From positions 1 to 59,313 of IMG/VR virus record IMGVR_UViG_3300037558_001138: a stretch of DNA of 59,313 bases; one strand, 5' to 3'. The stretch is from a virus (lineage: Duplodnaviria > Caudoviricetes). The position numbers and the translations under genes are program-made. Shown here piece after piece: positions 1 through 59,313 of the stretch; the first letter of the stretch is position 1; every line of letters starts with the position of its first letter. The notes under the pieces were generated by a model, which was not told where the DNA came from, made no database searches, and saw only the letters and a program-made list of their open reading frames with translations.

Positions 1-92
1 TCTGCTTGTTCGGGTGTCATGCCATTGACAGGGTCAGGCAATGCATCCCAGTTAAGCTTATGCAATGGGACACTACGTGTTTCTTTACTCAT
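1..92 (-). CDS. Hypothetical protein, partial (runs off window start)
   Basis: Not in ORF track. ATG at 92-90 overlaps the TGA of the upstream ORF (ATGA coupling). Reads MSKETRSVPLHKLNWDALPDPVNGMTPEQA without a stop. Confidence 0.55.
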   Translation of the reverse strand, partial: MSKETRSVPLHKLNWDALPDPVNGMTPEQA

Positions 93-247
93 GGTGCAGG
101 TGTTTGATAGGCAGCACATGTGCCGTGATTATGATGACGGTATGTGCTAGACGTATAGGTTGTGGAAGCACAAGAAGAAAAGAATGCTACTGCAAAGAGC
201 AGGGCAATGCTGAGCCAAAGAAGGCGCGAGTTTAACTTATAGTTCAT
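89..247 (-). CDS. Small putative lipoprotein (52 aa)
   Basis: Restarted at the internal Met: MNYKLNSRLLWLSIALLFAVAFFSSC gives a basic n-region, hydrophobic h-region and a Bacteroidota-style lipobox (FSSC). A/T-rich sequence lies upstream. Confidence 0.6.
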   Translation of the reverse strand: MNYKLNSRLLWLSIALLFAVAFFSSCASTTYTSSTYRHHNHGTCAAYQTPAP

Positions 248-328
248 GATACAGGGATTAAATAAAGGATTATGGAATTCGGATTCATCTCTACCACATA
301 TAGGAGAGAGAGAAGAGCATACCCCCAC

Positions 329-589
329 TCAAGCGTTGTAAGCTTGAATGAGAGTATACACTAATGCCTTCTGTGAGATGTAGTCATTGGTATCGTCAGT
401 AGACATACACTTGGCTATCTCGTCACGTATCTCTTCGAGCTTGGTAAGACGCTCAAGGAGTGCAGCACGAGACTTTACACAGTCAGTTAGGTCACGGTCG
501 AAGTCAGCTTCAATGATGAAGGCTTCTTTGTCAGAGATGATGTCTTGCTTTGTAGCAATCATCTCGTTTACGATGTCAAGATTCCACAT
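329..589 (-). CDS. Hypothetical protein (86 aa, helical)
   Basis: ORF with a coiled-coil-like segment. AT-rich leader and same orientation as neighbours. Confidence 0.6.
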   Translation of the reverse strand: MWNLDIVNEMIATKQDIISDKEAFIIEADFDRDLTDCVKSRAALLERLTKLEEIRDEIAKCMSTDDTNDYISQKALVYTLIQAYNA

Positions 590-669
590 GGGTAATAAAT
601 TAAGAATGGATGAAAAGGATTATAGTCTGTAGTACAGGTGATGTAGTAAGCCCCAAACAAAGGGTAAAT

Positions 670-707
670 AGCTATGCACACGTCCTGGTAGGCACATGCA
701 CATAGCT
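670..707 (-). other. 17-bp RNA hairpin with three G-U pairs (minus-strand transcript)
   Basis: Minus strand AGCUAUGUGCAUGU-G-CCU-ACC-AGG-ACGUGUGCAUAGCU pairs fully except for one bulge. The wobble pairs form only on this strand. Confidence 0.55.
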
Positions 708-742
708 GTTAGTAGCGTCGAGCTGATGATAGTGTAACGTAA

Positions 743-758
743 GGGCACCGAAGTGCCC
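743..758 (-). terminator. cUUCGg tetraloop hairpin after stop codon (terminator-like or stabilising)
   Basis: Minus strand GGGCAC-TTCG-GTGCCC, 6 nt after the stop at 765-767. Only a weak U-tail (TTACGTT). Confidence 0.5.
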
Positions 759-764
759 CACAGG

Positions 765-1082
765 TCAGTCGCGTACGATGCCGTACCACTGCTTACCGTC
801 TTCGGTTAGCCATGGTTCGTTAGTTTCGCGGTCCATGTATGGCACGAGCTTCACACCTTCGAGGGCTACAGCTTCCTTGCTGCAGAACTCTGGGTATGAA
901 CCACCGTCTTCACGGCACTCAACCCAAGTGCTTGTGACCTGCTCAGCAAGTCCAAAGTGAGACGCCCTAAGAGCATCCACAAACACCAGGTGTGTACCGT
1001 TCAACGTTGTGTCATCGAACGACTGAAGAACCAGGTTACCGTTCTCGGTCCTGTTCATAGGGAATAAGGTTAGCTTATCCAT
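765..1082 (-). CDS. Hypothetical protein (105 aa)
   Basis: Track ORF 765..1229 restarted at MDKLTLFPMNR. The upstream Pro/Cys-rich part looks non-coding and overlaps the divergent promoter region. Confidence 0.65.
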   Translation of the reverse strand: MDKLTLFPMNRTENGNLVLQSFDDTTLNGTHLVFVDALRASHFGLAEQVTSTWVECREDGGSYPEFCSKEAVALEGVKLVPYMDRETNEPWLTEDGKQWYGIVRD

Positions 1083-1216
1083 GAGTTTGGGGTTTACGTT
1101 TGTGCAGGGCAGAATTACCTTGCACAGAGCGGTTGGATAGTTGTATTGGGGGGTATTCAAAGTGCAAGCGAAGGCGGGGAGTAATAATGGGGGTGGTACT
1201 CGAACGCATATTTCCG

Positions 1217-1224
1217 TAACTTTG
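1217..1224 (+). promoter_or_regulatory. Bacteroidota -7 promoter box (TAACTTTG)
   Basis: Exact TAnnTTTG match at the head of the + strand operon, 3 nt before ATG 1228. Confidence 0.5.
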
Positions 1225-1227
1225 AGC

Positions 1228-1410
1228 ATGTTAGAGTTCTACCCTAGAAACATACAGCTGCTTGAGCCGTATATTTTTACATTCTACGAGCAGGGTGGGG
1301 GTGACTTAGTAGTCATTACAACGACCGGGGGTGTTTATATAACCAGTGACCTAGTGGGGGATGATGCTAACACTATAGCTTTAGACTTACTTAAACAGCA
1401 CACTAATTAA
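1228..1410 (+). CDS. Hypothetical protein (60 aa)
   Basis: Track ORF 1141..1410 restarted at MLEFYPRNIQ. Stops 6 nt before the next ATG. Confidence 0.5.
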   Translation: MLEFYPRNIQLLEPYIFTFYEQGGGDLVVITTTGGVYITSDLVGDDANTIALDLLKQHTN

Positions 1411-1416
1411 TCTATT

Positions 1417-1695
1417 ATGGAAGGCAAGTACTACACAGATCCTAAGACACGTAAGGCTATTGATTCCTTACTACAGATGAATGCAGCTATTCAAGCGAAC
1501 ATTGGTACTAATAGCAAGTTGGATATTCGTAATCCGGCGGCCGCTGAGCAGCTATGGCATCAGTGGTTAGTTGAGATTAGAGCAATGGACCCCTTTTTCT
1601 ATAAAGACATTTCGACCACAGAGGAGAAGGAGATGGTGACCAAGAAAATCTATAGTAAGCAACGATTTCGTCAGCAGCAAGCTGGTTCTGTATAA
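1417..1695 (+). CDS. Hypothetical protein (92 aa)
   Basis: Clean ORF in operon orientation with AT-rich leader. Confidence 0.7.
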   Translation: MEGKYYTDPKTRKAIDSLLQMNAAIQANIGTNSKLDIRNPAAAEQLWHQWLVEIRAMDPFFYKDISTTEEKEMVTKKIYSKQRFRQQQAGSV

Positions 1696-1725
1696 TATTC
1701 TTATATTTCGGGTAAATATATTGTT

Positions 1726-2031
1726 ATGGAAATTGTCAAGCCCGGGATAGAGTATCGGCTACACAACTTCAAGTCAGAAACTGAGTATCAAACAGTACGC
1801 TTCACCGAGAAGACACCTGTTGGTTTCAACCCAGGAACGACCAATGAGGAAGTGGTGTCAATGTTTATCGATCGTCTGTATGCATTACAGGCAAAAAACT
1901 TCTCTGTAGAAAACCAATGTTGTATCATCTTACTTAAGCAGGTGAGGGTGCTCTTAAAGAAGCGCTTGAACCGTAAGATTGATCGAGTAAATAAATACCA
2001 GGAGAATGCAACTGGAGATTCAAACAAGTAA
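1726..2031 (+). CDS. Tad1-like (Acb2/Tad1 hairpin family) putative cyclic-nucleotide sponge
   Basis: EYRL...YQTVRF...GTTNEEVVSMFIDRLYALQAKNFSVENQCC...KRLNRKIDR follows the remembered Tad1 pattern EYVI...YETIKF...GV...[25 protein letters not shown]...RRVEDRIER. Confidence 0.65.
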   Translation: MEIVKPGIEYRLHNFKSETEYQTVRFTEKTPVGFNPGTTNEEVVSMFIDRLYALQAKNFSVENQCCIILLKQVRVLLKKRLNRKIDRVNKYQENATGDSNK

Positions 2032-2359
2032 GAAAAGTTTTATCCGTCATTACCTAGAACTTTTAAATGGTATCTTGAAGCTGACTCCACGTGAGTTGGA
2101 TTCATTGTTATTGTTCCTAGAGTTCGATGCGGAAGTAGCATGTAGTATGCAGGCACGAAAACATGTGGCAGATGCCATGAGTTTTAAGAGTGTTAGCGTA
2201 CTCAACAACTATGTAAAGAGTTTAAAAGACAAGCAGGTCATCTACAAAGACGACCACGGAGTGTATCGGTACAATGACATTGTAAAACCCAATGGAAACC
2301 TTGACACGCTTAGCTTCAAATTCGTCGTCTCCGAATCCTCTATTCCGCCTGGAATATGA
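2006..2359 (+). CDS. Winged helix-turn-helix DNA-binding protein
   Basis: LTPRELDSLLLFL...RKHVADAMSFKSVSVLNNYVKSLKDKQVIYK...GVYRYN is a wHTH pattern. Position upstream of terminase is typical of crAss-like phages. Confidence 0.65.
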   Translation: MQLEIQTSKKSFIRHYLELLNGILKLTPRELDSLLLFLEFDAEVACSMQARKHVADAMSFKSVSVLNNYVKSLKDKQVIYKDDHGVYRYNDIVKPNGNLDTLSFKFVVSESSIPPGI

Positions 2360-2360
2360 G

Positions 2361-2504
2361 ATGGATTCGCTTGACGTATTGTTTGCCTTTGAGCTTTCTA
2401 TGGCTGCAGAGCTTGAAGACCAGACTGTCTCGTACAGTACTGAGATTTCTATTGGCGACCACACTTACTCACTTACCTACCTGATATATGCCACGCCCGA
2501 GTAA
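2361..2504 (+). CDS. Small hypothetical protein (47 aa)
   Basis: Fills the gap between the wHTH and HU-like genes. ATG 1 nt after the previous stop. Confidence 0.4.
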   Translation: MDSLDVLFAFELSMAAELEDQTVSYSTEISIGDHTYSLTYLIYATPE

Positions 2505-2721
2505 ACTGATGGATGAGATTATCCTTGAAATAATTCAAGAGGACGGAGGGACGTACGAGGAAGTATCAGAGGTAGTCATGAGCCAGTTTTCGTTTTTGCG
2601 TAAGCACATGGAACACGGAGCATTCAGCACTGTACGGCTACCATATCTCGGCAAGTTTTACGTTAAACCAGGACGACTATCAAGATTAAACCATGCGGTT
2701 ATTCAGGGAAGAAAGCTTTAA
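2488..2721 (+). CDS. HU/IHF-like DNA-binding protein
   Basis: EIILEIIQEDGGTYEEVSEVVMSQFSFLRKHMEHG...VRLPYLGKFYVK matches HU helices plus the (V/I)xLxxxGxF strand. Confidence 0.7.
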   Translation: MPRPSKLMDEIILEIIQEDGGTYEEVSEVVMSQFSFLRKHMEHGAFSTVRLPYLGKFYVKPGRLSRLNHAVIQGRKL

Positions 2722-3256
2722 GGTTGTAGTGGATACGGAACTTAGGCTAATACCTGAGTTTAAAGCGTTGCTCAGTAGAGATCGCACCGCAGATAAGAAA
2801 CAGGCTGTAAAAGAGTTGAGCTTTATCTACTTTTTCCACGACCACAAGTCGCCATATTTTATCTACCCGGAAGACGAGCGGCGCTTACGAGTATCTAATG
2901 ATACCGGTTTGGGTAAAGATTACAAGCCCGATGAAAAAGTTACTGCTGCTATTGCGAAGTACTTGGAGTTGTCTAAGACTCCGACTATCCAGTCTCTTAC
3001 ATCTATACGTGAGGGTCTGCTTACTAGCAGTAGGCTCATTGATACTTTGCGGGAGCGTATTGAGTCTGCTCTGGCTGATCCTTTGCTGGAAGACATTGAC
3101 CCTGTTGTTCGGTCCGTTACCCGAATGCTCGAGATTTCTGAAAAGCTCCCAAAGGCGATTGAGAACATCACGTCGCTGGAGGAGAAGGTTAAGAAAGAAG
3201 AGTCAAACGAGACGCGGATAAAAGGTGGAGGTAAAAAAGGAATGTTCGAAGACTAA
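2693..3256 (+). CDS. Conserved crAss-like protein, putative terminase small subunit
   Basis: Directly coupled (TAATG) to TerL. Helical/coiled-coil C-half ending RIKGGGKKGMFED. Confidence 0.55.
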   Translation: MRLFREESFKVVVDTELRLIPEFKALLSRDRTADKKQAVKELSFIYFFHDHKSPYFIYPEDERRLRVSNDTGLGKDYKPDEKVTAAIAKYLELSKTPTIQSLTSIREGLLTSSRLIDTLRERIESALADPLLEDIDPVVRSVTRMLEISEKLPKAIENITSLEEKVKKEESNETRIKGGGKKGMFED

Positions 3257-5265
3257 TGTTAGCTAATACTCGAGAGTTCAGCCGCAGCGGTCAGCATTTT
3301 TTAGAGCACGGGTTCTATTGTGGCGACCCATCGGGCAGTGCTGCATACTTTGAGTACTGGGCAGAGGAGTTACGTCGTTGTAAAAACGGGCACACGGTAG
3401 GTGATGTTACCATTACCGGACACCACTACTTCTACTTGAACTACGTACAGATAAAGCTGACTGACAAGGGAAACAAAAAAATTGTGAGCTTCCCTAATTT
3501 CTGGGATGGCGATTATGAATACTTCTGGTTGCAGGACATAGCCCGTAACGGGATCAAACCAGAGGATTACAAAAAGCTGAACCTGTCGACTTTCGTAGAC
3601 CAGGCCCACATGGATGGGAGTCGTCATATGATTGTAGGTAAGGCACGACGTAAGGGATTCTCTTATAAGAATGCTGCACTAGTGACCAACACGTTCAACA
3701 CGGAACGTAATAGCTATACCCTTCTTTGCGCGTTTGACAAGAAGTATCTATACCCTAAAGGTATCATGGCAATGGTTACTGATAACATGAACTTCATCAA
3801 CGAGCACACCGGCTGGGCAAAACGTCGGCAGGTAGTAGACAAGCAAAACCACCGCCGCGCTAGTTACATGGAATACATGTCTGGGCAGCAGGTAGAGAAA
3901 GGCTACAAGTCTGAGGTTGAGGCGATTACGTTTAAAGACAACCCAGATGCAGCGCGTGGTAAAGATGCAAGCATTGTAATCTTTGAGGAGTGCGGGGCAT
4001 TTGATAATCTCAAAGCGTCTTACCTAGCTACTAAGCCTACTGTAGAAGATGGAGGTATTACTACGGGACAGATGATTCTGTTTGGTACTGGTGGTGATAT
4101 GGCTGGAGGCACGATTGACTTCGAGTCTATGTTCTACAACCCAGAGGCATACAATCTTCTACCTATCTCGAACATTTGGGACGAAGGCGCAGACCATACC
4201 AACTGCGGTTACTTCTTTCCTTCATTCATTAACAAAATTGGGCACATGGATGCTAGCGGCAATAGCGATGTTGCTGGAGCTAAACAGTCTGAGGAGGCAA
4301 AGCGAGAGCAAATTAAACGGGATGCTAAAGATGCAGGCGTACTAGATAAGCATATTACCGAGTATCCATTTACACCTAAGGAGGCTTTCTTACAGCACTC
4401 TAGTAATATCTTCCCTACTGCTACTCTAATGGATTGGCGCAACGAGCTTATGCGTAGCGGTATGTACAAGTCTCTAGCTGTAGCAGGACACTTAGTGCAA
4501 ACTAAAGATGGCGTCAAGCTTAAACCAGACGATCGGTTACGCCCTGTACTTAAATTCCCTACACAACGCGGGGATGATACTACAGGATGTGTAGTTATGT
4601 ACCAATCGCCTTACCAAGAAAACGGAGAGGTTCCCCGAGATTTGTACATTATTGCGCACGACCCCTATGCCCAAGATGGGAAGGGGCAATCTTTAGGCGC
4701 AGCATATGTCCTAAAGCGTGTTAATCCGTACAGCCAACCAGACGATATGATCGTTGCTAGTTATATAGGAAGACCAGATACGCAGGATGAATACAACAAT
4801 ACCCTATTTTTGTTGTCAAAGTATTATAATGCTCGTATAGGATTTGAGAATGACCGAGGTGAAATTATTCCCTTTGCCAAACGTCATAAATTAATGCAGC
4901 AACTATTACCAGAGGTGGAAATCTTTGATAAGACAGATAACGTTCGGATACGTAAGCTAGGCCGCAGTTACGGCATGAGCATGGGTAGTAAAGAGCGCAA
5001 AGGGCAAGCAGAAATATACTTACGGGACTGGCTAAAAACCCCTAGAGGTCGTGGCGAGTCGGGAGAAATCAAGCTAAATCTACACCAAATATACGATATT
5101 GCGTTAATAGATGAGCTAGTAAAGTACAACCGCCGGGGCAACTTTGACCGGGTGTCAGCACTTATGGTAGGCATGTTCCACTTAAAGGACTTGCATTCTA
5201 GAGAAGTTAAGGTAGTAGAGCAAGCATCTAATAACACATTCTTCGACCGAGCCTTCTTTTCATAA
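3256..5265 (+). CDS. terL: Terminase large subunit
   Basis: Walker A-like GKARRKGFSYK, Walker B IVIFEECG, coupling motif FGTGG, nuclease motifs IAHDPY and NFDRVSA. Immediately precedes the portal. Confidence 0.95.
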   Translation: MLANTREFSRSGQHFLEHGFYCGDPSGSAAYFEYWAEELRRCKNGHTVGDVTITGHHYFYLNYVQIKLTDKGNKKIVSFPNFWDGDYEYFWLQDIARNGIKPEDYKKLNLSTFVDQAHMDGSRHMIVGKARRKGFSYKNAALVTNTFNTERNSYTLLCAFDKKYLYPKGIMAMVTDNMNFINEHTGWAKRRQVVDKQNHRRASYMEYMSGQQVEKGYKSEVEAITFKDNPDAARGKDASIVIFEECGAFDNLKASYLATKPTVEDGGITTGQMILFGTGGDMAGGTIDFESMFYNPEAYNLLPISNIWDEGADHTNCGYFFPSFINKIGHMDASGNSDVAGAKQSEEAKREQIKRDAKDAGVLDKHITEYPFTPKEAFLQHSSNIFPTATLMDWRNELMRSGMYKSLAVAGHLVQTKDGVKLKPDDRLRPVLKFPTQRGDDTTGCVVMYQSPYQENGEVPRDLYIIAHDPYAQDGKGQSLGAAYVLKRVNPYSQPDDMIVASYIGRPDTQDEYNNTLFLLSKYYNARIGFENDRGEIIPFAKRHKLMQQLLPEVEIFDKTDNVRIRKLGRSYGMSMGSKERKGQAEIYLRDWLKTPRGRGESGEIKLNLHQIYDIALIDELVKYNRRGNFDRVSALMVGMFHLKDLHSREVKVVEQASNNTFFDRAFFS

Positions 5266-5276
5266 AATAATATCTG

Positions 5277-7475
5277 ATGACCCAGATCCCTAAACAAAAA
5301 ATTGCTAGATCACGCAAGTCTAAAGACTGGGCACAGGATTGTATCCGCGCGTTTATCAATCGCTCTTCCTTCAGTACTAGCACAAAACATACGCTACAAA
5401 CGTATTACGAAGCTTACAATGGTAATCTACGAGAAGCCGACTATAACTATGTAACTAATCCTTATAATAGTGAAGCGTGGGCAAAGAAAAACTTTCCTGC
5501 GCGTCTGCGTAATTACAATATCTTAAAACCTATTGTAGATCTGCTGCTTGGAGAAAAAGCAAAACGCCCTCTTGCGTATCAAGTCGTGGTTCGTAATAGC
5601 GATATCGAATCCCGCTTTGATAAGTTTAGGCAGGGGGAATTTAAAAAGTATTTAGAACAAATTTTTGTAAATGCTGCAAATGAGGCAGGCATGCCGACAG
5701 GACAGGAGTCAGCAGAAATGCCTGCACCCGAGGAGTACATGGAAGAAGTATTTGCAAACTATAGAGATTCCCGCGCTATTATAGGTCAAGAGGTTTTAAA
5801 CTACTTATTTGACTGGCTTGGTATGGAAGACCAGATTCAAAAAATGTTTTTTGATTGGCTTGTTGCTGGCGAGTGTTACTCTTACAAAGATGTTTGCATG
5901 AACGACGTTAGTTATGACGTTGTATCTCCTTTAGACATTGATTTTGAAAAAGGTCCAGATGTAGAATATATTGAAGATGCCGATTGGGTAGTTCGACGTC
6001 AGGTAATGAGTGTCAACCAAGTCGTTGATAGGTTTTACGATGTTTTAAGCCCAAAGGATATTGACCGCTTGGAAGCCCCTCATGGAAAATATCGAGATAG
6101 TTATGGCGGCGCCCAAAGTATGTTTATTAATAAACCTGAGGATGACGAGTCTGATCGTATGCTCGAAGTACTACACGTTTGCTGGAAGTCTTTTTCCCGT
6201 GTAGGTATTCTAAGCTATACAGATGACTTGGGGCAATCTCAAGAGATGGTTGTAGACGAGACTTACAAGACATCAGAAAATGAGGAGATTAAATATTACT
6301 GGGTAAACGAGGTTTGGGAAGGTTACCAAATTGACAAAGACATTTATGTATCTCACCAACCACACCCGGTGCAGAGAAATGAAATGAATAATTTGTCGGT
6401 ATGCAAGCTGCCTTATAATGGGAGAGTTTACAGTAACCGGCATAGCGATAACATAAGTGTTATTAGCATGGGACTGCCGTACCAAGTCCTGTACAACGTT
6501 TTTCACTACCGCCTAGAACTGTCTATTGCTAAAAACAAAGACAAGATTATGCTTATGGAGATGAACACAATCCCAAAGCGTCATGGCTGGGACGAAGAAA
6601 AGTTTATGTATTACGCAGATGCAATGGGGTACGCATTTATTGACTCTACTGCAGAAGGCAAGAACAACGAACGTGTAACATTTAATCAATACCAGGTACT
6701 TGACATGTCTTTGGGTCAGTACATCGCTGCACAGTTTCAGTTGTTACAGGCTATTAAGGCTGAGTGGGAGGAAAATATTGGAGTTTCACGTCAACGTAAG
6801 GGGCAAGTAAAAACCTCTGATGGGGTGGGGGCTACTGAACGCGCTGTTTTCCAGTCATCCGTTATTTCAGAAGAAATATTTAGACGTTTTGAAACTTTCT
6901 TGGAGCGGGAATATGCAGGACTTATAGACACTAGTAAGATTGCTTGGCGGGAGGGCAAGAAGATGTCCTATGTAACCAGCGATTTACGTACGGCCCTAGT
7001 TAGCATTGACCCCGAAGAGTACCAGGAAGCGGAATACGGGGTGTTTGTCAAAAACAACAGCCGCGAACAAGACAAGCTAAATCAAATTAAGTCTTTGACT
7101 ATGGCATTTGCGCAAAATGGTCAGCAACCGTCTACGATTGCAGAGATTTTAGACAGCAATAACTTTAGCCAGATTAAAAAGTTGATGTCGGAAGTAGATC
7201 AAAAGCAAAAGGAAATGCAAGAGCAGGCTAGCCAAATGCAGCAGCAGCAGGTTCAAGGGCAAATGCAAGCACAAGCTCAAATGAAGCAGGAAGAGCAAGC
7301 ATTCGAAGCTGATCAGAATGAAAAAGACCGTTTAGTAAAGCTTGAAATAAAGAAGATGGAAGTTGCTTCAAAACTTACTACTGACGCAGATGGAAACGGT
7401 CGTAGGGATGAAATTGACAAGGCTCGGTTAGATGTAGAAAAGGAAAAAATCAACCTGCAGAGGCAAAAAGGTTGA
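5277..7475 (+). CDS. Portal protein
   Basis: 732 aa after terL. Begins IPKQK, has NYNILKPIVDLLLGE, and ends in a Gln-rich coiled coil as in crAss-like portals. Confidence 0.9.
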   Translation: MTQIPKQKIARSRKSKDWAQDCIRAFINRSSFSTSTKHTLQTYYEAYNGNLREADYNYVTNPYNSEAWAKKNFPARLRNYNILKPIVDLLLGEKAKRPLAYQVVVRNSDIESRFDKFRQGEFKKYLEQIFVNAANEAGMPTGQESAEMPAPEEYMEEVFANYRDSRAIIGQEVLNYLFDWLGMEDQIQKMFFDWLVAGECYSYKDVCMNDVSYDVVSPLDIDFEKGPDVEYIEDADWVVRRQVMSVNQVVDRFYDVLSPKDIDRLEAPHGKYRDSYGGAQSMFINKPEDDESDRMLEVLHVCWKSFSRVGILSYTDDLGQSQEMVVDETYKTSENEEIKYYWVNEVWEGYQIDKDIYVSHQPHPVQRNEMNNLSVCKLPYNGRVYSNRHSDNISVISMGLPYQVLYNVFHYRLELSIAKNKDKIMLMEMNTIPKRHGWDEEKFMYYADAMGYAFIDSTAEGKNNERVTFNQYQVLDMSLGQYIAAQFQLLQAIKAEWEENIGVSRQRKGQVKTSDGVGATERAVFQSSVISEEIFRRFETFLEREYAGLIDTSKIAWREGKKMSYVTSDLRTALVSIDPEEYQEAEYGVFVKNNSREQDKLNQIKSLTMAFAQNGQQPSTIAEILDSNNFSQIKKLMSEVDQKQKEMQEQASQMQQQQVQGQMQAQAQMKQEEQAFEADQNEKDRLVKLEIKKMEVASKLTTDADGNGRRDEIDKARLDVEKEKINLQRQKG

Positions 7476-7532
7476 TATTAATAAAACCAAAGAATATTAA
7501 TTAGAATCCGTCATATAATTCGGTATATAAAA

Positions 7533-7540
7533 TACTTTTG
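7533..7540 (+). promoter_or_regulatory. Bacteroidota -7 promoter box (TACTTTTG)
   Basis: Exact TAnnTTTG in an AT-rich intergenic gap, 5 nt before the scaffold-like gene ATG. Confidence 0.55.
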
Positions 7541-7545
7541 TAAAG

Positions 7546-8628
7546 ATGAGTGAAGAAAAATCATTAGACCTGAGCCAAGTAAGCGTAGCAAACTTGCTCA
7601 ACAACGAGGCCCCCACAGCTATCCCGGAGCCTGAAGTAGAAGAAGCCCCAGAAACTGTTGAAGAAGACCCTGCTGCTGAAGTTGCAGAAGAGGTTGTGGC
7701 TGAAGCAGAAGAAAGCTCTGTAGAAGAAGCAGAAACGCCTGATGCGGTAGAATCTGCTCAGGAAGAACCTGCAGATACTGAAGATGACCCAAGTGTTATA
7801 GAGGTATTGCGTTCTAAGATGGGATACGAAGTGGAAGGCGAGTTTGCAGAGGACTACGACGGTGTAGCAAAATTTGCTGGTGCTGTTGCAGAAGAAATTG
7901 CAAAAGAACAGCTGGACACAGTGTTTTCACAGTTCCCAGATGTAGAACAGTACTTGCAGTATCGCTATAATGGTGGAGACCCTAAACAGTATTTTCAAGC
8001 CACAGCACCTGTAGTAGATTACAGTGCGGTAGAAATTACAGATGAAAACGTTTCTATTCAAAGAGCTGTTGTACAAGAGTTTTTGCAACGCTCTGGCTAT
8101 ACCGGAGAGGAGGTAACTGAAACTGTACAAGAGTATCTAGATGCGGGCATTCTACAGCGTCAGGCAAATAGAAGCTTGGGAAAGCTGCAGCAAATGCAGG
8201 AAAAGGAAGCTGTTGAAGTTGTTGCTAAACAAAAAGCAGAAGCTGAACAACATCGAGAGCAAGTTCAAAATCAATGGACCTCTATTAAAGGGACTATTGA
8301 TAAAGGAAGTGTAAAAGGATTTGAAATTCCTACCTCTGATCGCAAGAAATTTTATTCTTGGATGAGTGAGGCTGTAGATAAACAAGGACGTACACAACGT
8401 CTTGTAGATAGAGAGCAAATGGACATGGAGACCCAAGTTGCTATGGAGTACTTGTTGTGGAAGAAATTCGACCTCAACAAGCTAGTATCCTCTACTAAGA
8501 ATACTAAGAAGGCACAGAATCTTAAGCAAAAGTTGCAACAGAAACAACCCGCTTCACAGCGGATGAAAGGAGGTAAGTCTTCTTTCAAAGCACCAAAGAA
8601 ATTACCCTCGTTGAAAGATCTTTTGTAA
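7546..8628 (+). CDS. Putative capsid scaffolding protein
   Basis: Very acidic, disordered N-terminus, helical core and basic C-terminus. Lies between portal and MCP. Confidence 0.7.
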   Translation: MSEEKSLDLSQVSVANLLNNEAPTAIPEPEVEEAPETVEEDPAAEVAEEVVAEAEESSVEEAETPDAVESAQEEPADTEDDPSVIEVLRSKMGYEVEGEFAEDYDGVAKFAGAVAEEIAKEQLDTVFSQFPDVEQYLQYRYNGGDPKQYFQATAPVVDYSAVEITDENVSIQRAVVQEFLQRSGYTGEEVTETVQEYLDAGILQRQANRSLGKLQQMQEKEAVEVVAKQKAEAEQHREQVQNQWTSIKGTIDKGSVKGFEIPTSDRKKFYSWMSEAVDKQGRTQRLVDREQMDMETQVAMEYLLWKKFDLNKLVSSTKNTKKAQNLKQKLQQKQPASQRMKGGKSSFKAPKKLPSLKDLL

Positions 8629-8650
8629 CCCTTAATAATTAGTTTAAATC

Positions 8651-10078
8651 ATGTCTGCTGACAACATTAAAAAGCTTCGTTTATACGAAGACACGTTCAA
8701 CAGTTCCTCGATGACTGATGAGAATAGCCTTGCTGCTGCTCTCCTCACTCAACCCGACGTGCTGTCCCCTGTAATTACTCATCTCTCCGGCCAGGAAGAC
8801 AAGCGATTCCCGCTTTCTTACTTGACTGAGGGCATGGGTGCAACTAAGTACATCAACGATATTGAGTACGATTACCCAGTGATGGGCCGTATGAACAAAG
8901 CGTTAGAATGCTTGGATCAAACTGGTACTGGTGCTAACCACACGCGTATTAAGTTAGTGTTTAACGAGCGATGGTTCGTTCGCCAATACATCCTTGAGGC
9001 TCCAGATGGAACTCAAGTACGTGTAATGGACGATCCTACTCCTGTAGCTAATGGCTATGAGTATAGCGTCCAACTCGTTGCATCTGACGGTGTTGGTGTA
9101 ACCGCTACTGCTTTTGAAAACAAGATGTTTGTTCAATTGTACGCTCCGGCTGCAATGAGCGGATCTCGTGGAAACGAAAGCCACTGGGTTGCTCCATCTA
9201 AAATGCGTAATCAAATCAGCTTGATTCGTAAGTCTTACGCATACGAAGGCAACATGCCTGACCGTGTAGTGAACTTCGAATTCAATGTTGGTGGACGCTC
9301 TACTAACCTTTGGTATGACTTTGAGGAGTACCAGCACATGTTGCGTTGGAAGGAAGAGACTGAATATGCATTGTGGTATAGCCAGTACAACCGTGACGCT
9401 AACGGACTCATCCACATGAAGGATGATAACGGTAAGCCGATCTCTCTTGGTTCTGGTGTATTCGAGCAGATTCCTAACGTGGATACCTACTCTGAGTTGA
9501 CTACTGCTAAGATTAAGTCTGTTGTACGGGATGCTTTGTATGGAGCAACTGATGCACAGCAGATGAACATCGTATTGTTCACTGGTATTGGTGGAATGGA
9601 AGAGTTTGATAATGCTATGAAGTCTGAGATTACTGCAGGCTCTTACATTAAGAACACTGACCCAGCTAGCTTTATCAGCGGTTCTGGTAGCAACTTGCAG
9701 TTGGGTGGATACTTCACTTCATACCAGCACATTGATGGGCATACAATCACTGTTCGCCACTTGCCTCTGTTTGACCACGGAGCACGTGCTATGAATAGCG
9801 ATCGTCACCCAGTGACTGGTCTTCCTTTGGAATCTTACCGCATGTGTTTCCTCGATATGAGCACATATGATGGTGAGGCTAATGTTCAGTACATTTCTCG
9901 TAAGGGACGTGAGTTGATGCGTTGGGCTGTTGCAGGTGCTTCTGTACCTCCAGGGTTCGGCGGAAACGCTCTCCGTGCTACTGACGTTGACGGTTCTTCT
10001 GTACACTTCATGAAGGAGTGTGGCATTGCGATCCGTCGTGCTACGAATTGCTTGCTCTTGGACTGCACCAAGTCGTAA
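8651..10078 (+). CDS. Major capsid protein (HK97 fold, crAss-like)
   Basis: 475 aa. MTDENSL, RFPLSYLTEG, MRNQISLIRKS, GSGVFEQI, LFTGIGGMEEFD and HLPLFD resemble crAss-like MCPs. Followed by a strong terminator. Confidence 0.9.
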   Translation: MSADNIKKLRLYEDTFNSSSMTDENSLAAALLTQPDVLSPVITHLSGQEDKRFPLSYLTEGMGATKYINDIEYDYPVMGRMNKALECLDQTGTGANHTRIKLVFNERWFVRQYILEAPDGTQVRVMDDPTPVANGYEYSVQLVASDGVGVTATAFENKMFVQLYAPAAMSGSRGNESHWVAPSKMRNQISLIRKSYAYEGNMPDRVVNFEFNVGGRSTNLWYDFEEYQHMLRWKEETEYALWYSQYNRDANGLIHMKDDNGKPISLGSGVFEQIPNVDTYSELTTAKIKSVVRDALYGATDAQQMNIVLFTGIGGMEEFDNAMKSEITAGSYIKNTDPASFISGSGSNLQLGGYFTSYQHIDGHTITVRHLPLFDHGARAMNSDRHPVTGLPLESYRMCFLDMSTYDGEANVQYISRKGRELMRWAVAGASVPPGFGGNALRATDVDGSSVHFMKECGIAIRRATNCLLLDCTKS

Positions 10079-10098
10079 GTGGTATTTTGGTTAGGATT

Positions 10099-10132
10099 GG
10101 GGGAGGTGTGTTGCCTCCCCCTTTTCTTTTTT
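10099..10132 (+). terminator. Rho-independent terminator after MCP
   Basis: GGGGGAGGT-GTGTT-GCCTCCCCC stem followed by TTTTCTTTTTT. Confidence 0.85.
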
Positions 10133-10160
10133 AATTAGAAACTCAATAGATAAAATAGAT

Positions 10161-10970
10161 ATGTCTTCACACCTCATCACAATTAACCGTCGACCTAACT
10201 CGACAAACCTGCCCAATGAAATTTATACCGAGTCCAAGCGTAAGATTGGCTCAGTATTTACTAGCGGCGGAGATATTATTAGAGGATTGACTTTTGCTGA
10301 GCAGAAGCAATACCTCCCTGAAATTTTAGGCCTTAGTCCGGCAGATCCAGAATTTAGCCGTAAGTGCCGAGAGTACTACCTGAATCTTACGGTAGATATT
10401 CCTATGGCAGGACTAGACCTTGAAGTAGGACTTGACGAAGAGGGTCACCCTCTGAACGTTCTAGACTTTATTAAATACAAGTTTGCTCTTGCTCACCCTT
10501 TTGTCGTGTCTGACGAAGAACAGGTAAACGGCAGCAAGCGTATTCAGTACTTTATTAGCGACGGTCGCAAGGAGTTAGAAGAAGCCAGCGCAAACTTAGT
10601 TATCCGCAAAGACGCGTATAAGGAGTTTATCAAGCTTACTGATAACGAAGACCGAATGAATATGGTTCTTCATGTGTACTCTTACAATCCTGGTAAAATG
10701 ACCAAGGATGAGAAAGAATTGCAATTAGAAGAACTTCAAGAAGATAATCCTCTTTATTTTCTCGATATTTGCAAAGACAAGAATTTGGCACTTACAGCCC
10801 TCATCAACGAGGCTCTTAGTGCAGAGGCCCTTCGTAAAGTAGGCAACAGTATTCTAGACGGTGATATCACCTTAGGAGATTCTATGGAAGCTGCTGTTAT
10901 CTTCCTGAAGGATAAGAAAAATTCAAACGTTTTGACGGCAATTAAAGCCAAGCTAAAGGCTTTCGCATGA
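10161..10970 (+). CDS. Conserved crAss-like protein downstream of MCP
   Basis: 269 aa. Synteny (MCP, this gene, ring protein) as in crAss-like capsid modules. Confidence 0.65.
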   Translation: MSSHLITINRRPNSTNLPNEIYTESKRKIGSVFTSGGDIIRGLTFAEQKQYLPEILGLSPADPEFSRKCREYYLNLTVDIPMAGLDLEVGLDEEGHPLNVLDFIKYKFALAHPFVVSDEEQVNGSKRIQYFISDGRKELEEASANLVIRKDAYKEFIKLTDNEDRMNMVLHVYSYNPGKMTKDEKELQLEELQEDNPLYFLDICKDKNLALTALINEALSAEALRKVGNSILDGDITLGDSMEAAVIFLKDKKNSNVLTAIKAKLKAFA

Positions 10971-10971
10971 C

Positions 10972-11679
10972 ATGACTGTTCAAGAGATGCACTATGCTGT
11001 GGACCAGGGGTTACAAAAAGTAGCCTCTTCGGTTTATGATTACTTCTTACCTGAAGAGGTTGACTTCTGGTTAAACCGGGCGCAGGAAAGATATATTAAG
11101 CAGCGTCTCTACAAACAGACTGATCCGAAGAAAGTAGGCTTTGAAGGCAACGTAAAGCGTATGGACGACTTACGTATGCTTATTACAGTAGACTATGAAG
11201 ATGGGGTAGTACCAAGTGCTGGTACTACTGACAACCCCATAGACTTTGTAAACTTTGACTTGCCAATCGACTATATGTTCCTCGTCAATGCTCGCGTGCA
11301 ATTTCACGTGAACCATTGCGGGGTTCAAGTCGGTACTGCAGACCCTTTGGTTGTCAGGGATTTAAGAATTGTTGAGCAAGACAAAGTATACCAGCAGCTT
11401 CAAAATCCCTTTGGTAAAACCAAAGCAGAGGCACCTGTAGCAGTTGTCTTTGATGATAACGTTAGGGTCTTCCAAGAGCGAGAAAAGTTTATATTAAAAA
11501 CACTGCGACTAGATTACTTGCGGGTACCTGTTGACATTACCCTCTCAACTAGCGTAGATTGCGAGCTAGCAGAGCACACGCACCACGAGATTGTAGATCT
11601 CACGGTGAAAAGCATCATCGAGGCCATAGAGTCGCCACGATACCAGACTACTTCTATCGAACAACAACAATCCGAGTAA
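10972..11679 (+). CDS. Tail ring / head-tail adaptor protein
   Basis: MTVQEMH...FLPEEVDFWLNRAQERYIK...LDYLRVP...CELAEHTHHEIVDLTV is the crAss-like ring protein pattern. Confidence 0.75.
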   Translation: MTVQEMHYAVDQGLQKVASSVYDYFLPEEVDFWLNRAQERYIKQRLYKQTDPKKVGFEGNVKRMDDLRMLITVDYEDGVVPSAGTTDNPIDFVNFDLPIDYMFLVNARVQFHVNHCGVQVGTADPLVVRDLRIVEQDKVYQQLQNPFGKTKAEAPVAVVFDDNVRVFQEREKFILKTLRLDYLRVPVDITLSTSVDCELAEHTHHEIVDLTVKSIIEAIESPRYQTTSIEQQQSE

Positions 11680-12899
11680 TGAATAATCTTATCTCTACGC
11701 TTGTAGTAGAAGCCCTTGATTCGGGTACTGCCCAAGCCGCTATCCATGCTACTTCAGTAGCGAACTCTGCTTCCACAGGAAAGCTTGCTATTCAAGTTGA
11801 CGGTGCTTTTGCAGCTGGTAATGCTTCTGCAGCCGGTGCTAATGCTTTAATCAAGCTCAGTGCTGCTACTGTAATGTCTAACGGTACTACTTCAGTAGTT
11901 TCTTCTTCTGAGTTTAAGAAAGGCGACATCCTTTCTTCTAACTATTCTGCTGCTGTTGCTCCGGCTGATGCTACTTCTAGCATTGACTTTAGCGCAGTAT
12001 CTGCTGCAAATAAGTTGGGAGGACAGATTTTCGTACGCTTCGAGCGTAAGGATGGTAAAGGAATTAATGACTCTGAAACCTTTTCTGGCGAAACTGTAGC
12101 TCAAGTGGTTGCAGCTTTTGCAGCTCGAAAAGGTAACCGAACTACCGAGTTCGACAACTTGACTCTTTCCGATGCAGGATCAGATGTCTTAAACATTGTT
12201 GTTGACGCACGAGCTGCAGAGAGCGCTTTGCACATTAGTGCAAATGATGGTGCTGCGGTCACTCGCTCTTTCCCAGCAAATGATCAAGGTTCTTTGACTA
12301 TTGCAAAAGGCTTAGAGAAGTCTGGTTTTATTTCTATGGGTGCATACAATCAGTATGGCTTTCCTATCGTAGTTCCAGAAAGCTCTACTGTAGCTGGTCA
12401 GGACTACGGAATCTACACTATCGAACTTCGCAAGAAAGTAGGAGGTCGTTTTGTATTTGAAACGATTAAAGTCTTGATTCAAGACGATGAGGCTAGCGTA
12501 CAAAAGACTGTTACGTTTATTGAAAACGTTCTCGGGTTGTCTGCTGCTGATTTGACTGTACCTACAGCGTTGACTAGCATTACATATGTTGTTTCTCTTG
12601 CTGATGGTACAGCAGTTACTGCAGCGGATGTCAGTGACGCCGATCCATTCTTCGTCAAGATTGTTGGCGCAGAAGTAGGAACAACACTTGTTGTTACACT
12701 GGCTTCAGGTGGAGCTGAAGCAACGGTTACAGAAGAATTTGCTGTAACCGCTACCACTCAATCTTTTGCTATCACTGCTGCTAATGCTGGCGACTATGCC
12801 GCAGGCGTGACTCTTACTCTTGATGGCAAGTTGAGAGACTCTAATAATAACTTAAGCGCTACTGCTTCTACTGGCGATACGCTTCTTACCGCTGAATAA
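11679..12899 (+). CDS. Structural protein, auxiliary-capsid-like with C-terminal Ig-like domain (406 aa)
   Basis: Restarted at MNNLISTLVV (TAATG coupling). Ala/Thr/Ser-rich beta composition. C-terminal ~115 aa look Ig-like. Confidence 0.55.
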   Translation: MNNLISTLVVEALDSGTAQAAIHATSVANSASTGKLAIQVDGAFAAGNASAAGANALIKLSAATVMSNGTTSVVSSSEFKKGDILSSNYSAAVAPADATSSIDFSAVSAANKLGGQIFVRFERKDGKGINDSETFSGETVAQVVAAFAARKGNRTTEFDNLTLSDAGSDVLNIVVDARAAESALHISANDGAAVTRSFPANDQGSLTIAKGLEKSGFISMGAYNQYGFPIVVPESSTVAGQDYGIYTIELRKKVGGRFVFETIKVLIQDDEASVQKTVTFIENVLGLSAADLTVPTALTSITYVVSLADGTAVTAADVSDADPFFVKIVGAEVGTTLVVTLASGGAEATVTEEFAVTATTQSFAITAANAGDYAAGVTLTLDGKLRDSNNNLSATASTGDTLLTAE

Positions 12900-12919
12900 T
12901 ACCCTTAATTTTTCTTACC

Positions 12920-13726
12920 ATGTCTCATACTAAACACGTATTTGTCGTCAATAATGCAGACGGCACTGGAATGCAAACTACCGAAGCCTCTCTTGGTGCT
13001 AATGACCTCGGAGTGTACGATAACGATGCGTTTCAAACAAGTATCGCAGCTTTGGACGCTGGCGATACTTTCCAACTGGCTAACTCCCAGTACTCTTCTC
13101 CTCGGTTGAAGTTCAACGATATCGTTAAAGTCGTTGATATTGACGGTACTAATGGTACTGCTCAAGTCAACACTGTGACTGTTGCTTTGGATAGCGGCCG
13201 TGCAGAGATTAAGCTCATCGATGTAACTGACGGACGCGAAAAGTTCTCTATTGCTACTTTCGAAGCTTCTGGCACTGTTGTAAATGATGTAGCTACTGCT
13301 TTGCGGGCTGCAATCAATGGTTCTACTCGGGATGTCTTTAAAGACGTAGAAGCTACTGGTTCAACTAACTCTGTAGTTATTACTGCTCCAAAGAATGTAG
13401 TATTGCGTGTGGCATGTAATGATGCTAGCTCTACTGCTCAGACAACTGCTCCAGTTCTTTCTGTTGGTACTGTAGCTGACGTAAACGCTGAGTTCGAAGA
13501 TGCTCTTCCATTCCAGGGAGTGACTAACATCGCAGGACCAAACGTTGTCAAGCCTGCAAGCAATGCTGCTGGTCAATACGATCGTTTGAGCATCTATGTT
13601 GAAGCTGAAGTTGGCGCACGTTCTGATATGCACGAAATTGCAGTCTACTTTAAGTCAGACAACAATGAAATCGCAGCAAACTTGGCGACAGTCTTTGGAT
13701 TCACTACTGCTACTACTCAATCGTAA
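12920..13726 (+). CDS. Structural protein, auxiliary-capsid-like
   Basis: Ala/Thr/Val-rich. Similar layout to the previous gene (N-terminal xxVV strand, late GQ(D)Y..x.I..E motif). Confidence 0.55.
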   Translation: MSHTKHVFVVNNADGTGMQTTEASLGANDLGVYDNDAFQTSIAALDAGDTFQLANSQYSSPRLKFNDIVKVVDIDGTNGTAQVNTVTVALDSGRAEIKLIDVTDGREKFSIATFEASGTVVNDVATALRAAINGSTRDVFKDVEATGSTNSVVITAPKNVVLRVACNDASSTAQTTAPVLSVGTVADVNAEFEDALPFQGVTNIAGPNVVKPASNAAGQYDRLSIYVEAEVGARSDMHEIAVYFKSDNNEIAANLATVFGFTTATTQS

Positions 13727-13736
13727 TAGCTAACCT

Positions 13737-14312
13737 ATGGCTGCTAAAACTGGATACTGGAGAATTACTACAAAGGCTATTGCAGGCGCAGTAAACTTTG
13801 TATTGTACGATCACTTACCTAATGGAACTGCACGAACAAACTTAGATGTCAAAGTGCAGATTCCTGGTAAGACGGCTTACTTGGATTTGACAGAAGCAGA
13901 CCTTGGCAGTTATGATGCGGCTAATCCGCATTCCTTTACTTTAGATATCGCACCGGGGGATGTTGCAGATGAAACTGCAGCATCCTTCCGGGACGGTATT
14001 TACAAATTTAAAATCGTGTACGAAATCGGTGCTGATACCTACACGTTCGAGGAATACTTCCTACACATTCCTGTAATTGATAAGTGCATTAGCGACAAAC
14101 TTGATACATATCTTAAGAGTATGTGCAACTTGTGCAAAGAGCAAAAGCAATTACAGACCCTTCAAGAGCTTGTAACCATCCGGCAAGGGGTTCTGCTTGA
14201 CATTGGCCTTGCGACTCCACCAGATGCTAGGGTTACAAGCGCTAACGAAAAGATTACCTTGCTAGACAATATCTGCAAGGGCAATGGCTGCACTTGCGTA
14301 TGCGGCTGTTAA
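13737..14312 (+). CDS. Structural protein, putative tail hub, Cys-rich C-terminus
   Basis: Beta-sandwich with DGIYKFKIVY, then helices ending CNLC...CKGNGCTCVCGC. Synteny with crAss-like hub genes. Confidence 0.5.
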   Translation: MAAKTGYWRITTKAIAGAVNFVLYDHLPNGTARTNLDVKVQIPGKTAYLDLTEADLGSYDAANPHSFTLDIAPGDVADETAASFRDGIYKFKIVYEIGADTYTFEEYFLHIPVIDKCISDKLDTYLKSMCNLCKEQKQLQTLQELVTIRQGVLLDIGLATPPDARVTSANEKITLLDNICKGNGCTCVCGC

Positions 14313-14313
14313 A

Positions 14314-15255
14314 ATGAAAATCAATCCAAAAGACTACCTAAGCAATTTTGCTCGAAAGACTGCTCTCAATGAAATATGGGAGTTTGGACGAGAGTTAAAG
14401 GTTTATCTCAAAAGAGTTCTTTTTGGGTTAGATCGTGATTGCGCACGTCGGGATTATTTTATTGGAACGCAGATTTACCAAGCTGAGGATCTCGCTATCG
14501 TCCAAGAAGATGGCTACTCAGGTTTTGAAAATTATGACGATGATATGCCAGGGGCTTCCTATTCTATTGCAGGATTGCGTCAAATTGCGGGCATTAAATT
14601 TTCAGGAACTGCCGGTATGCAATACCAAGTTGGCGGCAACTGGTCGCAACCATTTGCAGTAATAGATGAAACTACTGATGGGCACCAAAATGCGGTGTAT
14701 GCAGATGGCACCGCGCTTATTGCAAAGTATTATGGAACGTCAGACTACACGGGTTCTTCTGTTGTAGGCACTAATCCAATTACCTTAACAAGTAATGCGG
14801 CTAGTGCGACTACACTTGTTGCGCCAGCGGGCATGACTTTTAATCCGGCTTATGTAGATATGACTCCTGTCACACGGGCAAGAAACGGAGTTCTGTACCG
14901 TGCTCCTGGGACAACAGACTCGACACTTTTTGCTGCAATCTTTAATACTTCTCCTTTAACGCCTAATATCAAACCTTTCTTTGCTTATTACGATGATGGG
15001 GCGGCACAGAATGCGAGTATTACAATTCAGTTTGTGTTTAACTCGGGTATTACAGCTTCAGATTACACTGCAAAGATTCAAGTGATACAAGCGGTAAGCA
15101 ACAGCGTTCCTTTAAGCATGGACTTAAATGCTACTCATACTGTACAGGCCCAAGGTACTGAGTTGCCTACAAGCATTACGTTTACTAAAGATAACGTAAG
15201 TTCAAATGTGCAGCATCCTCTATTTATTGAGATTTCTAATATCACTTTAGTATAA
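14314..15255 (+). CDS. Structural protein (313 aa), possible hub/fibre
   Basis: Restarted at MKINPKDY, 1 nt after the previous stop. Helical N-terminus then a Thr/Ala-rich beta region. Confidence 0.5.
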   Translation: MKINPKDYLSNFARKTALNEIWEFGRELKVYLKRVLFGLDRDCARRDYFIGTQIYQAEDLAIVQEDGYSGFENYDDDMPGASYSIAGLRQIAGIKFSGTAGMQYQVGGNWSQPFAVIDETTDGHQNAVYADGTALIAKYYGTSDYTGSSVVGTNPITLTSNAASATTLVAPAGMTFNPAYVDMTPVTRARNGVLYRAPGTTDSTLFAAIFNTSPLTPNIKPFFAYYDDGAAQNASITIQFVFNSGITASDYTAKIQVIQAVSNSVPLSMDLNATHTVQAQGTELPTSITFTKDNVSSNVQHPLFIEISNITLV

Positions 15256-15256
15256 T

Positions 15257-16483
15257 ATGGACATTCTTGCATTAGTTAAACAGTATTGCAAGAATCACCG
15301 AAATGAGACACACGCACGTATCGCTTCGCTGATTCTTGAAGAGAATCCGAAAGTTGAATACAGCCATAGGCATATCCGCCGTTTAGTTTCAGAAGAGCGG
15401 AAACCCAAAGCTTCGGTATCTCAAGACATTACTCCAGACCAAGCGTGCTACACGTATAAAGGAGAGGAGCCTATCCATTCTTTAGAAGAGGCTTTGAAAT
15501 ACTTCCAAGTAGATCTTTCTAAATGGGAGGTATCTCGGTATACCTGCAACAGCTGGGAAGCTCAGACGAAGCAAGGTCCGGTTACCATGCATCAGGTCAA
15601 GATGCATTTAGATAAGAAAAAGGAAGAGGTCGACTTAACAGGGCTTATTGATGATTTGAGGGAGACTCTTGACGGGTTTCAAATCAATCGAGGACCTGGA
15701 AGCAATACAGCTGTTCTCGCTCTCTCAGACTTCCATATAGGCGCTAAAGTGGAGGCTATGGGCAATACCCCTGTATTTGATGTAAAGACGGTTATAAGCC
15801 GCTTACAAGAAGTCGCTACTCAAGTAAACCAGAAACAGTATGAAGACGTTTATGTCTGCTTGCTAGGAGACTTCATTGAATCATTTACCGGGTTGAATCA
15901 CCAATCGACCTGGCACGAGTTAGAGGAGAAAGGCCACGGCACTAACGTAATCATCCTAGCCTACAACATTATCCGCAGATTCCTAACTAGCCTTGATAAT
16001 GTAGCAGGGGTCTATATCGTTAGTGGTAACCATGATAGGGTTACAATGAAGATGGAAGGAGACCCTTATGGTTCAGTAGCAGGACTGCTTGCTTTTATGC
16101 TGCAGGAAAACACACCGTTGGATATAAGGCACAATGCCGTACTTTTGGGAGTAGAGATAGATAGTATCTATTACATCCTTACACACAACCATCTGGGTGT
16201 TTCTAAGGGTGATTTAGGAAAGGCTTTTTGGGAGCATGGACAGCAAGGCGTATACAACGTTATGCTAGGCGGTCACTGGCACTCACGGAAAGGAAAGCGG
16301 GTCTATACCACTATAGACGAGAAACAAGTTGATCAAGCAAACTACCGGCAGCTAGCAGTTGCTCCTTTGTTTACGGGTAATTTTTACTCAGAAAGCAACG
16401 GGTGGAATAGCTCTGCAGGTTATACTGTAATTGTAAATAACGGACAGGGGAAACCCAATGTCTTTGAATATGTACTATCGTAA
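15257..16483 (+). CDS. Calcineurin-like metallophosphoesterase with N-terminal HTH-like segment
   Basis: All five motifs are present: SDFHIG, LGDFIE, SGNHDR, THNH and GHWH. Confidence 0.85.
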   Translation: MDILALVKQYCKNHRNETHARIASLILEENPKVEYSHRHIRRLVSEERKPKASVSQDITPDQACYTYKGEEPIHSLEEALKYFQVDLSKWEVSRYTCNSWEAQTKQGPVTMHQVKMHLDKKKEEVDLTGLIDDLRETLDGFQINRGPGSNTAVLALSDFHIGAKVEAMGNTPVFDVKTVISRLQEVATQVNQKQYEDVYVCLLGDFIESFTGLNHQSTWHELEEKGHGTNVIILAYNIIRRFLTSLDNVAGVYIVSGNHDRVTMKMEGDPYGSVAGLLAFMLQENTPLDIRHNAVLLGVEIDSIYYILTHNHLGVSKGDLGKAFWEHGQQGVYNVMLGGHWHSRKGKRVYTTIDEKQVDQANYRQLAVAPLFTGNFYSESNGWNSSAGYTVIVNNGQGKPNVFEYVLS

Positions 16484-16878
16484 TGGCTGCAGGCAGATAC
16501 AACTTTATCGTGGAGCAAGGCACTCAGCATGAGGTGACCTTTCGTTACAAAAACACTGCCGGAGCAGGGATTGCTCTTACTGGGTATAGGGCACGTATGT
16601 CTGTTAAAGATCACATTACAGATACCGACTTTGTCTACCGCGCTACTAGCAACACAACTGCGGATGATGAGACTGGGTTTGTACAACACTTCGCTATAGG
16701 CGGAGCGCAAGGAACTCCAACAACGGCAGGGTTTTTCACTCTGACTATTCCTACTGGAACTACTACTGCTTTTTCATTCGGGCAAGGAGTATACGATTTA
16801 GAGCTTGTAGATACTAATGGAGTCGTTACTCGGCTTTTAGAAGGCAAGTTTAAGGTTAAGCCTCAAGTTTCTACCTGA
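16483..16878 (+). CDS. Fibre adaptor-like beta-sandwich protein (BppU/LtfC-like)
   Basis: YNFIVEQG...LTGYRARMSVK...GVYDLELVD...VTRLLEGKFKVKPQVS is a pattern common in phage fibre-attachment proteins. Confidence 0.65.
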   Translation: MAAGRYNFIVEQGTQHEVTFRYKNTAGAGIALTGYRARMSVKDHITDTDFVYRATSNTTADDETGFVQHFAIGGAQGTPTTAGFFTLTIPTGTTTAFSFGQGVYDLELVDTNGVVTRLLEGKFKVKPQVST

Positions 16879-17897
16879 TGCCTAATACTGTTGAAATATA
16901 TACTCAAGGCACAACTACTGTTGAAGTAACATCATCGCCATTATCAGTAAACATTACTGAGACAGCTCACACTGTAGAGGTGGCAGCTTTAACACGTGCT
17001 GTAGGTAACGCTACTCTTACAGGAGCGATTGATGTAACGAATACTATCGGTGATGCTTTAGCTGGGGGTACCTACGCAGCTGGTACGACTCTAGAAGCGG
17101 TAGTAAGAGATCTTATTTCACCTTTCTTGGAACCGGCTTTTGCAAGCTTTAGTTGGTCTGCTACAGGAACTCACCAGGCAAATGGAGAGCAGCTTCTAGT
17201 CGAGTGCGGTTTAGCTGCATCGGTTACAGGAGTGACTCTTACATTGACTAATCCAGAGAATTTAAAAAACGGTTCTACTATAAGTGTGACAAATACTAGC
17301 ACAATACCAAATGCGTCTTTTGTTTCAAGCACGAATATAAATCCTGCGAGTCTTTCCAATCCTTTGACACTTTCTACTTCTTACGTAGTACCTATTCAAC
17401 CTACTCCTATTGCAAGTACGATAAGTGCCGCAGGGACGTATCTTGGAAACGATGGTTCTGGCTCAGATGTCGCGATTACAAGAAGCACAACTATTGCAGC
17501 TCGCAATAGATTGTACGTTATTACCTCTACGGCTACTAACGTGTCAAGTATTTCTTCTCTTTTATCTGGGGCACAGGCTACAGTTCTTTCTACTTTAATT
17601 GTAGACCCATCAACTGCAAAACAAAATTTATCAGTAGATTGCACTGCTTCTACTGCAAATTCGAGTAACTTTACATACATTATTATTGCTGGCGCCGGAA
17701 CTCTTGGCGAGGTAGCGGCAGAAGTAAATGGAAGGGGTGTAGCAGACTACACCGATAGCTGGGTAGCAGACAACAACAGTGGTAGTGGTTTTACCCACAC
17801 TGTTGGTACAGCAAGTCCCTCATACAAAGTTTATAGAAGCATTCAACCCGGGGCATTCGACTCGGACATTACTTTGAACATCGAAATCTTACATTGA
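16878..17897 (+). CDS. Putative fibre / virion structural protein
   Basis: Thr/Ser/Ala-rich. AGTTLEAVVRDLISP and C-terminal YKVYRS are paralleled in the next gene. Confidence 0.6.
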   Translation: MPNTVEIYTQGTTTVEVTSSPLSVNITETAHTVEVAALTRAVGNATLTGAIDVTNTIGDALAGGTYAAGTTLEAVVRDLISPFLEPAFASFSWSATGTHQANGEQLLVECGLAASVTGVTLTLTNPENLKNGSTISVTNTSTIPNASFVSSTNINPASLSNPLTLSTSYVVPIQPTPIASTISAAGTYLGNDGSGSDVAITRSTTIAARNRLYVITSTATNVSSISSLLSGAQATVLSTLIVDPSTAKQNLSVDCTASTANSSNFTYIIIAGAGTLGEVAAEVNGRGVADYTDSWVADNNSGSGFTHTVGTASPSYKVYRSIQPGAFDSDITLNIEILH

Positions 17898-17898
17898 T

Positions 17899-19635
17899 AT
17901 GGCAATTAAATTTGGCGATACGTTAGAAAATCAAAACTCAGACTTTCCTATTGTAGATCTTACAGGAGGTCATGCTGCGGGTATTGTTTTCCACACCACG
18001 TTTAATAATACGGATCTTGGCAACCTTCCTTTAAATAAACGTAAAGACGGGATGCTAGTAGTTGATAAAACTAGTGGCAAGATTTATGTTTGGAAAGGAG
18101 GGGATGGCATTACAAACGGTAATGGCTTTGACGATATTACGGACTCAGATTGGGTTATTATCGGTTCTACCCCTGTTGTAACAGCGAACTTAGATGTTCA
18201 GCTACCCGCAGGCGCTTCTTTTGGTAGGTTTACAAACGGAGATGAAATTACTGTCAATGCGGATGGAACAAACGCATTGCAGATTATCCAAGATGCTATT
18301 ACTGGGTTTGTAACTCCCCAAGGTACCATTACATCTAGTGCAAGTACTTTTGCTTTTAGCGAGGTTGCTAGGCCAAACGAAAGCCACACGTTGACTTTCA
18401 CAGTCAAAAATATGAATCAGAATAGTGTTGCTGGTATAGGTGCAGGTGACGCATTTGCTATTCGCACTATTAATATCCAGCGTAGACAAGGTTCAGCGAG
18501 TTTTACTACCATTCAGTCCATTGCTGCGGGAAGTACTGCTTACGGCACCTTTAACAACTTAAATTCTTCAGGAACTCCAACGAATGTATCTTTTTCCTAC
18601 CCGGATAATGATGTAGATATCGATGCTTCAGAAGGATCAGTAGCCGGTAACTATGATTACCGAATCAGTGTCGTCGCTAATGACAGCGCGGGATCTGCTA
18701 CTGCAGCGGTATCTGTAGATGAGGAAAGCAACCAAGTTAGTATCACTGATTACGCACCGCCTACCTCTTCAGATACCATCACACGTAATAGTGCTTACTC
18801 TGCTCCAACTGGATTCAAGGCTTCCTTAGGAACGACTGACGTTACTTTTGCAGGCACTGGTAACAACTCGAGTAATGCAAACATTCTAGTAGGCGACAAC
18901 AATCTCGGGGCAAGCTTCACCGTAACGCGTAACAGCCCATTGATTGACCTAGTCTCTTATACAGTCCACCGAGTTGTTGCTGGTGTCGAAACACAAATTA
19001 CGAACTCTACTAGCAATGTGTCTATTAGCGGAACTGTGTCAGCGGCATCATTTACTGTAACCATTACAGATAACCAGCCAGCTAGTCAGCGAAGTACCGT
19101 TAAGTACCGAATCAAAGTAACAGATCAAGAGCAGACTACTCCACTTGACAGCCCACTTTTTACTTACAGGCACTTAGGCTTCCTTGGTTTTAGTGCTAAA
19201 GACAACTTGCCTACTGCTAGTGCTAATACTGCTGGAGTTGTTTCAGCAGTGGGTGGGAACGCTGCGTCTTTAGGTTCTACAGGCATTACGGGTCTTAGCA
19301 CAAGAAAGATTGCAGCCGTTTTAGGAGATGTTCATAATTTTACAAATGCTGGAAACAGTCGGATTGCTTTGAACGCTCCGTCTAATCAATTTTTGTTTAT
19401 TGCATACCCGGACACTAGCGATTTGTTAACGACGTTCCAAGCAGATGGCGCTTCCCCCACATTAGATTCAGATTTGGCTTGTAGTGAAGCTAACTCGAAC
19501 ACCGCGTTTAGTGAGGCGTTTACTAGTTCAAATATTTCGGTCACGAATGACGCCGGTTTTACTCAAAATTATCTTGTCTACCGCAGCCTTAGCCCTACGG
19601 CCTTTAACGGTTCTGTAGTATATACAATCAAATAA
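17899..19635 (+). CDS. Putative fibre / virion structural protein with Ig/FN3-like domains
   Basis: N-terminal MAIKFGDTLENQN...RKDGMLV module, YDYRISV and VKYRIKV strands, and C-terminal YLVYRS. Confidence 0.6.
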   Translation: MAIKFGDTLENQNSDFPIVDLTGGHAAGIVFHTTFNNTDLGNLPLNKRKDGMLVVDKTSGKIYVWKGGDGITNGNGFDDITDSDWVIIGSTPVVTANLDVQLPAGASFGRFTNGDEITVNADGTNALQIIQDAITGFVTPQGTITSSASTFAFSEVARPNESHTLTFTVKNMNQNSVAGIGAGDAFAIRTINIQRRQGSASFTTIQSIAAGSTAYGTFNNLNSSGTPTNVSFSYPDNDVDIDASEGSVAGNYDYRISVVANDSAGSATAAVSVDEESNQVSITDYAPPTSSDTITRNSAYSAPTGFKASLGTTDVTFAGTGNNSSNANILVGDNNLGASFTVTRNSPLIDLVSYTVHRVVAGVETQITNSTSNVSISGTVSAASFTVTITDNQPASQRSTVKYRIKVTDQEQTTPLDSPLFTYRHLGFLGFSAKDNLPTASANTAGVVSAVGGNAASLGSTGITGLSTRKIAAVLGDVHNFTNAGNSRIALNAPSNQFLFIAYPDTSDLLTTFQADGASPTLDSDLACSEANSNTAFSEAFTSSNISVTNDAGFTQNYLVYRSLSPTAFNGSVVYTIK

Positions 19636-19638
19636 GCC

Positions 19639-21444
19639 ATGCCAAAAATTGCATCGATTCTCGCGCATAACAACGCGTTTGCCCCTTCTGTAGATTCGGA
19701 TACTATTCGGGGTGGTTTCTTAAATGTCCGCGCTACAGCATCAGGCCTAGCGGGTGAATTTGATACTACTGCCGCTCTGCAGGCCGACGGCAACAAACAA
19801 GACCTTGTAAAAGAAAAAGGTACTATTGTATATGTTAGTGATCAGACGGACTATTTTATCTTGAATAACAAGTCTGCGTCAGATGTTGCTCCTGGTTCTC
19901 CGGGTTCTGGATGGATCTCTTTACGTTCTGCAATTGGTGCAGGTACTGGTTCAAGTAACTTGGCATTGAGTGACTTGAGTGTCGGATCAGATGCGGCAGC
20001 TAGTGGTGGTGGGGGCCTTGCCTATAATAATTCTAGTGGCGTTTTTACTTATACTCCACCTGTTTTAACTTCATTTCTAACGAGCAGTGATATTTCTACT
20101 TTCATTGCTCTCGGTGATATCAGTGTAGGTAGTGATGCAGCAGCTTCCGGTAGTGGAGGATTATCATATAACAACTCAAGCGGGGTATTTACTTTTACAC
20201 CTCCAGTTCTATCCAGCTTCCTTACCAGTTCGGACATTTCTACTTTTATTGCGCTTGGCGATATCAGTGTTGGCTCAGACGCGGCCGCTTCCGGCTCCGG
20301 CGGATTAGCTTATAACAATTCTAGTGGGGTATTTACTTATACGCCCCCGTCTTTGTCTAGCTTCCTGACAAGCTCAGATATCTCGACATTTATTGCTTTA
20401 GGCGATATTTCTGTTGGATCTCCTGCAGCAGCTTCTGGTAGTGGTGGCCTGGCGTACAACAACTCTTCCGGGGTCTTCACATATACCCCGCCATCTTTGA
20501 CCTCGTTCTTGACAAGCAGCGACATTTCAACCTTTATTGCACTTGGTGATATTAGTGTTGGTTCAAATGCAGCGGCTAGTGGTTCTGGAGGATTAGCGTA
20601 CAATAATTCGAGTGGTGTCTTTACGTACACCCCACCAAATTTATCGACATTTTTGACATCTTCAGATCTTAGTGGGTATGCTGCGCTTAGTGGTGCTACG
20701 TTTACTGGTGCTATTAGTGGTACAAGCTTAACGCTTAGCGGTAACTTGACTGTTGCTGGTACGGTAACACAGTCGAATAGCCAGGAGGTCAACTTCAACG
20801 ATACACGTCTGCGGTTGAATATTCCAACAGATTTGCTAGATGGCAGCATTGAAAACGTTGGTGCACCGGCTACCGATACAAACGTGGGTATCGAAATCTT
20901 CAATGGATCTACTGGTGGCGCATTTTCAAACGGTCCTCTGTGGGTATATAACTACAGCACAGATCACTGGGGCGCAAGTATCCAAGGCAGTGTGACGACA
21001 TTGGATAATGTAAAAGCGTTTAAGTTCAATGTTACTACATCAAGCTTAGGTGCAGAAGCAGACGCAACAAACGACGTTGCAGACTTGTATGCTACTGCGA
21101 ATACTGCTCGTTCTAACAATACGAATGTTCGTTCTGTTGGTGCAGTATCTAAGTGTACTATCGATATTACTACTGACTCAAGTGATGACGGCTCTAACTT
21201 TGCTCCTGTAGCTGCAGCGGCAAATGGGTATCCTATTCAACATGACTTGGATACGTCTAGCGTCTTTGTATTTGCTCTTAAGACACACCAAGCAGGTGTT
21301 GAGGGTACGGGAGGTGTTGCAACCTTGATTGCAGAGCCGCAACCAATTTTCTGCAAGTTCAAAGTACTTACTGCAGGTATTGTCGAGGTAAGTGTGGGGA
21401 TTACTAAAGAGAACGAGAAGTACGATATTATCGTAATCGGATAA
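19639..21444 (+). CDS. Tail fibre protein with five 48-aa tandem repeats
   Basis: Repeats of GSGGLAYNNSSGVFTYTPP...; also SGATFTGAI...GNLTVAGT fibre-shaft motifs. Confidence 0.75.
   Translation: MPKIASILAHNNAFAPSVDSDTIRGGFLNVRATASGLAGEFDTTAALQADGNKQDLVKEKGTIVYVSDQTDYFILNNKSASDVAPGSPGSGWISLRSAIGAGTGSSNLALSDLSVGSDAAASGGGGLAYNNSSGVFTYTPPVLTSFLTSSDISTFIALGDISVGSDAAASGSGGLSYNNSSGVFTFTPPVLSSFLTSSDISTFIALGDISVGSDAAASGSGGLAYNNSSGVFTYTPPSLSSFLTSSDISTFIALGDISVGSPAAASGSGGLAYNNSSGVFTYTPPSLTSFLTSSDISTFIALGDISVGSNAAASGSGGLAYNNSSGVFTYTPPNLSTFLTSSDLSGYAALSGATFTGAISGTSLTLSGNLTVAGTVTQSNSQEVNFNDTRLRLNIPTDLLDGSIENVGAPATDTNVGIEIFNGSTGGAFSNGPLWVYNYSTDHWGASIQGSVTTLDNVKAFKFNVTTSSLGAEADATNDVADLYATANTARSNNTNVRSVGAVSKCTIDITTDSSDDGSNFAPVAAAANGYPIQHDLDTSSVFVFALKTHQAGVEGTGGVATLIAEPQPIFCKFKVLTAGIVEVSVGITKENEKYDIIVIG
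19966..20670 (+). repeat. Intragenic tandem repeat, 144-nt unit x ~4.9
   Basis: YNNSSG codons recur at 20023, 20167, 20311, 20455 and 20599 (period 144). Confidence 0.95.
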
Positions 21445-21448
21445 AGCA

Positions 21449-21456
21449 TATATTTG
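21449..21456 (+). promoter_or_regulatory. Bacteroidota -7 promoter box (TATATTTG)
   Basis: Exact consensus in the intergenic gap before the 21480 gene. Confidence 0.55.
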
Positions 21457-21479
21457 TACCAGTACCAAAAACTTATAGC

Positions 21480-21863
21480 ATGTTACTAAAAGACTGTATT
21501 AACGTCTACCAGGCGTTTCAAAAACTTAGCGACAACACCCTTCCACTGAAGACTAGTTGGATGTTAGCGCAAAACATTAACAAGCTCCAGCCGCTTGTAG
21601 AGTCGTTCGAGGATTCTCGGCAAAAGTACGTTGCATCGTTGCGTGAAAAAGCCACGACAGATGCAGACGGACAACCAGAAGTCAGTGACGACCTGGCAAA
21701 TGAGTTTCGCGAAAATGTCGAAGCTCTATTGAATGAGGATCAAAAGGTCCGGCTCAAAAAGGTCACGCTCATTGACGATGGTGAATTGTCGATTGAGCCG
21801 AATGTCCTGCTTGCTGCCATGGACTATTTAATCCTCAAGGAAGATGGCAATAAAGCTAGCTGA
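21480..21863 (+). CDS. Putative fibre assembly chaperone (DUF1617-like)
   Basis: LPLKTSWMLAQNINKLQPLVESFEDSRQK helical pattern seen next to phage fibre genes. Confidence 0.5.
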   Translation: MLLKDCINVYQAFQKLSDNTLPLKTSWMLAQNINKLQPLVESFEDSRQKYVASLREKATTDADGQPEVSDDLANEFRENVEALLNEDQKVRLKKVTLIDDGELSIEPNVLLAAMDYLILKEDGNKAS

Positions 21864-23298
21864 TGTAATTGAACGTTCACACGTTTCTTTTCCCGTAATA
21901 GAAGCTCACGATAAAACTATTGTGGGCTTCTATAATGGAGCATCAGGTAATGCCCAGCAACCTTTACAGCTATACTATAATAGCTCGGTAAAGACAAAGC
22001 TCTCTTCTGACGGCAGTGCGGGTAATACTGTCAAGCTTACGAGCTTACCTTACGGTGGCGACGGGGGGACAGATACTGCTGGTCCAACGGATGCTCTAGT
22101 TATTCCTACCGAGAAGGGCGGCATTCTAACAATGCTGGACGAGAAGCTTCTGACAGATGCTGGAGGTCACCCGTCTCCTACTGACTTTGTATCTGCATAC
22201 CTTGTTAATGTTGCTAATCAAGGGTCTAATGTGGATTCGGCACGAAGCAGTATTGGCCGTTTATCAGAGTTAGCTCAGCAGTTCAACCGCTATCCCATTG
22301 TAACAGGTCAGCAGGCTGTTGCTTTAGGAGACGTTGATGGGGAATCATTTCTTTTTGCGGGATATAGCACAGAGCAAAAATCCTTTAAAGCAATTTCTTT
22401 TGCACAAATGATTGCGGGCATTGGTGCTCAGCTGACAACTGACTTAATCAATAACGGCGTTATAACTGACAGTCAAGCGTCAGGTCAAAGTGGTGGTATT
22501 GGAGACGTAAATGGTGATGGCTCTGTTTCAACAGCGGACTTGCTCGAGTTCTTGACATCCTTTGGTAATAATTCTACAGGGTTTGAGACTGACTATACTA
22601 CACTTGTTGATACACCTAGTGACCAGTCTGTCGATAATATTGCAGTAGGAGTAGCACCTGGTGCTTCTTCTCCTTTTGCCGTATCGGACTTATCAAGCTG
22701 GAATTATGGTGCAAGTGTTAATATAGCGGGAGAAGCCTATGGGTGGGCTAGTGTTTCTTTTCCTACCAGCGCCGCCAACTTTGTGCGGTTCAATACAATG
22801 AACCTTGGCACTGGGAATGAGTTGCTAACGACACATTGGCATGCAAGACGGTTGGTGGTTGATATTTCGACAATGGTAACATTTGATGCGCCGGATGCTA
22901 TTTACATGATAGTACATGTGATTCTAACGGATGATTCTGGAAATGAGAATACCAATGAATTAATGGTAGTAACTTCCGGCTACCAAGATTTCAACAGCAA
23001 TAACAACGGCTTCTTTAGCCAAGGTTACTATGGAGGTACTGCAGGAGCGCCAATAGGAGTGCCCATTCCTTGGACGCCGCAAGTGGATTTTAAGACTGAG
23101 GGTTTTACGGAGCGCTATCCGGTTGCAACAAACTATGAAAATCACACGTCGGCTTTAGGGGAAGGATTTATGATGAACTATGCGTTTAGTAGTAACGATA
23201 ATATTAAGAATATGGAGGTTCGTATACACTTTGCAGGTACGAATGGCTCTACAACAGTAGACATTGAGAGTGTCCGCCACCGAATAATTTCAGTGTAA
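21844..23298 (+). CDS. Fibre-like structural protein with dockerin/EF-hand-like Ca-binding loop
   Basis: N-terminal MAIKLADVIE module and internal GDVNGDGSVSTADLLEFLTSFG. Confidence 0.6.
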   Translation: MAIKLADVIERSHVSFPVIEAHDKTIVGFYNGASGNAQQPLQLYYNSSVKTKLSSDGSAGNTVKLTSLPYGGDGGTDTAGPTDALVIPTEKGGILTMLDEKLLTDAGGHPSPTDFVSAYLVNVANQGSNVDSARSSIGRLSELAQQFNRYPIVTGQQAVALGDVDGESFLFAGYSTEQKSFKAISFAQMIAGIGAQLTTDLINNGVITDSQASGQSGGIGDVNGDGSVSTADLLEFLTSFGNNSTGFETDYTTLVDTPSDQSVDNIAVGVAPGASSPFAVSDLSSWNYGASVNIAGEAYGWASVSFPTSAANFVRFNTMNLGTGNELLTTHWHARRLVVDISTMVTFDAPDAIYMIVHVILTDDSGNENTNELMVVTSGYQDFNSNNNGFFSQGYYGGTAGAPIGVPIPWTPQVDFKTEGFTERYPVATNYENHTSALGEGFMMNYAFSSNDNIKNMEVRIHFAGTNGSTTVDIESVRHRIISV

Positions 23299-25853
23299 TG
23301 GAGAACATCAAAATATACGTCGAAAGCGGACAGGTACTTATTCTTAGTGGATCGTCTGCCATTAGTGGCTTGAATACAAGTCTGAGCACGGCCAATCAAC
23401 CAGTCCGGTTTGCAGCTAATGGAGAGCTTACAGCATCTGTTGTCAACACGAACAATATTAAGGTAGTTACATCTACCGGTCAGATTATCTTAAACGATGT
23501 GCCATTTGGAAACGTAAAAGAGAAGAATGGCACTACGGCTATTGGAGCTTCTGCGGTTGCTGTACGGGATAATTTGAACAGCACACACATATTTGGCGCT
23601 GCTACTCTAGAGACCAAGCTGGCTACTGAAACGACGAAGATTACGGCACTGGAGAATGCTACGAAGACAGCAACTAACGATCGTGGCATTTTTATTAATG
23701 ATGCAAAAGGTACTACTCAGAGCCACTTACAGGTTACAGATACGGTAGCAAACCTTCAAGCGGGGGCTACTACGAAAGTAGCGATGACAGATGTTTCGAC
23801 TGGGCAGGGGTCTATCGAGTATGCAGTACGTGCTGGAGCTAATGGGCAGCAAACATCTGTAACCGCATTGTCGATTGCGGGGGACTCCTCATTCAATAAT
23901 GCGCTCGTAACTTTTGGAGAGCCGGTTACATTTAGTAATTCGGTGTCTGGTCTTAGCAGCGCTGCTATTCCAAATTTGGCTGCTAGTAAGATTACCTCAG
24001 GGACTTTTACCACTGCTCGTATTCCTAGCTTGAATGCCAGTAAAATTGGTTCTGGCACACTGGCTGATGCGCGAGTAGCTGCGTCTAATGTAACCCAGCA
24101 TCAGGCTTCTCTGACTATTACTGAGAGTCAGATTAGTGATCTAGCCCACTACACAGATGCAAGTGTTAACACACATCTAAATCAAAGTAGCGCTAGTGCT
24201 GGGCAGTACTTGAAGTGGACTGGAAGCGACTATGCTTGGGGAACAGTTAGTTCAGGCGGACTAGGTAATGTAGTAGAAGACACCTCTCCGCAACTTGGGG
24301 GTCAGCTAGATGCTAACGGGCAGTCCATTGATATGGGCACGAATACTATTACAGACACTAAGGTAGGTCAGTGGGATACAGCCTATGGGTGGGGAGACCA
24401 CAGCTCTGAGGGCTATTTGACCACGCTAGCGTTTTCTGCTCTTACGGGCAAACCTACTACTCTTGCGGGTTACGGAATTACAGACGCATTGGCAAGTCTA
24501 GCGGGAGACACGAGTCCGCAGCTAGGGGGAGCCTTAGATGTTAATGGTAGCATAATCACCAGCAATTCTAATGGTGATGTGACTATAGATCCTGCAGGAA
24601 CTGGAGCTATTGTCCTTAAGTCTAATGATATTAAGTTTGAGGGCGCGGGTACTGTGACTATGTCCAGCCTTAAATTCTACGAAGCATCAGCACTCGAAGG
24701 CAACTATGTGGCTTTAAAGGCACCGCTTTCTATAAGTAGCGATGTCACTTGGACATTACCTGCTGCAGATGGGACAAGCAATCAGGTGATTAAGACTGAT
24801 GGTTCGGGCACCTTGTCATTTACTACAGTTGTAAATACTCAAAACCCGTTGATGCAGGGTACTGTTTCTATACAACAAGTAGCAGGGCTGTCGGCAAAAC
24901 TAAAGATTTTCGATAGCGACACAAGTCATGGTGTTGTGCTTCAAGCGCCTGATCTAACTGCCGATGTAACATTTACTCTTCCGGCTACAGACGGCAGCAG
25001 TGGGCAGGTACTTAAGACAGACGGGAGTGGTAACCTATCTTTTGTTGCTCAGACGTCTGATACGAATACAAATATTGCCAATACTAGTCTAGCTCTTAAT
25101 GCAGACCGTACTGTCGACTCAGATGGTAATACACTAACCTTAGACCCAAATGGTGGTGGAGTACGTATTTTGGAAAGTGGGGCTTCAACTCCTTACATAA
25201 ACTGTGAGCAAGGTAGCCTGGAGCTAAATGGCATTAACTTTCCTGGCTCGGATGGCACGTCCGGACAAGTACTACAGACAAATGGTTCAGGCTCTCTGTC
25301 TTTTGCTACAGCATCAGGTGGGGGTGGCATGACTGAAACGCCTTTTGTTTCAATGTCAGGCAGAGCTACATTTGGTTCTGCTGATGAAGAAGAGAGGGTA
25401 CTAATTGGTACGTCATATGGATGGTCTTTTTATAGTCAAAGTCAAGAGATGGGAGACTGGTCTTCGTCGCAAACAATTGATTCTACTACGCATGGTTTAG
25501 CAGCTTATCTAAGAGGGCAAGCCGCACTGCTAATGCCTTCTGATGCAAAGAAGGTAAGAGTAAAAGTTAGCTATCGGGTTCAGAACGGTAATAGTACTGA
25601 CTTCGGATTCAGCCTATGGTCGGGGCCAGTAGACAATAACTCTACGGCAACCACTAACGTCACCCTGCGCGGGCAATGCGTAACGCAAACTGTAGGCACT
25701 AGCAGCATTACTGCATACAAAAAAGAATTCACCACTACCTCATCAATTACTGATGATGCGGTTTTCATGGTTGTAGAACAGCGAGGAGGAGGAGCTGGAC
25801 TTGCCTCGACTTGTTATGTTTACTACAGCATTCACTTATTTTTAGTTGACTAA
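23298..25853 (+). CDS. Long tail fibre protein
   Basis: Shaft motifs IPNLAASKITSGTF, GKPTTLAGYGITDA, DTSPQLGG x2 and DG(T/S)S(N/G)QV(I/L)xT(D/N)GSGxLSF x3, then a C-terminal beta domain. Confidence 0.8.
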   Translation: MENIKIYVESGQVLILSGSSAISGLNTSLSTANQPVRFAANGELTASVVNTNNIKVVTSTGQIILNDVPFGNVKEKNGTTAIGASAVAVRDNLNSTHIFGAATLETKLATETTKITALENATKTATNDRGIFINDAKGTTQSHLQVTDTVANLQAGATTKVAMTDVSTGQGSIEYAVRAGANGQQTSVTALSIAGDSSFNNALVTFGEPVTFSNSVSGLSSAAIPNLAASKITSGTFTTARIPSLNASKIGSGTLADARVAASNVTQHQASLTITESQISDLAHYTDASVNTHLNQSSASAGQYLKWTGSDYAWGTVSSGGLGNVVEDTSPQLGGQLDANGQSIDMGTNTITDTKVGQWDTAYGWGDHSSEGYLTTLAFSALTGKPTTLAGYGITDALASLAGDTSPQLGGALDVNGSIITSNSNGDVTIDPAGTGAIVLKSNDIKFEGAGTVTMSSLKFYEASALEGNYVALKAPLSISSDVTWTLPAADGTSNQVIKTDGSGTLSFTTVVNTQNPLMQGTVSIQQVAGLSAKLKIFDSDTSHGVVLQAPDLTADVTFTLPATDGSSGQVLKTDGSGNLSFVAQTSDTNTNIANTSLALNADRTVDSDGNTLTLDPNGGGVRILESGASTPYINCEQGSLELNGINFPGSDGTSGQVLQTNGSGSLSFATASGGGGMTETPFVSMSGRATFGSADEEERVLIGTSYGWSFYSQSQEMGDWSSSQTIDSTTHGLAAYLRGQAALLMPSDAKKVRVKVSYRVQNGNSTDFGFSLWSGPVDNNSTATTNVTLRGQCVTQTVGTSSITAYKKEFTTTSSITDDAVFMVVEQRGGGAGLASTCYVYYSIHLFLVD

Positions 25854-25993
25854 TGGCACACGTACAAGACCCAAGGCCGGTTGAAAAACTGAAATCTAAT
25901 GCTACCGTTGCTGAACGGATTGCAAAAATTAATGAGTTGGTAGACCTCGTGAACAGCATGTGGTTTACTGACGACGCAGATCATACAGAATGA
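25853..25993 (+). CDS. Small hypothetical protein (46 aa)
   Basis: Not in track. MAHVQDPRPVEKLKSNATVAERIAKINELVDLVNSMWFTDDADHTE, coupled by TAATG upstream and ATGA downstream. Confidence 0.65.
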   Translation: MAHVQDPRPVEKLKSNATVAERIAKINELVDLVNSMWFTDDADHTE

Positions 25994-26496
25994 AACGACC
26001 AGAACATATGAAGCTGGAACTGTACCGTATGAGTACGGGCAAAGACAGCACGCTAGGAACTTTGTTTCTTAGTACAGGTAAAGACAAAAGAAAGTATCTT
26101 TGCTTTACATTAGAGGACGAGCATCGTGACGAGAAGGTGATGGCAGAAACGCGCATCCCGGCTGGTGAATACGAGATTAAGCTCAGAGACTTCGGTGGCT
26201 ACCACCAGAAGTATAGCAGACGTTTTAAGGATATTCACAAAGGAATGTTGTGGCTCCAGGACGTTCCAAATTTTAAGTATATACTGATCCACTGTGGCAA
26301 TACAGATGAGGACACTGCTGGTTGCTTGCTTACTGGGTATGGGCCAAAGCGAGTATCTGGCGGAGAGTTTGAGTTATACAATAGCACCCAGGCGTATTTT
26401 GATGTGTACCCGCCTGTAGCAAACCATCTAGCGGATGGAGGTACCGTAACAATTGAAATCAAAGACTTCGATGAAATTCCAGAACGGTTGGGGTAA
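25990..26496 (+). CDS. DUF5675-type L,D-peptidase-like protein, putative endolysin
   Basis: STLGTL...CFTLED...TRIPAGEY...LQDVPNFKYILIHCGNTDEDTAGCLLTG (His/Cys catalytic pattern), next to a holin. Confidence 0.8.
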   Translation: MKRPEHMKLELYRMSTGKDSTLGTLFLSTGKDKRKYLCFTLEDEHRDEKVMAETRIPAGEYEIKLRDFGGYHQKYSRRFKDIHKGMLWLQDVPNFKYILIHCGNTDEDTAGCLLTGYGPKRVSGGEFELYNSTQAYFDVYPPVANHLADGGTVTIEIKDFDEIPERLG

Positions 26497-26626
26497 CCCA
26501 AATAAGCATGCAGATAAATTTATCTACAAGCTTCGTATCGGCACTGTTACAGTGTTCGACTTTATTATTGACTTGAGTTCTAAGTTGTACTCAGTTACTT
26601 TTTTCAACTTTACAATTAAGTTCTAA
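26471..26626 (+). CDS. Small hypothetical protein (51 aa)
   Basis: Not in track. MKFQNGWGNPNKHADKFIYKLRIGTVTVFDFIIDLSSKLYSVTFFNFTIKF fills the gap and its TAA overlaps the holin ATG. Confidence 0.6.
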   Translation: MKFQNGWGNPNKHADKFIYKLRIGTVTVFDFIIDLSSKLYSVTFFNFTIKF

Positions 26627-27072
26627 TGGACAAACTCCGCGACACCAAACTAGGGTCGTGGCTAAAAGAAAAAGCGCCTAAGATTTTTGAGACAGTAGCC
26701 GATGCATTACCCGATGCCGGACTCTTAGGTGTAGTAAAGAACCTTGTAAACGCAGACAGTAGCCTTAGCCACGAACAAAAATTAGAGTTCGAACGTCTTG
26801 AGCAACAAGAGCGTATTGCTTTAGAGGAAAACGTTACCAAGCGTTGGACAGCAGATGTAGGATCTAAAAGTTGGCTGGCTAGAAATGTCCGTCCTTTAAT
26901 CGTACTGTCTTTGACATTTATGTTTCTTGTATTCATTCTACTGGATACCCTTGCTCCTGTGGAAGTGCGGGATGCTTGGATTAAGATGTATGAAACTATT
27001 CTAATGACTACAATTGGCGGCTACTTTGTAGTGCGCACTGTAGATAAAAATCAGCTGCCATGGCAACGCTAA
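26626..27072 (+). CDS. Holin (GTA 3TM holin-like)
   Basis: RWTADVGSKSWLARNVRPLIVLSLTFMF...IGGYFVVRTVDK signature with hydrophobic helices. Confidence 0.8.
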   Translation: MDKLRDTKLGSWLKEKAPKIFETVADALPDAGLLGVVKNLVNADSSLSHEQKLEFERLEQQERIALEENVTKRWTADVGSKSWLARNVRPLIVLSLTFMFLVFILLDTLAPVEVRDAWIKMYETILMTTIGGYFVVRTVDKNQLPWQR

Positions 27073-27710
27073 ATGAAATTGTCTATAACATTGCTTTACA
27101 AGTAGAGAAAGCAGACGATGCGGTTCTACTTGAGCGGTTGAAGTTTCATGTAGCATATTACCGTGCGCAGTTTATCCGTCAGGATCAAAAGCGTAATCAT
27201 AGTTTGCCAAGCCAGTTCGTCCAAAAGCTAGACTGCTTAGAGATGGAAGAGGCAAATGCTATGGAGTGCTGCACTGTCGAAGATATTGGATGCACAGTAT
27301 GGCGAACGAAAAAGACTATCCCGCGCCCAGTACGTATTTACGATGGTAGCGAGTTTGGGTACGTTGGAACAGTAGATTCTAAACAGCCTTACCAGCGCAC
27401 GACAGGAGTGCAAGCGGAGTATGCAGCCCATAACAAATGGACCTCATCTCAGCCTCGTTACATCTATGCTAACGACCGCATCTATGTTCTTAATACTCGT
27501 CCTTCAAAGATTCTATTGAAGGGCATTTTCGAGCAGCCGCAGGACTTAGCAGGGTATACATGCTGCGACAATACTGCAGCATTCTCAGAAGATAAACAGT
27601 ATCCCATTTCAATGGACATGGTGCAACGCATAACGCAAAGCATTCTTTCTACTGAAATGCAATTAGAAAATAGGCAGAATGACAGCGACGAAGTACAGCT
27701 CAGCGAGTAG
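27060..27710 (+). CDS. Tail ring protein
   Basis: MATLNEIVYNI...YYRAQFIRQ...KGIFEQP...YPISMDMVQRI is a crAss-like ring pattern. Confidence 0.7.
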   Translation: MATLNEIVYNIALQVEKADDAVLLERLKFHVAYYRAQFIRQDQKRNHSLPSQFVQKLDCLEMEEANAMECCTVEDIGCTVWRTKKTIPRPVRIYDGSEFGYVGTVDSKQPYQRTTGVQAEYAAHNKWTSSQPRYIYANDRIYVLNTRPSKILLKGIFEQPQDLAGYTCCDNTAAFSEDKQYPISMDMVQRITQSILSTEMQLENRQNDSDEVQLSE

Positions 27711-28137
27711 ATATAGCACTAAAGATTCTTATCGCTGGTTTAAAAAGCAGAACCCAGAAACAACGATTACGTATTCGTTGTATAAGCACATTGTTACACG
27801 CTTTAATAAACGAGCGTGTGAAATGATTTTAGAAGGGCAGCTATTTAATATGGGTCAAAGGCTTGGTTCTATAAGAATTAAAAAGATACCTCGTACCTTT
27901 AACAAGCCTACTATTGATTGGGGTGAAACCAATCGCCTGAAGAAACAGGGGATAAAGAAGCTAGTCTATTACACTGATGATTATTATTATCGTTGGAACT
28001 GGGACAAGCATAGGTGTTTGGTAAAAAACAAGAGTGTATACACGTTTGCTCCTACAGCAGGGCAAAGCGGTAATCGGCGTAAGCTAGTACAGAAGCTGAG
28101 GACGGATGAATTTGCACACTTGAATTATAAAACATGA
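27679..28137 (+). CDS. IHF-like protein of the crAss-like tail module
   Basis: FNKRACEMILEGQLFNMGQRLGSIRIKK...IDWGET; conserved position before the tubular protein. Confidence 0.65.
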   Translation: MTATKYSSASRYSTKDSYRWFKKQNPETTITYSLYKHIVTRFNKRACEMILEGQLFNMGQRLGSIRIKKIPRTFNKPTIDWGETNRLKKQGIKKLVYYTDDYYYRWNWDKHRCLVKNKSVYTFAPTAGQSGNRRKLVQKLRTDEFAHLNYKT

Positions 28138-28934
28138 TTTACAAAACGGTCTCTTCGAAAGCTGTAATAGCGAAAGTCTTTCGAGATTTAAAACCTACTA
28201 CGGATACCTGGGTCAACGATTCTGTAGAGTGGATTGGAGAGGCGTTAGAATTTATTGGCTACCATACTGGCTTAGAAAAGAAAGCCTTGGAGCTAACAAT
28301 TAAAGATCATCGTGCGCTACTTCCTTGTGAGCTAGTAGACATTATTCAAGTTGAGTATAACGGAAGTCACTTAGTCTACGGTACAGATACTACTGGGTAC
28401 GATTTACCAAACTCAAAGCGGACCACTAATCCTCAGCCGTATACTCCTTCAGAGATTACAACTGGCGCAGTGTTTCAAACAGTTGCAAATGAGCACCCTA
28501 CTGGTAACGATACTTATAAGCAGCAGAAAACTATCAAAGCTTCTTCTTATGGAGGAGGGGACTACTATGTGATTAACCCGGACTACATACAAACATCGTT
28601 TGAAGAAGGCACTATAAAAGTGCATTTTACTGCATATCCTATATGCGATGATGGGTATCCTAAAGTTCCTGATAACATTTACTACAAACAAGCGCTTGAA
28701 TGGTACATCGTAAGGCAGATGATAATGGGGGGTTACACGCATCCAGTGTTCAACTGGGCGATAGCAGATCAGAAGTGGGGACACTATTGTGTGGCTGCTC
28801 AGAACGATGCAGCGTACCCGAGCATCGACAAGATGGAGAGCTTCAAAAACATGTGGGTACGTATGGTCCCAAATATGAATGCACACTCCGATTTCTTTAT
28901 TGGGAATAACACACAAGAAAGACTGCAGAGATGA
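28134..28934 (+). CDS. Tail tubular/ring protein (P22 gp4-like)
   Basis: VEWIGEALEFIG...LPCELVDI...IQTSFEEGTI...DGYPKVPD...ALEWYI, directly before the muzzle gene. Confidence 0.75.
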   Translation: MIYKTVSSKAVIAKVFRDLKPTTDTWVNDSVEWIGEALEFIGYHTGLEKKALELTIKDHRALLPCELVDIIQVEYNGSHLVYGTDTTGYDLPNSKRTTNPQPYTPSEITTGAVFQTVANEHPTGNDTYKQQKTIKASSYGGGDYYVINPDYIQTSFEEGTIKVHFTAYPICDDGYPKVPDNIYYKQALEWYIVRQMIMGGYTHPVFNWAIADQKWGHYCVAAQNDAAYPSIDKMESFKNMWVRMVPNMNAHSDFFIGNNTQERLQR

Positions 28935-31900
28935 AGCCGATTAAAGGAATGAATCTGGATGTGTCTCCAGATTCTCAAACGCCCAATACTTATCGTCATG
29001 CTCGTAACTGGGTTTATGATGCGGAGTTTGACGGTTTAATTCAAGAGCCGGGCTATACAAGCATGGCCTCTCTCGCAGAAAAACATGCAGTAGCACAGTA
29101 TGCTTTTGAAAACGGGGATATTGTATTTCTTTGTTTAACTGCTGCGTCAACTACTAGCGGAGACACTATTCAACTTTACTCTGAAGAAGCTAATACGTAC
29201 ACAGAAGTTTACACTAACGCTAGTCTAGCTTTTAATCGTACACGTGTTTATGATTTTGCTTCTTTTACAAATGCGCTTAATCAAAGAATTCTAATTATTT
29301 CTGATGGTGTAGAAAAACCTCTTGCCATCAATATAGATATTGCTTCTAGCGATCAGCCGTCACACGATTTACAAACTCTTTTTCCGACTCGCAAACAGGC
29401 TGATATTCAAATTGATTCTTTGTCAAGCGGCACCTTAGCTAAAGGCTCTTACTTTTTTGCTGTTCGTTACTTAATGGAAGATGAAACAGCCCTTTCTTTT
29501 GGACCTCTTCATGGTCCGTATGTTGTAACAAAATCCGGAGGTGGAATTTCTCTAACATTAGATAATATAGATACAAATTACTCCGGGTTAGAAATAGGTG
29601 TAATCCAGTATGTTGATAATAGTGCGAGAGCTTTTGTAGGGGCGGCTGTACAATCGCTTACTGCGGATATGGTTATTTTTATTGAGGGCACCGAAAGAGC
29701 TGAACTAGTATTAGAAGACATAATTGTTACTCCTAATACTTATGGAAAAGCTGGCTCTGTAGAAATCCATGAAAATAGGCTGTATTTAGGGAATGTCTCT
29801 ACTCCAGAAGATGCAGCCACATTGCAAGGCATTGCAAATAATATTCAACCCATTTGGGTTATGGAGAGGAATGGTGGTGGAGAAGATGGCGTAGAGGCTG
29901 GCACAGAATCAAATCCTACGAATGCGCGTTTTCAGCCTGATGAAGTTTACGCGTTCTATGTTGCTTGGATTCGAGACGATGGTTCTTATACGAGAGCGTA
30001 TCATATCCCAGGGCGCACTCCTCGAACAACTATTACTGTTCCGGTCCATGCAGCTGCTGCTAGTGGGGTAAGCGCTTCAAGTGCACAGTTTGATCCTAGA
30101 ACAACTATAACTTCTTTACTTGCAGATTCTAGTGGCGCTAACCTGAACGGGTGCTTGAACTACCTAAAAAATGATCGTAATATTTTTGACAGTACTGAAA
30201 CAGGGTACAATCAAATAAAGTATTTTCATACTCGAGGAACCGCTAGAGCTTTTACTAATCAGACTGCCTATCACTGGGGAGAGTGCGGGTATTGGGAAAA
30301 TGCAAATGAAGTATACCCCTCAAATTTTCCAGCAGGTGAAACTAAAGTTTGGAATAGTAGCGGTTTAAGTTTAGCAAATACTGTTGATTTAGCTCTTGCA
30401 GGTGAGCCAGTACGACACCATCGTTTACCTTCTTTGGCTTGGATGTTTGAGAACGTCACTGATTTTAATTTTGACGCTAATAAAAATCAGGCATTTAAGA
30501 TGCGCTTTGAGTATTTGCAGATCCCAGCAGGCATGAAGGGGGCTGTAGTTTATCATGCAAAACGTACGAACTCGAATAATTTAGTCATTAGCCATACTCC
30601 AATGCATTTTGGTGCGGCTAATCATTATTCTTTATGGGGCGAAGGAGGAGACGGGTTTAAAGATCACTCTACTGTTTCCCCAATTAATGGTCCTATGCAT
30701 AATAATCTTTTGCATCTATCAGGTGGCATAGGACCAAATATTGCTAGTTCTAGGTTAACAGCCTTACGAGACCAGGCTGGAGACCCTAAAAAGAAAGACG
30801 GATCATCTTTCGCGTCTACTGATTTGTATGAGGGGGGCAGCTCTTCTACGAGTTCTTGGAGTGACTGGGTAAACAGCGAGTTTCAAGATCGTTTAAAAGT
30901 TCATTATAATAAAGGAGTTGCTTTACCACATGATTTATTAGCCACTCGTCCTGTTCTACCTGCAAAGCTTTATACTCGATTTGAGTATATGCTGGTTCAA
31001 ATGGAACATTTCCCTGTAGAAATTGAAGATAATAGAGGTACCAATTCGAGTGTCCCATACATTATGCGTATTGCTGGCCCAGGCGCTGCATACTATTCTA
31101 CTACAGATGATGTGGATGGCGGTAAATGCAGACGAGCTGTTTTTGATTTAAACAGCTTTACAGCAAATGTTACTCGTTCTTTTCCTCAGTCCGAAATCAA
31201 GCCTTTACGCAATCAGCGTTATGTGCCTGCAGGTGTTGTGGATTCTGAGGTAAAGTTTGACAATCGTTTTGGGGCGGAGTGCGTTTATTGGGAATTTAAA
31301 AGCGATACAAACTCCGCTCCATATAATGTAGACGGATACCACGATAGTGGGGAAAGAATGTGGTATAGCGTTTTAAATAATCCGGATACTTTAGCAGATG
31401 ATGGTACAGGTGATACAGATAATTCGGGTTATGATAATACTATAGCTGGTACAAATTATAGTCATTTAAATCGCTTCGGCTATTGGCTACAAAGTCAGTG
31501 GACTACCGCAGGCACTTTAGCTGTACAACGTTTGCCTTTTGTAAACTTGACAGCTCTGCGATTTGACTGCTACTTTGGCTATGATACTCAAGACTTGGTA
31601 GCATGTACTCCAGTGTTAACCGCAGACAACATGTCCCAAGCTCCGAATATTGGAGGTACAGGGTCCGCTGCTAAAACAGCGTCTCAGGATATTATTCATG
31701 GAGACATCCATTTTAGTCGGCGCAGGTATAGAGTTACCTCTTCTACAGGGTTTAATGCAGGTTTAGGTAGCTCAGACGAAGCTGGGTTGATTGCGGCAAA
31801 CCCTACTAGTATACAGGGGAATACTATAAATACTCGCGCTTTAGAAGGTCTAACTACTGGGGGCACAGTAAACAGTCTTATAGGCACGGTTAATGTCCTT

Positions 31901-33391
31901 TGCGAGGTTCCAGTATATAGCCCCTTACACAGTGTTATACACGATACTGATAAACTCCAAACTAAAGCCACTGAACGTAACCGGTTAATTGAGAATACAA
32001 ATCCAATTAACACAAACGATTTTACGTTCAATATTGATCTAACACGTCTTAACGATTTCATCCAACCGATAGTAAATCTTACAGATAAAGATTACCCTGT
32101 AAACTTTACCAATAGAGTAGCTCGAAGTAATAAGCAAGACTTAAACACAGCATCTTTAGCTTTTCGAACTTTTCCTGCTTTAGACTATGTGGAACAACCG
32201 AGGAATCGAGGGGCTATCAGCAATCTACAAGGATTTGGGGATAAGCTTCTCATTCATCATGAGCAAGGTTTATTCATTACAGTAGGTAAGGAAGGGGTAA
32301 GTACATCTGCCGGGCAGCTTGTAATTGGTACTGGAGATATTTTCAGAGTGACGCCTACGGAAATAGCCCCGAGTGAACACGGGTTTGCAGGTACGCAGCA
32401 TAAGCAGTCATGTATGATGACTCCTTTAGGTTACTTTTTTGTAGATGCTGCACAAGCTAAGGTCTTTTTGTATAATGGTAAACTCGAAGAAATAAGTAAT
32501 AGAGGCTTACGTAGTTACTTTCAAGATGCCTTTGACTTTAACAAATCTTTCTTTGCAGGTAGTAATTCCCAAGGTTTCTGTCCTGGTATTCTAGCAGAGT
32601 ATGATCCTAAGAATAATAGGATTCTTATGATGGTTCGAAATAGTGTAAATAACGCAAATTCAAATAGCGGTGTTTACCCTTTAAATATTAAGTCCTACCA
32701 CGGGTCAAACGATTACACAGACTCTACGGATATTTTGAGTTACAGTTTTAATAATAATGCGTGGGTAGCTTTTCACGACTTACGAATGCAAGGCTTTATA
32801 GGAACACCTACAAACTTTTATGGCTGGCATACCGATGTGAATCATTTGCTTTACAGACTAACAGATTTGTCTAATGCAAGTATTACTTACAGCCATCAGA
32901 GCCATACTGAAACTTTAGCTCCTTATATCGATATTGCTTTTCCTGCAAATGAACCCGTTCAATGGCAGTCATTTTCTTGGCATACAAAAGCTGTAGAGCA
33001 TGTGCCAGGAGATTCAAATGCGGGACATATAGATTTAAATAAAACTTTTGTTAAAGCTGCTGTCTACAATGACTATCAATGTAGTGGAGATCAATCCTTT
33101 ATTAAGGCGTCTGATATTGATGTGAGTACCTACCAAAGAGTAACTCTACGTCATAATGGAACGCATTATCAGTTCAATGGTTTCCGAGATTTAGTAAATG
33201 ATCGAGCAGCCCGCTTTATAGATGAAAACCAAGAATTTGTAACTACCAATATAAATTCTAGCTTAGAATGGCATAATCAAAGACGATTTAAAAGTACTTA
33301 TGCAATTGTTCGCTTAATAGTCCCGACTACTACAACGAATCTTTTATATTTGTATGATGTAGATGCTAAGGTGCGTAAGAGTTATAGATAA
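28931..33391 (+). CDS. Tail stabilisation / muzzle protein (P22 gp10-like)
   Basis: 1486 aa. KGMNLD...YRHARN start, NRLYLGN, DEVYAFY, and C-terminal propeller motifs GYFFVD and YDPKNNRI. Confidence 0.85.
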   Translation: MKPIKGMNLDVSPDSQTPNTYRHARNWVYDAEFDGLIQEPGYTSMASLAEKHAVAQYAFENGDIVFLCLTAASTTSGDTIQLYSEEANTYTEVYTNASLAFNRTRVYDFASFTNALNQRILIISDGVEKPLAINIDIASSDQPSHDLQTLFPTRKQADIQIDSLSSGTLAKGSYFFAVRYLMEDETALSFGPLHGPYVVTKSGGGISLTLDNIDTNYSGLEIGVIQYVDNSARAFVGAAVQSLTADMVIFIEGTERAELVLEDIIVTPNTYGKAGSVEIHENRLYLGNVSTPEDAATLQGIANNIQPIWVMERNGGGEDGVEAGTESNPTNARFQPDEVYAFYVAWIRDDGSYTRAYHIPGRTPRTTITVPVHAAAASGVSASSAQFDPRTTITSLLADSSGANLNGCLNYLKNDRNIFDSTETGYNQIKYFHTRGTARAFTNQTAYHWGECGYWENANEVYPSNFPAGETKVWNSSGLSLANTVDLALAGEPVRHHRLPSLAWMFENVTDFNFDANKNQAFKMRFEYLQIPAGMKGAVVYHAKRTNSNNLVISHTPMHFGAANHYSLWGEGGDGFKDHSTVSPINGPMHNNLLHLSGGIGPNIASSRLTALRDQAGDPKKKDGSSFASTDLYEGGSSSTSSWSDWVNSEFQDRLKVHYNKGVALPHDLLATRPVLPAKLYTRFEYMLVQMEHFPVEIEDNRGTNSSVPYIMRIAGPGAAYYSTTDDVDGGKCRRAVFDLNSFTANVTRSFPQSEIKPLRNQRYVPAGVVDSEVKFDNRFGAECVYWEFKSDTNSAPYNVDGYHDSGERMWYSVLNNPDTLADDGTGDTDNSGYDNTIAGTNYSHLNRFGYWLQSQWTTAGTLAVQRLPFVNLTALRFDCYFGYDTQDLVACTPVLTADNMSQAPNIGGTGSAAKTASQDIIHGDIHFSRRRYRVTSSTGFNAGLGSSDEAGLIAANPTSIQGNTINTRALEGLTTGGTVNSLIGTVNVLCEVPVYSPLHSVIHDTDKLQTKATERNRLIENTNPINTNDFTFNIDLTRLNDFIQPIVNLTDKDYPVNFTNRVARSNKQDLNTASLAFRTFPALDYVEQPRNRGAISNLQGFGDKLLIHHEQGLFITVGKEGVSTSAGQLVIGTGDIFRVTPTEIAPSEHGFAGTQHKQSCMMTPLGYFFVDAAQAKVFLYNGKLEEISNRGLRSYFQDAFDFNKSFFAGSNSQGFCPGILAEYDPKNNRILMMVRNSVNNANSNSGVYPLNIKSYHGSNDYTDSTDILSYSFNNNAWVAFHDLRMQGFIGTPTNFYGWHTDVNHLLYRLTDLSNASITYSHQSHTETLAPYIDIAFPANEPVQWQSFSWHTKAVEHVPGDSNAGHIDLNKTFVKAAVYNDYQCSGDQSFIKASDIDVSTYQRVTLRHNGTHYQFNGFRDLVNDRAARFIDENQEFVTTNINSSLEWHNQRRFKSTYAIVRLIVPTTTTNLLYLYDVDAKVRKSYR
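33345..33352 (+). promoter_or_regulatory. Bacteroidota -7 promoter box (TATATTTG) inside muzzle 3' end
   Basis: Exact consensus ~100 nt upstream of the basic-protein cluster. Confidence 0.45.
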
Positions 33392-33450
33392 CTCGAGAGT
33401 AGCAATCAAGTGCATAGAAACCAAGTACGCGCTCTCACAACATACTTCCT

Positions 33451-33660
33451 ATGAACTACGGTAAGAAAAAGCCTGTAAAAAAGGCTGCTAAAAAAGTGCC
33501 TGCAATGACTTATGGCGGTGCTATGTCTGCGGCTACACGTCAGATTAAAATGAATAAAGGCGGCAAGACGCCTACTGCTTTGATTAGCGCTCTTAAAGCT
33601 GCGGGACACCTTACCTACGGAGGTCCGGCTGCAATGCCTAAGAAGAAAAAGAAGAAGTAA
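33451..33660 (+). CDS. Small Lys-rich protein
   Basis: 69 aa, strongly basic, with MTYGG, MNKGG and LTYGG motifs. Confidence 0.65.
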   Translation: MNYGKKKPVKKAAKKVPAMTYGGAMSAATRQIKMNKGGKTPTALISALKAAGHLTYGGPAAMPKKKKKK

Positions 33661-33914
33661 TGGGCAAGCTTTGCGCACGAGGCAAGGCAGCTGCTAAACG
33701 CAAATACAAGGTATACCCTTCGGCTTATGCTAATGGGTATGCAGTACAAGTGTGTAAAGGCACGAAGCCTGGCGCTGGAGGCAAGAAGAAAACTGCTTCT
33801 GGCTATAAAAAGGGTAAAAAGAAAAAACTCGGGGGACCTACAGTTACTCGCAAGACTGCTGTAGCCCGTAAACCGGTAACGCGTAAAAAGCGTCGCACAA
33901 CACGCAAGCGATGA
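33660..33914 (+). CDS. Small basic protein (DUF5872-like, N-part)
   Basis: AAKRKYKVYPSAYANGYAVQVCKG motif and a Lys/Arg tail. Confidence 0.7.
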   Translation: MGKLCARGKAAAKRKYKVYPSAYANGYAVQVCKGTKPGAGGKKKTASGYKKGKKKKLGGPTVTRKTAVARKPVTRKKRRTTRKR

Positions 33915-34195
33915 GTTTGCGTAGGTGGTTTAAAGAAGAATGGAAAGATGTCCGTACGGGCAAGGCGTGCGGGCGTAAGTCCGCTAAAGGAGGATCTAAA
34001 CGTCCTTACCCTTATTGCCGACCTACAAAACGGGTAAACTCTAAAACGCCTAAGACTAGAGGCGAGATGTCTAAGTCAGAGAAGCGTAAAAAGGTTAGTG
34101 AAAAGATTCGAAAAGGTAACCCTGGGGGTAAGCCTACACGTGTGTCTGCAGTAAAGCGTCGGAAAAAACGTACTACTACTAAACGTAAACGGTGA
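33911..34195 (+). CDS. Small basic protein (DUF5872-like, C-part)
   Basis: LRRWFKEEWKDVRTGKACGR...YPYCRPTKRVNSKTPKT motif. Confidence 0.7.
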   Translation: MSLRRWFKEEWKDVRTGKACGRKSAKGGSKRPYPYCRPTKRVNSKTPKTRGEMSKSEKRKKVSEKIRKGNPGGKPTRVSAVKRRKKRTTTKRKR

Positions 34196-36330
34196 TGAAA
34201 GGCTTTTTACTATTTCTAGGGTTCTTGCTACCAACATTTTTAATGGGGCAAGGTTGGGTTCTTGTATCGCTACAGACTGATTTGTATGCCCCAGAAACTA
34301 GCTGGGTCATTGTGCAAGACAATAATGTTTTAGAAGAGTCGCCTTTGTATCCTACGGAGTCGTACAATGAAAAGCTCGTGTTTTTAGAGCCGGGTAATTA
34401 TGACTTTATTATTTATGATAGCTTTGGAGATGGTATCTGCTGCGCGTTTGGAGAAGGGTACTTTACATTATCTAATGCATGTGGTTTAGATACTACTGTG
34501 TACGACTTTGCTAGCTCAGAGTTGGTTTTACCTTTTGAGGTTTTACCATGCCCACCTCCTATTTTCGGGTGTAGCGATCCTCAAGCCGTTAATTATAATC
34601 CTTGGGCTAACGTGTCACAGCCCTGTGCTTATCCTCCTCAGCCATGTGGAGAGGGAGAAACAACCGTAATTGTTACAGTAACGCCTGACACCTATGCAGG
34701 TGAGATTAGCTGGGGATTACAGTCTAACGGGGTTGAGGTCTTGTCAGGCAGCGAGTACAGTATTGTAGGCTTGCCTATTACATACGATGTATGCGTATCA
34801 GTTGGGGATACTCTTGTTTTAGAGGTAATGGATACTTTCGGCGACGGTATGTGCGGCAGCTGTTATGGGGGTGTAGACGGTAACATTTCAATAACCACTT
34901 TATGCCAAGACACTCTATACTATGTTGGAGATACTTTGCAATACTCTACTATTTCTAGCGGGTTAATTGGGATTGACGAGTGCGTGCTAGAAATTGCCGA
35001 AGGTTGTACTGACTATAATTTTACTGAGTACGATCCTTTAGCGCTAATAGACGATGGGTCTTGTGTTACTGAAGTTATTCTTGGCTGCACTATACCAGGC
35101 TCTTTAAACTTTAATCCAGACGCTAATACTCTAGAGACTAACCCTCTTTGCATGAGCCAGCTAACTCTTACCGATGGGGCAGGAGATGGCTGGTTTGGCA
35201 GCTGGTTAGGCGTCGTTCAAGGCGACGAGATTTTTGGTCCATTCCAGATGGGGCCTAATGATGGCGTAGAAGAATCCTTCTATCTCCCACTCTACTCCGG
35301 CGAACCTATTCAAGTCTACTTTTTTACGGGAGGTAATGCCGAAACTACTGCCGCTCAGTGCGGATTTTTGCTGACTAGTCCTCAAGGCATTTTCATGCAG
35401 GCGGGTACTAACCCCTGGAATGATGCTATTAAGAAGTTTCCCTATACCTATACAGGGGTTCCTTTCTGCAATGATTTGTGTGTCGAAGCGGTAGTTGGAT
35501 GCATGAACCCCCAAGCCTGTGATTACGATTCGCAGTCTAATGTAGAGGGGGACTGTACGCTTCCTATTGAGTTCTACAACTGTTCTAACGAGTGCATTTT
35601 TGATACTGATAATGATGGCGTTTGCGATGAGCTTGAGGTTGTTGGGTGTATGGATGCTACTGCCTTCAACTACAACGAACTTGCTAGTGACCCAGGAGAA
35701 TGTGAGCCATTTATTTTTGGGTGTATCGACCCCACCCAATATAACTATGACCCTGGAGCGAATACGGATAACGGTAGCTGCTTTCCTTTTGTGTACGGAT
35801 GTACTGATGTACTCGCTGTCAACTTTGATGAGGACGCGAATACAGACAACGGAGGATGCATTGAAGCTGTCCTCGGGTGTATGGATCTTAATGCCTATAA
35901 CTTCGAGGTTTCCGCTAATATAGCGAATAACGGTACATGTTTGTACGATGCAGGATGCATTACCGGACCAGGGCAACCTTACTGGGCAAACGACTCTTGT
36001 TATTCTTGGGTTATTGAAGTAGACCCTTTCTGCTGTGACACTGAGTGGGACGGAGCTTGCCAAGAGCTACATAACTACTGCGAGTTAGGCTGGCCTACTG
36101 ACGTTACAGAGATTGAGCATACGATTCGGGTGTACCCTAACCCAGTCCAAGACTACCTTACTATTGCCTGCGCTAATTTGCAGAGTGTTGAAGTGCATAA
36201 CAGTGTAGGACAACGGGTTTACCAAGGCACCGCTAGTACGCTTGACACTAAAGCTTGGTCTTCAGGAGTATACCACTTAACTGTACGTGCATACTTGCGG
36301 TCCTATCACATTAAAATTGTAAAGCCATGA
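34192..36330 (+). CDS. Secreted Cys-rich repeat protein with T9SS type A C-terminal sorting domain
   Basis: Signal peptide ending LMG|Q, eight GCxD/N...N(Y/F) repeats, three DxxGDG motifs, and C-terminal IRVYPNPVQDYLTI...HNSVGQRV...SSGVYHLTV...KIVK. Confidence 0.9.
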   Translation: MMKGFLLFLGFLLPTFLMGQGWVLVSLQTDLYAPETSWVIVQDNNVLEESPLYPTESYNEKLVFLEPGNYDFIIYDSFGDGICCAFGEGYFTLSNACGLDTTVYDFASSELVLPFEVLPCPPPIFGCSDPQAVNYNPWANVSQPCAYPPQPCGEGETTVIVTVTPDTYAGEISWGLQSNGVEVLSGSEYSIVGLPITYDVCVSVGDTLVLEVMDTFGDGMCGSCYGGVDGNISITTLCQDTLYYVGDTLQYSTISSGLIGIDECVLEIAEGCTDYNFTEYDPLALIDDGSCVTEVILGCTIPGSLNFNPDANTLETNPLCMSQLTLTDGAGDGWFGSWLGVVQGDEIFGPFQMGPNDGVEESFYLPLYSGEPIQVYFFTGGNAETTAAQCGFLLTSPQGIFMQAGTNPWNDAIKKFPYTYTGVPFCNDLCVEAVVGCMNPQACDYDSQSNVEGDCTLPIEFYNCSNECIFDTDNDGVCDELEVVGCMDATAFNYNELASDPGECEPFIFGCIDPTQYNYDPGANTDNGSCFPFVYGCTDVLAVNFDEDANTDNGGCIEAVLGCMDLNAYNFEVSANIANNGTCLYDAGCITGPGQPYWANDSCYSWVIEVDPFCCDTEWDGACQELHNYCELGWPTDVTEIEHTIRVYPNPVQDYLTIACANLQSVEVHNSVGQRVYQGTASTLDTKAWSSGVYHLTVRAYLRSYHIKIVKP

Positions 36331-37367
36331 GATTAGTAACCACTCTACTGCTGATTGCTTTACCTTTTATGGCATCGGCTCAAGTCTTTGATAATTTCTT
36401 TAAGTACTCGACTTTGTATGCAGCAGCTAATGGCAATAACTCTTTAGCTACAACGGAGGCTTACTCTATTGACGGTAACACAGTTCAGTATGATTTGCTT
36501 GAAACACCTTTTGATTACAGCTTTACTTTAGGTATTCGCAAAATTGCTCGTTTTGGATACGAGAATAGGGCTAACGCATTTTATGATGGTACTGAAAAGA
36601 CTTATGGCGATGATGCTACTATTGGAAAGCGCCAAGGTTTTGAGTTTTTATCTGAGATTGATTATCGAAGGCAACAAGGTCGGGCATTTGTAAACCAGCA
36701 TCACTTTCTAAGGTATGTGTCCAAGTGGTGGCTTTCTAAAGTAGAGTACTTAGAGGATGGCTTTGCAGATGTAAAATACGTGGAGGGATCACAACGGTTC
36801 CGTATCAACAGTCAAGGCAAGCTTTCTTTTAACATTGGTATTGCCCAGCGTATTTCAGAAGCATATGGCTACGACCCCATTGGAGAGTGGGTACAAGCAA
36901 ATAATTCTGTGCACTATACAACACTAGCTTTACAAGAAGGCTATACAGTAAACTTTGCTACACTAGAGTTTCTTAATCCTGCGGGAGATGTAGTAGCTAA
37001 TAGCGTAGACGTTTGGCGAGAGGTGGTTATCCCAGAGGTTTTAAGCAATTACGCTTTAAAGCAGCGTTCGGCATTACAAGCGCAGTGGTGTCATAGTGCG
37101 GTATTGGGCTATGACTATTACTACAACAGTAAAGAAATGTGGTTGCATACCTGGGGAAACTTCTATCCTTACCACCTAAATGTCAATAACGAATACTCTT
37201 ACAATAACTTAATTGGTAAAGACACTTGGCTTGATTTATCCGTAGGGGTAGTAAGCGGGTGGCGTATTACTAGAAGCTTAGGAGTATTCCTAGAAGGAAC
37301 CTATAACCGGTATTGGAATCGGTCTTGGCATAACTTTTCTGCGGGTGTAAACTATGTAATTTATTAA
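36327..37367 (+). CDS. Probable outer-membrane beta-barrel protein
   Basis: Signal peptide ending ASA|Q, aromatic-rich alternating strands, and C-terminal LGVFLEGTY...FSAGVNYVIY (beta-signal-like). Confidence 0.7.
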   Translation: MRLVTTLLLIALPFMASAQVFDNFFKYSTLYAAANGNNSLATTEAYSIDGNTVQYDLLETPFDYSFTLGIRKIARFGYENRANAFYDGTEKTYGDDATIGKRQGFEFLSEIDYRRQQGRAFVNQHHFLRYVSKWWLSKVEYLEDGFADVKYVEGSQRFRINSQGKLSFNIGIAQRISEAYGYDPIGEWVQANNSVHYTTLALQEGYTVNFATLEFLNPAGDVVANSVDVWREVVIPEVLSNYALKQRSALQAQWCHSAVLGYDYYYNSKEMWLHTWGNFYPYHLNVNNEYSYNNLIGKDTWLDLSVGVVSGWRITRSLGVFLEGTYNRYWNRSWHNFSAGVNYVIY

Positions 37368-37657
37368 TGATGAGCAAAGTGTTGAATGAGGATACCAGTT
37401 TTTCCATCAGTATAAAAACGCTGCTGGGTATTGGGGCGGGGATGGCTGCTTTAATTAGCGCGTGGTTTGTTTTGCAGGCAGATATTGAAGAGGCAAAGAA
37501 GTTGCCTGTGCCGCCTGATCCGGAAATTACACGCATGGAATTTGACATGAAAGACAAGCTTGTGCGTCAAACAATCATGTCTACCCAAGAAGACGTAACT
37601 GAAATCAAAATGGACATCAAAAGGATAGAAGAAAAAATTGATGACCTAAGAAATTAA
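37367..37657 (+). CDS. Single-pass membrane protein with C-terminal coiled coil
   Basis: TLLGIGAGMAALISAWFVL TM segment, Pro linker, heptads DVTEIKMDIKRIEEKIDDL. Confidence 0.75.
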   Translation: MMSKVLNEDTSFSISIKTLLGIGAGMAALISAWFVLQADIEEAKKLPVPPDPEITRMEFDMKDKLVRQTIMSTQEDVTEIKMDIKRIEEKIDDLRN

Positions 37658-37661
37658 TATC

Positions 37662-38027
37662 ATGAAATTCTTTACCGCATTTTTCGCTACATTTGTTATC
37701 GGTGCCGCATTGCTGTCAACGCCAGCAACAGAGTATACCGAAGAATCATATGCTGGGCTGTGTGTTGTCGAGTTCAACGCCCAGTTCAACTCTCAGAATA
37801 GTGTTCCTTGGATTGAGGAACTATCGGACTGCAATGGACGTCGAGTTGATATCGCGGCTAGTCCTGACCAGCAAACAGAATATAAGATTGTAGTAGTACC
37901 TACCATCATCATTTTTAATGAAGGCGCAGAGGTCAAGCGCTATCAGGCTAATATCATGATGGAGCTAGAAGTTCAGAAAGAAACCATTCAACACGATATC
38001 GATGAAATTATAATGAGTGACTTCTAA
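37662..38027 (+). CDS. Exported thioredoxin-fold protein lacking CxxC
   Basis: Signal peptide. VVEFNAQFNSQN sits where VxFxAxWCxxC is expected; YKIVVVPTIIIFNEGAEVKRY is the Trx cis-Pro/beta3-beta4 motif. Confidence 0.75.
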   Translation: MKFFTAFFATFVIGAALLSTPATEYTEESYAGLCVVEFNAQFNSQNSVPWIEELSDCNGRRVDIAASPDQQTEYKIVVVPTIIIFNEGAEVKRYQANIMMELEVQKETIQHDIDEIIMSDF

Positions 38028-38332
38028 TGGCAATCAAAAAGCGCAAATCGAATCCAATCCGAAAAACGACTCGGGGCAAGGGGGCAAACTACCGCTCAAC
38101 AAAGTCGGGTGCGGGAATGACTGCAAAAGGTGTACGTGCGTACCGAAAAGCAAACCCAGGAAGTAAGCTAAAGACAGCTGTTACTGGTAAGGTTAAGAAG
38201 GGAAGCAAAGCATCTAAGCGTCGTAAATCGTATTGCGCCAGGTCATTAGGACAGCTTAAGCGTTCTAGTGCTAAGACAAAAAATGATCCTAACTCACGTA
38301 TCCGTCAAGCTCGACGGCGCTGGAAATGCTAA
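38027..38332 (+). CDS. Small basic protein (DUF6321-like)
   Basis: GAGMTAKGVRAYRKANPGSKLKTAVT...RRKSYCARS...DPNSRIRQARRRWKC motif. Confidence 0.75.
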   Translation: MAIKKRKSNPIRKTTRGKGANYRSTKSGAGMTAKGVRAYRKANPGSKLKTAVTGKVKKGSKASKRRKSYCARSLGQLKRSSAKTKNDPNSRIRQARRRWKC

Positions 38333-38336
38333 TGAT

Positions 38337-38465
38337 ATGGAAGACGAATTTGACATCTCTTTTTTAGATCCTAAGAAACTTAAGGAGTCGGAAGACAAAC
38401 TTAAGAATGGGGAAATTACATGCAACCTGGATGACCCAGAAGATTGCGAAAGCTGTAGCGGATGA
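38337..38465 (+). CDS. 42-aa acidic protein ending in C-x7-CxxC
   Basis: Restarted at MEDEFDISFLD. Ends ITCNLDDPEDCESCSG. ATGA-coupled to the next gene. Confidence 0.6.
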   Translation: MEDEFDISFLDPKKLKESEDKLKNGEITCNLDDPEDCESCSG

Positions 38466-40234
38466 GTAAGAAATTTAATGGACATAGGTGTGAGCGACGT
38501 AATCTAACGGACTTAGTACTTGGTACTGGTCCAGAGGGAAACAAGCGTGCCACTCCTAGAGCTAAGAAGCGGGCGAAGAATTATACTACAGAGCCTGCGG
38601 TTAATAAAATGGAAGGAGGTGGCCCGGCTTCTCCTGTAGATTCACTTTTAGGTGTGCTAGGACGCAAAAGCATGCCGGGCAACAGAAGCTCAGGCAATAT
38701 GCCAGCGGACACGCAAGCACTATTGGAGTATTACAATGCTGCACAAGGTCGCATTACTGAAGGTATGTCTCCTCGTGATGCTGCAAATACTAATGCGTAT
38801 CTGATGAGTCAACAAATGGATTATGGGCTGCCTACTACCGTACAAGCAATGTACGGGACTGAACGTAGGCAAATGAATCCTGGCGGCCCTACAATGACAC
38901 CAGGTCAGTTACCTGATTTTATAAAGCAGTACCTAAGTCAACAAGGCAATATGAGCTTAGCAAGCTCTGGAGGGCAAGCTGCTGGGCAATTTATTACAGG
39001 CATGTCAGATACGGCTAATGATCCTACTGCAAAATATGGCGTAGGAGAGGGGCTAGGCGCAGCTGTAAGTGGTGCCTTTAACCCTTTAGCAATGTCCTTA
39101 GGTCCACTTGGTATGGTGGCAGGGGCAGGCATTGGTTTAGCTAAATCGCACTTTGAGCACACCAGGGAAAAGAATGAGTTTTTAGAAGAGCAAGAACGTC
39201 TTAAAGATGAGCGTATTATTTCGAACGAGGCAAATGCAAATGATATGAGCCGTCAGGTTTTAAGCACTTATAATCAGCAAGGTGTTGGCGGAGGATATTA
39301 CGCACGTCATGGGGGACCGGTAGACAAGTTTTATACAGGTGGACCTACTGAACCACCAGCAGTTATGCCTGGCATGGAACAGTATGCGCAGTATGCTAAC
39401 CTAAATCCAGAACTTGCGGCTTCAGTAGCTAATATGCCTCAGCGTAATGACAGGTTGACTAGCTACAGTGATTCACAGCTATCTATGAATAAACAAAATG
39501 CTGCTCTGCGTCAAGAAGATGAACGCTTTCAACCGATTAGGGATGCTTTTAATGATCCTGGAGTAATGATGGATACAGCCCAGTTAGGTCTTGGAGTGCT
39601 TCAGACAAGTGAACTGCCCGTAATTAGTCAGGTGGCCGGCGCTGCAAACGCTTTAGGATATGGTGCTCGCGGTATTTATAGCGGCATGAAAGGTGACATC
39701 CCCCATGCTAGTATGTATGCAGGTTTGTCAGGGCTAAGTGTTGCAGGTATGATTCCTGCTGCAGGTGCCGGTGCGGATGCTGCTGTTGTAGCGAAACAGC
39801 TGCAAGCATTGAATCGAACCGGACGCGGCGCACAAGCTCTGAAGACAGCTCATACCGCAGAACATATAGCTCACCCTCTTGCAACTTTTGATAAGGGTGT
39901 TAACGTGGGTACCGGAGGCAACTTCAAGCCATCGTATGCTATGAAGGCGTTTGAGCAAGGAGGTCCTGTAGACTACGAAACTGAAAAAAGTGAAGTCATT
40001 CTTGCATCACCTAATGATCCGCCTATTGCTGTAGGGCAAGGAAAGTACAACCGAATTTCTGGTAACTTGTACAAAGGGGATGGGCCTAGTCATGCACAAG
40101 GAGGTATCCCAACTCGTGGGGCAACAGAATCTTTTGTAGATAATGCAGGACAACCTGTTGATAGCCCCTACGTATTTAGTGACTCTAAAGACATGAGCTT
40201 CAATGCTGATGAAATTTTATCTATGATTCGATGA
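38462..40234 (+). CDS. Virion cargo/ejection protein with hydrophobic segments
   Basis: Gly/Ala-rich hydrophobic helices, repeated xxxGG motifs, and C-terminal ETEKSEVI...GPSHAQGGIP...YVFSD motif seen in crAss-like cargo proteins. Confidence 0.7.
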   Translation: MSKKFNGHRCERRNLTDLVLGTGPEGNKRATPRAKKRAKNYTTEPAVNKMEGGGPASPVDSLLGVLGRKSMPGNRSSGNMPADTQALLEYYNAAQGRITEGMSPRDAANTNAYLMSQQMDYGLPTTVQAMYGTERRQMNPGGPTMTPGQLPDFIKQYLSQQGNMSLASSGGQAAGQFITGMSDTANDPTAKYGVGEGLGAAVSGAFNPLAMSLGPLGMVAGAGIGLAKSHFEHTREKNEFLEEQERLKDERIISNEANANDMSRQVLSTYNQQGVGGGYYARHGGPVDKFYTGGPTEPPAVMPGMEQYAQYANLNPELAASVANMPQRNDRLTSYSDSQLSMNKQNAALRQEDERFQPIRDAFNDPGVMMDTAQLGLGVLQTSELPVISQVAGAANALGYGARGIYSGMKGDIPHASMYAGLSGLSVAGMIPAAGAGADAAVVAKQLQALNRTGRGAQALKTAHTAEHIAHPLATFDKGVNVGTGGNFKPSYAMKAFEQGGPVDYETEKSEVILASPNDPPIAVGQGKYNRISGNLYKGDGPSHAQGGIPTRGATESFVDNAGQPVDSPYVFSDSKDMSFNADEILSMIR

Positions 40235-42774
40235 GCAAGAAAAAGATGACACCGGCTCAAGTAGCCGAACAGTTAGGACAGTTTATTTCTAAGCAGGAAG
40301 AAACTCTTAGTCGTTATCCTGTAGGACCACTGGGTAACACAGCACGTCGTAATCTTGAAAAAGGGCGTAAAGCATTAAAAGCTCTTCAAGGTAAGAATGA
40401 GCAGATGCGTATGCAGATGGAGCCTAACCAAGGCGCTACACAACAGATGGCACCGGGAGGGCCAACAGGTGACGAAAGTACGCGTCAATTAGGCTTACGA
40501 AATTTTAACCCGGGCAATTTACGCGTGTGGGGAGAACAGGAAATTAAAGATGGGTTTGCAGTTTTTGACTCGCCTGAAGAGGGGTGGACAGCTTTGCAAA
40601 AACAGCTAGATCGTTACAAGCAGGGCAAGACACCGGGGACTTCGGGTGATATGACATTGCTAGAAGCAATGCAGAAGTATGCGCCGTCTTCGGATAATAA
40701 TAATCCAGATAGCTATGCGCGTAATATTGTCCAGCAAATAAGTCAAAACTTAAGTGGGGCTGGAGTTGCTCCTATACAAATTACAGAGCAAACTCCTATT
40801 AGCGATATCCCGACAGATTTGTGGGCATCGGCTGTAGCGCGGGTTGAAAGCCCACAGATGTATGCAGCACTAGTACAGAGAGACTTGATTCCTGAAAATG
40901 CTATTCTAGAGGTAAGGCCCCAAGATGCTCAGGTAGCTACGGAAGCATTAAAAAGTATTACTAATAGGGCGCCAGATCCTGATACAGAGGAGGCCCGTCG
41001 TGCTGCAGCATTGAAAGAAGCAGATACGCAGGAGACGTTAGCTTTTTTAAATAGCCGACTACCCCAAGAACAGGTACCTCAACAAGCTGCTATGACGGGA
41101 GGTGCTGCGGGAGATGGGCAGTACTTAGGTTACTTAGGAGCTACGTATGGAGCGGAATCTACTAGGCCTGATTTTAACCCCGTACCCCCTCAGGAGATGG
41201 CAGATGCGTCCGCACGAGCGCAAGCCCAGAGTAACTTTAATGCTTTACCAAAAGACGAGCAAAGTACTATTAGAGTAGGGGCTACAATGGATGGCTTAAG
41301 TCCAGATTTCCCCTACGATGAGGTGTTAGAGTGGGGCGAGGAAAATTATGGTGTTAGTGAGGGACGTCAAAACAGTACTAATGAGTCTGGTATTGATAAT
41401 CAAATTATTGGAGCTAATACTTACCAGGCTGGCAAAGGTCATGTTATTTATAGTGGAGACGCTTTAGATCGTTTGGGAGGAGCAGGAGCATCTGTAGATG
41501 AAACTAGAGTTTTACTTCAGTCTTTGGTTTCAAATGGGCTAACAAAAGAACAAGCGTATGAAGCTTTGGCTGAGCCTGATTTTTATAGAAGCATAAAAAA
41601 AGACAATCGGGAAGTAGGTCTTTTTGGTAGGCGATCGATAGAGCGTTTAGAAGAAATGTCCCGTAAAGCAACTCAGTGGGGTAAAGTTACAGAGAACAGA
41701 GAGTCGATGACGACTGCGGTTCCGGACTTGAACACCGATGATCAGTTTACTACAGAACTTGCACCAGGGATAAACCCAGAAGTATCTGTCCGGGATGCTA
41801 TGATTGACGCCGACAGGCAAGCTTTTTGGGAAAGCAAGCGCAGAGATAACTACACGTATCGTCCAGGTATTTACGTGCCTGGTGCTGGAGGTAAAATTCC
41901 TCCAAATGTTCTTGACCCTACAAGTACTACAACACGACAGCTAGCAACAATGCAGGCTCAGCAGCAACGTCCTCTTGATTACCGTGTAATGCCAGACTTT
42001 GGTAATGCTGTAACACCGCAACCTGAGAGATTGGAACAAGTAGGCATGAAGCCAGATACACAAGAGGGTGTTACGACTGTACCAGATGTTGTGTTAAATG
42101 AGCCAAAAACTGAAGAGGTAGCACAATTACCTGTAAAATCTGTAGAAGAGGTTGCGCCTACATTGCCTACAAAAGAACTGCAGGTACCTCAAGCTCCGGA
42201 GATGTTGCAGGTAAATATGCCTAAAATGAACGCTTTACAAGCAGTTCCCGCTATGGCAGCTTTAGGAAGTACAGCTATTCAACGTCGTGCGCTTAATGCT
42301 ATGCAAGGTCCGCAACGACCTGTTGAAACTGCTATTCCTCAGTTTGCTTATGAAAGTAATATCCAAAGCCAGTTGGATAATATTCGTAGCGCTACAACAA
42401 CGGCTTCTCGGGGTAGTAATCTACCTGGACAAGCAGCGGCAGCTAATCAACAAGCGCTTATGGCTGCACGCTTTAGGGCAGAAGGTCAAGCTAGGTCGGC
42501 AGACAATCAAGCTAGGCAGCAGGCAAAAGCTCGGTATGATGCAATGGCGTATCAGGGTCGTTCAGCACAAAATGCTTTGCGGTCTAAATACCAAGATGAT
42601 ATGGTTGCTTTCAACAACCAAAAGGCAATGCTTGATGCTCAAATTAAACAACAGCCGCTTAATGTACTAGCTTCAAGTACACAAGACTACTTAAAGAATA
42701 TTTATGCTCCTAACTTAGCGGCGATGTTTGAGGCCCAAGGACGTCAGTATGATACTACTTATAATCAAGATTAA
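40231..42774 (+). CDS. Virion cargo/ejection protein with lysozyme-like domain
   Basis: RNFNPGNLR...FAVFDSPEEGWTAL...KYAPSSDNNNPDSY domain followed by helical Gln/Ala-rich regions. Confidence 0.7.
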   Translation: MSKKKMTPAQVAEQLGQFISKQEETLSRYPVGPLGNTARRNLEKGRKALKALQGKNEQMRMQMEPNQGATQQMAPGGPTGDESTRQLGLRNFNPGNLRVWGEQEIKDGFAVFDSPEEGWTALQKQLDRYKQGKTPGTSGDMTLLEAMQKYAPSSDNNNPDSYARNIVQQISQNLSGAGVAPIQITEQTPISDIPTDLWASAVARVESPQMYAALVQRDLIPENAILEVRPQDAQVATEALKSITNRAPDPDTEEARRAAALKEADTQETLAFLNSRLPQEQVPQQAAMTGGAAGDGQYLGYLGATYGAESTRPDFNPVPPQEMADASARAQAQSNFNALPKDEQSTIRVGATMDGLSPDFPYDEVLEWGEENYGVSEGRQNSTNESGIDNQIIGANTYQAGKGHVIYSGDALDRLGGAGASVDETRVLLQSLVSNGLTKEQAYEALAEPDFYRSIKKDNREVGLFGRRSIERLEEMSRKATQWGKVTENRESMTTAVPDLNTDDQFTTELAPGINPEVSVRDAMIDADRQAFWESKRRDNYTYRPGIYVPGAGGKIPPNVLDPTSTTTRQLATMQAQQQRPLDYRVMPDFGNAVTPQPERLEQVGMKPDTQEGVTTVPDVVLNEPKTEEVAQLPVKSVEEVAPTLPTKELQVPQAPEMLQVNMPKMNALQAVPAMAALGSTAIQRRALNAMQGPQRPVETAIPQFAYESNIQSQLDNIRSATTTASRGSNLPGQAAAANQQALMAARFRAEGQARSADNQARQQAKARYDAMAYQGRSAQNALRSKYQDDMVAFNNQKAMLDAQIKQQPLNVLASSTQDYLKNIYAPNLAAMFEAQGRQYDTTYNQD

Positions 42775-42779
42775 GAATA

Positions 42780-44306
42780 ATGGCTGTTAATTTACCTAAG
42801 TCAATGCAGTTTGTAGAGTACAAGCCTTCTATGGTTGGTATTCCTACTCAATCTGCAGCGCGGTATTATGATCGCTTAGATAGAGAAGCTCTTCGTACAG
42901 AAGCGGAATCGAATAAAATTCGTGAAACTCTTGCTAATCACACTGCAATCGCTAGTGAAGGAGATAAACCTTACTTAAACGATTTGCTCGGTAAAGTTGA
43001 GGGCATTGTTGAGCAAGCTTCTACTGAGAAAAACTTGCCCGGATATGCCAAACAGATTCGTAAGCTGGTGGGGGACATTAACGGTTCGCCGGAATATGCT
43101 ACAGTTCGCAATAACGCACGTTTAGCAGAAGAGTATCGTAAAACAGATATGGATTTATCTACAAAGTATGGCAGAGAAAACATTGTACAAAGCGGTGACA
43201 ATCCTAGTAATTTTTCTTCTTTTGGCCCCAATGGTGAGTTGCGTCAGTTCCAAGGATTTGCTACACAGCGACCAGATTACTTAAAAGGTATGGATGATGT
43301 GTATATGAAAAATGTAGACATTGTCGGTTCTCAAGGGGCAATGGAAAAATTTGTTGACGACGGCTTGGCTTTGTCTAACTATCGAGAAACTCCTGAAGGC
43401 CGGGTGCACATAAATGAAATTTCTCAGCAAATGACAGGCATGCCTTTTGATAGGCTACCTGCAGTTCAAAATGAGCAAGGTGAGTATGTGGTAGGTCCTG
43501 AAGGTGTTGCAGTCATGGAAAAAATGAATGACTTGTTAAAGGATGCAGGCTCGCGATATATCAAAACTAAAGCTGTTAAAACTGCTATGGACTCGGGTGG
43601 GCAGTATGAGAACTTAAAGAATAAAGGCATTATTAGTAGTGGTATTGCTAACGTGTCCCTTACAGATGGTACAGATGCAGCAGATCAAACTATTGCTGTT
43701 TTTGACGACCGGGTAAAAAATACAGAGTTAGACGACCAGCTAGTATCATTGGTAGCAAGTGACCCGACAGTGTCCTTGTACGCTAACGCTAGTGGCGGTA
43801 AAGATGGTTTTGAGCGGGGTGCTGGCATACAGTCCAATCAAATTATAGGGTCAAAACTTACAAGTGGTATAGGACCTAATGGTTATCCTCTTATTCAAGT
43901 AGAGTACAACAATAGAGTTGCAGGTAAAGGAAGCGAACAAGGGATAGGGTACTATGAAGCATCTCCAGAAGATGTTCCGTTTATCCAACAAAGCTTGAAT
44001 GGTACGCTTATGCAATTACGTAGTTCTTCTACGACACAAGCGAATCGTATGAGTATGGTACCTGCAATTGCCAATATTTATGACCCTAATTTAAATTCTT
44101 GGATGAAGGGTGAATCAGATGCTGCCCATACTTTTAATAGTCCCAACGGCACAGGGCGAAGCATGGAGGTTAGAAAGGTAGCAACTGGATATGCTGTATA
44201 CGATTCAGAGGGCAATCCGTTGACTAAAAATGGTAAGCCATTTATTGCTACATCGGAAAATACATTACGTAATTTTATCGGGACTTCAATTGTTAACCAG
44301 TTTTAA
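42780..44306 (+). CDS. Virion cargo/ejection protein
   Basis: 508 aa, helical N-half, directly upstream of the vRNAP gene as in crAss-like phages. Confidence 0.6.
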   Translation: MAVNLPKSMQFVEYKPSMVGIPTQSAARYYDRLDREALRTEAESNKIRETLANHTAIASEGDKPYLNDLLGKVEGIVEQASTEKNLPGYAKQIRKLVGDINGSPEYATVRNNARLAEEYRKTDMDLSTKYGRENIVQSGDNPSNFSSFGPNGELRQFQGFATQRPDYLKGMDDVYMKNVDIVGSQGAMEKFVDDGLALSNYRETPEGRVHINEISQQMTGMPFDRLPAVQNEQGEYVVGPEGVAVMEKMNDLLKDAGSRYIKTKAVKTAMDSGGQYENLKNKGIISSGIANVSLTDGTDAADQTIAVFDDRVKNTELDDQLVSLVASDPTVSLYANASGGKDGFERGAGIQSNQIIGSKLTSGIGPNGYPLIQVEYNNRVAGKGSEQGIGYYEASPEDVPFIQQSLNGTLMQLRSSSTTQANRMSMVPAIANIYDPNLNSWMKGESDAAHTFNSPNGTGRSMEVRKVATGYAVYDSEGNPLTKNGKPFIATSENTLRNFIGTSIVNQF

Positions 44307-44317
44307 TAAAACATATT

Positions 44318-47300
44318 ATGGCGGAGGAAAACCAAAAGCCGGTCAACCTGGGCGATCTAGGTACGGCATCATCCTCAGACATTCGCAAAGCTTTAGAAGG
44401 ACAGCCTAGTCCTGTGGAGGCGGATGATTCTGTAGATCCTACACCCCCGACGGAAACGTCTGCTTCGACTCCAGCAGTCGCAGGTACTGATGTTGATGAA
44501 ATTCTAGGTGGGAATGCTTTTAACCTGTCAGAAAAAGAAGACGGGACTTATGAGTTTTTCAATCCTTACGACAGTAATCTAGACGTAGACTTAGATCAGT
44601 TTGAAACGCAACGTCGGCGTGTGTCAGAGGATAGCATGCTTTCTGGCATTTTAAATGGGGTAGAGGGGCTTGAAGAAGGGTTTACCTATGGAGGTATCCA
44701 AGACACTGTAAAACGCAGTGAGGAAGCTCAAGGTGTAGTCAATAAAATGAAGAATGGCTTGACTCAGCTTGTAGCTGATACAGGCATTAATGTAGCTCAA
44801 GGGTTTGGGTCGCTGCTGTATGGGGTTCCTAGTGCTATTGTAAATGGGGACATTACTAAACTTTATGATAATTCTTTAGCTAATAACTTAGATAAGGGCA
44901 CAGAGTTTTTAGACGAGTTCTATAAAATTAAACGAGGTGGGGATCAGAGTACTGGTCAAAAAGCGGCTAACTTTTTATTCGATGACGTAGCGGGTGGTGC
45001 AAGTTTTGTTATGGGTGCTATTGCTACAGAAATGGCATTTACAGCACTTAGTGCGGCTACGTTTGGCGCTGCCGCTCCTGCGCAAGCTGCTGCTACAGCC
45101 GGTCTTGTAGCTCGGGGTACACGCTTAGTACACAAAGCTATGCAAGGGGGCAAGGCTTTAATGTCTGGTAGTTTGGTAGATGATGCGCTAAGGGCTAGCC
45201 GAGCTTTAGGAGCTAAAGCTACTAGGGAAGGTGCGTCTGCTGCCTTACAAACTGCGGCTCAAGCTGCTCGTACTCCTATGGCTATGCAGGCAGCTGCTCG
45301 TGTTTCGCGACAACTTATTACAGGCGCTTCGATGGAGTCAGGTATGGAAGCGCGACATATGCTTAATGCCGCAGTCGAGAATCAAAAACATCAGTACGAA
45401 GATCTAAACGGCAAAGGTTCATTTACTGAAGAAATGTCTGGTCAATTTCGCGAGGAAATTAGCGGATACGCAGATGGGGTTTTTGGTACTAACATGGCTT
45501 TAGTTGGAGCATCTAACATGTTAATGTTCCCAAAGCTTTTTGGGGTCGGACTTCGCAAAGGCATGAGTACCGCTAAGTTTATTGACACAAGTAAACTTTC
45601 ACAAAGAGCACGAGCGCGTCTAGCTAAAAATATGGGCGTAGTAGAAGGTAAGTTACCTCGTATGGTAGATGCTGCTAGGGGCAATACTATGGGACGTATT
45701 GTTGGACGAGGAGGTCAGATTGGGCGGGTAACTGCAGCCAATACTAAAAATGCTTTATATGAAGGCTTTATTGAGGAGGGTGGACAAGGAGCTATCAGCC
45801 GCTCTACCGAGGACTATATCTCTAAACGTTATGATCCAAAAGGGGTAGAAGGCACAGTTAGATTTGCCGATAGCTTTTTAGAAGGGCTAAAGGGAAGCTA
45901 CACGACCAAAGACGGCTTTAAGGAAATTGGTATTGGAATGCTTTTAGCGTTTACCGGTGTTCCTATGTATGCGCGTAATCAGAGTACGACTGCTTCATCT
46001 GAAAGCGAAACAGCAGGTAAGCCTGAAAAGAAGTGGAAGTGGCAAATGATGGGGGGCTATGCGGATCAGCGAAATGCGTTGATAGCTCAGGATAAAAATA
46101 TGGATGCCATTATTGCTTTATCTGAAAAGCATGGAGATGTCGGGGGCATACTGAAAGCAGAAATTTCTAATATGAATAGACAGAATGTCTTGCAGTCTGA
46201 GCAAGACGTTTCTATCCAAGAAGGGAGGTTTAAAGAAGCGAAAGATGCAGAAGCTGAAATGATCTTTTCGCATGCTGCAACCAAAGTCGTTACAGGTCGG
46301 TATGAGCAATCTATTGAGGAAGCTCAGCAGGTAATGGATGAGATGACAGATGAGGAGTTGCGCGAGCAGCTAGGGCCTGATGCAAAAAATATGACGGGGG
46401 AAGACCTGCGTACTCACCGTAATAAAGCTATGGAAAGCTACCGTGCTCGGATGGACCGTGCACGCCAGGCATACGAGAGAGCTGGGGAGGTATATCGCGG
46501 TGCTGATCCCGATATCCATACTGGAGTTGCGCACATGCTTTACATGGTTCAAGAGAAGGATGCTCGTGAAAAAAAGATTGCAGAAGAAATGGCGGGGGCT
46601 ATTGAAGGCATGAATGAGGGTCAGATTCTTGATTTTATGCAAGCCACCAGAGACTTGAATAATAGAGATGAAGTACTTGGCGAACTCCTTACTTTAATCA
46701 ATCGTCGTAAAGACATTGATAAACAACTTGCGACTAAAAAGTCACGGGGTATTATTAAAAATATTGACCCTAAAAAGCAAGAGGCACGAGATGCTGAAGT
46801 AGCGATTTTGCAGGAATCTCAGCAGGAGAACTTAGACGCCATGCAACGTCTAATGGATGTCATGTCAACAGCTAATAATGTTGATCGTAATAAGTATGAT
46901 TTTTCTAGTGTAGACTTCTTAGAGGGTTTAGCTCTCTTGCACCAAGAAATCCAGTTGCAACAAACTCAAGGACAGGGTATTCAGAAAGCAGACATTGAAC
47001 AACTGTATGCAGACTTGCAAGCAGTTTCTGCTGACAGAATGGAGCTTATCAATAATTACAATGACTTTATTAGTCCCGGAGGTGTTCAGCGTTTTGAAGC
47101 GCGAATGATTGGGTCTATTGAGCGATTGGCAGATATGTCTCCTGAAGAACGCAAGGAATCTCGTCAAGAGGCTGCTGCAAAAGAAGATGCAGAAGCCACA
47201 ACCCCAGACTCTTCGGATACTCCTCAAGCACCAGCTGAAGAAACTCCAGCAGCTCAAAGTTCTGACCCTACTGTACCGGGTACTCCACCAACTGATGACG

Positions 47301-50300
47301 GATCAGGTTCTTTTGAAGCGCCTCCTGGTTCAGACGTAGGTCCGGATACTGCGGGATTTGGGTTTCCTGACCCAACTCCAGGTAATGTGGGCGTTCCAAA
47401 AGGCGTTCCAGGTAATATGGGACTTGGAGAGCAAGGCACTGTAGCAGCTCCAACTGAGGTTCCTACAACAGAGCCTGCGCAACAACCTGCACGATCGGGT
47501 GTTGGCGAGGTATCTTTTCAATTTACCAACGCTAACAATAGCACTGAATCCAATGGCAAAAGCCCATTAAATGAGAAGTACTTAGCAGGGTTGAAGAAAG
47601 TAATTTCTGGGCTACCTGTAGGGACTGCTCTTGTAGCTTCACAAAATCCAGATGGTAAATTTAGCATTACTGCGGACGGCGTGCTTTTAGCAGAAGTTAA
47701 AACTTTGCCTACTGCAATTAGGAATCTCTTGAAAACAGAGTCTTCTGTGCAGCTGGTTACTACTTCAGAAGTAGGGCGCAAGTTCGTTGGCGGAGAGGCT
47801 GTAAATGAAATTATAGACGGGGAACTTGTTTCGGCAACCCGAAAGAAAGGACAACCAGCTGTAGAAAGTAGAGTTAACAAAGTTCTACCAAACGGTGCTC
47901 AGGATATTAAAGGCATGAATATTATGCCTAATACACACCATGAGTTATTAGACGTGGCAGGTGTAGACCCTATGGGTAATGTGCAGAAGGTTACTCCGGA
48001 TGCTCGATTTGCGGGAAACCTCTTAGTGTCAACTGTAGATTCTGCAAGCAAGCAGGAAGCTTGGCATTCAGTTCAGCTGGATGCTATGGGGTCAAAACGT
48101 GCTAATCAAATAGTAGACTTAATTGATGCTTTCAATCAGTTTGCGGTTAGCAGAGATGCCATGACTCCAGAACAGGTGCAGCTTCTTAAGACATTTGCAG
48201 ATGCTGCTGATATTAATTTAGATAAGCCTACTTCAGAAGTAGCAAAGCGTATGCGAGGCGAGTTGCGTAGTATGTTAGGAGTCCCCTATGTAAGTAATCA
48301 ACGCAAGAAGTTAAAAAAGTCCATTAGCAATCCTAGTGCTCGTAGGCCTTTGCTTGCAATAGAACCGTTAGGCAAAAAGCAAGAGGGTATCCAACTCATG
48401 AGTTTGCATATGGGAGAAGAGAACCATTCCCACGATAAAGCAGGCAACCGTGTTAGTGCTGGTTCTAAGATTGCTGCCATCCACTTAGCCTCGCACCGAT
48501 TAAATGCTTCGACGCAGGGTAACGTACTAGTTGCAGATGGGGATGGCAATTTTGAGGCTGTAGAGATGCGTGACATGGTAGACCGTTTTGGTAGCTTTTC
48601 CTACCGCATGCCCTTTGTAGTAGATGGTAAAATTTATAATACTCAGTTCTCTACTGTAGAGGTAGGTCTAGAGCCTATGGTTCCGGTTCCTACTGACCCT
48701 CGTACAGATAGGGCAGAAGTAGAAGCTCCAACTGCTGATCCAGCTCTTTTTATCGATTTAGATACTCTGCCTACAGACCTATCAAACTTTACTTTAGATA
48801 CAGATGATTATTTACCTTCTTCCTCACAGGATGCTGCTTCTACAGATCCTATGGAACGAGCAGGGGCTTTGTATGAAGTTCCTGGGCTAACATCGCGCCA
48901 GCTAAAAGATGGGTTAAATTTTAGTACTGGGGTAATGGCTCGTGCTTTCTCAACGCACCTGCGTACAAAAAACCGTTACAAGCCTGTATCGCCAGACTAC
49001 TTACGCCGTACGGTAAAGGGGTACTTAGAAGCGCAACTTGCTCATTATAAATCTTTGAAGCAAGAAGGTCCGGTTGTACAGATTGTTGAGGCTCATGAAG
49101 CCTATCTCAGTGATAAGAACTTTAATCCGTTGATGGATTTAGCTATGGTTTCGTTACTGAACCAGGCAGAGGGTAGTGTGCGGTTACGGGGCAAAGGCGG
49201 CTTGGAGGAAGCTTTAAAAAATATTGGTAGTTCAGATCCGTCTGCAGCAGAATTAGATGAGGCTAGTCAAGCAGAAAGGGAGTCGAACCCTATGGCTGCA
49301 TTTGATGAGAATTTTGCTTTTGGAGTGGACCCTAATAGCACTTTGCGTTTAGAGTCAAAGCTCTTACTTATGGGGTTAGTAGATAAATATGGTGTTAGCG
49401 CAAACTCTTTGGGACTTGCAGGTCAGAAGTTTATCAACTCAAAAGATTTACAGTCTAAACTAAGTTCTGTTCTTGCAGGTGTTGACCCTAGCTATGATAA
49501 AGTTAAAGAACGTTTAGAAGAGTATGTAGCTACTTTTCCCCAGTTCCAATCTGTTTTAGATACTCTAAGCGATCAGTATGCGTTAAGTAGTTTACCTCCG
49601 GGTTTAAAAGCAAACTCTACTGCTAAAGAGTACGCTAAAATTCAAAAGCGTGCCTTGTCTGTCCAAGACATGATACGCAATCAGTTTGTTGTCTTTGCAT
49701 CAAAAGAGTCAACAACGTTTGATAGCGCTACTATCGTTAAGGCAAAAGCCCAGAATGACCCTAATGGTACACCTGCTGAGATTAAAATTTGGAATAGCAA
49801 CTCTCGTAATATGCGGGAGCATGTAGGTAATGACATGCGTTCTACATTAATAGAACGAGGGTTTTTTGACTTAGAGGGAAAACCAGTAAAATCTAAGTTT
49901 AAGGCTGCTTATGATCAGCTTATTAAAATTTCTGAATTGCCTAAGCCAGATCAAGCTAAGGCTTTAGCTGCTGTGCTTAAAAAAGAATTTGGCATTGCTG
50001 TTCCAGTAGTTGCTTTAACGAGCGCAAACCTGACAAAGACTAAAAAGGGCGCCCCTGTATTTAAAGGCATTGAGAAAAGTTTAAATAATCCTAAGAGTCA
50101 GGCAGGAGTATTTGGGCGCTTTAGAAATGCTTTGGGAGTACTGTCAAAGAAAGACCTTCCTTTAGAAGATATGATCAGTGATACTGATGGATATGGCAAA
50201 GATTTGATTAATTTCTTTGTAGGGCTAGCAGACTATAGAGAAAACTTTATTCAAAATAGTAGCAAGGATGGTGACAATAAAGTTCGGTACCAGTTTAGTG

Positions 50301-53300
50301 CCCCTAAACTAATTCATCAAATCCTGCGTGATATAAAAGCTGGAGCTGTACAAGACCCTTTAAGCGTTTTGCTTGGTAAGCGGTTTGCTCAGCTAAGTCA
50401 AGAAAACCAGCGGCTGATTGGTTTAACTTATCTCAGCGGCATTAAACAGGATAAAGGCAGAGAACGCAACTTCCACGCAATGCAGGTGGGAGATAACATT
50501 ATGGCTCAGCTTGCTTTTTACGGCAATCGAAATACTTTCACTCAAAAGAACTCTCGCGGTGAAGTAGTTATGGTGTCGAAGTTTTTGATGCCAACACTAG
50601 CAGATAAACAAACAATGCCTATTCTGCAGGCGCCTGCTATGAGCGCAAAACAAGCAGGTATTGTTTTAAATGAGTCTGTGAAAGACAAGGCATGGGAGTC
50701 GCTTAAGTTCAAGGATGTAGTACCCAATGTAAAGGGAGCATATCAAGGAACTTTGAAAGATAGCATTGATCTTGAGGTAGATCGTATTATGAGTATTCAA
50801 TCAGGTAACACTGAGGGAATGACTGCTGCACAACGTGTGGCGGTAGGCTTTGTGATGATGCCCGGTTTAAATGGTTTAGCAGAAGCTTTTGTTGAGGGGA
50901 AGATTAGTCGGGCAGACTTTAGGGATAAAGTTCACAGTAAGGCTGTAGGAATGTTTGAAGAAGCTATGGATGCAGATATCCAGCATATGCTTCGTGAAAC
51001 GAAGGGTACTATTTGGGAGGAAACAACTAAAAGAGATGGCCCTAAAACGATTGGCAAATTAAATCAGTTTAATGCTTCTAAAGGAAGGAGGAATACGCCG
51101 TCAGACTTTGTCAGGATGCATGTTGCTCCTGGTTTAGATTCTGTAAATAAGGGAGGTATGCATAAGGTTGCTTTTGTAGCTTACCTCGCTAAGTATTCTA
51201 TGGATAGCTTAAATGTCCGCACTGGTATCATCATGGATACTATGGGCGATCCGGGGGCCTTTGTAAAAACTGACAAGGACACGGGTAAGATTAAGCAGGC
51301 TAAAACAGCTACTAATTTAGGTAAGCGCTTTGCTTCTCTTATCGCACCAGGTACTTCTATCCCGTTTGTTTCTTTTAACGACCGGAATGGTAATCCAGTA
51401 TCTAATGAAGCGGTGAACTTCTTGGTTATTCCTTCTCGCATAGTATCAAAAGCAACACATTATGACTACCTAGAAAAGATTGGGCAGTCTGCTGATGAGT
51501 TGTCTATGCAAGAGCATTACGATAGTGCAGATGCTGCAGAGTATACAACTGTAGAAGAACACTTAGGTATTCTTTATGCTCAAGGTAAAATTTCAAGCTT
51601 TGAGTTAGAGGGTATCCTAGGTAAGATTGCTAAGGGTAAAAAGCTAGAGAAGGCAGAGCTTGCTTGGTTTCAGCCTATGAAACCTGTAACTACAGCGCGT
51701 GTGGGAAATCACATGTTGTATGTAAAGAGCGCTTCTTTTCCGTTAGTACCCCAATTAACCCAGGGCACAGAGCTAGATAAACTGCGAGTGTTTATGGAAG
51801 GCAACAATGTCCAGCGTGCTGCATACGATAGTGCAGTAAAGTTGGGCAATGAGTGGGCAGATCCAAATGACAAACAAGCTACAGAAGATGAGAAAATGAT
51901 TCCTGTGCATGAAGGTGCTAATGTCGTAATTGATGAAGAGCCTTTACGTATGCGCGTGATTCGTAATGTGAATCGGAAGTATATGCGTATCCAGCAAGAG
52001 GTACCCACAAGCAAGACGAATGAAAAGGTACACGGTTCTCAAGTAGCTAAGCTGCTTCTTGTGGATCTTATTGATGCAAAGTTCGAGTTGAATGGGGAAT
52101 CTTTGACTGGGCGTGATATGCATGGGAAGTACTTGCAAGCACGTAGAGATGAGCAAGATGCTCGCTTGCGGTTATTTTCAGAGCGTTATGGGTTGACTAT
52201 TGATAAGGAAAATAACCTATATCATACCCCAGAATCGAAGCAAAAGTTTGCTGAACGTATTCAAGAAGAAGGCATTAGTAGGGGCTATGGTCCAAATGAA
52301 TTGGCACACCTTTACTTTGACGATAAGCTAAATGCTTTTACAACTCCTTTAGAAGCAGGACCTAGCTCAGAGCGTATTGAGAACCTTATTAAAAGCATTG
52401 TCTTTAGTGAGGTATATGAACCTAGTATTGAAGGCTTTAGCGGCCCTATACGTCCAGAAGTAGGCCTGAAGACGCTTGATGATAAGCTTGTTGACCAAAG
52501 TGATATCATGTGGCTTAAGAAAGGGGGCAAAAAGATTTTCAAGGGTAATAAGCTGAAGGTTGCTAAGAAAGGGCAGCTGGACCAGATCATTATGCCGTGG
52601 AAATACAAGGCATCCCTTGAGAAGTACATGGATGATGACGGTAATATTAATGCAGATGAGTTGCCACCAGAGTTGCTGAAGACTTTCGCCTACCGTATCC
52701 CCGGCCAGCGTAAGAGTTCTTCGGCTGCTTTTGAGATTGTAGGGTTCTTGCCTGCAGAGTATGGAGATACTTTAATTGTAAATGAAGAGTTGGTAGGACG
52801 CGTTGGGCAAGACTATGACATTGATAAAATGTTTGGGTTCTTGTACTCGATTGAGCAGGCAGAAGATGGTATTATTTCTATAAATAGAGGAGACGATACT
52901 ACCAAGAATCGGTTAGCAAAGGCTCGCAATGAGCAGGTTGATATTTATATCGCTTCTATGGAAGCTATCGACATTGCTGTGGAAAGGGCGGTTCATGCTC
53001 CTGTAACCGATGGGTACGCGAATAGTCTTGCGGATCAGATGGACCAGCTTTTGCACGATGATGCTGTTTTAGGATTGCCTATGAGCCAGTCTTATAACTC
53101 TCGTAAAGCAAATGCTGCTCGTAGTGCTAAAAAGTCTATCGGAGTATTTGCTGTTCACAACGTGTTGCATGCGCAGCTTCAGCAATCGTTAGCTGCGAGT
53201 CGCAATGGTGGGATAGAGTATATGCCAGAGGGCTTCGTTACTATTTTATCAAAGCCAGGGGCAGAAAAACCTACAGAGAATACCAATTTCGGGGATATGG

Positions 53301-56300
53301 GTATCCATGATACTTCTTTTATCCTAGATTATAAGAATACACCAGTCGCAGGGAACCGAAGTGATCAGTTTAGCCGTCTTCTAAATCATGCGGTAGACAA
53401 TGAAAACAACGGGTTACTAGACAAGCTAGGTATTACAGAAGATACTTGGTCATTGTGGACAGGTTTAACTCATATGGGCTACAACCAAGAAACAATTGGT
53501 CTTCTTGTAGCCATGCCTGCTGTTCAAGAGTACTTGACTGCTAAGTCACGTAGCCGTCGTTTAGGGGATTCTAAAGAACTAGAAGTAGGAATTTTTATTG
53601 ACCAATATGCCAGACAGCTTGTAGATAGTAAGACTGGTAAGGTAGACTTAGAAAGTATGCCAGCTTTAGACAAAGAGTCTATGCTGGGAATGGCTCAAGG
53701 CGTTTCAGAACTATCTGAAAAAGAGCAATCTATGATGAATTTCCAAGCGTTATTAGCAGTAGACAAGCTTGAAAATCTTAGGAAAGATGTGGCAAAAGTA
53801 CAGAACCATATGCAGCTCGATACTAAGCGTCCAAAAACAATGGTTGCTTTACAGGTAGCTATTGCTAAAATGGAAATGCCTAATAAAACTGAGTCTAATG
53901 GAAATGTGCTGCCTCTGGATGAGGCTATTGGAGCAACAGGTGCGACGGTTAGCGGTCAAGTTTCTGGATTAGTTGCAAATACTGCAATGACTTTGATGAA
54001 TCTGCAGCAAAACATGCTTCCTATGTCGGATGTCATGCAGCTGGTAAAGGACTTCCAAAAAGCAGAGTTATACGATAGCGTTGAGAATAGTATTACCACA
54101 CTTGTAAAGGGGGCAAAAAGTGCTACTTATGCGCTGTTTACTGAAAAGATTTCAGGTAAGACCAGCGAAGAGATTCGTTCTGAAGCTCATGACATTGATA
54201 CAGGCGGCATAGCTACGCGTTTGATTAAAGCTCGTCAGAATAAAGCTGTAGCGAATAACCCCTTTATTAAACAGCTGGTAGCTGTAAATGCGCCTAATAC
54301 TTATCCGCACATAGAATTTCCTGGGGATAGGCAATTGGAGTCAGATCCAATTGAATTACAACGAGCGTTTTTAGATTTACTACGCAGCTCTGATCCGGAA
54401 GTCAAAGCTTTTGCAGAGTATCTAGTATCGTATGCATTAGCTACTAGCGGAGGTCGTTTAAAGGCAAGAGGGTATTTGAAGTATGTACCTGCTGAATACT
54501 TACAGTCAAAAGGTTTAGGAGATACGGTAAATACTGGGGCAATATCAGAAGTCCTTAACAATCCTTCTAAGATTACTGAGATTGTACGCCATAACTCTGA
54601 GTTAGCTCCAAGATTCAATAAATTTTCAGAAGCTGGAATTAAACTAATACAAGGAGTTCCCCATCAACGTGTAGGCAGTGCTTCTTTTAAAGGACATGTA
54701 CGCGTGGGTAATAAGTTATACGCTCCTACAGAAGACCTGCCGGGCCGTGACTTAGATGGTGTAATGGTCCAACAGTTAAAAGTTGTAACTGAGCTAGGGG
54801 ACTATTTAACGGATGAGTACTCTACTCGTTCTCAGCCTAGTGACAAGCTTCCAACTGCGAAACGACCCAAAGGCCCTTCTTTGTCAGAAAGTCCAAATAT
54901 GCCGGTGCAGTACTACGACTCAATTACTGATGCTGTACCGCCAGAAATGGGCAGTTTTCCTGAAGGTGTGACAGGTCCCCCAGCTAATATGGGCTTAGAG
55001 GGGCCTAAGAAAAAAGTGAATGATGAAGTCGTACGATCTGATAACCCAAATAAAATGCCTATGGGCATTAAAGAGTTTTTGGCTATTTCAGAGTTACGTA
55101 ATAACCCTTTCTTACAAGAGTTAGCCAGAACACAGGAAGCGCTGTCTCCTGAAGATCGCGTCACTGTTGTTGTAAGCGACGATTTGCCAGGTAAGGGTAA
55201 GTACAATGCGGGAACAAACACGGTAACTCTGCGCCGTGATATGATAAACGATTCTCGGGCTGTAACGCATGAAATGATTCATGCCTTTACTAGTTTATCT
55301 ATTAAGGTTGTTCAAGGGCAAGCTAAAATTTCTGATCCTAAGAAGAAGGCAGAAATGGAGGCGGCAGTAAACGAGTTGAAGAAACTCTTTAAAATTGTAC
55401 GTAGCCCAGAGTCCATTGCAAAAATGGGGTTGAGCTTTGCAGGTCAGCAACAGGCAATGAGAGGCTATAGAGCTTTCCGTTCTCAAAGAGACGGTAAGAC
55501 TTTAAGTGCCGAAGAGTTGTTGGACGTAGAGTTCTTCAAAGAAAACTTAGATGATTACTACGCTTTTGTAAGCTTAGAGGAGTTTGTAGCAGAGTCGTTT
55601 TCTAACAAAGCTTTTGCTGAAAGAATGTCTAAGCTGTCGTTGAACCGTAATGAAACTTTCATTGACAGGTTTATTGCAGCTGTAAATAAAGCTTTGATGG
55701 CTTTAGGCGTAAACTTTGGTAAAGACACTGAGTTCTTAAGAGAAGTGTATACTGTAAGCATGGGCATAGTAGACATTCAAACAGGCGGTCAGATTGGTTT
55801 GATACCTGGTCAGGATATACCGTCAAGCGATTTGATTGATGGTGTAGCAGCTGCAGACGTTGCCGGACAGAATCTGAGAGGGGTAGATCAGATGCAGGCA
55901 TACAAGGAAAAGCGTATTAGACAGTTTGAGGAATTGAAGAGTCGCTACAATGGTAACAGGGAGTTTGTACGTAGAGTAGAGGCTAGGCTAGTGCAAGAGC
56001 GCAAGGACTTACAAGCGCTTACTGATGATAGTGTAGAGGTAACGCCCGACTATATGCTGTCTGTAGGTCAAAGAGAGCTAGACTTTGCACGTCGCACTAT
56101 TGAGAATGTCGACTCTACTGACCCGCAGATTGACATGGCATTAAGTGCCTTAGAGAATATCTATAGTGTGGTCGAGTTCTACGATAAGAGTAGGGATATA
56201 TTAAGAGACCCTGCGCTGGTGGATGTGGCTACTGCTTTACGTAAAGAAGCATCGGAGTTAAAAGATAACTACTTGGATAAAGCCCGCGATATCTTACGAC

Positions 56301-59104
56301 GTGATGCTATGCAAGAGCTGGGTAAACTTGGTGTTAATGTTAATGCTGATAGTTTCCAGACGTTGGAGCAAACGGGTTGGTTGAAGTCTCGTCTTATGGA
56401 CGCCTCACGTCAGGGTACAACAGAACTTTCTTTCTTGGATAAGATTGTAAGGGATGCTAGTCAGAAACAAAGAGTCGCGTTTAACTCTCGTGCTAAGCGG
56501 TATATGGATTCTAGTAAACTGTTTAAAGAAACGGCTTACTTTAAGAAACACGGTTGGAACGGGATGGTACAGCTAGATGCAAAGGGTAACCCTACTGCTA
56601 ATATGCTGACCATGCTTAGCGGTTCTTATGAGGCTGAGTACGATTTAAAGCGTGCGGAATTGGGTAATACTAAAGCTTTCTACGATTGGAAGAAAAGTGT
56701 AACTGGTCGCATTGATATCGGTGCTATGTTCGATCTAACTGGCACTGAAGTCAAAAGGAAGAACAACCCTAAATACCTGGAGTATTTGACTAAAACCTAT
56801 GGCAAAGCTGGTGCAGCAGAGTTTTTGCAGCAGCAGGAAACAATGCTACAGGAATATTTAGATATGCGAACAAGTGAGTTTGATACGTTGGACATTACTC
56901 TAGGAGAAAATGCGGCGGATGCAAAGGCTTTATGGGATGCAAAGAATAGTCCTATCCAAGCATACAAACGTGCAGAAGGTAAAGGCGGACGTCGTATCAA
57001 GGGTGCTACTGGGAGGTTCTTATTGGACATTCCTTTACGCACTTTGAAAGGTAAAGCCACCGGTTATTATGATGCTAGGTTTGCAGAGCTGCAAGCTGAT
57101 CCTGAAGCACTAGCATTTTATAATGACTACCGTCAGCAGATGAAGGAAATGATGGCTATGCTTCCTGCGCATAAGATGACACGTGAAGCCCACCTGGTAC
57201 GTAATGGACTGTTTATCCCAGCAATTGCGAAATCATTGACGAACGATTTATTTAAATCTGGGGGACTGGCAAATATGATGGAGCAGCTTCCTGATAATAT
57301 TCGAGGCGCTTTCACTATTGACCCTTCCTATAATGTAAATAAACTCATCGACCCTGTTACGGGGCGACCGCGTCAAGAACTGCCTACATACTTTTTAGGG
57401 CAGGTCGATCCTGAAAGTCAGGAGTATGATATGGATAGGACATTCCTTGCTTTTGCTATGATGGCGACTACTTACGATAGTAAGAACGCCATTGAGGATA
57501 AAGTCCGAATGACTAAGAGTGTGATGGGCAATGCACGTATGCGCACTAATAAAAAAGGCCTTACTGAAACACTCTTAAACAAACTAGGGGCGGAGTCACC
57601 TCCTGGGTATGCAGATGAAGCCAGTAGGGAAACTACTATGAAAACTGTAGATACAGTAGTAGATACTTTCTACGGGTACCAAGGTGCAGACGTAACGTAT
57701 GCAGCGGGTAGGAATCTGTGGACAAAGGAGCAGACGGAAAAAATAGATGCTTTGGAAGAAAACAAACTGGCTGCTAAAACAGAGGAAGAAAAAGAGCGGA
57801 TTCAAAATGAAATTGATGAAGCTACTCCACAAGTAAGTGTAGGTAAAGGTGTTCGCGGTATGCAGCAGTTTATTCAAGCAAAGGGTATGGCGTGGAATGT
57901 CCCAGCAGCTGTTGTTAACATGGTGTTTGGTGCTATAAGCGTCTTCAAACATGCAAGCGGTCAACGTGACTTTACTGAAGCAGACACTCGTAAAGCTACA
58001 GGTATCATGCTTAACAGTACCTGGAATAATATGAGTTTGAATACAGGGCTAACACAGAATGCTGCAGCGTTGAAGATTCAGAATATGATGATCAACTTTG
58101 ATGTACTTAAGGACTTTACAGAGATGCGCTATGATGTCCGCAAGTTTGTCAATCAGGCAAGTGAAGCAGGGGTTAACCAAGCAGCACGCCAGGGCTTTAA
58201 TAAACTAAGGATGTACGAGATTCAACGTAGCTCTGAGTATTTTGTATACGGACAGGGTACTATTTCAGTACTGTTGAACGAAAAAGTAGATGGCAAAAGT
58301 TTATGGGAGCATATGAATGCAGACGGTGTTATTGATATTGATGGGTACCGCCCGGGTGAAGAAAAGCATTTGGCTTTGATGAATAAGATTGACCAGATTA
58401 ACAAACGCATTCACGGTAACTATGACCCAGCAAGCCCTATTGCAATTAAGAAAACATTGCTTGGCCCTCTTCTTATGCAGTTCCGTAGCTGGTTGCCTGA
58501 AGCAGTAGCATCTAGATTTGAGAAAGAAAAGTACGATCCGTATCTGCAACGAACTGTAAAGGGTACGTATCAAACAATGTTTTTTAGTAATGCTATGCGT
58601 AAGCATCTAGGCGCAATGCTGCCAATGCTTATGCCTAGTTGGGCACGTACGAAAGGCATGAATGAAATGAGTTCAGAAATTTCTGAAGTAGATCAAGAAA
58701 ACATTAGAAAGTTCGGAGCCAGCTTACGCCAGTATCTTCAAGTAATGATTCTTATTTCTGTCTTACGTGCCTTGAAAGATGATGAAGACGATAAAGAATC
58801 GTTAATGATTCTGAATGCAGGTCTGAATGTAGCGGACAGAGTTGAAAATGACTTAGCTTTGTTCGGTCGTCCTGGGGCATTCTTAGACATGACTCAAGGA
58901 GATTTCTTAGCTGCAATTGGAGCAGCTAGCGACGTTGAGAAATTTGGAGAAGCTGTAGTTAAAACAGCGCAAGGAGATGGAATGATTGAAACCGGCGTTT
59001 ACGCAGGTAAGTCACGAATGTGGCATCACTTCCAGAAACTAGTACCACACTTAGGTTCAGTACAACGTATGTCTAATAACTTGGATCGTGAACTAGGCTC
59101 TTAA
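44318..59104 (+). CDS. Giant virion RNA polymerase polyprotein (4928 aa) with zincin motif and membrane segments
   Basis: YRIPGQRKSS (~52691) and GQDYDIDKMF (DxDxD at 52811-52825). HEMIH (55268-55282) with downstream EEFVAE. N-terminal hydrophobic helices and EGFIEEGGQ. Confidence 0.9.
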   Translation: MAEENQKPVNLGDLGTASSSDIRKALEGQPSPVEADDSVDPTPPTETSASTPAVAGTDVDEILGGNAFNLSEKEDGTYEFFNPYDSNLDVDLDQFETQRRRVSEDSMLSGILNGVEGLEEGFTYGGIQDTVKRSEEAQGVVNKMKNGLTQLVADTGINVAQGFGSLLYGVPSAIVNGDITKLYDNSLANNLDKGTEFLDEFYKIKRGGDQSTGQKAANFLFDDVAGGASFVMGAIATEMAFTALSAATFGAAAPAQAAATAGLVARGTRLVHKAMQGGKALMSGSLVDDALRASRALGAKATREGASAALQTAAQAARTPMAMQAAARVSRQLITGASMESGMEARHMLNAAVENQKHQYEDLNGKGSFTEEMSGQFREEISGYADGVFGTNMALVGASNMLMFPKLFGVGLRKGMSTAKFIDTSKLSQRARARLAKNMGVVEGKLPRMVDAARGNTMGRIVGRGGQIGRVTAANTKNALYEGFIEEGGQGAISRSTEDYISKRYDPKGVEGTVRFADSFLEGLKGSYTTKDGFKEIGIGMLLAFTGVPMYARNQSTTASSESETAGKPEKKWKWQMMGGYADQRNALIAQDKNMDAIIALSEKHGDVGGILKAEISNMNRQNVLQSEQDVSIQEGRFKEAKDAEAEMIFSHAATKVVTGRYEQSIEEAQQVMDEMTDEELREQLGPDAKNMTGEDLRTHRNKAMESYRARMDRARQAYERAGEVYRGADPDIHTGVAHMLYMVQEKDAREKKIAEEMAGAIEGMNEGQILDFMQATRDLNNRDEVLGELLTLINRRKDIDKQLATKKSRGIIKNIDPKKQEARDAEVAILQESQQENLDAMQRLMDVMSTANNVDRNKYDFSSVDFLEGLALLHQEIQLQQTQGQGIQKADIEQLYADLQAVSADRMELINNYNDFISPGGVQRFEARMIGSIERLADMSPEERKESRQEAAAKEDAEATTPDSSDTPQAPAEETPAAQSSDPTVPGTPPTDDGSGSFEAPPGSDVGPDTAGFGFPDPTPGNVGVPKGVPGNMGLGEQGTVAAPTEVPTTEPAQQPARSGVGEVSFQFTNANNSTESNGKSPLNEKYLAGLKKVISGLPVGTALVASQNPDGKFSITADGVLLAEVKTLPTAIRNLLKTESSVQLVTTSEVGRKFVGGEAVNEIIDGELVSATRKKGQPAVESRVNKVLPNGAQDIKGMNIMPNTHHELLDVAGVDPMGNVQKVTPDARFAGNLLVSTVDSASKQEAWHSVQLDAMGSKRANQIVDLIDAFNQFAVSRDAMTPEQVQLLKTFADAADINLDKPTSEVAKRMRGELRSMLGVPYVSNQRKKLKKSISNPSARRPLLAIEPLGKKQEGIQLMSLHMGEENHSHDKAGNRVSAGSKIAAIHLASHRLNASTQGNVLVADGDGNFEAVEMRDMVDRFGSFSYRMPFVVDGKIYNTQFSTVEVGLEPMVPVPTDPRTDRAEVEAPTADPALFIDLDTLPTDLSNFTLDTDDYLPSSSQDAASTDPMERAGALYEVPGLTSRQLKDGLNFSTGVMARAFSTHLRTKNRYKPVSPDYLRRTVKGYLEAQLAHYKSLKQEGPVVQIVEAHEAYLSDKNFNPLMDLAMVSLLNQAEGSVRLRGKGGLEEALKNIGSSDPSAAELDEASQAERESNPMAAFDENFAFGVDPNSTLRLESKLLLMGLVDKYGVSANSLGLAGQKFINSKDLQSKLSSVLAGVDPSYDKVKERLEEYVATFPQFQSVLDTLSDQYALSSLPPGLKANSTAKEYAKIQKRALSVQDMIRNQFVVFASKESTTFDSATIVKAKAQNDPNGTPAEIKIWNSNSRNMREHVGNDMRSTLIERGFFDLEGKPVKSKFKAAYDQLIKISELPKPDQAKALAAVLKKEFGIAVPVVALTSANLTKTKKGAPVFKGIEKSLNNPKSQAGVFGRFRNALGVLSKKDLPLEDMISDTDGYGKDLINFFVGLADYRENFIQNSSKDGDNKVRYQFSAPKLIHQILRDIKAGAVQDPLSVLLGKRFAQLSQENQRLIGLTYLSGIKQDKGRERNFHAMQVGDNIMAQLAFYGNRNTFTQKNSRGEVVMVSKFLMPTLADKQTMPILQAPAMSAKQAGIVLNESVKDKAWESLKFKDVVPNVKGAYQGTLKDSIDLEVDRIMSIQSGNTEGMTAAQRVAVGFVMMPGLNGLAEAFVEGKISRADFRDKVHSKAVGMFEEAMDADIQHMLRETKGTIWEETTKRDGPKTIGKLNQFNASKGRRNTPSDFVRMHVAPGLDSVNKGGMHKVAFVAYLAKYSMDSLNVRTGIIMDTMGDPGAFVKTDKDTGKIKQAKTATNLGKRFASLIAPGTSIPFVSFNDRNGNPVSNEAVNFLVIPSRIVSKATHYDYLEKIGQSADELSMQEHYDSADAAEYTTVEEHLGILYAQGKISSFELEGILGKIAKGKKLEKAELAWFQPMKPVTTARVGNHMLYVKSASFPLVPQLTQGTELDKLRVFMEGNNVQRAAYDSAVKLGNEWADPNDKQATEDEKMIPVHEGANVVIDEEPLRMRVIRNVNRKYMRIQQEVPTSKTNEKVHGSQVAKLLLVDLIDAKFELNGESLTGRDMHGKYLQARRDEQDARLRLFSERYGLTIDKENNLYHTPESKQKFAERIQEEGISRGYGPNELAHLYFDDKLNAFTTPLEAGPSSERIENLIKSIVFSEVYEPSIEGFSGPIRPEVGLKTLDDKLVDQSDIMWLKKGGKKIFKGNKLKVAKKGQLDQIIMPWKYKASLEKYMDDDGNINADELPPELLKTFAYRIPGQRKSSSAAFEIVGFLPAEYGDTLIVNEELVGRVGQDYDIDKMFGFLYSIEQAEDGIISINRGDDTTKNRLAKARNEQVDIYIASMEAIDIAVERAVHAPVTDGYANSLADQMDQLLHDDAVLGLPMSQSYNSRKANAARSAKKSIGVFAVHNVLHAQLQQSLAASRNGGIEYMPEGFVTILSKPGAEKPTENTNFGDMGIHDTSFILDYKNTPVAGNRSDQFSRLLNHAVDNENNGLLDKLGITEDTWSLWTGLTHMGYNQETIGLLVAMPAVQEYLTAKSRSRRLGDSKELEVGIFIDQYARQLVDSKTGKVDLESMPALDKESMLGMAQGVSELSEKEQSMMNFQALLAVDKLENLRKDVAKVQNHMQLDTKRPKTMVALQVAIAKMEMPNKTESNGNVLPLDEAIGATGATVSGQVSGLVANTAMTLMNLQQNMLPMSDVMQLVKDFQKAELYDSVENSITTLVKGAKSATYALFTEKISGKTSEEIRSEAHDIDTGGIATRLIKARQNKAVANNPFIKQLVAVNAPNTYPHIEFPGDRQLESDPIELQRAFLDLLRSSDPEVKAFAEYLVSYALATSGGRLKARGYLKYVPAEYLQSKGLGDTVNTGAISEVLNNPSKITEIVRHNSELAPRFNKFSEAGIKLIQGVPHQRVGSASFKGHVRVGNKLYAPTEDLPGRDLDGVMVQQLKVVTELGDYLTDEYSTRSQPSDKLPTAKRPKGPSLSESPNMPVQYYDSITDAVPPEMGSFPEGVTGPPANMGLEGPKKKVNDEVVRSDNPNKMPMGIKEFLAISELRNNPFLQELARTQEALSPEDRVTVVVSDDLPGKGKYNAGTNTVTLRRDMINDSRAVTHEMIHAFTSLSIKVVQGQAKISDPKKKAEMEAAVNELKKLFKIVRSPESIAKMGLSFAGQQQAMRGYRAFRSQRDGKTLSAEELLDVEFFKENLDDYYAFVSLEEFVAESFSNKAFAERMSKLSLNRNETFIDRFIAAVNKALMALGVNFGKDTEFLREVYTVSMGIVDIQTGGQIGLIPGQDIPSSDLIDGVAAADVAGQNLRGVDQMQAYKEKRIRQFEELKSRYNGNREFVRRVEARLVQERKDLQALTDDSVEVTPDYMLSVGQRELDFARRTIENVDSTDPQIDMALSALENIYSVVEFYDKSRDILRDPALVDVATALRKEASELKDNYLDKARDILRRDAMQELGKLGVNVNADSFQTLEQTGWLKSRLMDASRQGTTELSFLDKIVRDASQKQRVAFNSRAKRYMDSSKLFKETAYFKKHGWNGMVQLDAKGNPTANMLTMLSGSYEAEYDLKRAELGNTKAFYDWKKSVTGRIDIGAMFDLTGTEVKRKNNPKYLEYLTKTYGKAGAAEFLQQQETMLQEYLDMRTSEFDTLDITLGENAADAKALWDAKNSPIQAYKRAEGKGGRRIKGATGRFLLDIPLRTLKGKATGYYDARFAELQADPEALAFYNDYRQQMKEMMAMLPAHKMTREAHLVRNGLFIPAIAKSLTNDLFKSGGLANMMEQLPDNIRGAFTIDPSYNVNKLIDPVTGRPRQELPTYFLGQVDPESQEYDMDRTFLAFAMMATTYDSKNAIEDKVRMTKSVMGNARMRTNKKGLTETLLNKLGAESPPGYADEASRETTMKTVDTVVDTFYGYQGADVTYAAGRNLWTKEQTEKIDALEENKLAAKTEEEKERIQNEIDEATPQVSVGKGVRGMQQFIQAKGMAWNVPAAVVNMVFGAISVFKHASGQRDFTEADTRKATGIMLNSTWNNMSLNTGLTQNAAALKIQNMMINFDVLKDFTEMRYDVRKFVNQASEAGVNQAARQGFNKLRMYEIQRSSEYFVYGQGTISVLLNEKVDGKSLWEHMNADGVIDIDGYRPGEEKHLALMNKIDQINKRIHGNYDPASPIAIKKTLLGPLLMQFRSWLPEAVASRFEKEKYDPYLQRTVKGTYQTMFFSNAMRKHLGAMLPMLMPSWARTKGMNEMSSEISEVDQENIRKFGASLRQYLQVMILISVLRALKDDEDDKESLMILNAGLNVADRVENDLALFGRPGAFLDMTQGDFLAAIGAASDVEKFGEAVVKTAQGDGMIETGVYAGKSRMWHHFQKLVPHLGSVQRMSNNLDRELGS

Positions 59105-59107
59105 CAA

Positions 59108-59313
59108 ATGACACATAAAACAATCTTGAAAACGCTTAGCCTACTCTGGTTAAGCGTTTTTCTTTCGTATAATAATAATGCTCAATGCGACGTGTCTATT
59201 ACGGGAGTCGACGTCAATACCTATGAGGTTACGGTTGAAGTAATTAATTCTACTGGTTGTACAGCAAACGGTCCCGGCGGAGTAGACGGCGCGGTAACTA
59301 TGCTGCAGATAGG
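59108..59313 (+). CDS. Secreted protein, partial (runs off window end)
   Basis: Not in track. MTHKTILKTLSLLWLSVFLSYNNNA|QCDVSITGVDVNTYEVTVEVINSTGC..., open to the end of the window, ATG 3 nt after the vRNAP stop. Confidence 0.7.
   Translation, partial: MTHKTILKTLSLLWLSVFLSYNNNAQCDVSITGVDVNTYEVTVEVINSTGCTANGPGGVDGAVTMLQI
59129..59165 (+). terminator. Terminator-like hairpin after vRNAP gene
   Basis: AAAACGCTTAGCC-TACTCT-GGTTAAGCGTTTT (13 bp, one G-U) continuing TCTTT. Overlaps the start of the next ORF. Confidence 0.55.

What the first reader, a model, noticed from the sequence alone, without database searches (positions are those of the whole stretch)
34192..38027. Phage-encoded four-gene envelope cassette built around a T9SS cargo protein
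Seen: four tightly packed genes (overlapping junctions, one 4-nt gap) between the muzzle/basic-protein genes and the cargo genes. Each targets a different envelope layer. (1) A 712-aa signal-peptide protein with eight Cys repeats, three DxxGDG modules and a YPNP-type T9SS sorting domain. (2) A signal-peptide protein with a beta-barrel-like C-terminus. (3) A TM plus coiled-coil protein. (4) An exported thioredoxin fold without CxxC. Established: T9SS is essentially a Bacteroidota system, its type A CTD directs export across the outer membrane, and cargo is handled by barrel partners such as PorV. Inference: the phage uses the host T9SS to display its own disulfide-rich surface protein, with a private barrel, membrane and chaperone set forming a trans-envelope complex. 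Possible roles are superinfection exclusion or receptor masking, adhesion of infected cells, grazer avoidance, or jamming T9SS/gliding. I know of no functional description of such a system.
Basis: partly seen in the sequence, partly recalled or inferred. Interest (0 to 1): 0.88.

Follow-up and report, generated by a model that had tools for sequence, protein, structure and literature searches.

The report
Phage envelope cassette with T9SS cargo
A marine crAss-like phage carries four tightly packed genes for exported envelope proteins, one with a type IX secretion signal and one an outer-membrane barrel, and the same set recurs in hundreds of uncultured marine phages, so it is a real, widespread phage module whose job is still unknown.

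Summary
Four co-directional ORFs lie at 34192-38027 with overlapping or 4-nt junctions.

- **G1 (711/712 aa):** hydrophobic N-terminus, 40 Cys, eight Cys repeats and three DxxGDG modules. Its type A T9SS sorting domain passes the Pfam and TIGRFAM cut-offs and superposes on solved Flavobacterium substrate CTDs.
- **G2 (346 aa):** folds as an outer-membrane beta-barrel.
- **G3 (96 aa):** one TM segment plus a heptad helix.
- **G4 (121 aa):** an exported thioredoxin-like protein without CxxC.

The four genes form a conserved set. 42 of 44 well-flanked IMG/VR loci found through G3 carry all four. They occur in several phage backbones, at different genome positions and in different gene orders. No isolate phage record matched, and in 185,579 species genomes only five MAG contigs did.

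G2 shows no relation to PorV or PorP/SprF, and a G2-G3-G4 complex prediction gave no verdict. In 46 of 172 loci the set lies within 1.5 kb of endolysin or holin genes.

My best reading (0.4) is a late, T9SS-dependent module that remodels the infected cell's surface. The main rival (0.27) is a lysis or outer-membrane-disruption accessory. I rate it a new variant of a known kind, interest 0.7.

The parts
34192..36330 (+). G1: Cys-rich exported protein of 712 aa (711 aa from ATG 34195). It has a hydrophobic N-terminal signal-like segment and three beta-sandwich modules with DxxGDG (about residues 21-117, 156-255, 319-404). It also has eight disulfide-type Cys repeats and a type A T9SS C-terminal sorting domain.
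   Evidence: ORF and start codons. Cys and motif counts. AF2 model m6929822f803d has pLDDT 72.4. Homologues number 1780 among the 8000 candidates scored.
36130..36327 (+). T9SS type A C-terminal sorting domain of G1 (residues 647-711).
   Evidence: Pfam PF18962 scores 32.3 bits against a cut-off of 27. TIGR04183 scores 27.8 against 23. A six-frame search of the record gives one match at 36130-36306 with 37.1 bits. Foldseek matches 8glk_D, 8glj_D and 8gl6_D with TM 0.70-0.75. The profile search against PDB sequences hits only CTDs.
36327..37367 (+). G2: exported 346-aa outer-membrane beta-barrel of a family found almost only in viral and metagenomic contigs. It has a roughly 70-residue helix-containing insert (about 178-252). 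It also has a highly conserved but low-confidence loop (74-101).
   Evidence: AF2 pLDDT 76.4, pTM 0.73. Foldseek PDB gives 131 matches at E<=0.001, and the listed rows are OM barrels. The BFVD top hit has E 2.4e-22. There are 3104 homologues and 266 clusters at 50% identity. The nearest Atlas clusters are 100% viruses.
37367..37657 (+). G3: 96-aa membrane protein with a short N-terminus, one TM segment (about 17-37), a PPDPE linker and a 44-aa heptad helix. It is the most conserved of the four genes.
   Evidence: Hydropathy and heptad test. Alignment A4 has mean column identity 69%. At least 585 IMG/VR loci carry it. All 8000 candidates scored pass E<=0.001.
37662..38027 (+). G4: exported 121-aa thioredoxin-like protein without CxxC. 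The cis-Pro 'VPT' motif and the C-terminal '...SDF' are conserved.
   Evidence: Pfam Thioredoxin 21.3 bits (below the cut-off of 23.5) and TIGR01068 at E 3e-5. Alignments.
38027..38332 (+). Context: a small, very basic DUF6321 protein. It is coupled to G4 by a 1-nt overlap, and relatives recur beside the cassette in other backbones.
   Evidence: Pfam PF19846 scores 46 bits. It is adjacent to the cassette in L019, L026, L035, L051, L063 and others.
33911..34195 (+). Context: a small basic DUF5872 protein whose stop codon overlaps the G1 start.
   Evidence: Pfam PF19197 scores 50.8 bits. Junction.

Best explanation
The four genes are a phage-specific envelope module. It is transcribed with the late (virion) genes of a marine crAss-like phage of a Bacteroidota host.

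**Shown here.**
- G1 carries a type A T9SS sorting domain behind a Cys-rich body of beta-sandwich modules and repeats.
- G2 is an outer-membrane beta-barrel of a family almost confined to viral contigs.
- G3 is a single-pass membrane protein with a heptad helix.
- G4 is an exported thioredoxin fold with no redox motif.
- The four genes travel together through several phage backbones.

**Inferred mechanism.**
- G1 crosses the inner membrane by Sec and forms its disulfides in the periplasm, possibly held by G4.
- The host T9SS then moves G1 across the outer membrane, and it ends up on the surface of the infected cell. Its repeat stalk would project the N-terminal binding modules outward.
- G2 is the phage's own outer-membrane partner. 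It would act as an anchor or shuttle for G1, working like the PorP/SprF barrels that are linked to type B cargo but not being a member of that family.
- G3 ties the set to the inner membrane.

**Proposed purpose.** The module re-dresses the cell surface late in infection. It would most probably mask or occupy T9SS-dependent surface structures that tailed phages of flavobacteria depend on. Progeny would then not be lost on infected cells and debris, and superinfection would be hindered. An adhesive role is not excluded.
For: **Parts.**
- CTD. Of six G1 homologues scanned, all six have Por_Secre_tail and five score above the cut-off.
- Barrel.
- G3 and G4.

**Set conservation.**
- G2-seeded loci: among 34 sources, G2 is in 31, G3 in 28, G4 in 27 and G1 in 25. 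The next commonest neighbour cluster is in 10.
- G3-seeded loci: 42 of 44 loci with at least 5 kb on both sides have all four genes.
- G1-seeded metagenome loci: 35 of 49 with enough right flank have G2, G3 and G4.

**Phage-restricted.**
- No match for G2 or G3 in 50,697 phage records.
- Only 5 hits in the species genomes. All are MAG contigs labelled with unrelated taxa, and those with enough DNA carry the cassette.

**One CTD protein per phage record.** This holds in the window and in three of the five records searched, including the two CheckV rates 94% and 98% complete; two records gave no match.

**Host.** crAss ring-protein families are present. The capsid protein's relatives come from Bacteroides and Flavobacterium phages.

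**Late co-expression.** This is inferred from overlapping junctions with virion-module genes.

**Architecture fits a displayed adhesin.**
- G1 is the most variable member and its repeat number varies, from about 711 aa to 1100-1240 aa.
- One homologue has a CBM48/AMPK glycogen-binding insert.
- A glycosyltransferase sits between G4 and G1 in L094 and L096.

**Precedent in print.**
- Cognate barrel-cargo pairs exist in the T9SS (abstracts of PMC9143113 and PMC12618676).
- Resistance of flavobacteria to tailed phages typically maps to T9SS and gliding genes (passage in PMC12781566).
Against: - G2 has no detectable relation to PorP/SprF or PorV. HMMs give no hit at E<=1. hhalign gives probability 14.5% for the signal peptide only, and 0.3-0.5% otherwise.
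- Known type A cargo use the host PorV and need no private barrel (abstract of PMC12618676).
- Some lineages keep G3-G4-G1 with no G2 within 7 kb (L094, L096, L064). Others keep G3-G2-G4 with no G1 within 8 kb (L033, L034). G1 and G2 are therefore not obligate neighbours.
- The cassette lies within 1.5 kb of endolysin or holin homologues in 46 of 172 loci, in several different arrangements.
- G3, not the surface protein, is the most conserved member.
- No experiment, no host and no localisation data exist.
- The signal peptides were not checked with a dedicated predictor.
Confidence: 0.4

Rival explanations
1. **Lysis accessory.** G2 (outer membrane), G4 (periplasm) and G3 (inner membrane, coiled coil) would form a spanin-like connector or lysis-timing device, acting with the phage endolysin and holin to breach the Bacteroidota envelope. 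G1 would be an outer-surface or T9SS-plugging helper.
For: - Endolysin or holin homologues lie within 1.5 kb of the cassette in 46 of 172 distinct loci. A holin-like 2-TM protein (c20, no family) does so in 58 of 172.
- The neighbour families were confirmed by Pfam: Amidase_2 with PG_binding_1, Peptidase_M15_3 at 54 bits, Phage_holin_4_1 at 24.4 against a cut-off of 22.2, and GTA_holin_3TM at 28.6 against 24.8.
- The arrangements differ: G4-amidase-holin; G4-M15-holin (L018); M15-G3-x-G4-c20 (L092); G1-M15; amidase-c20-G1.
- G3 has the topology of an i-spanin, a TM segment plus a heptad helix.
- In the 59-kb window the only ORFs with N-terminal or TM hydrophobic segments are a holin-like gene and these four.
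Against: - There is no lipoprotein partner. G4 has no conserved lipobox Cys.
- G3's periplasmic part is only about 58 aa.
- In the window the holin-like gene is 7 kb away. In the 94%-complete record G004 the holin-like genes are about 34 kb from the cassette.
- A conserved T9SS sorting domain and a variable-length repeat stalk are not expected of a lysis protein.
- Accessory genes often sit beside lysis genes for reasons of late expression alone (general knowledge, recalled).
Confidence: 0.27
2. **Two independent pairs that merely share a late-gene hot spot.** G1+G2 would be a T9SS cargo with its barrel. G3+G4 would be an inner-membrane and periplasmic pair with a separate role, for example holin or antiholin-type control.
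For: - The gene orders seen are 1234, 3412 and 2341, which keep G3-G4 adjacent in nearly all loci.
- G3-G4 occur with G1 but without G2 (L094, L096, L064).
- Other genes (SNase, DUF6321, a glycosyltransferase) are inserted between the pairs.
Against: The four stay within a few kb of each other across at least five backbones and different genome positions. That is hard to explain without selection for linkage. L033 and L034 have G3-G2-G4, with G2 between G3 and G4.
Confidence: 0.15
3. **Virion components.** The proteins would be structural or ejected proteins of the crAss-like tail, given their place between the muzzle-like gene and the cargo genes.
For: The position is inside the structural block of the window and of L002 and L045. 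The cassette is flanked by small basic proteins.
Against: - All four have N-terminal export or membrane segments.
- G2 has an outer-membrane barrel fold.
- The cassette sits elsewhere in other backbones: next to the portal gene, or upstream of the ring and muzzle genes, in phages of 120-170 kb.
- There is no PHROG structural hit.
Confidence: 0.03
4. **Chance cluster of host-derived genes (moron pickup) with no joint function.**
For: The T9SS CTD and the barrel are bacterial protein types.
Against: Co-occurrence is 42 of 44 and 35 of 49 in independently seeded sets. Relatives are absent from bacterial genomes apart from five MAG contigs, which carry cassette genes wherever enough DNA is present.
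Confidence: 0.02

Closest known systems
T9SS type A CTD cargo proteins of Bacteroidota (for example F. johnsoniae NucA, FspA and RemA CTDs in PDB 8glk/8glj/8gl6, and P. gingivalis RgpB)
   Same: N-terminal export segment plus a C-terminal sorting domain of about 70 residues. The HMMs score above their cut-offs and the fold superposes at 2.6 A.
   Different: It is encoded by a phage. The body is made of uncharacterised DxxGDG beta-sandwiches and Cys repeats with no enzyme domain. It is linked to three phage-specific envelope genes.
Type B CTD cargo with a genetically linked PorP/SprF-like barrel (SprB-SprF, PG1035-PorP)
   Same: A cargo gene lies next to a barrel gene of about 300-350 aa. In the known pairs the barrel shuttles or anchors the cargo (abstracts).
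   Different: G1's CTD is type A, with no type B match. G2 is not a PorP/SprF member by HMM or profile-profile comparison. Two further genes, G3 and G4, belong to the set.
Phage-encoded T9SS-CTD proteins noted in 'Cryophage' (PMC7468147) and in gut crAss-BACON contigs (PMC6949934)
   Same: Phage genomes of Bacteroidota hosts encode proteins with T9SS sorting domains (passages read).
   Different: Those are glycoside hydrolases, PA14 or BACON proteins, described as single variable genes. No barrel, TM or thioredoxin-like partners are reported in the passages read. The supplementary gene tables could not be seen.
Two-component spanins (lambda Rz/Rz1; recalled knowledge, not tested against sequences)
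   Same: An inner-membrane protein with a periplasmic coiled coil (G3) lies near endolysin and holin genes in part of the loci.
   Different: There is no outer-membrane lipoprotein partner. The periplasmic part is much shorter. The partners would be a barrel and a thioredoxin fold.
Phage-encoded outer-membrane and exclusion proteins (lambda Lom/Bor, T5 Llp; recalled) and metagenomic phage porin-like proteins in BFVD
   Same: Phages can place their own proteins in the host outer membrane. BFVD lists phage proteins annotated as porins, autotransporter beta-domains and OmpA-like barrels.
   Different: G2 matches those only at the general fold level (TM 0.2-0.4). One unnamed viral protein, A0A516LKJ4, matches better at TM 0.61.

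Membership tests
T9SS type A CTD cargo | C-terminal sorting domain recognised by PF18962 / TIGR04183 | tested here: met
   32.3 bits against a cut-off of 27. 27.8 bits against 23. 37.1 bits in the six-frame search.
T9SS type A CTD cargo | CTD beta-sandwich fold like solved substrate CTDs | tested here: met
   8glk_D TM 0.75, 8glj_D 0.74 and 8gl6_D 0.70, rmsd 2.6 A, probability 1.00. Model pLDDT is about 88 over residues 650-710.
T9SS type A CTD cargo | N-terminal Sec signal peptide | tested here: inconclusive
   A hydrophobic N-terminus (KD 1.77-1.82) is followed by GQG and is conserved in homologues. No dedicated predictor was available.
T9SS type A CTD cargo | Host possesses a T9SS, and secretion depends on it | not testable with these tools
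   The host is unknown. Relatives of the capsid protein are phages of Bacteroides and Flavobacterium.
PorP/SprF-like T9SS barrel | Match to PF11751 / TIGR03519, or profile similarity | tested here: not met
   No hit at E<=1. hhalign of A1 against five PorP/SprF proteins of a Winogradskyella MAG gives probability 14.5%, for the signal peptide only.
PorP/SprF-like T9SS barrel | Gene linked to a type B CTD cargo gene | tested here: not met
   G2 is linked to a cargo gene, but that cargo's CTD is type A. No type B model was hit at E<=1.
PorV (type A shuttle) | Match to PF19572, or profile similarity | tested here: not met
   No Pfam hit. hhalign against a PorV and a PorV-like protein gives probability 0.3% and 0.5%.
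Outer-membrane beta-barrel proteins (fold class) | Signal peptide, closed antiparallel barrel of long strands, terminal beta-strand ending in a hydrophobic or aromatic residue | tested here: met
   About 13-14 strands of 10-14 residues. Foldseek PDB gives 131 hits at E<=0.001 and the listed ones are OM barrels, though TM is only 0.25-0.38. The window protein ends in ...NYVIY, while the last residue varies in relatives.
Thioredoxin | Thioredoxin fold with a CxxC active site | tested here: not met
   Sub-threshold HMM matches: 21.3 bits against 23.5, and 24.1 against 96.8. The CxxC position reads FNSQ or WNxxN. Only one Cys is conserved.
Two-component spanin | i-spanin (TM plus periplasmic coiled coil) paired with an outer-membrane lipoprotein o-spanin | tested here: not met
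   G3 has a TM segment and a heptad helix. No member has a conserved lipobox Cys. No spanin family was hit in PHROGs.
crAss-like phages (genome context) | crAss-type ring, capsid, portal and terminase genes | tested here: met
   CrAss_Ring_2 at 121 bits and CrAss_Ring_3_4 at 28.6 bits. PHROG TerL, portal and MCP hits. MCP about 34% identical to crAss002.

The most novel reading that the evidence does not exclude
G3 (inner membrane), G4 (periplasm) and G2 (outer membrane) would form a phage-specific three-part trans-envelope device. It would work with the T9SS-exported G1 to breach or re-engineer the outer membrane of T9SS-bearing Bacteroidota at the end of infection. That would be a new class of spanin-equivalent or surface-conversion machinery, carried by a large share of marine Bacteroidota phages.
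Probability: 0.18. Interest if true: 0.9.

Novelty: new variant of a known kind. Interest (0 to 1): 0.7.

Why it matters
Bacteroidota are major degraders of marine organic matter, and their phages are abundant but mostly uncultured.

- **Abundance.** The set is very common in ocean data. All 8000 scored candidates matched the G3 profile, and one exact G3 sequence was seen on 406 contigs. At least 585 IMG/VR loci carry G3. Words of the cassette occur in runs of 13 studies.
- **If it displays a phage protein through the host T9SS.** It would be the first conserved phage module shown to exploit that secretion system. It would give a handle on how these phages manage adsorption, exclusion or adhesion.
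- **If it is a lysis device.** It would fill the unknown outer-membrane step of lysis in this phylum.
- **Practical use either way.** A T9SS sorting domain on a phage gene is a host marker for uncultured phages. G2 defines a phage-specific outer-membrane barrel family.

Tried and rejected
- **Complex prediction.** Complex prediction on G2 (20-346), G3 (38-96) and G4 (24-121) with alignments scored 0.01 and 0.00 against a mark of 0.32. The verdict was no answer, so it says nothing for or against binding.
- **Libraries not on the machine.** Fold search 'pdb_via_wide' and 'pdb_via' were unavailable.
- **Genome searches that failed or found nothing.**
  - The search for related loci with alignment A1 in genome contigs was too divergent to make patterns. 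It was repeated with the narrower A2.
  - The single-protein genome-contig scan found nothing.
- **G1 body domains.** Whole-chain Foldseek gave no specific match for the beta-sandwich modules or the repeats. The PDB profile hit only CTDs. The Atlas gave only weak leads, best 0.89, with a MAM cluster at 0.79. Matches to cyanophage S-CAM3 and a marine virus cover only one Cys repeat, 7-8% of G1.
- **Defence families.** PADLOC gave no hit for the four proteins or for c20.
- **Regulatory signals.** The sigma-70 promoter and terminator scan of 25.5-44.5 kb showed no excess over shuffles: 27 against 37.5 expected, and 19 against 14.9. Bacteroidota promoters are not covered by that scan.
- **RNA.** Two metatranscriptome runs of one study hold contigs 90-95% alike over G1 and over G2-G4. 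These are contigs of a relative in an RNA library. DNA carry-over cannot be excluded, and no level or transcript structure can be read. The uncovered parts of the stretch mean nothing.
- **Weak names set aside as chance or non-specific.** SH3_5, DUF5382_C, LapA_dom, TrbC_Ftype and the JGI name 'YlxW/UPF0749'.

Full report
**What the window is.** The window is a 59,313-bp IMG/VR virus record that CheckV rates 74% complete. PHROG hits identify the large terminase (3256-5265), the portal (5277-7475) and the major head protein (8651-10078). Pfam finds the crAss tail ring families CrAss_Ring_2 (27060-27710, 121 bits) and CrAss_Ring_3_4 (10972-11679, 28.6 bits). The 1486-aa gene just upstream of the finding matches a virion structural PHROG. 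The capsid protein is about 34% identical to those of crAss002 and other crAss-like phages. The 143 matching GenBank phage records are dominated by phages of Bacteroides and Flavobacterium and by uncultured gut phages. The window is therefore a marine crAss-like phage, and its host is most likely a member of the Bacteroidota, the phylum that has the T9SS. The host itself is not known.

**The observation.** All four ORFs exist as described. The junctions are a 4-nt overlap with the upstream basic gene, a 4-nt overlap G1/G2, a 1-nt overlap G2/G3, a 4-nt gap G3/G4 and a 1-nt overlap with the downstream basic gene. G1 may start at GTG 34192 or, as public gene calls have it, at ATG 34195.
- G1 has 40 Cys, DxxGDG at residues 76, 214 and 328, and eight Cys repeats. 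Six were found by my regex and two read from the sequence.
- Its C-terminus passes the curated cut-offs of Pfam Por_Secre_tail (32.3 against 27) and of TIGR04183, the type A sorting domain (27.8 against 23).
- An AF2 model built on 42 homologues has mean pLDDT 72.4 and pTM 0.29, so domain positions relative to each other are not reliable. It shows three beta-sandwich modules, poorly structured repeat regions and a confident C-terminal sandwich.
- That sandwich superposes on the substrate CTD chains of the solved F. johnsoniae T9SS complexes: 8glk_D TM 0.75, 8glj_D 0.74 and 8gl6_D 0.70, at rmsd 2.6 A. A profile of the family hits only CTD-bearing chains among PDB sequences (6 matches).
- The body of G1 matched nothing specific.

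**G2, G3 and G4.**
- G2 has no Pfam, NCBIfam, PHROG or PDB sequence match. With a 32-sequence alignment AF2 gives pLDDT 76.4 and pTM 0.73, with 13-14 long strands. Foldseek returns 131 PDB matches at E<=0.001, and the listed rows are outer-membrane barrels such as PorB, NanC, OmpG, FadL and autotransporter domains. TM scores are low, 0.25-0.38. The fold class is clear but no specific family is.
- The best viral match is an unnamed protein at E 2.4e-22 and TM 0.61. Other phage 'porin-like' proteins match only generally. The nearest language-model clusters are all viral.
- The most conserved sequence stretch of G2 (residues about 70-100) is the part with the lowest model confidence. That would fit a partner-binding loop, but this is inference.
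- G3 has one hydrophobic segment and a 44-residue C-terminal stretch with heptad periodicity (a/d enrichment 0.56, reached by 21 of 5000 shuffles).
- G4 gives sub-threshold thioredoxin matches and lacks CxxC. It keeps the cis-Pro motif and has a conserved C-terminal SDF.

**The four genes are a conserved set.**
- Loci seeded with G2 (33 IMG/VR loci): after clustering all ORFs of the 33 loci plus the window, G2 is in 31 sources, G3 in 28, G4 in 27 and G1 in 25. The next commonest neighbour cluster is in only 10. Many loci are cut by contig ends.
- Loci seeded independently with G3: 585 of 599 pattern matches encode a relative, and the best 80 were kept. Of these, 77 new loci were examined. Among the 44 with at least 5 kb on both sides, 42 carry all four genes: 34 in the order 1234, 6 in 3412 and 2 in 2341. 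The other 2 have G3-G4-G1 without G2.
- Loci seeded with a long G1 homologue in metagenome contigs: 227 of 237 matches encode a relative, and the best 80 were kept. Of the 49 with at least 2.5 kb to the right of G1, 35 have G2, G3 and G4. In several of the others the left flank is cut. L169 has a MAM-domain CTD protein standing alone.
- These sets are the closest relatives by the tools' ranking, so the figures describe that neighbourhood of sequence space.

**Backbones and positions differ.** The flanking muzzle-like and cargo genes are shared only with a few close relatives (L002, L045). Elsewhere the cassette occupies other places:
- upstream of the ring and muzzle genes (L072, L081, L112);
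- about 2 kb from a crAss-type portal gene (L003);
- after a 2400-2650-aa gene (L013, L016, L019 and others);
- in phages of 120-170 kb (L011, whose record is 98% complete; L030, L071, L102, L105).

A GIY-YIG endonuclease follows G4 in L012, L014, L015 and L028. A staphylococcal-nuclease homologue is interleaved in 28 of 172 loci.

**The set is phage-restricted as far as the collections show.**
- G2 and G3 have no match in 50,697 GenBank phage records, so no cultured representative is on hand.
- In one genome for each of 185,579 prokaryote species, a pattern scan with an alignment found five loci.
- All five are MAG contigs labelled with unrelated taxa: Parvibaculum, Winogradskyella, Rickettsiales, Woesearchaeota and Maricaulis. 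Four of the five carry further cassette genes: G3 and G4 in three, G3 alone in the cut L038, and G1 in two (L035, L037). The fifth (L039) is cut inside G2.
- I read them as phage contigs binned with bacteria.

**Abundance.**
- G2 has 3104 homologues in 266 clusters at 50% identity.
- G1 has 1780 homologues among the 8000 candidates scored.
- All 8000 scored candidates pass the G3 profile, and one exact G3 sequence occurs on 406 contigs.
- Sampled words of the cassette occur in 20 runs of 13 studies, all marine, seawater or viral metagenomes. One of these may be the source of the window.

**Is G2 a T9SS barrel?** The attractive analogy is the type B cargo with its linked PorP/SprF-like barrel. 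That barrel is needed for secretion and binds the cargo at the surface, whereas type A CTDs are all handled by PorV (abstracts of PMC12618676 and PMC9143113). I tested membership as follows.
- No PorP/SprF or PorV model is hit at E<=1.
- A profile-profile comparison of the G2 family with five PorP/SprF proteins from a Winogradskyella MAG aligns only the signal peptide, at probability 14.5%.
- Comparisons with a PorV and a PorV-like protein of the same MAG give 0.3% and 0.5%.

G2 is therefore not a detectable member of those families. It may still work like one. This cannot be decided here.

**The lysis neighbourhood.**
- In the large-phage lineage G4 is followed directly by a PG_binding_1 plus Amidase_2 protein and a Phage_holin_4_1 protein.
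- In L018 G4 is followed by Peptidase_M15_3 and GTA_holin_3TM. In L092 the order is M15-G3-x-G4-c20. In other loci M15 follows G1, or an amidase and c20 precede G1.
- Over 172 distinct loci (my de-duplication by cassette-end sequence is approximate), 118 have all four genes. 46 have one of these endolysin or holin homologues within 1.5 kb. 58 have c20, a 112-aa two-TM protein with a charged tail and no family.
- These are lower bounds, because only a few query sequences were used.
- Against a strict link: in the window the only holin-like gene seen (26626-27072, weak GTA_holin_3TM; its cluster mate in L018 passes the cut-off) is 7 kb upstream. In the 94%-complete record G004 the c20-like and holin-like genes lie about 34 kb from the cassette.
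- In the window, the holin-like gene and the four cassette genes are the only ORFs with N-terminal or TM hydrophobic segments, apart from weak internal segments in large proteins.

**Weighing.**
- Facts that speak for a displayed surface protein with helpers:
  - the T9SS signal of G1 is strictly kept (six of six homologues scanned);
  - there is one CTD protein per phage record where one was found;
  - G1 has a variable-length repeat stalk placed next to the CTD;
  - some variants have a carbohydrate-binding insert or a glycosyltransferase neighbour.
- Tailed-phage resistance in flavobacteria typically maps to T9SS and gliding genes (passage in PMC12781566). Interfering with or masking T9SS-dependent surface structures late in infection would therefore be useful to a phage. 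That link is inference.
- The recurrent, differently arranged adjacency to endolysin and holin genes, the spanin-like topology of G3 and the high conservation of G3 speak for a role in the last envelope steps.
- I put the display and remodelling reading at 0.40, the lysis reading at 0.27, two independent pairs at 0.15, and other readings at the remainder.

**What is known and what is new.** Phage-encoded proteins with T9SS sorting domains have been noted twice in the papers I could search.
- In a cryoconite 'Cryophage', called there a unique occurrence and presumed to hijack the host system (PMC7468147, passage read).
- Near crAss-BACON ORFs in gut phage contigs (PMC6949934, passage read).

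Neither passage describes a barrel, a TM protein or a thioredoxin-like partner, nor a function. Four full-text searches found no description of this cassette or of the G2 family. A fifth search found the T9SS cargo-barrel papers. I therefore rate it a new variant of a known kind: a T9SS cargo with linked accessory envelope proteins, here phage-borne, type A, and with an unrelated barrel.

**Limits.**
- The models have moderate confidence.
- The complex prediction gave no verdict (reported under Tried and rejected only).
- The RNA evidence is only contigs of a relative in an RNA library.

Noticed in passing
window 44318-59104 (+): A single 4928-aa ORF fills the last 15 kb of the record, after three large genes (590, 847 and 508 aa). 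The 847-aa one has a lysozyme or tape-measure-like PHROG match. Its position suggests the giant ejected or virion-RNA-polymerase-type protein of crAss-like phages, but I did not test it.
   Followed up: no
window 33451-34195 and 38027-38332 (+): Four very basic small proteins bracket the cassette: 69 aa, 84 aa, 94 aa (DUF5872) and 101 aa (DUF6321). DUF6321 relatives recur next to the cassette in other backbones (L019, L026, L035, L051, L063 and others).
   Followed up: partly
window 25990-27072 (+): A DUF5675 protein (88 bits) is followed by a weak GTA_holin_3TM-like membrane protein. This may be the window's lysis pair. DUF5675 genes also sit directly beside the cassette in L003-L006 and L043-L047.
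   Followed up: partly
L012:3759-4088, also L014, L015, L028: A GIY-YIG (SegE-like) homing-endonuclease gene directly follows G4 in one lineage. It is a possible vehicle for the cassette's movement between phage genomes.
   Followed up: no
L003:9041-9400, L016:10101-10514 and 28 of 172 loci: A staphylococcal-nuclease homologue (119-137 aa, no export signal seen) lies inside or beside the cassette in several lineages.
   Followed up: no
L096:7613-8290 and L094:6110-6787: A glycosyltransferase (Gly_transf_sug with DXD, and Caps_synth) lies between G4 and G1 in a lineage that has no G2 within 7 kb.
   Followed up: partly
L011:803-1141 (c20) and 58 of 172 loci; L208:7368-7580: A protein of about 70-112 aa with two TM segments, a charged C-terminus and no family is the commonest extra neighbour of the cassette. 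In record G004 a similar gene sits next to a GTA_holin_3TM gene, so it may be a holin or antiholin.
   Followed up: partly
window 26000-28960 and 34600-38040: Contigs from metatranscriptome and DNA runs match these two stretches at 90-95% but not the muzzle-like gene between them. Relatives therefore appear to share the cassette and the ring region but carry a divergent muzzle gene, giving a mosaic structure.
   Followed up: no
L169:5167-10152: A 1661-aa protein with an N-terminal MAM domain, the same Cys repeats and a T9SS CTD stands without G2-G4 within 4-5 kb. The Cys-repeat and CTD architecture is therefore also used outside the cassette.
   Followed up: no
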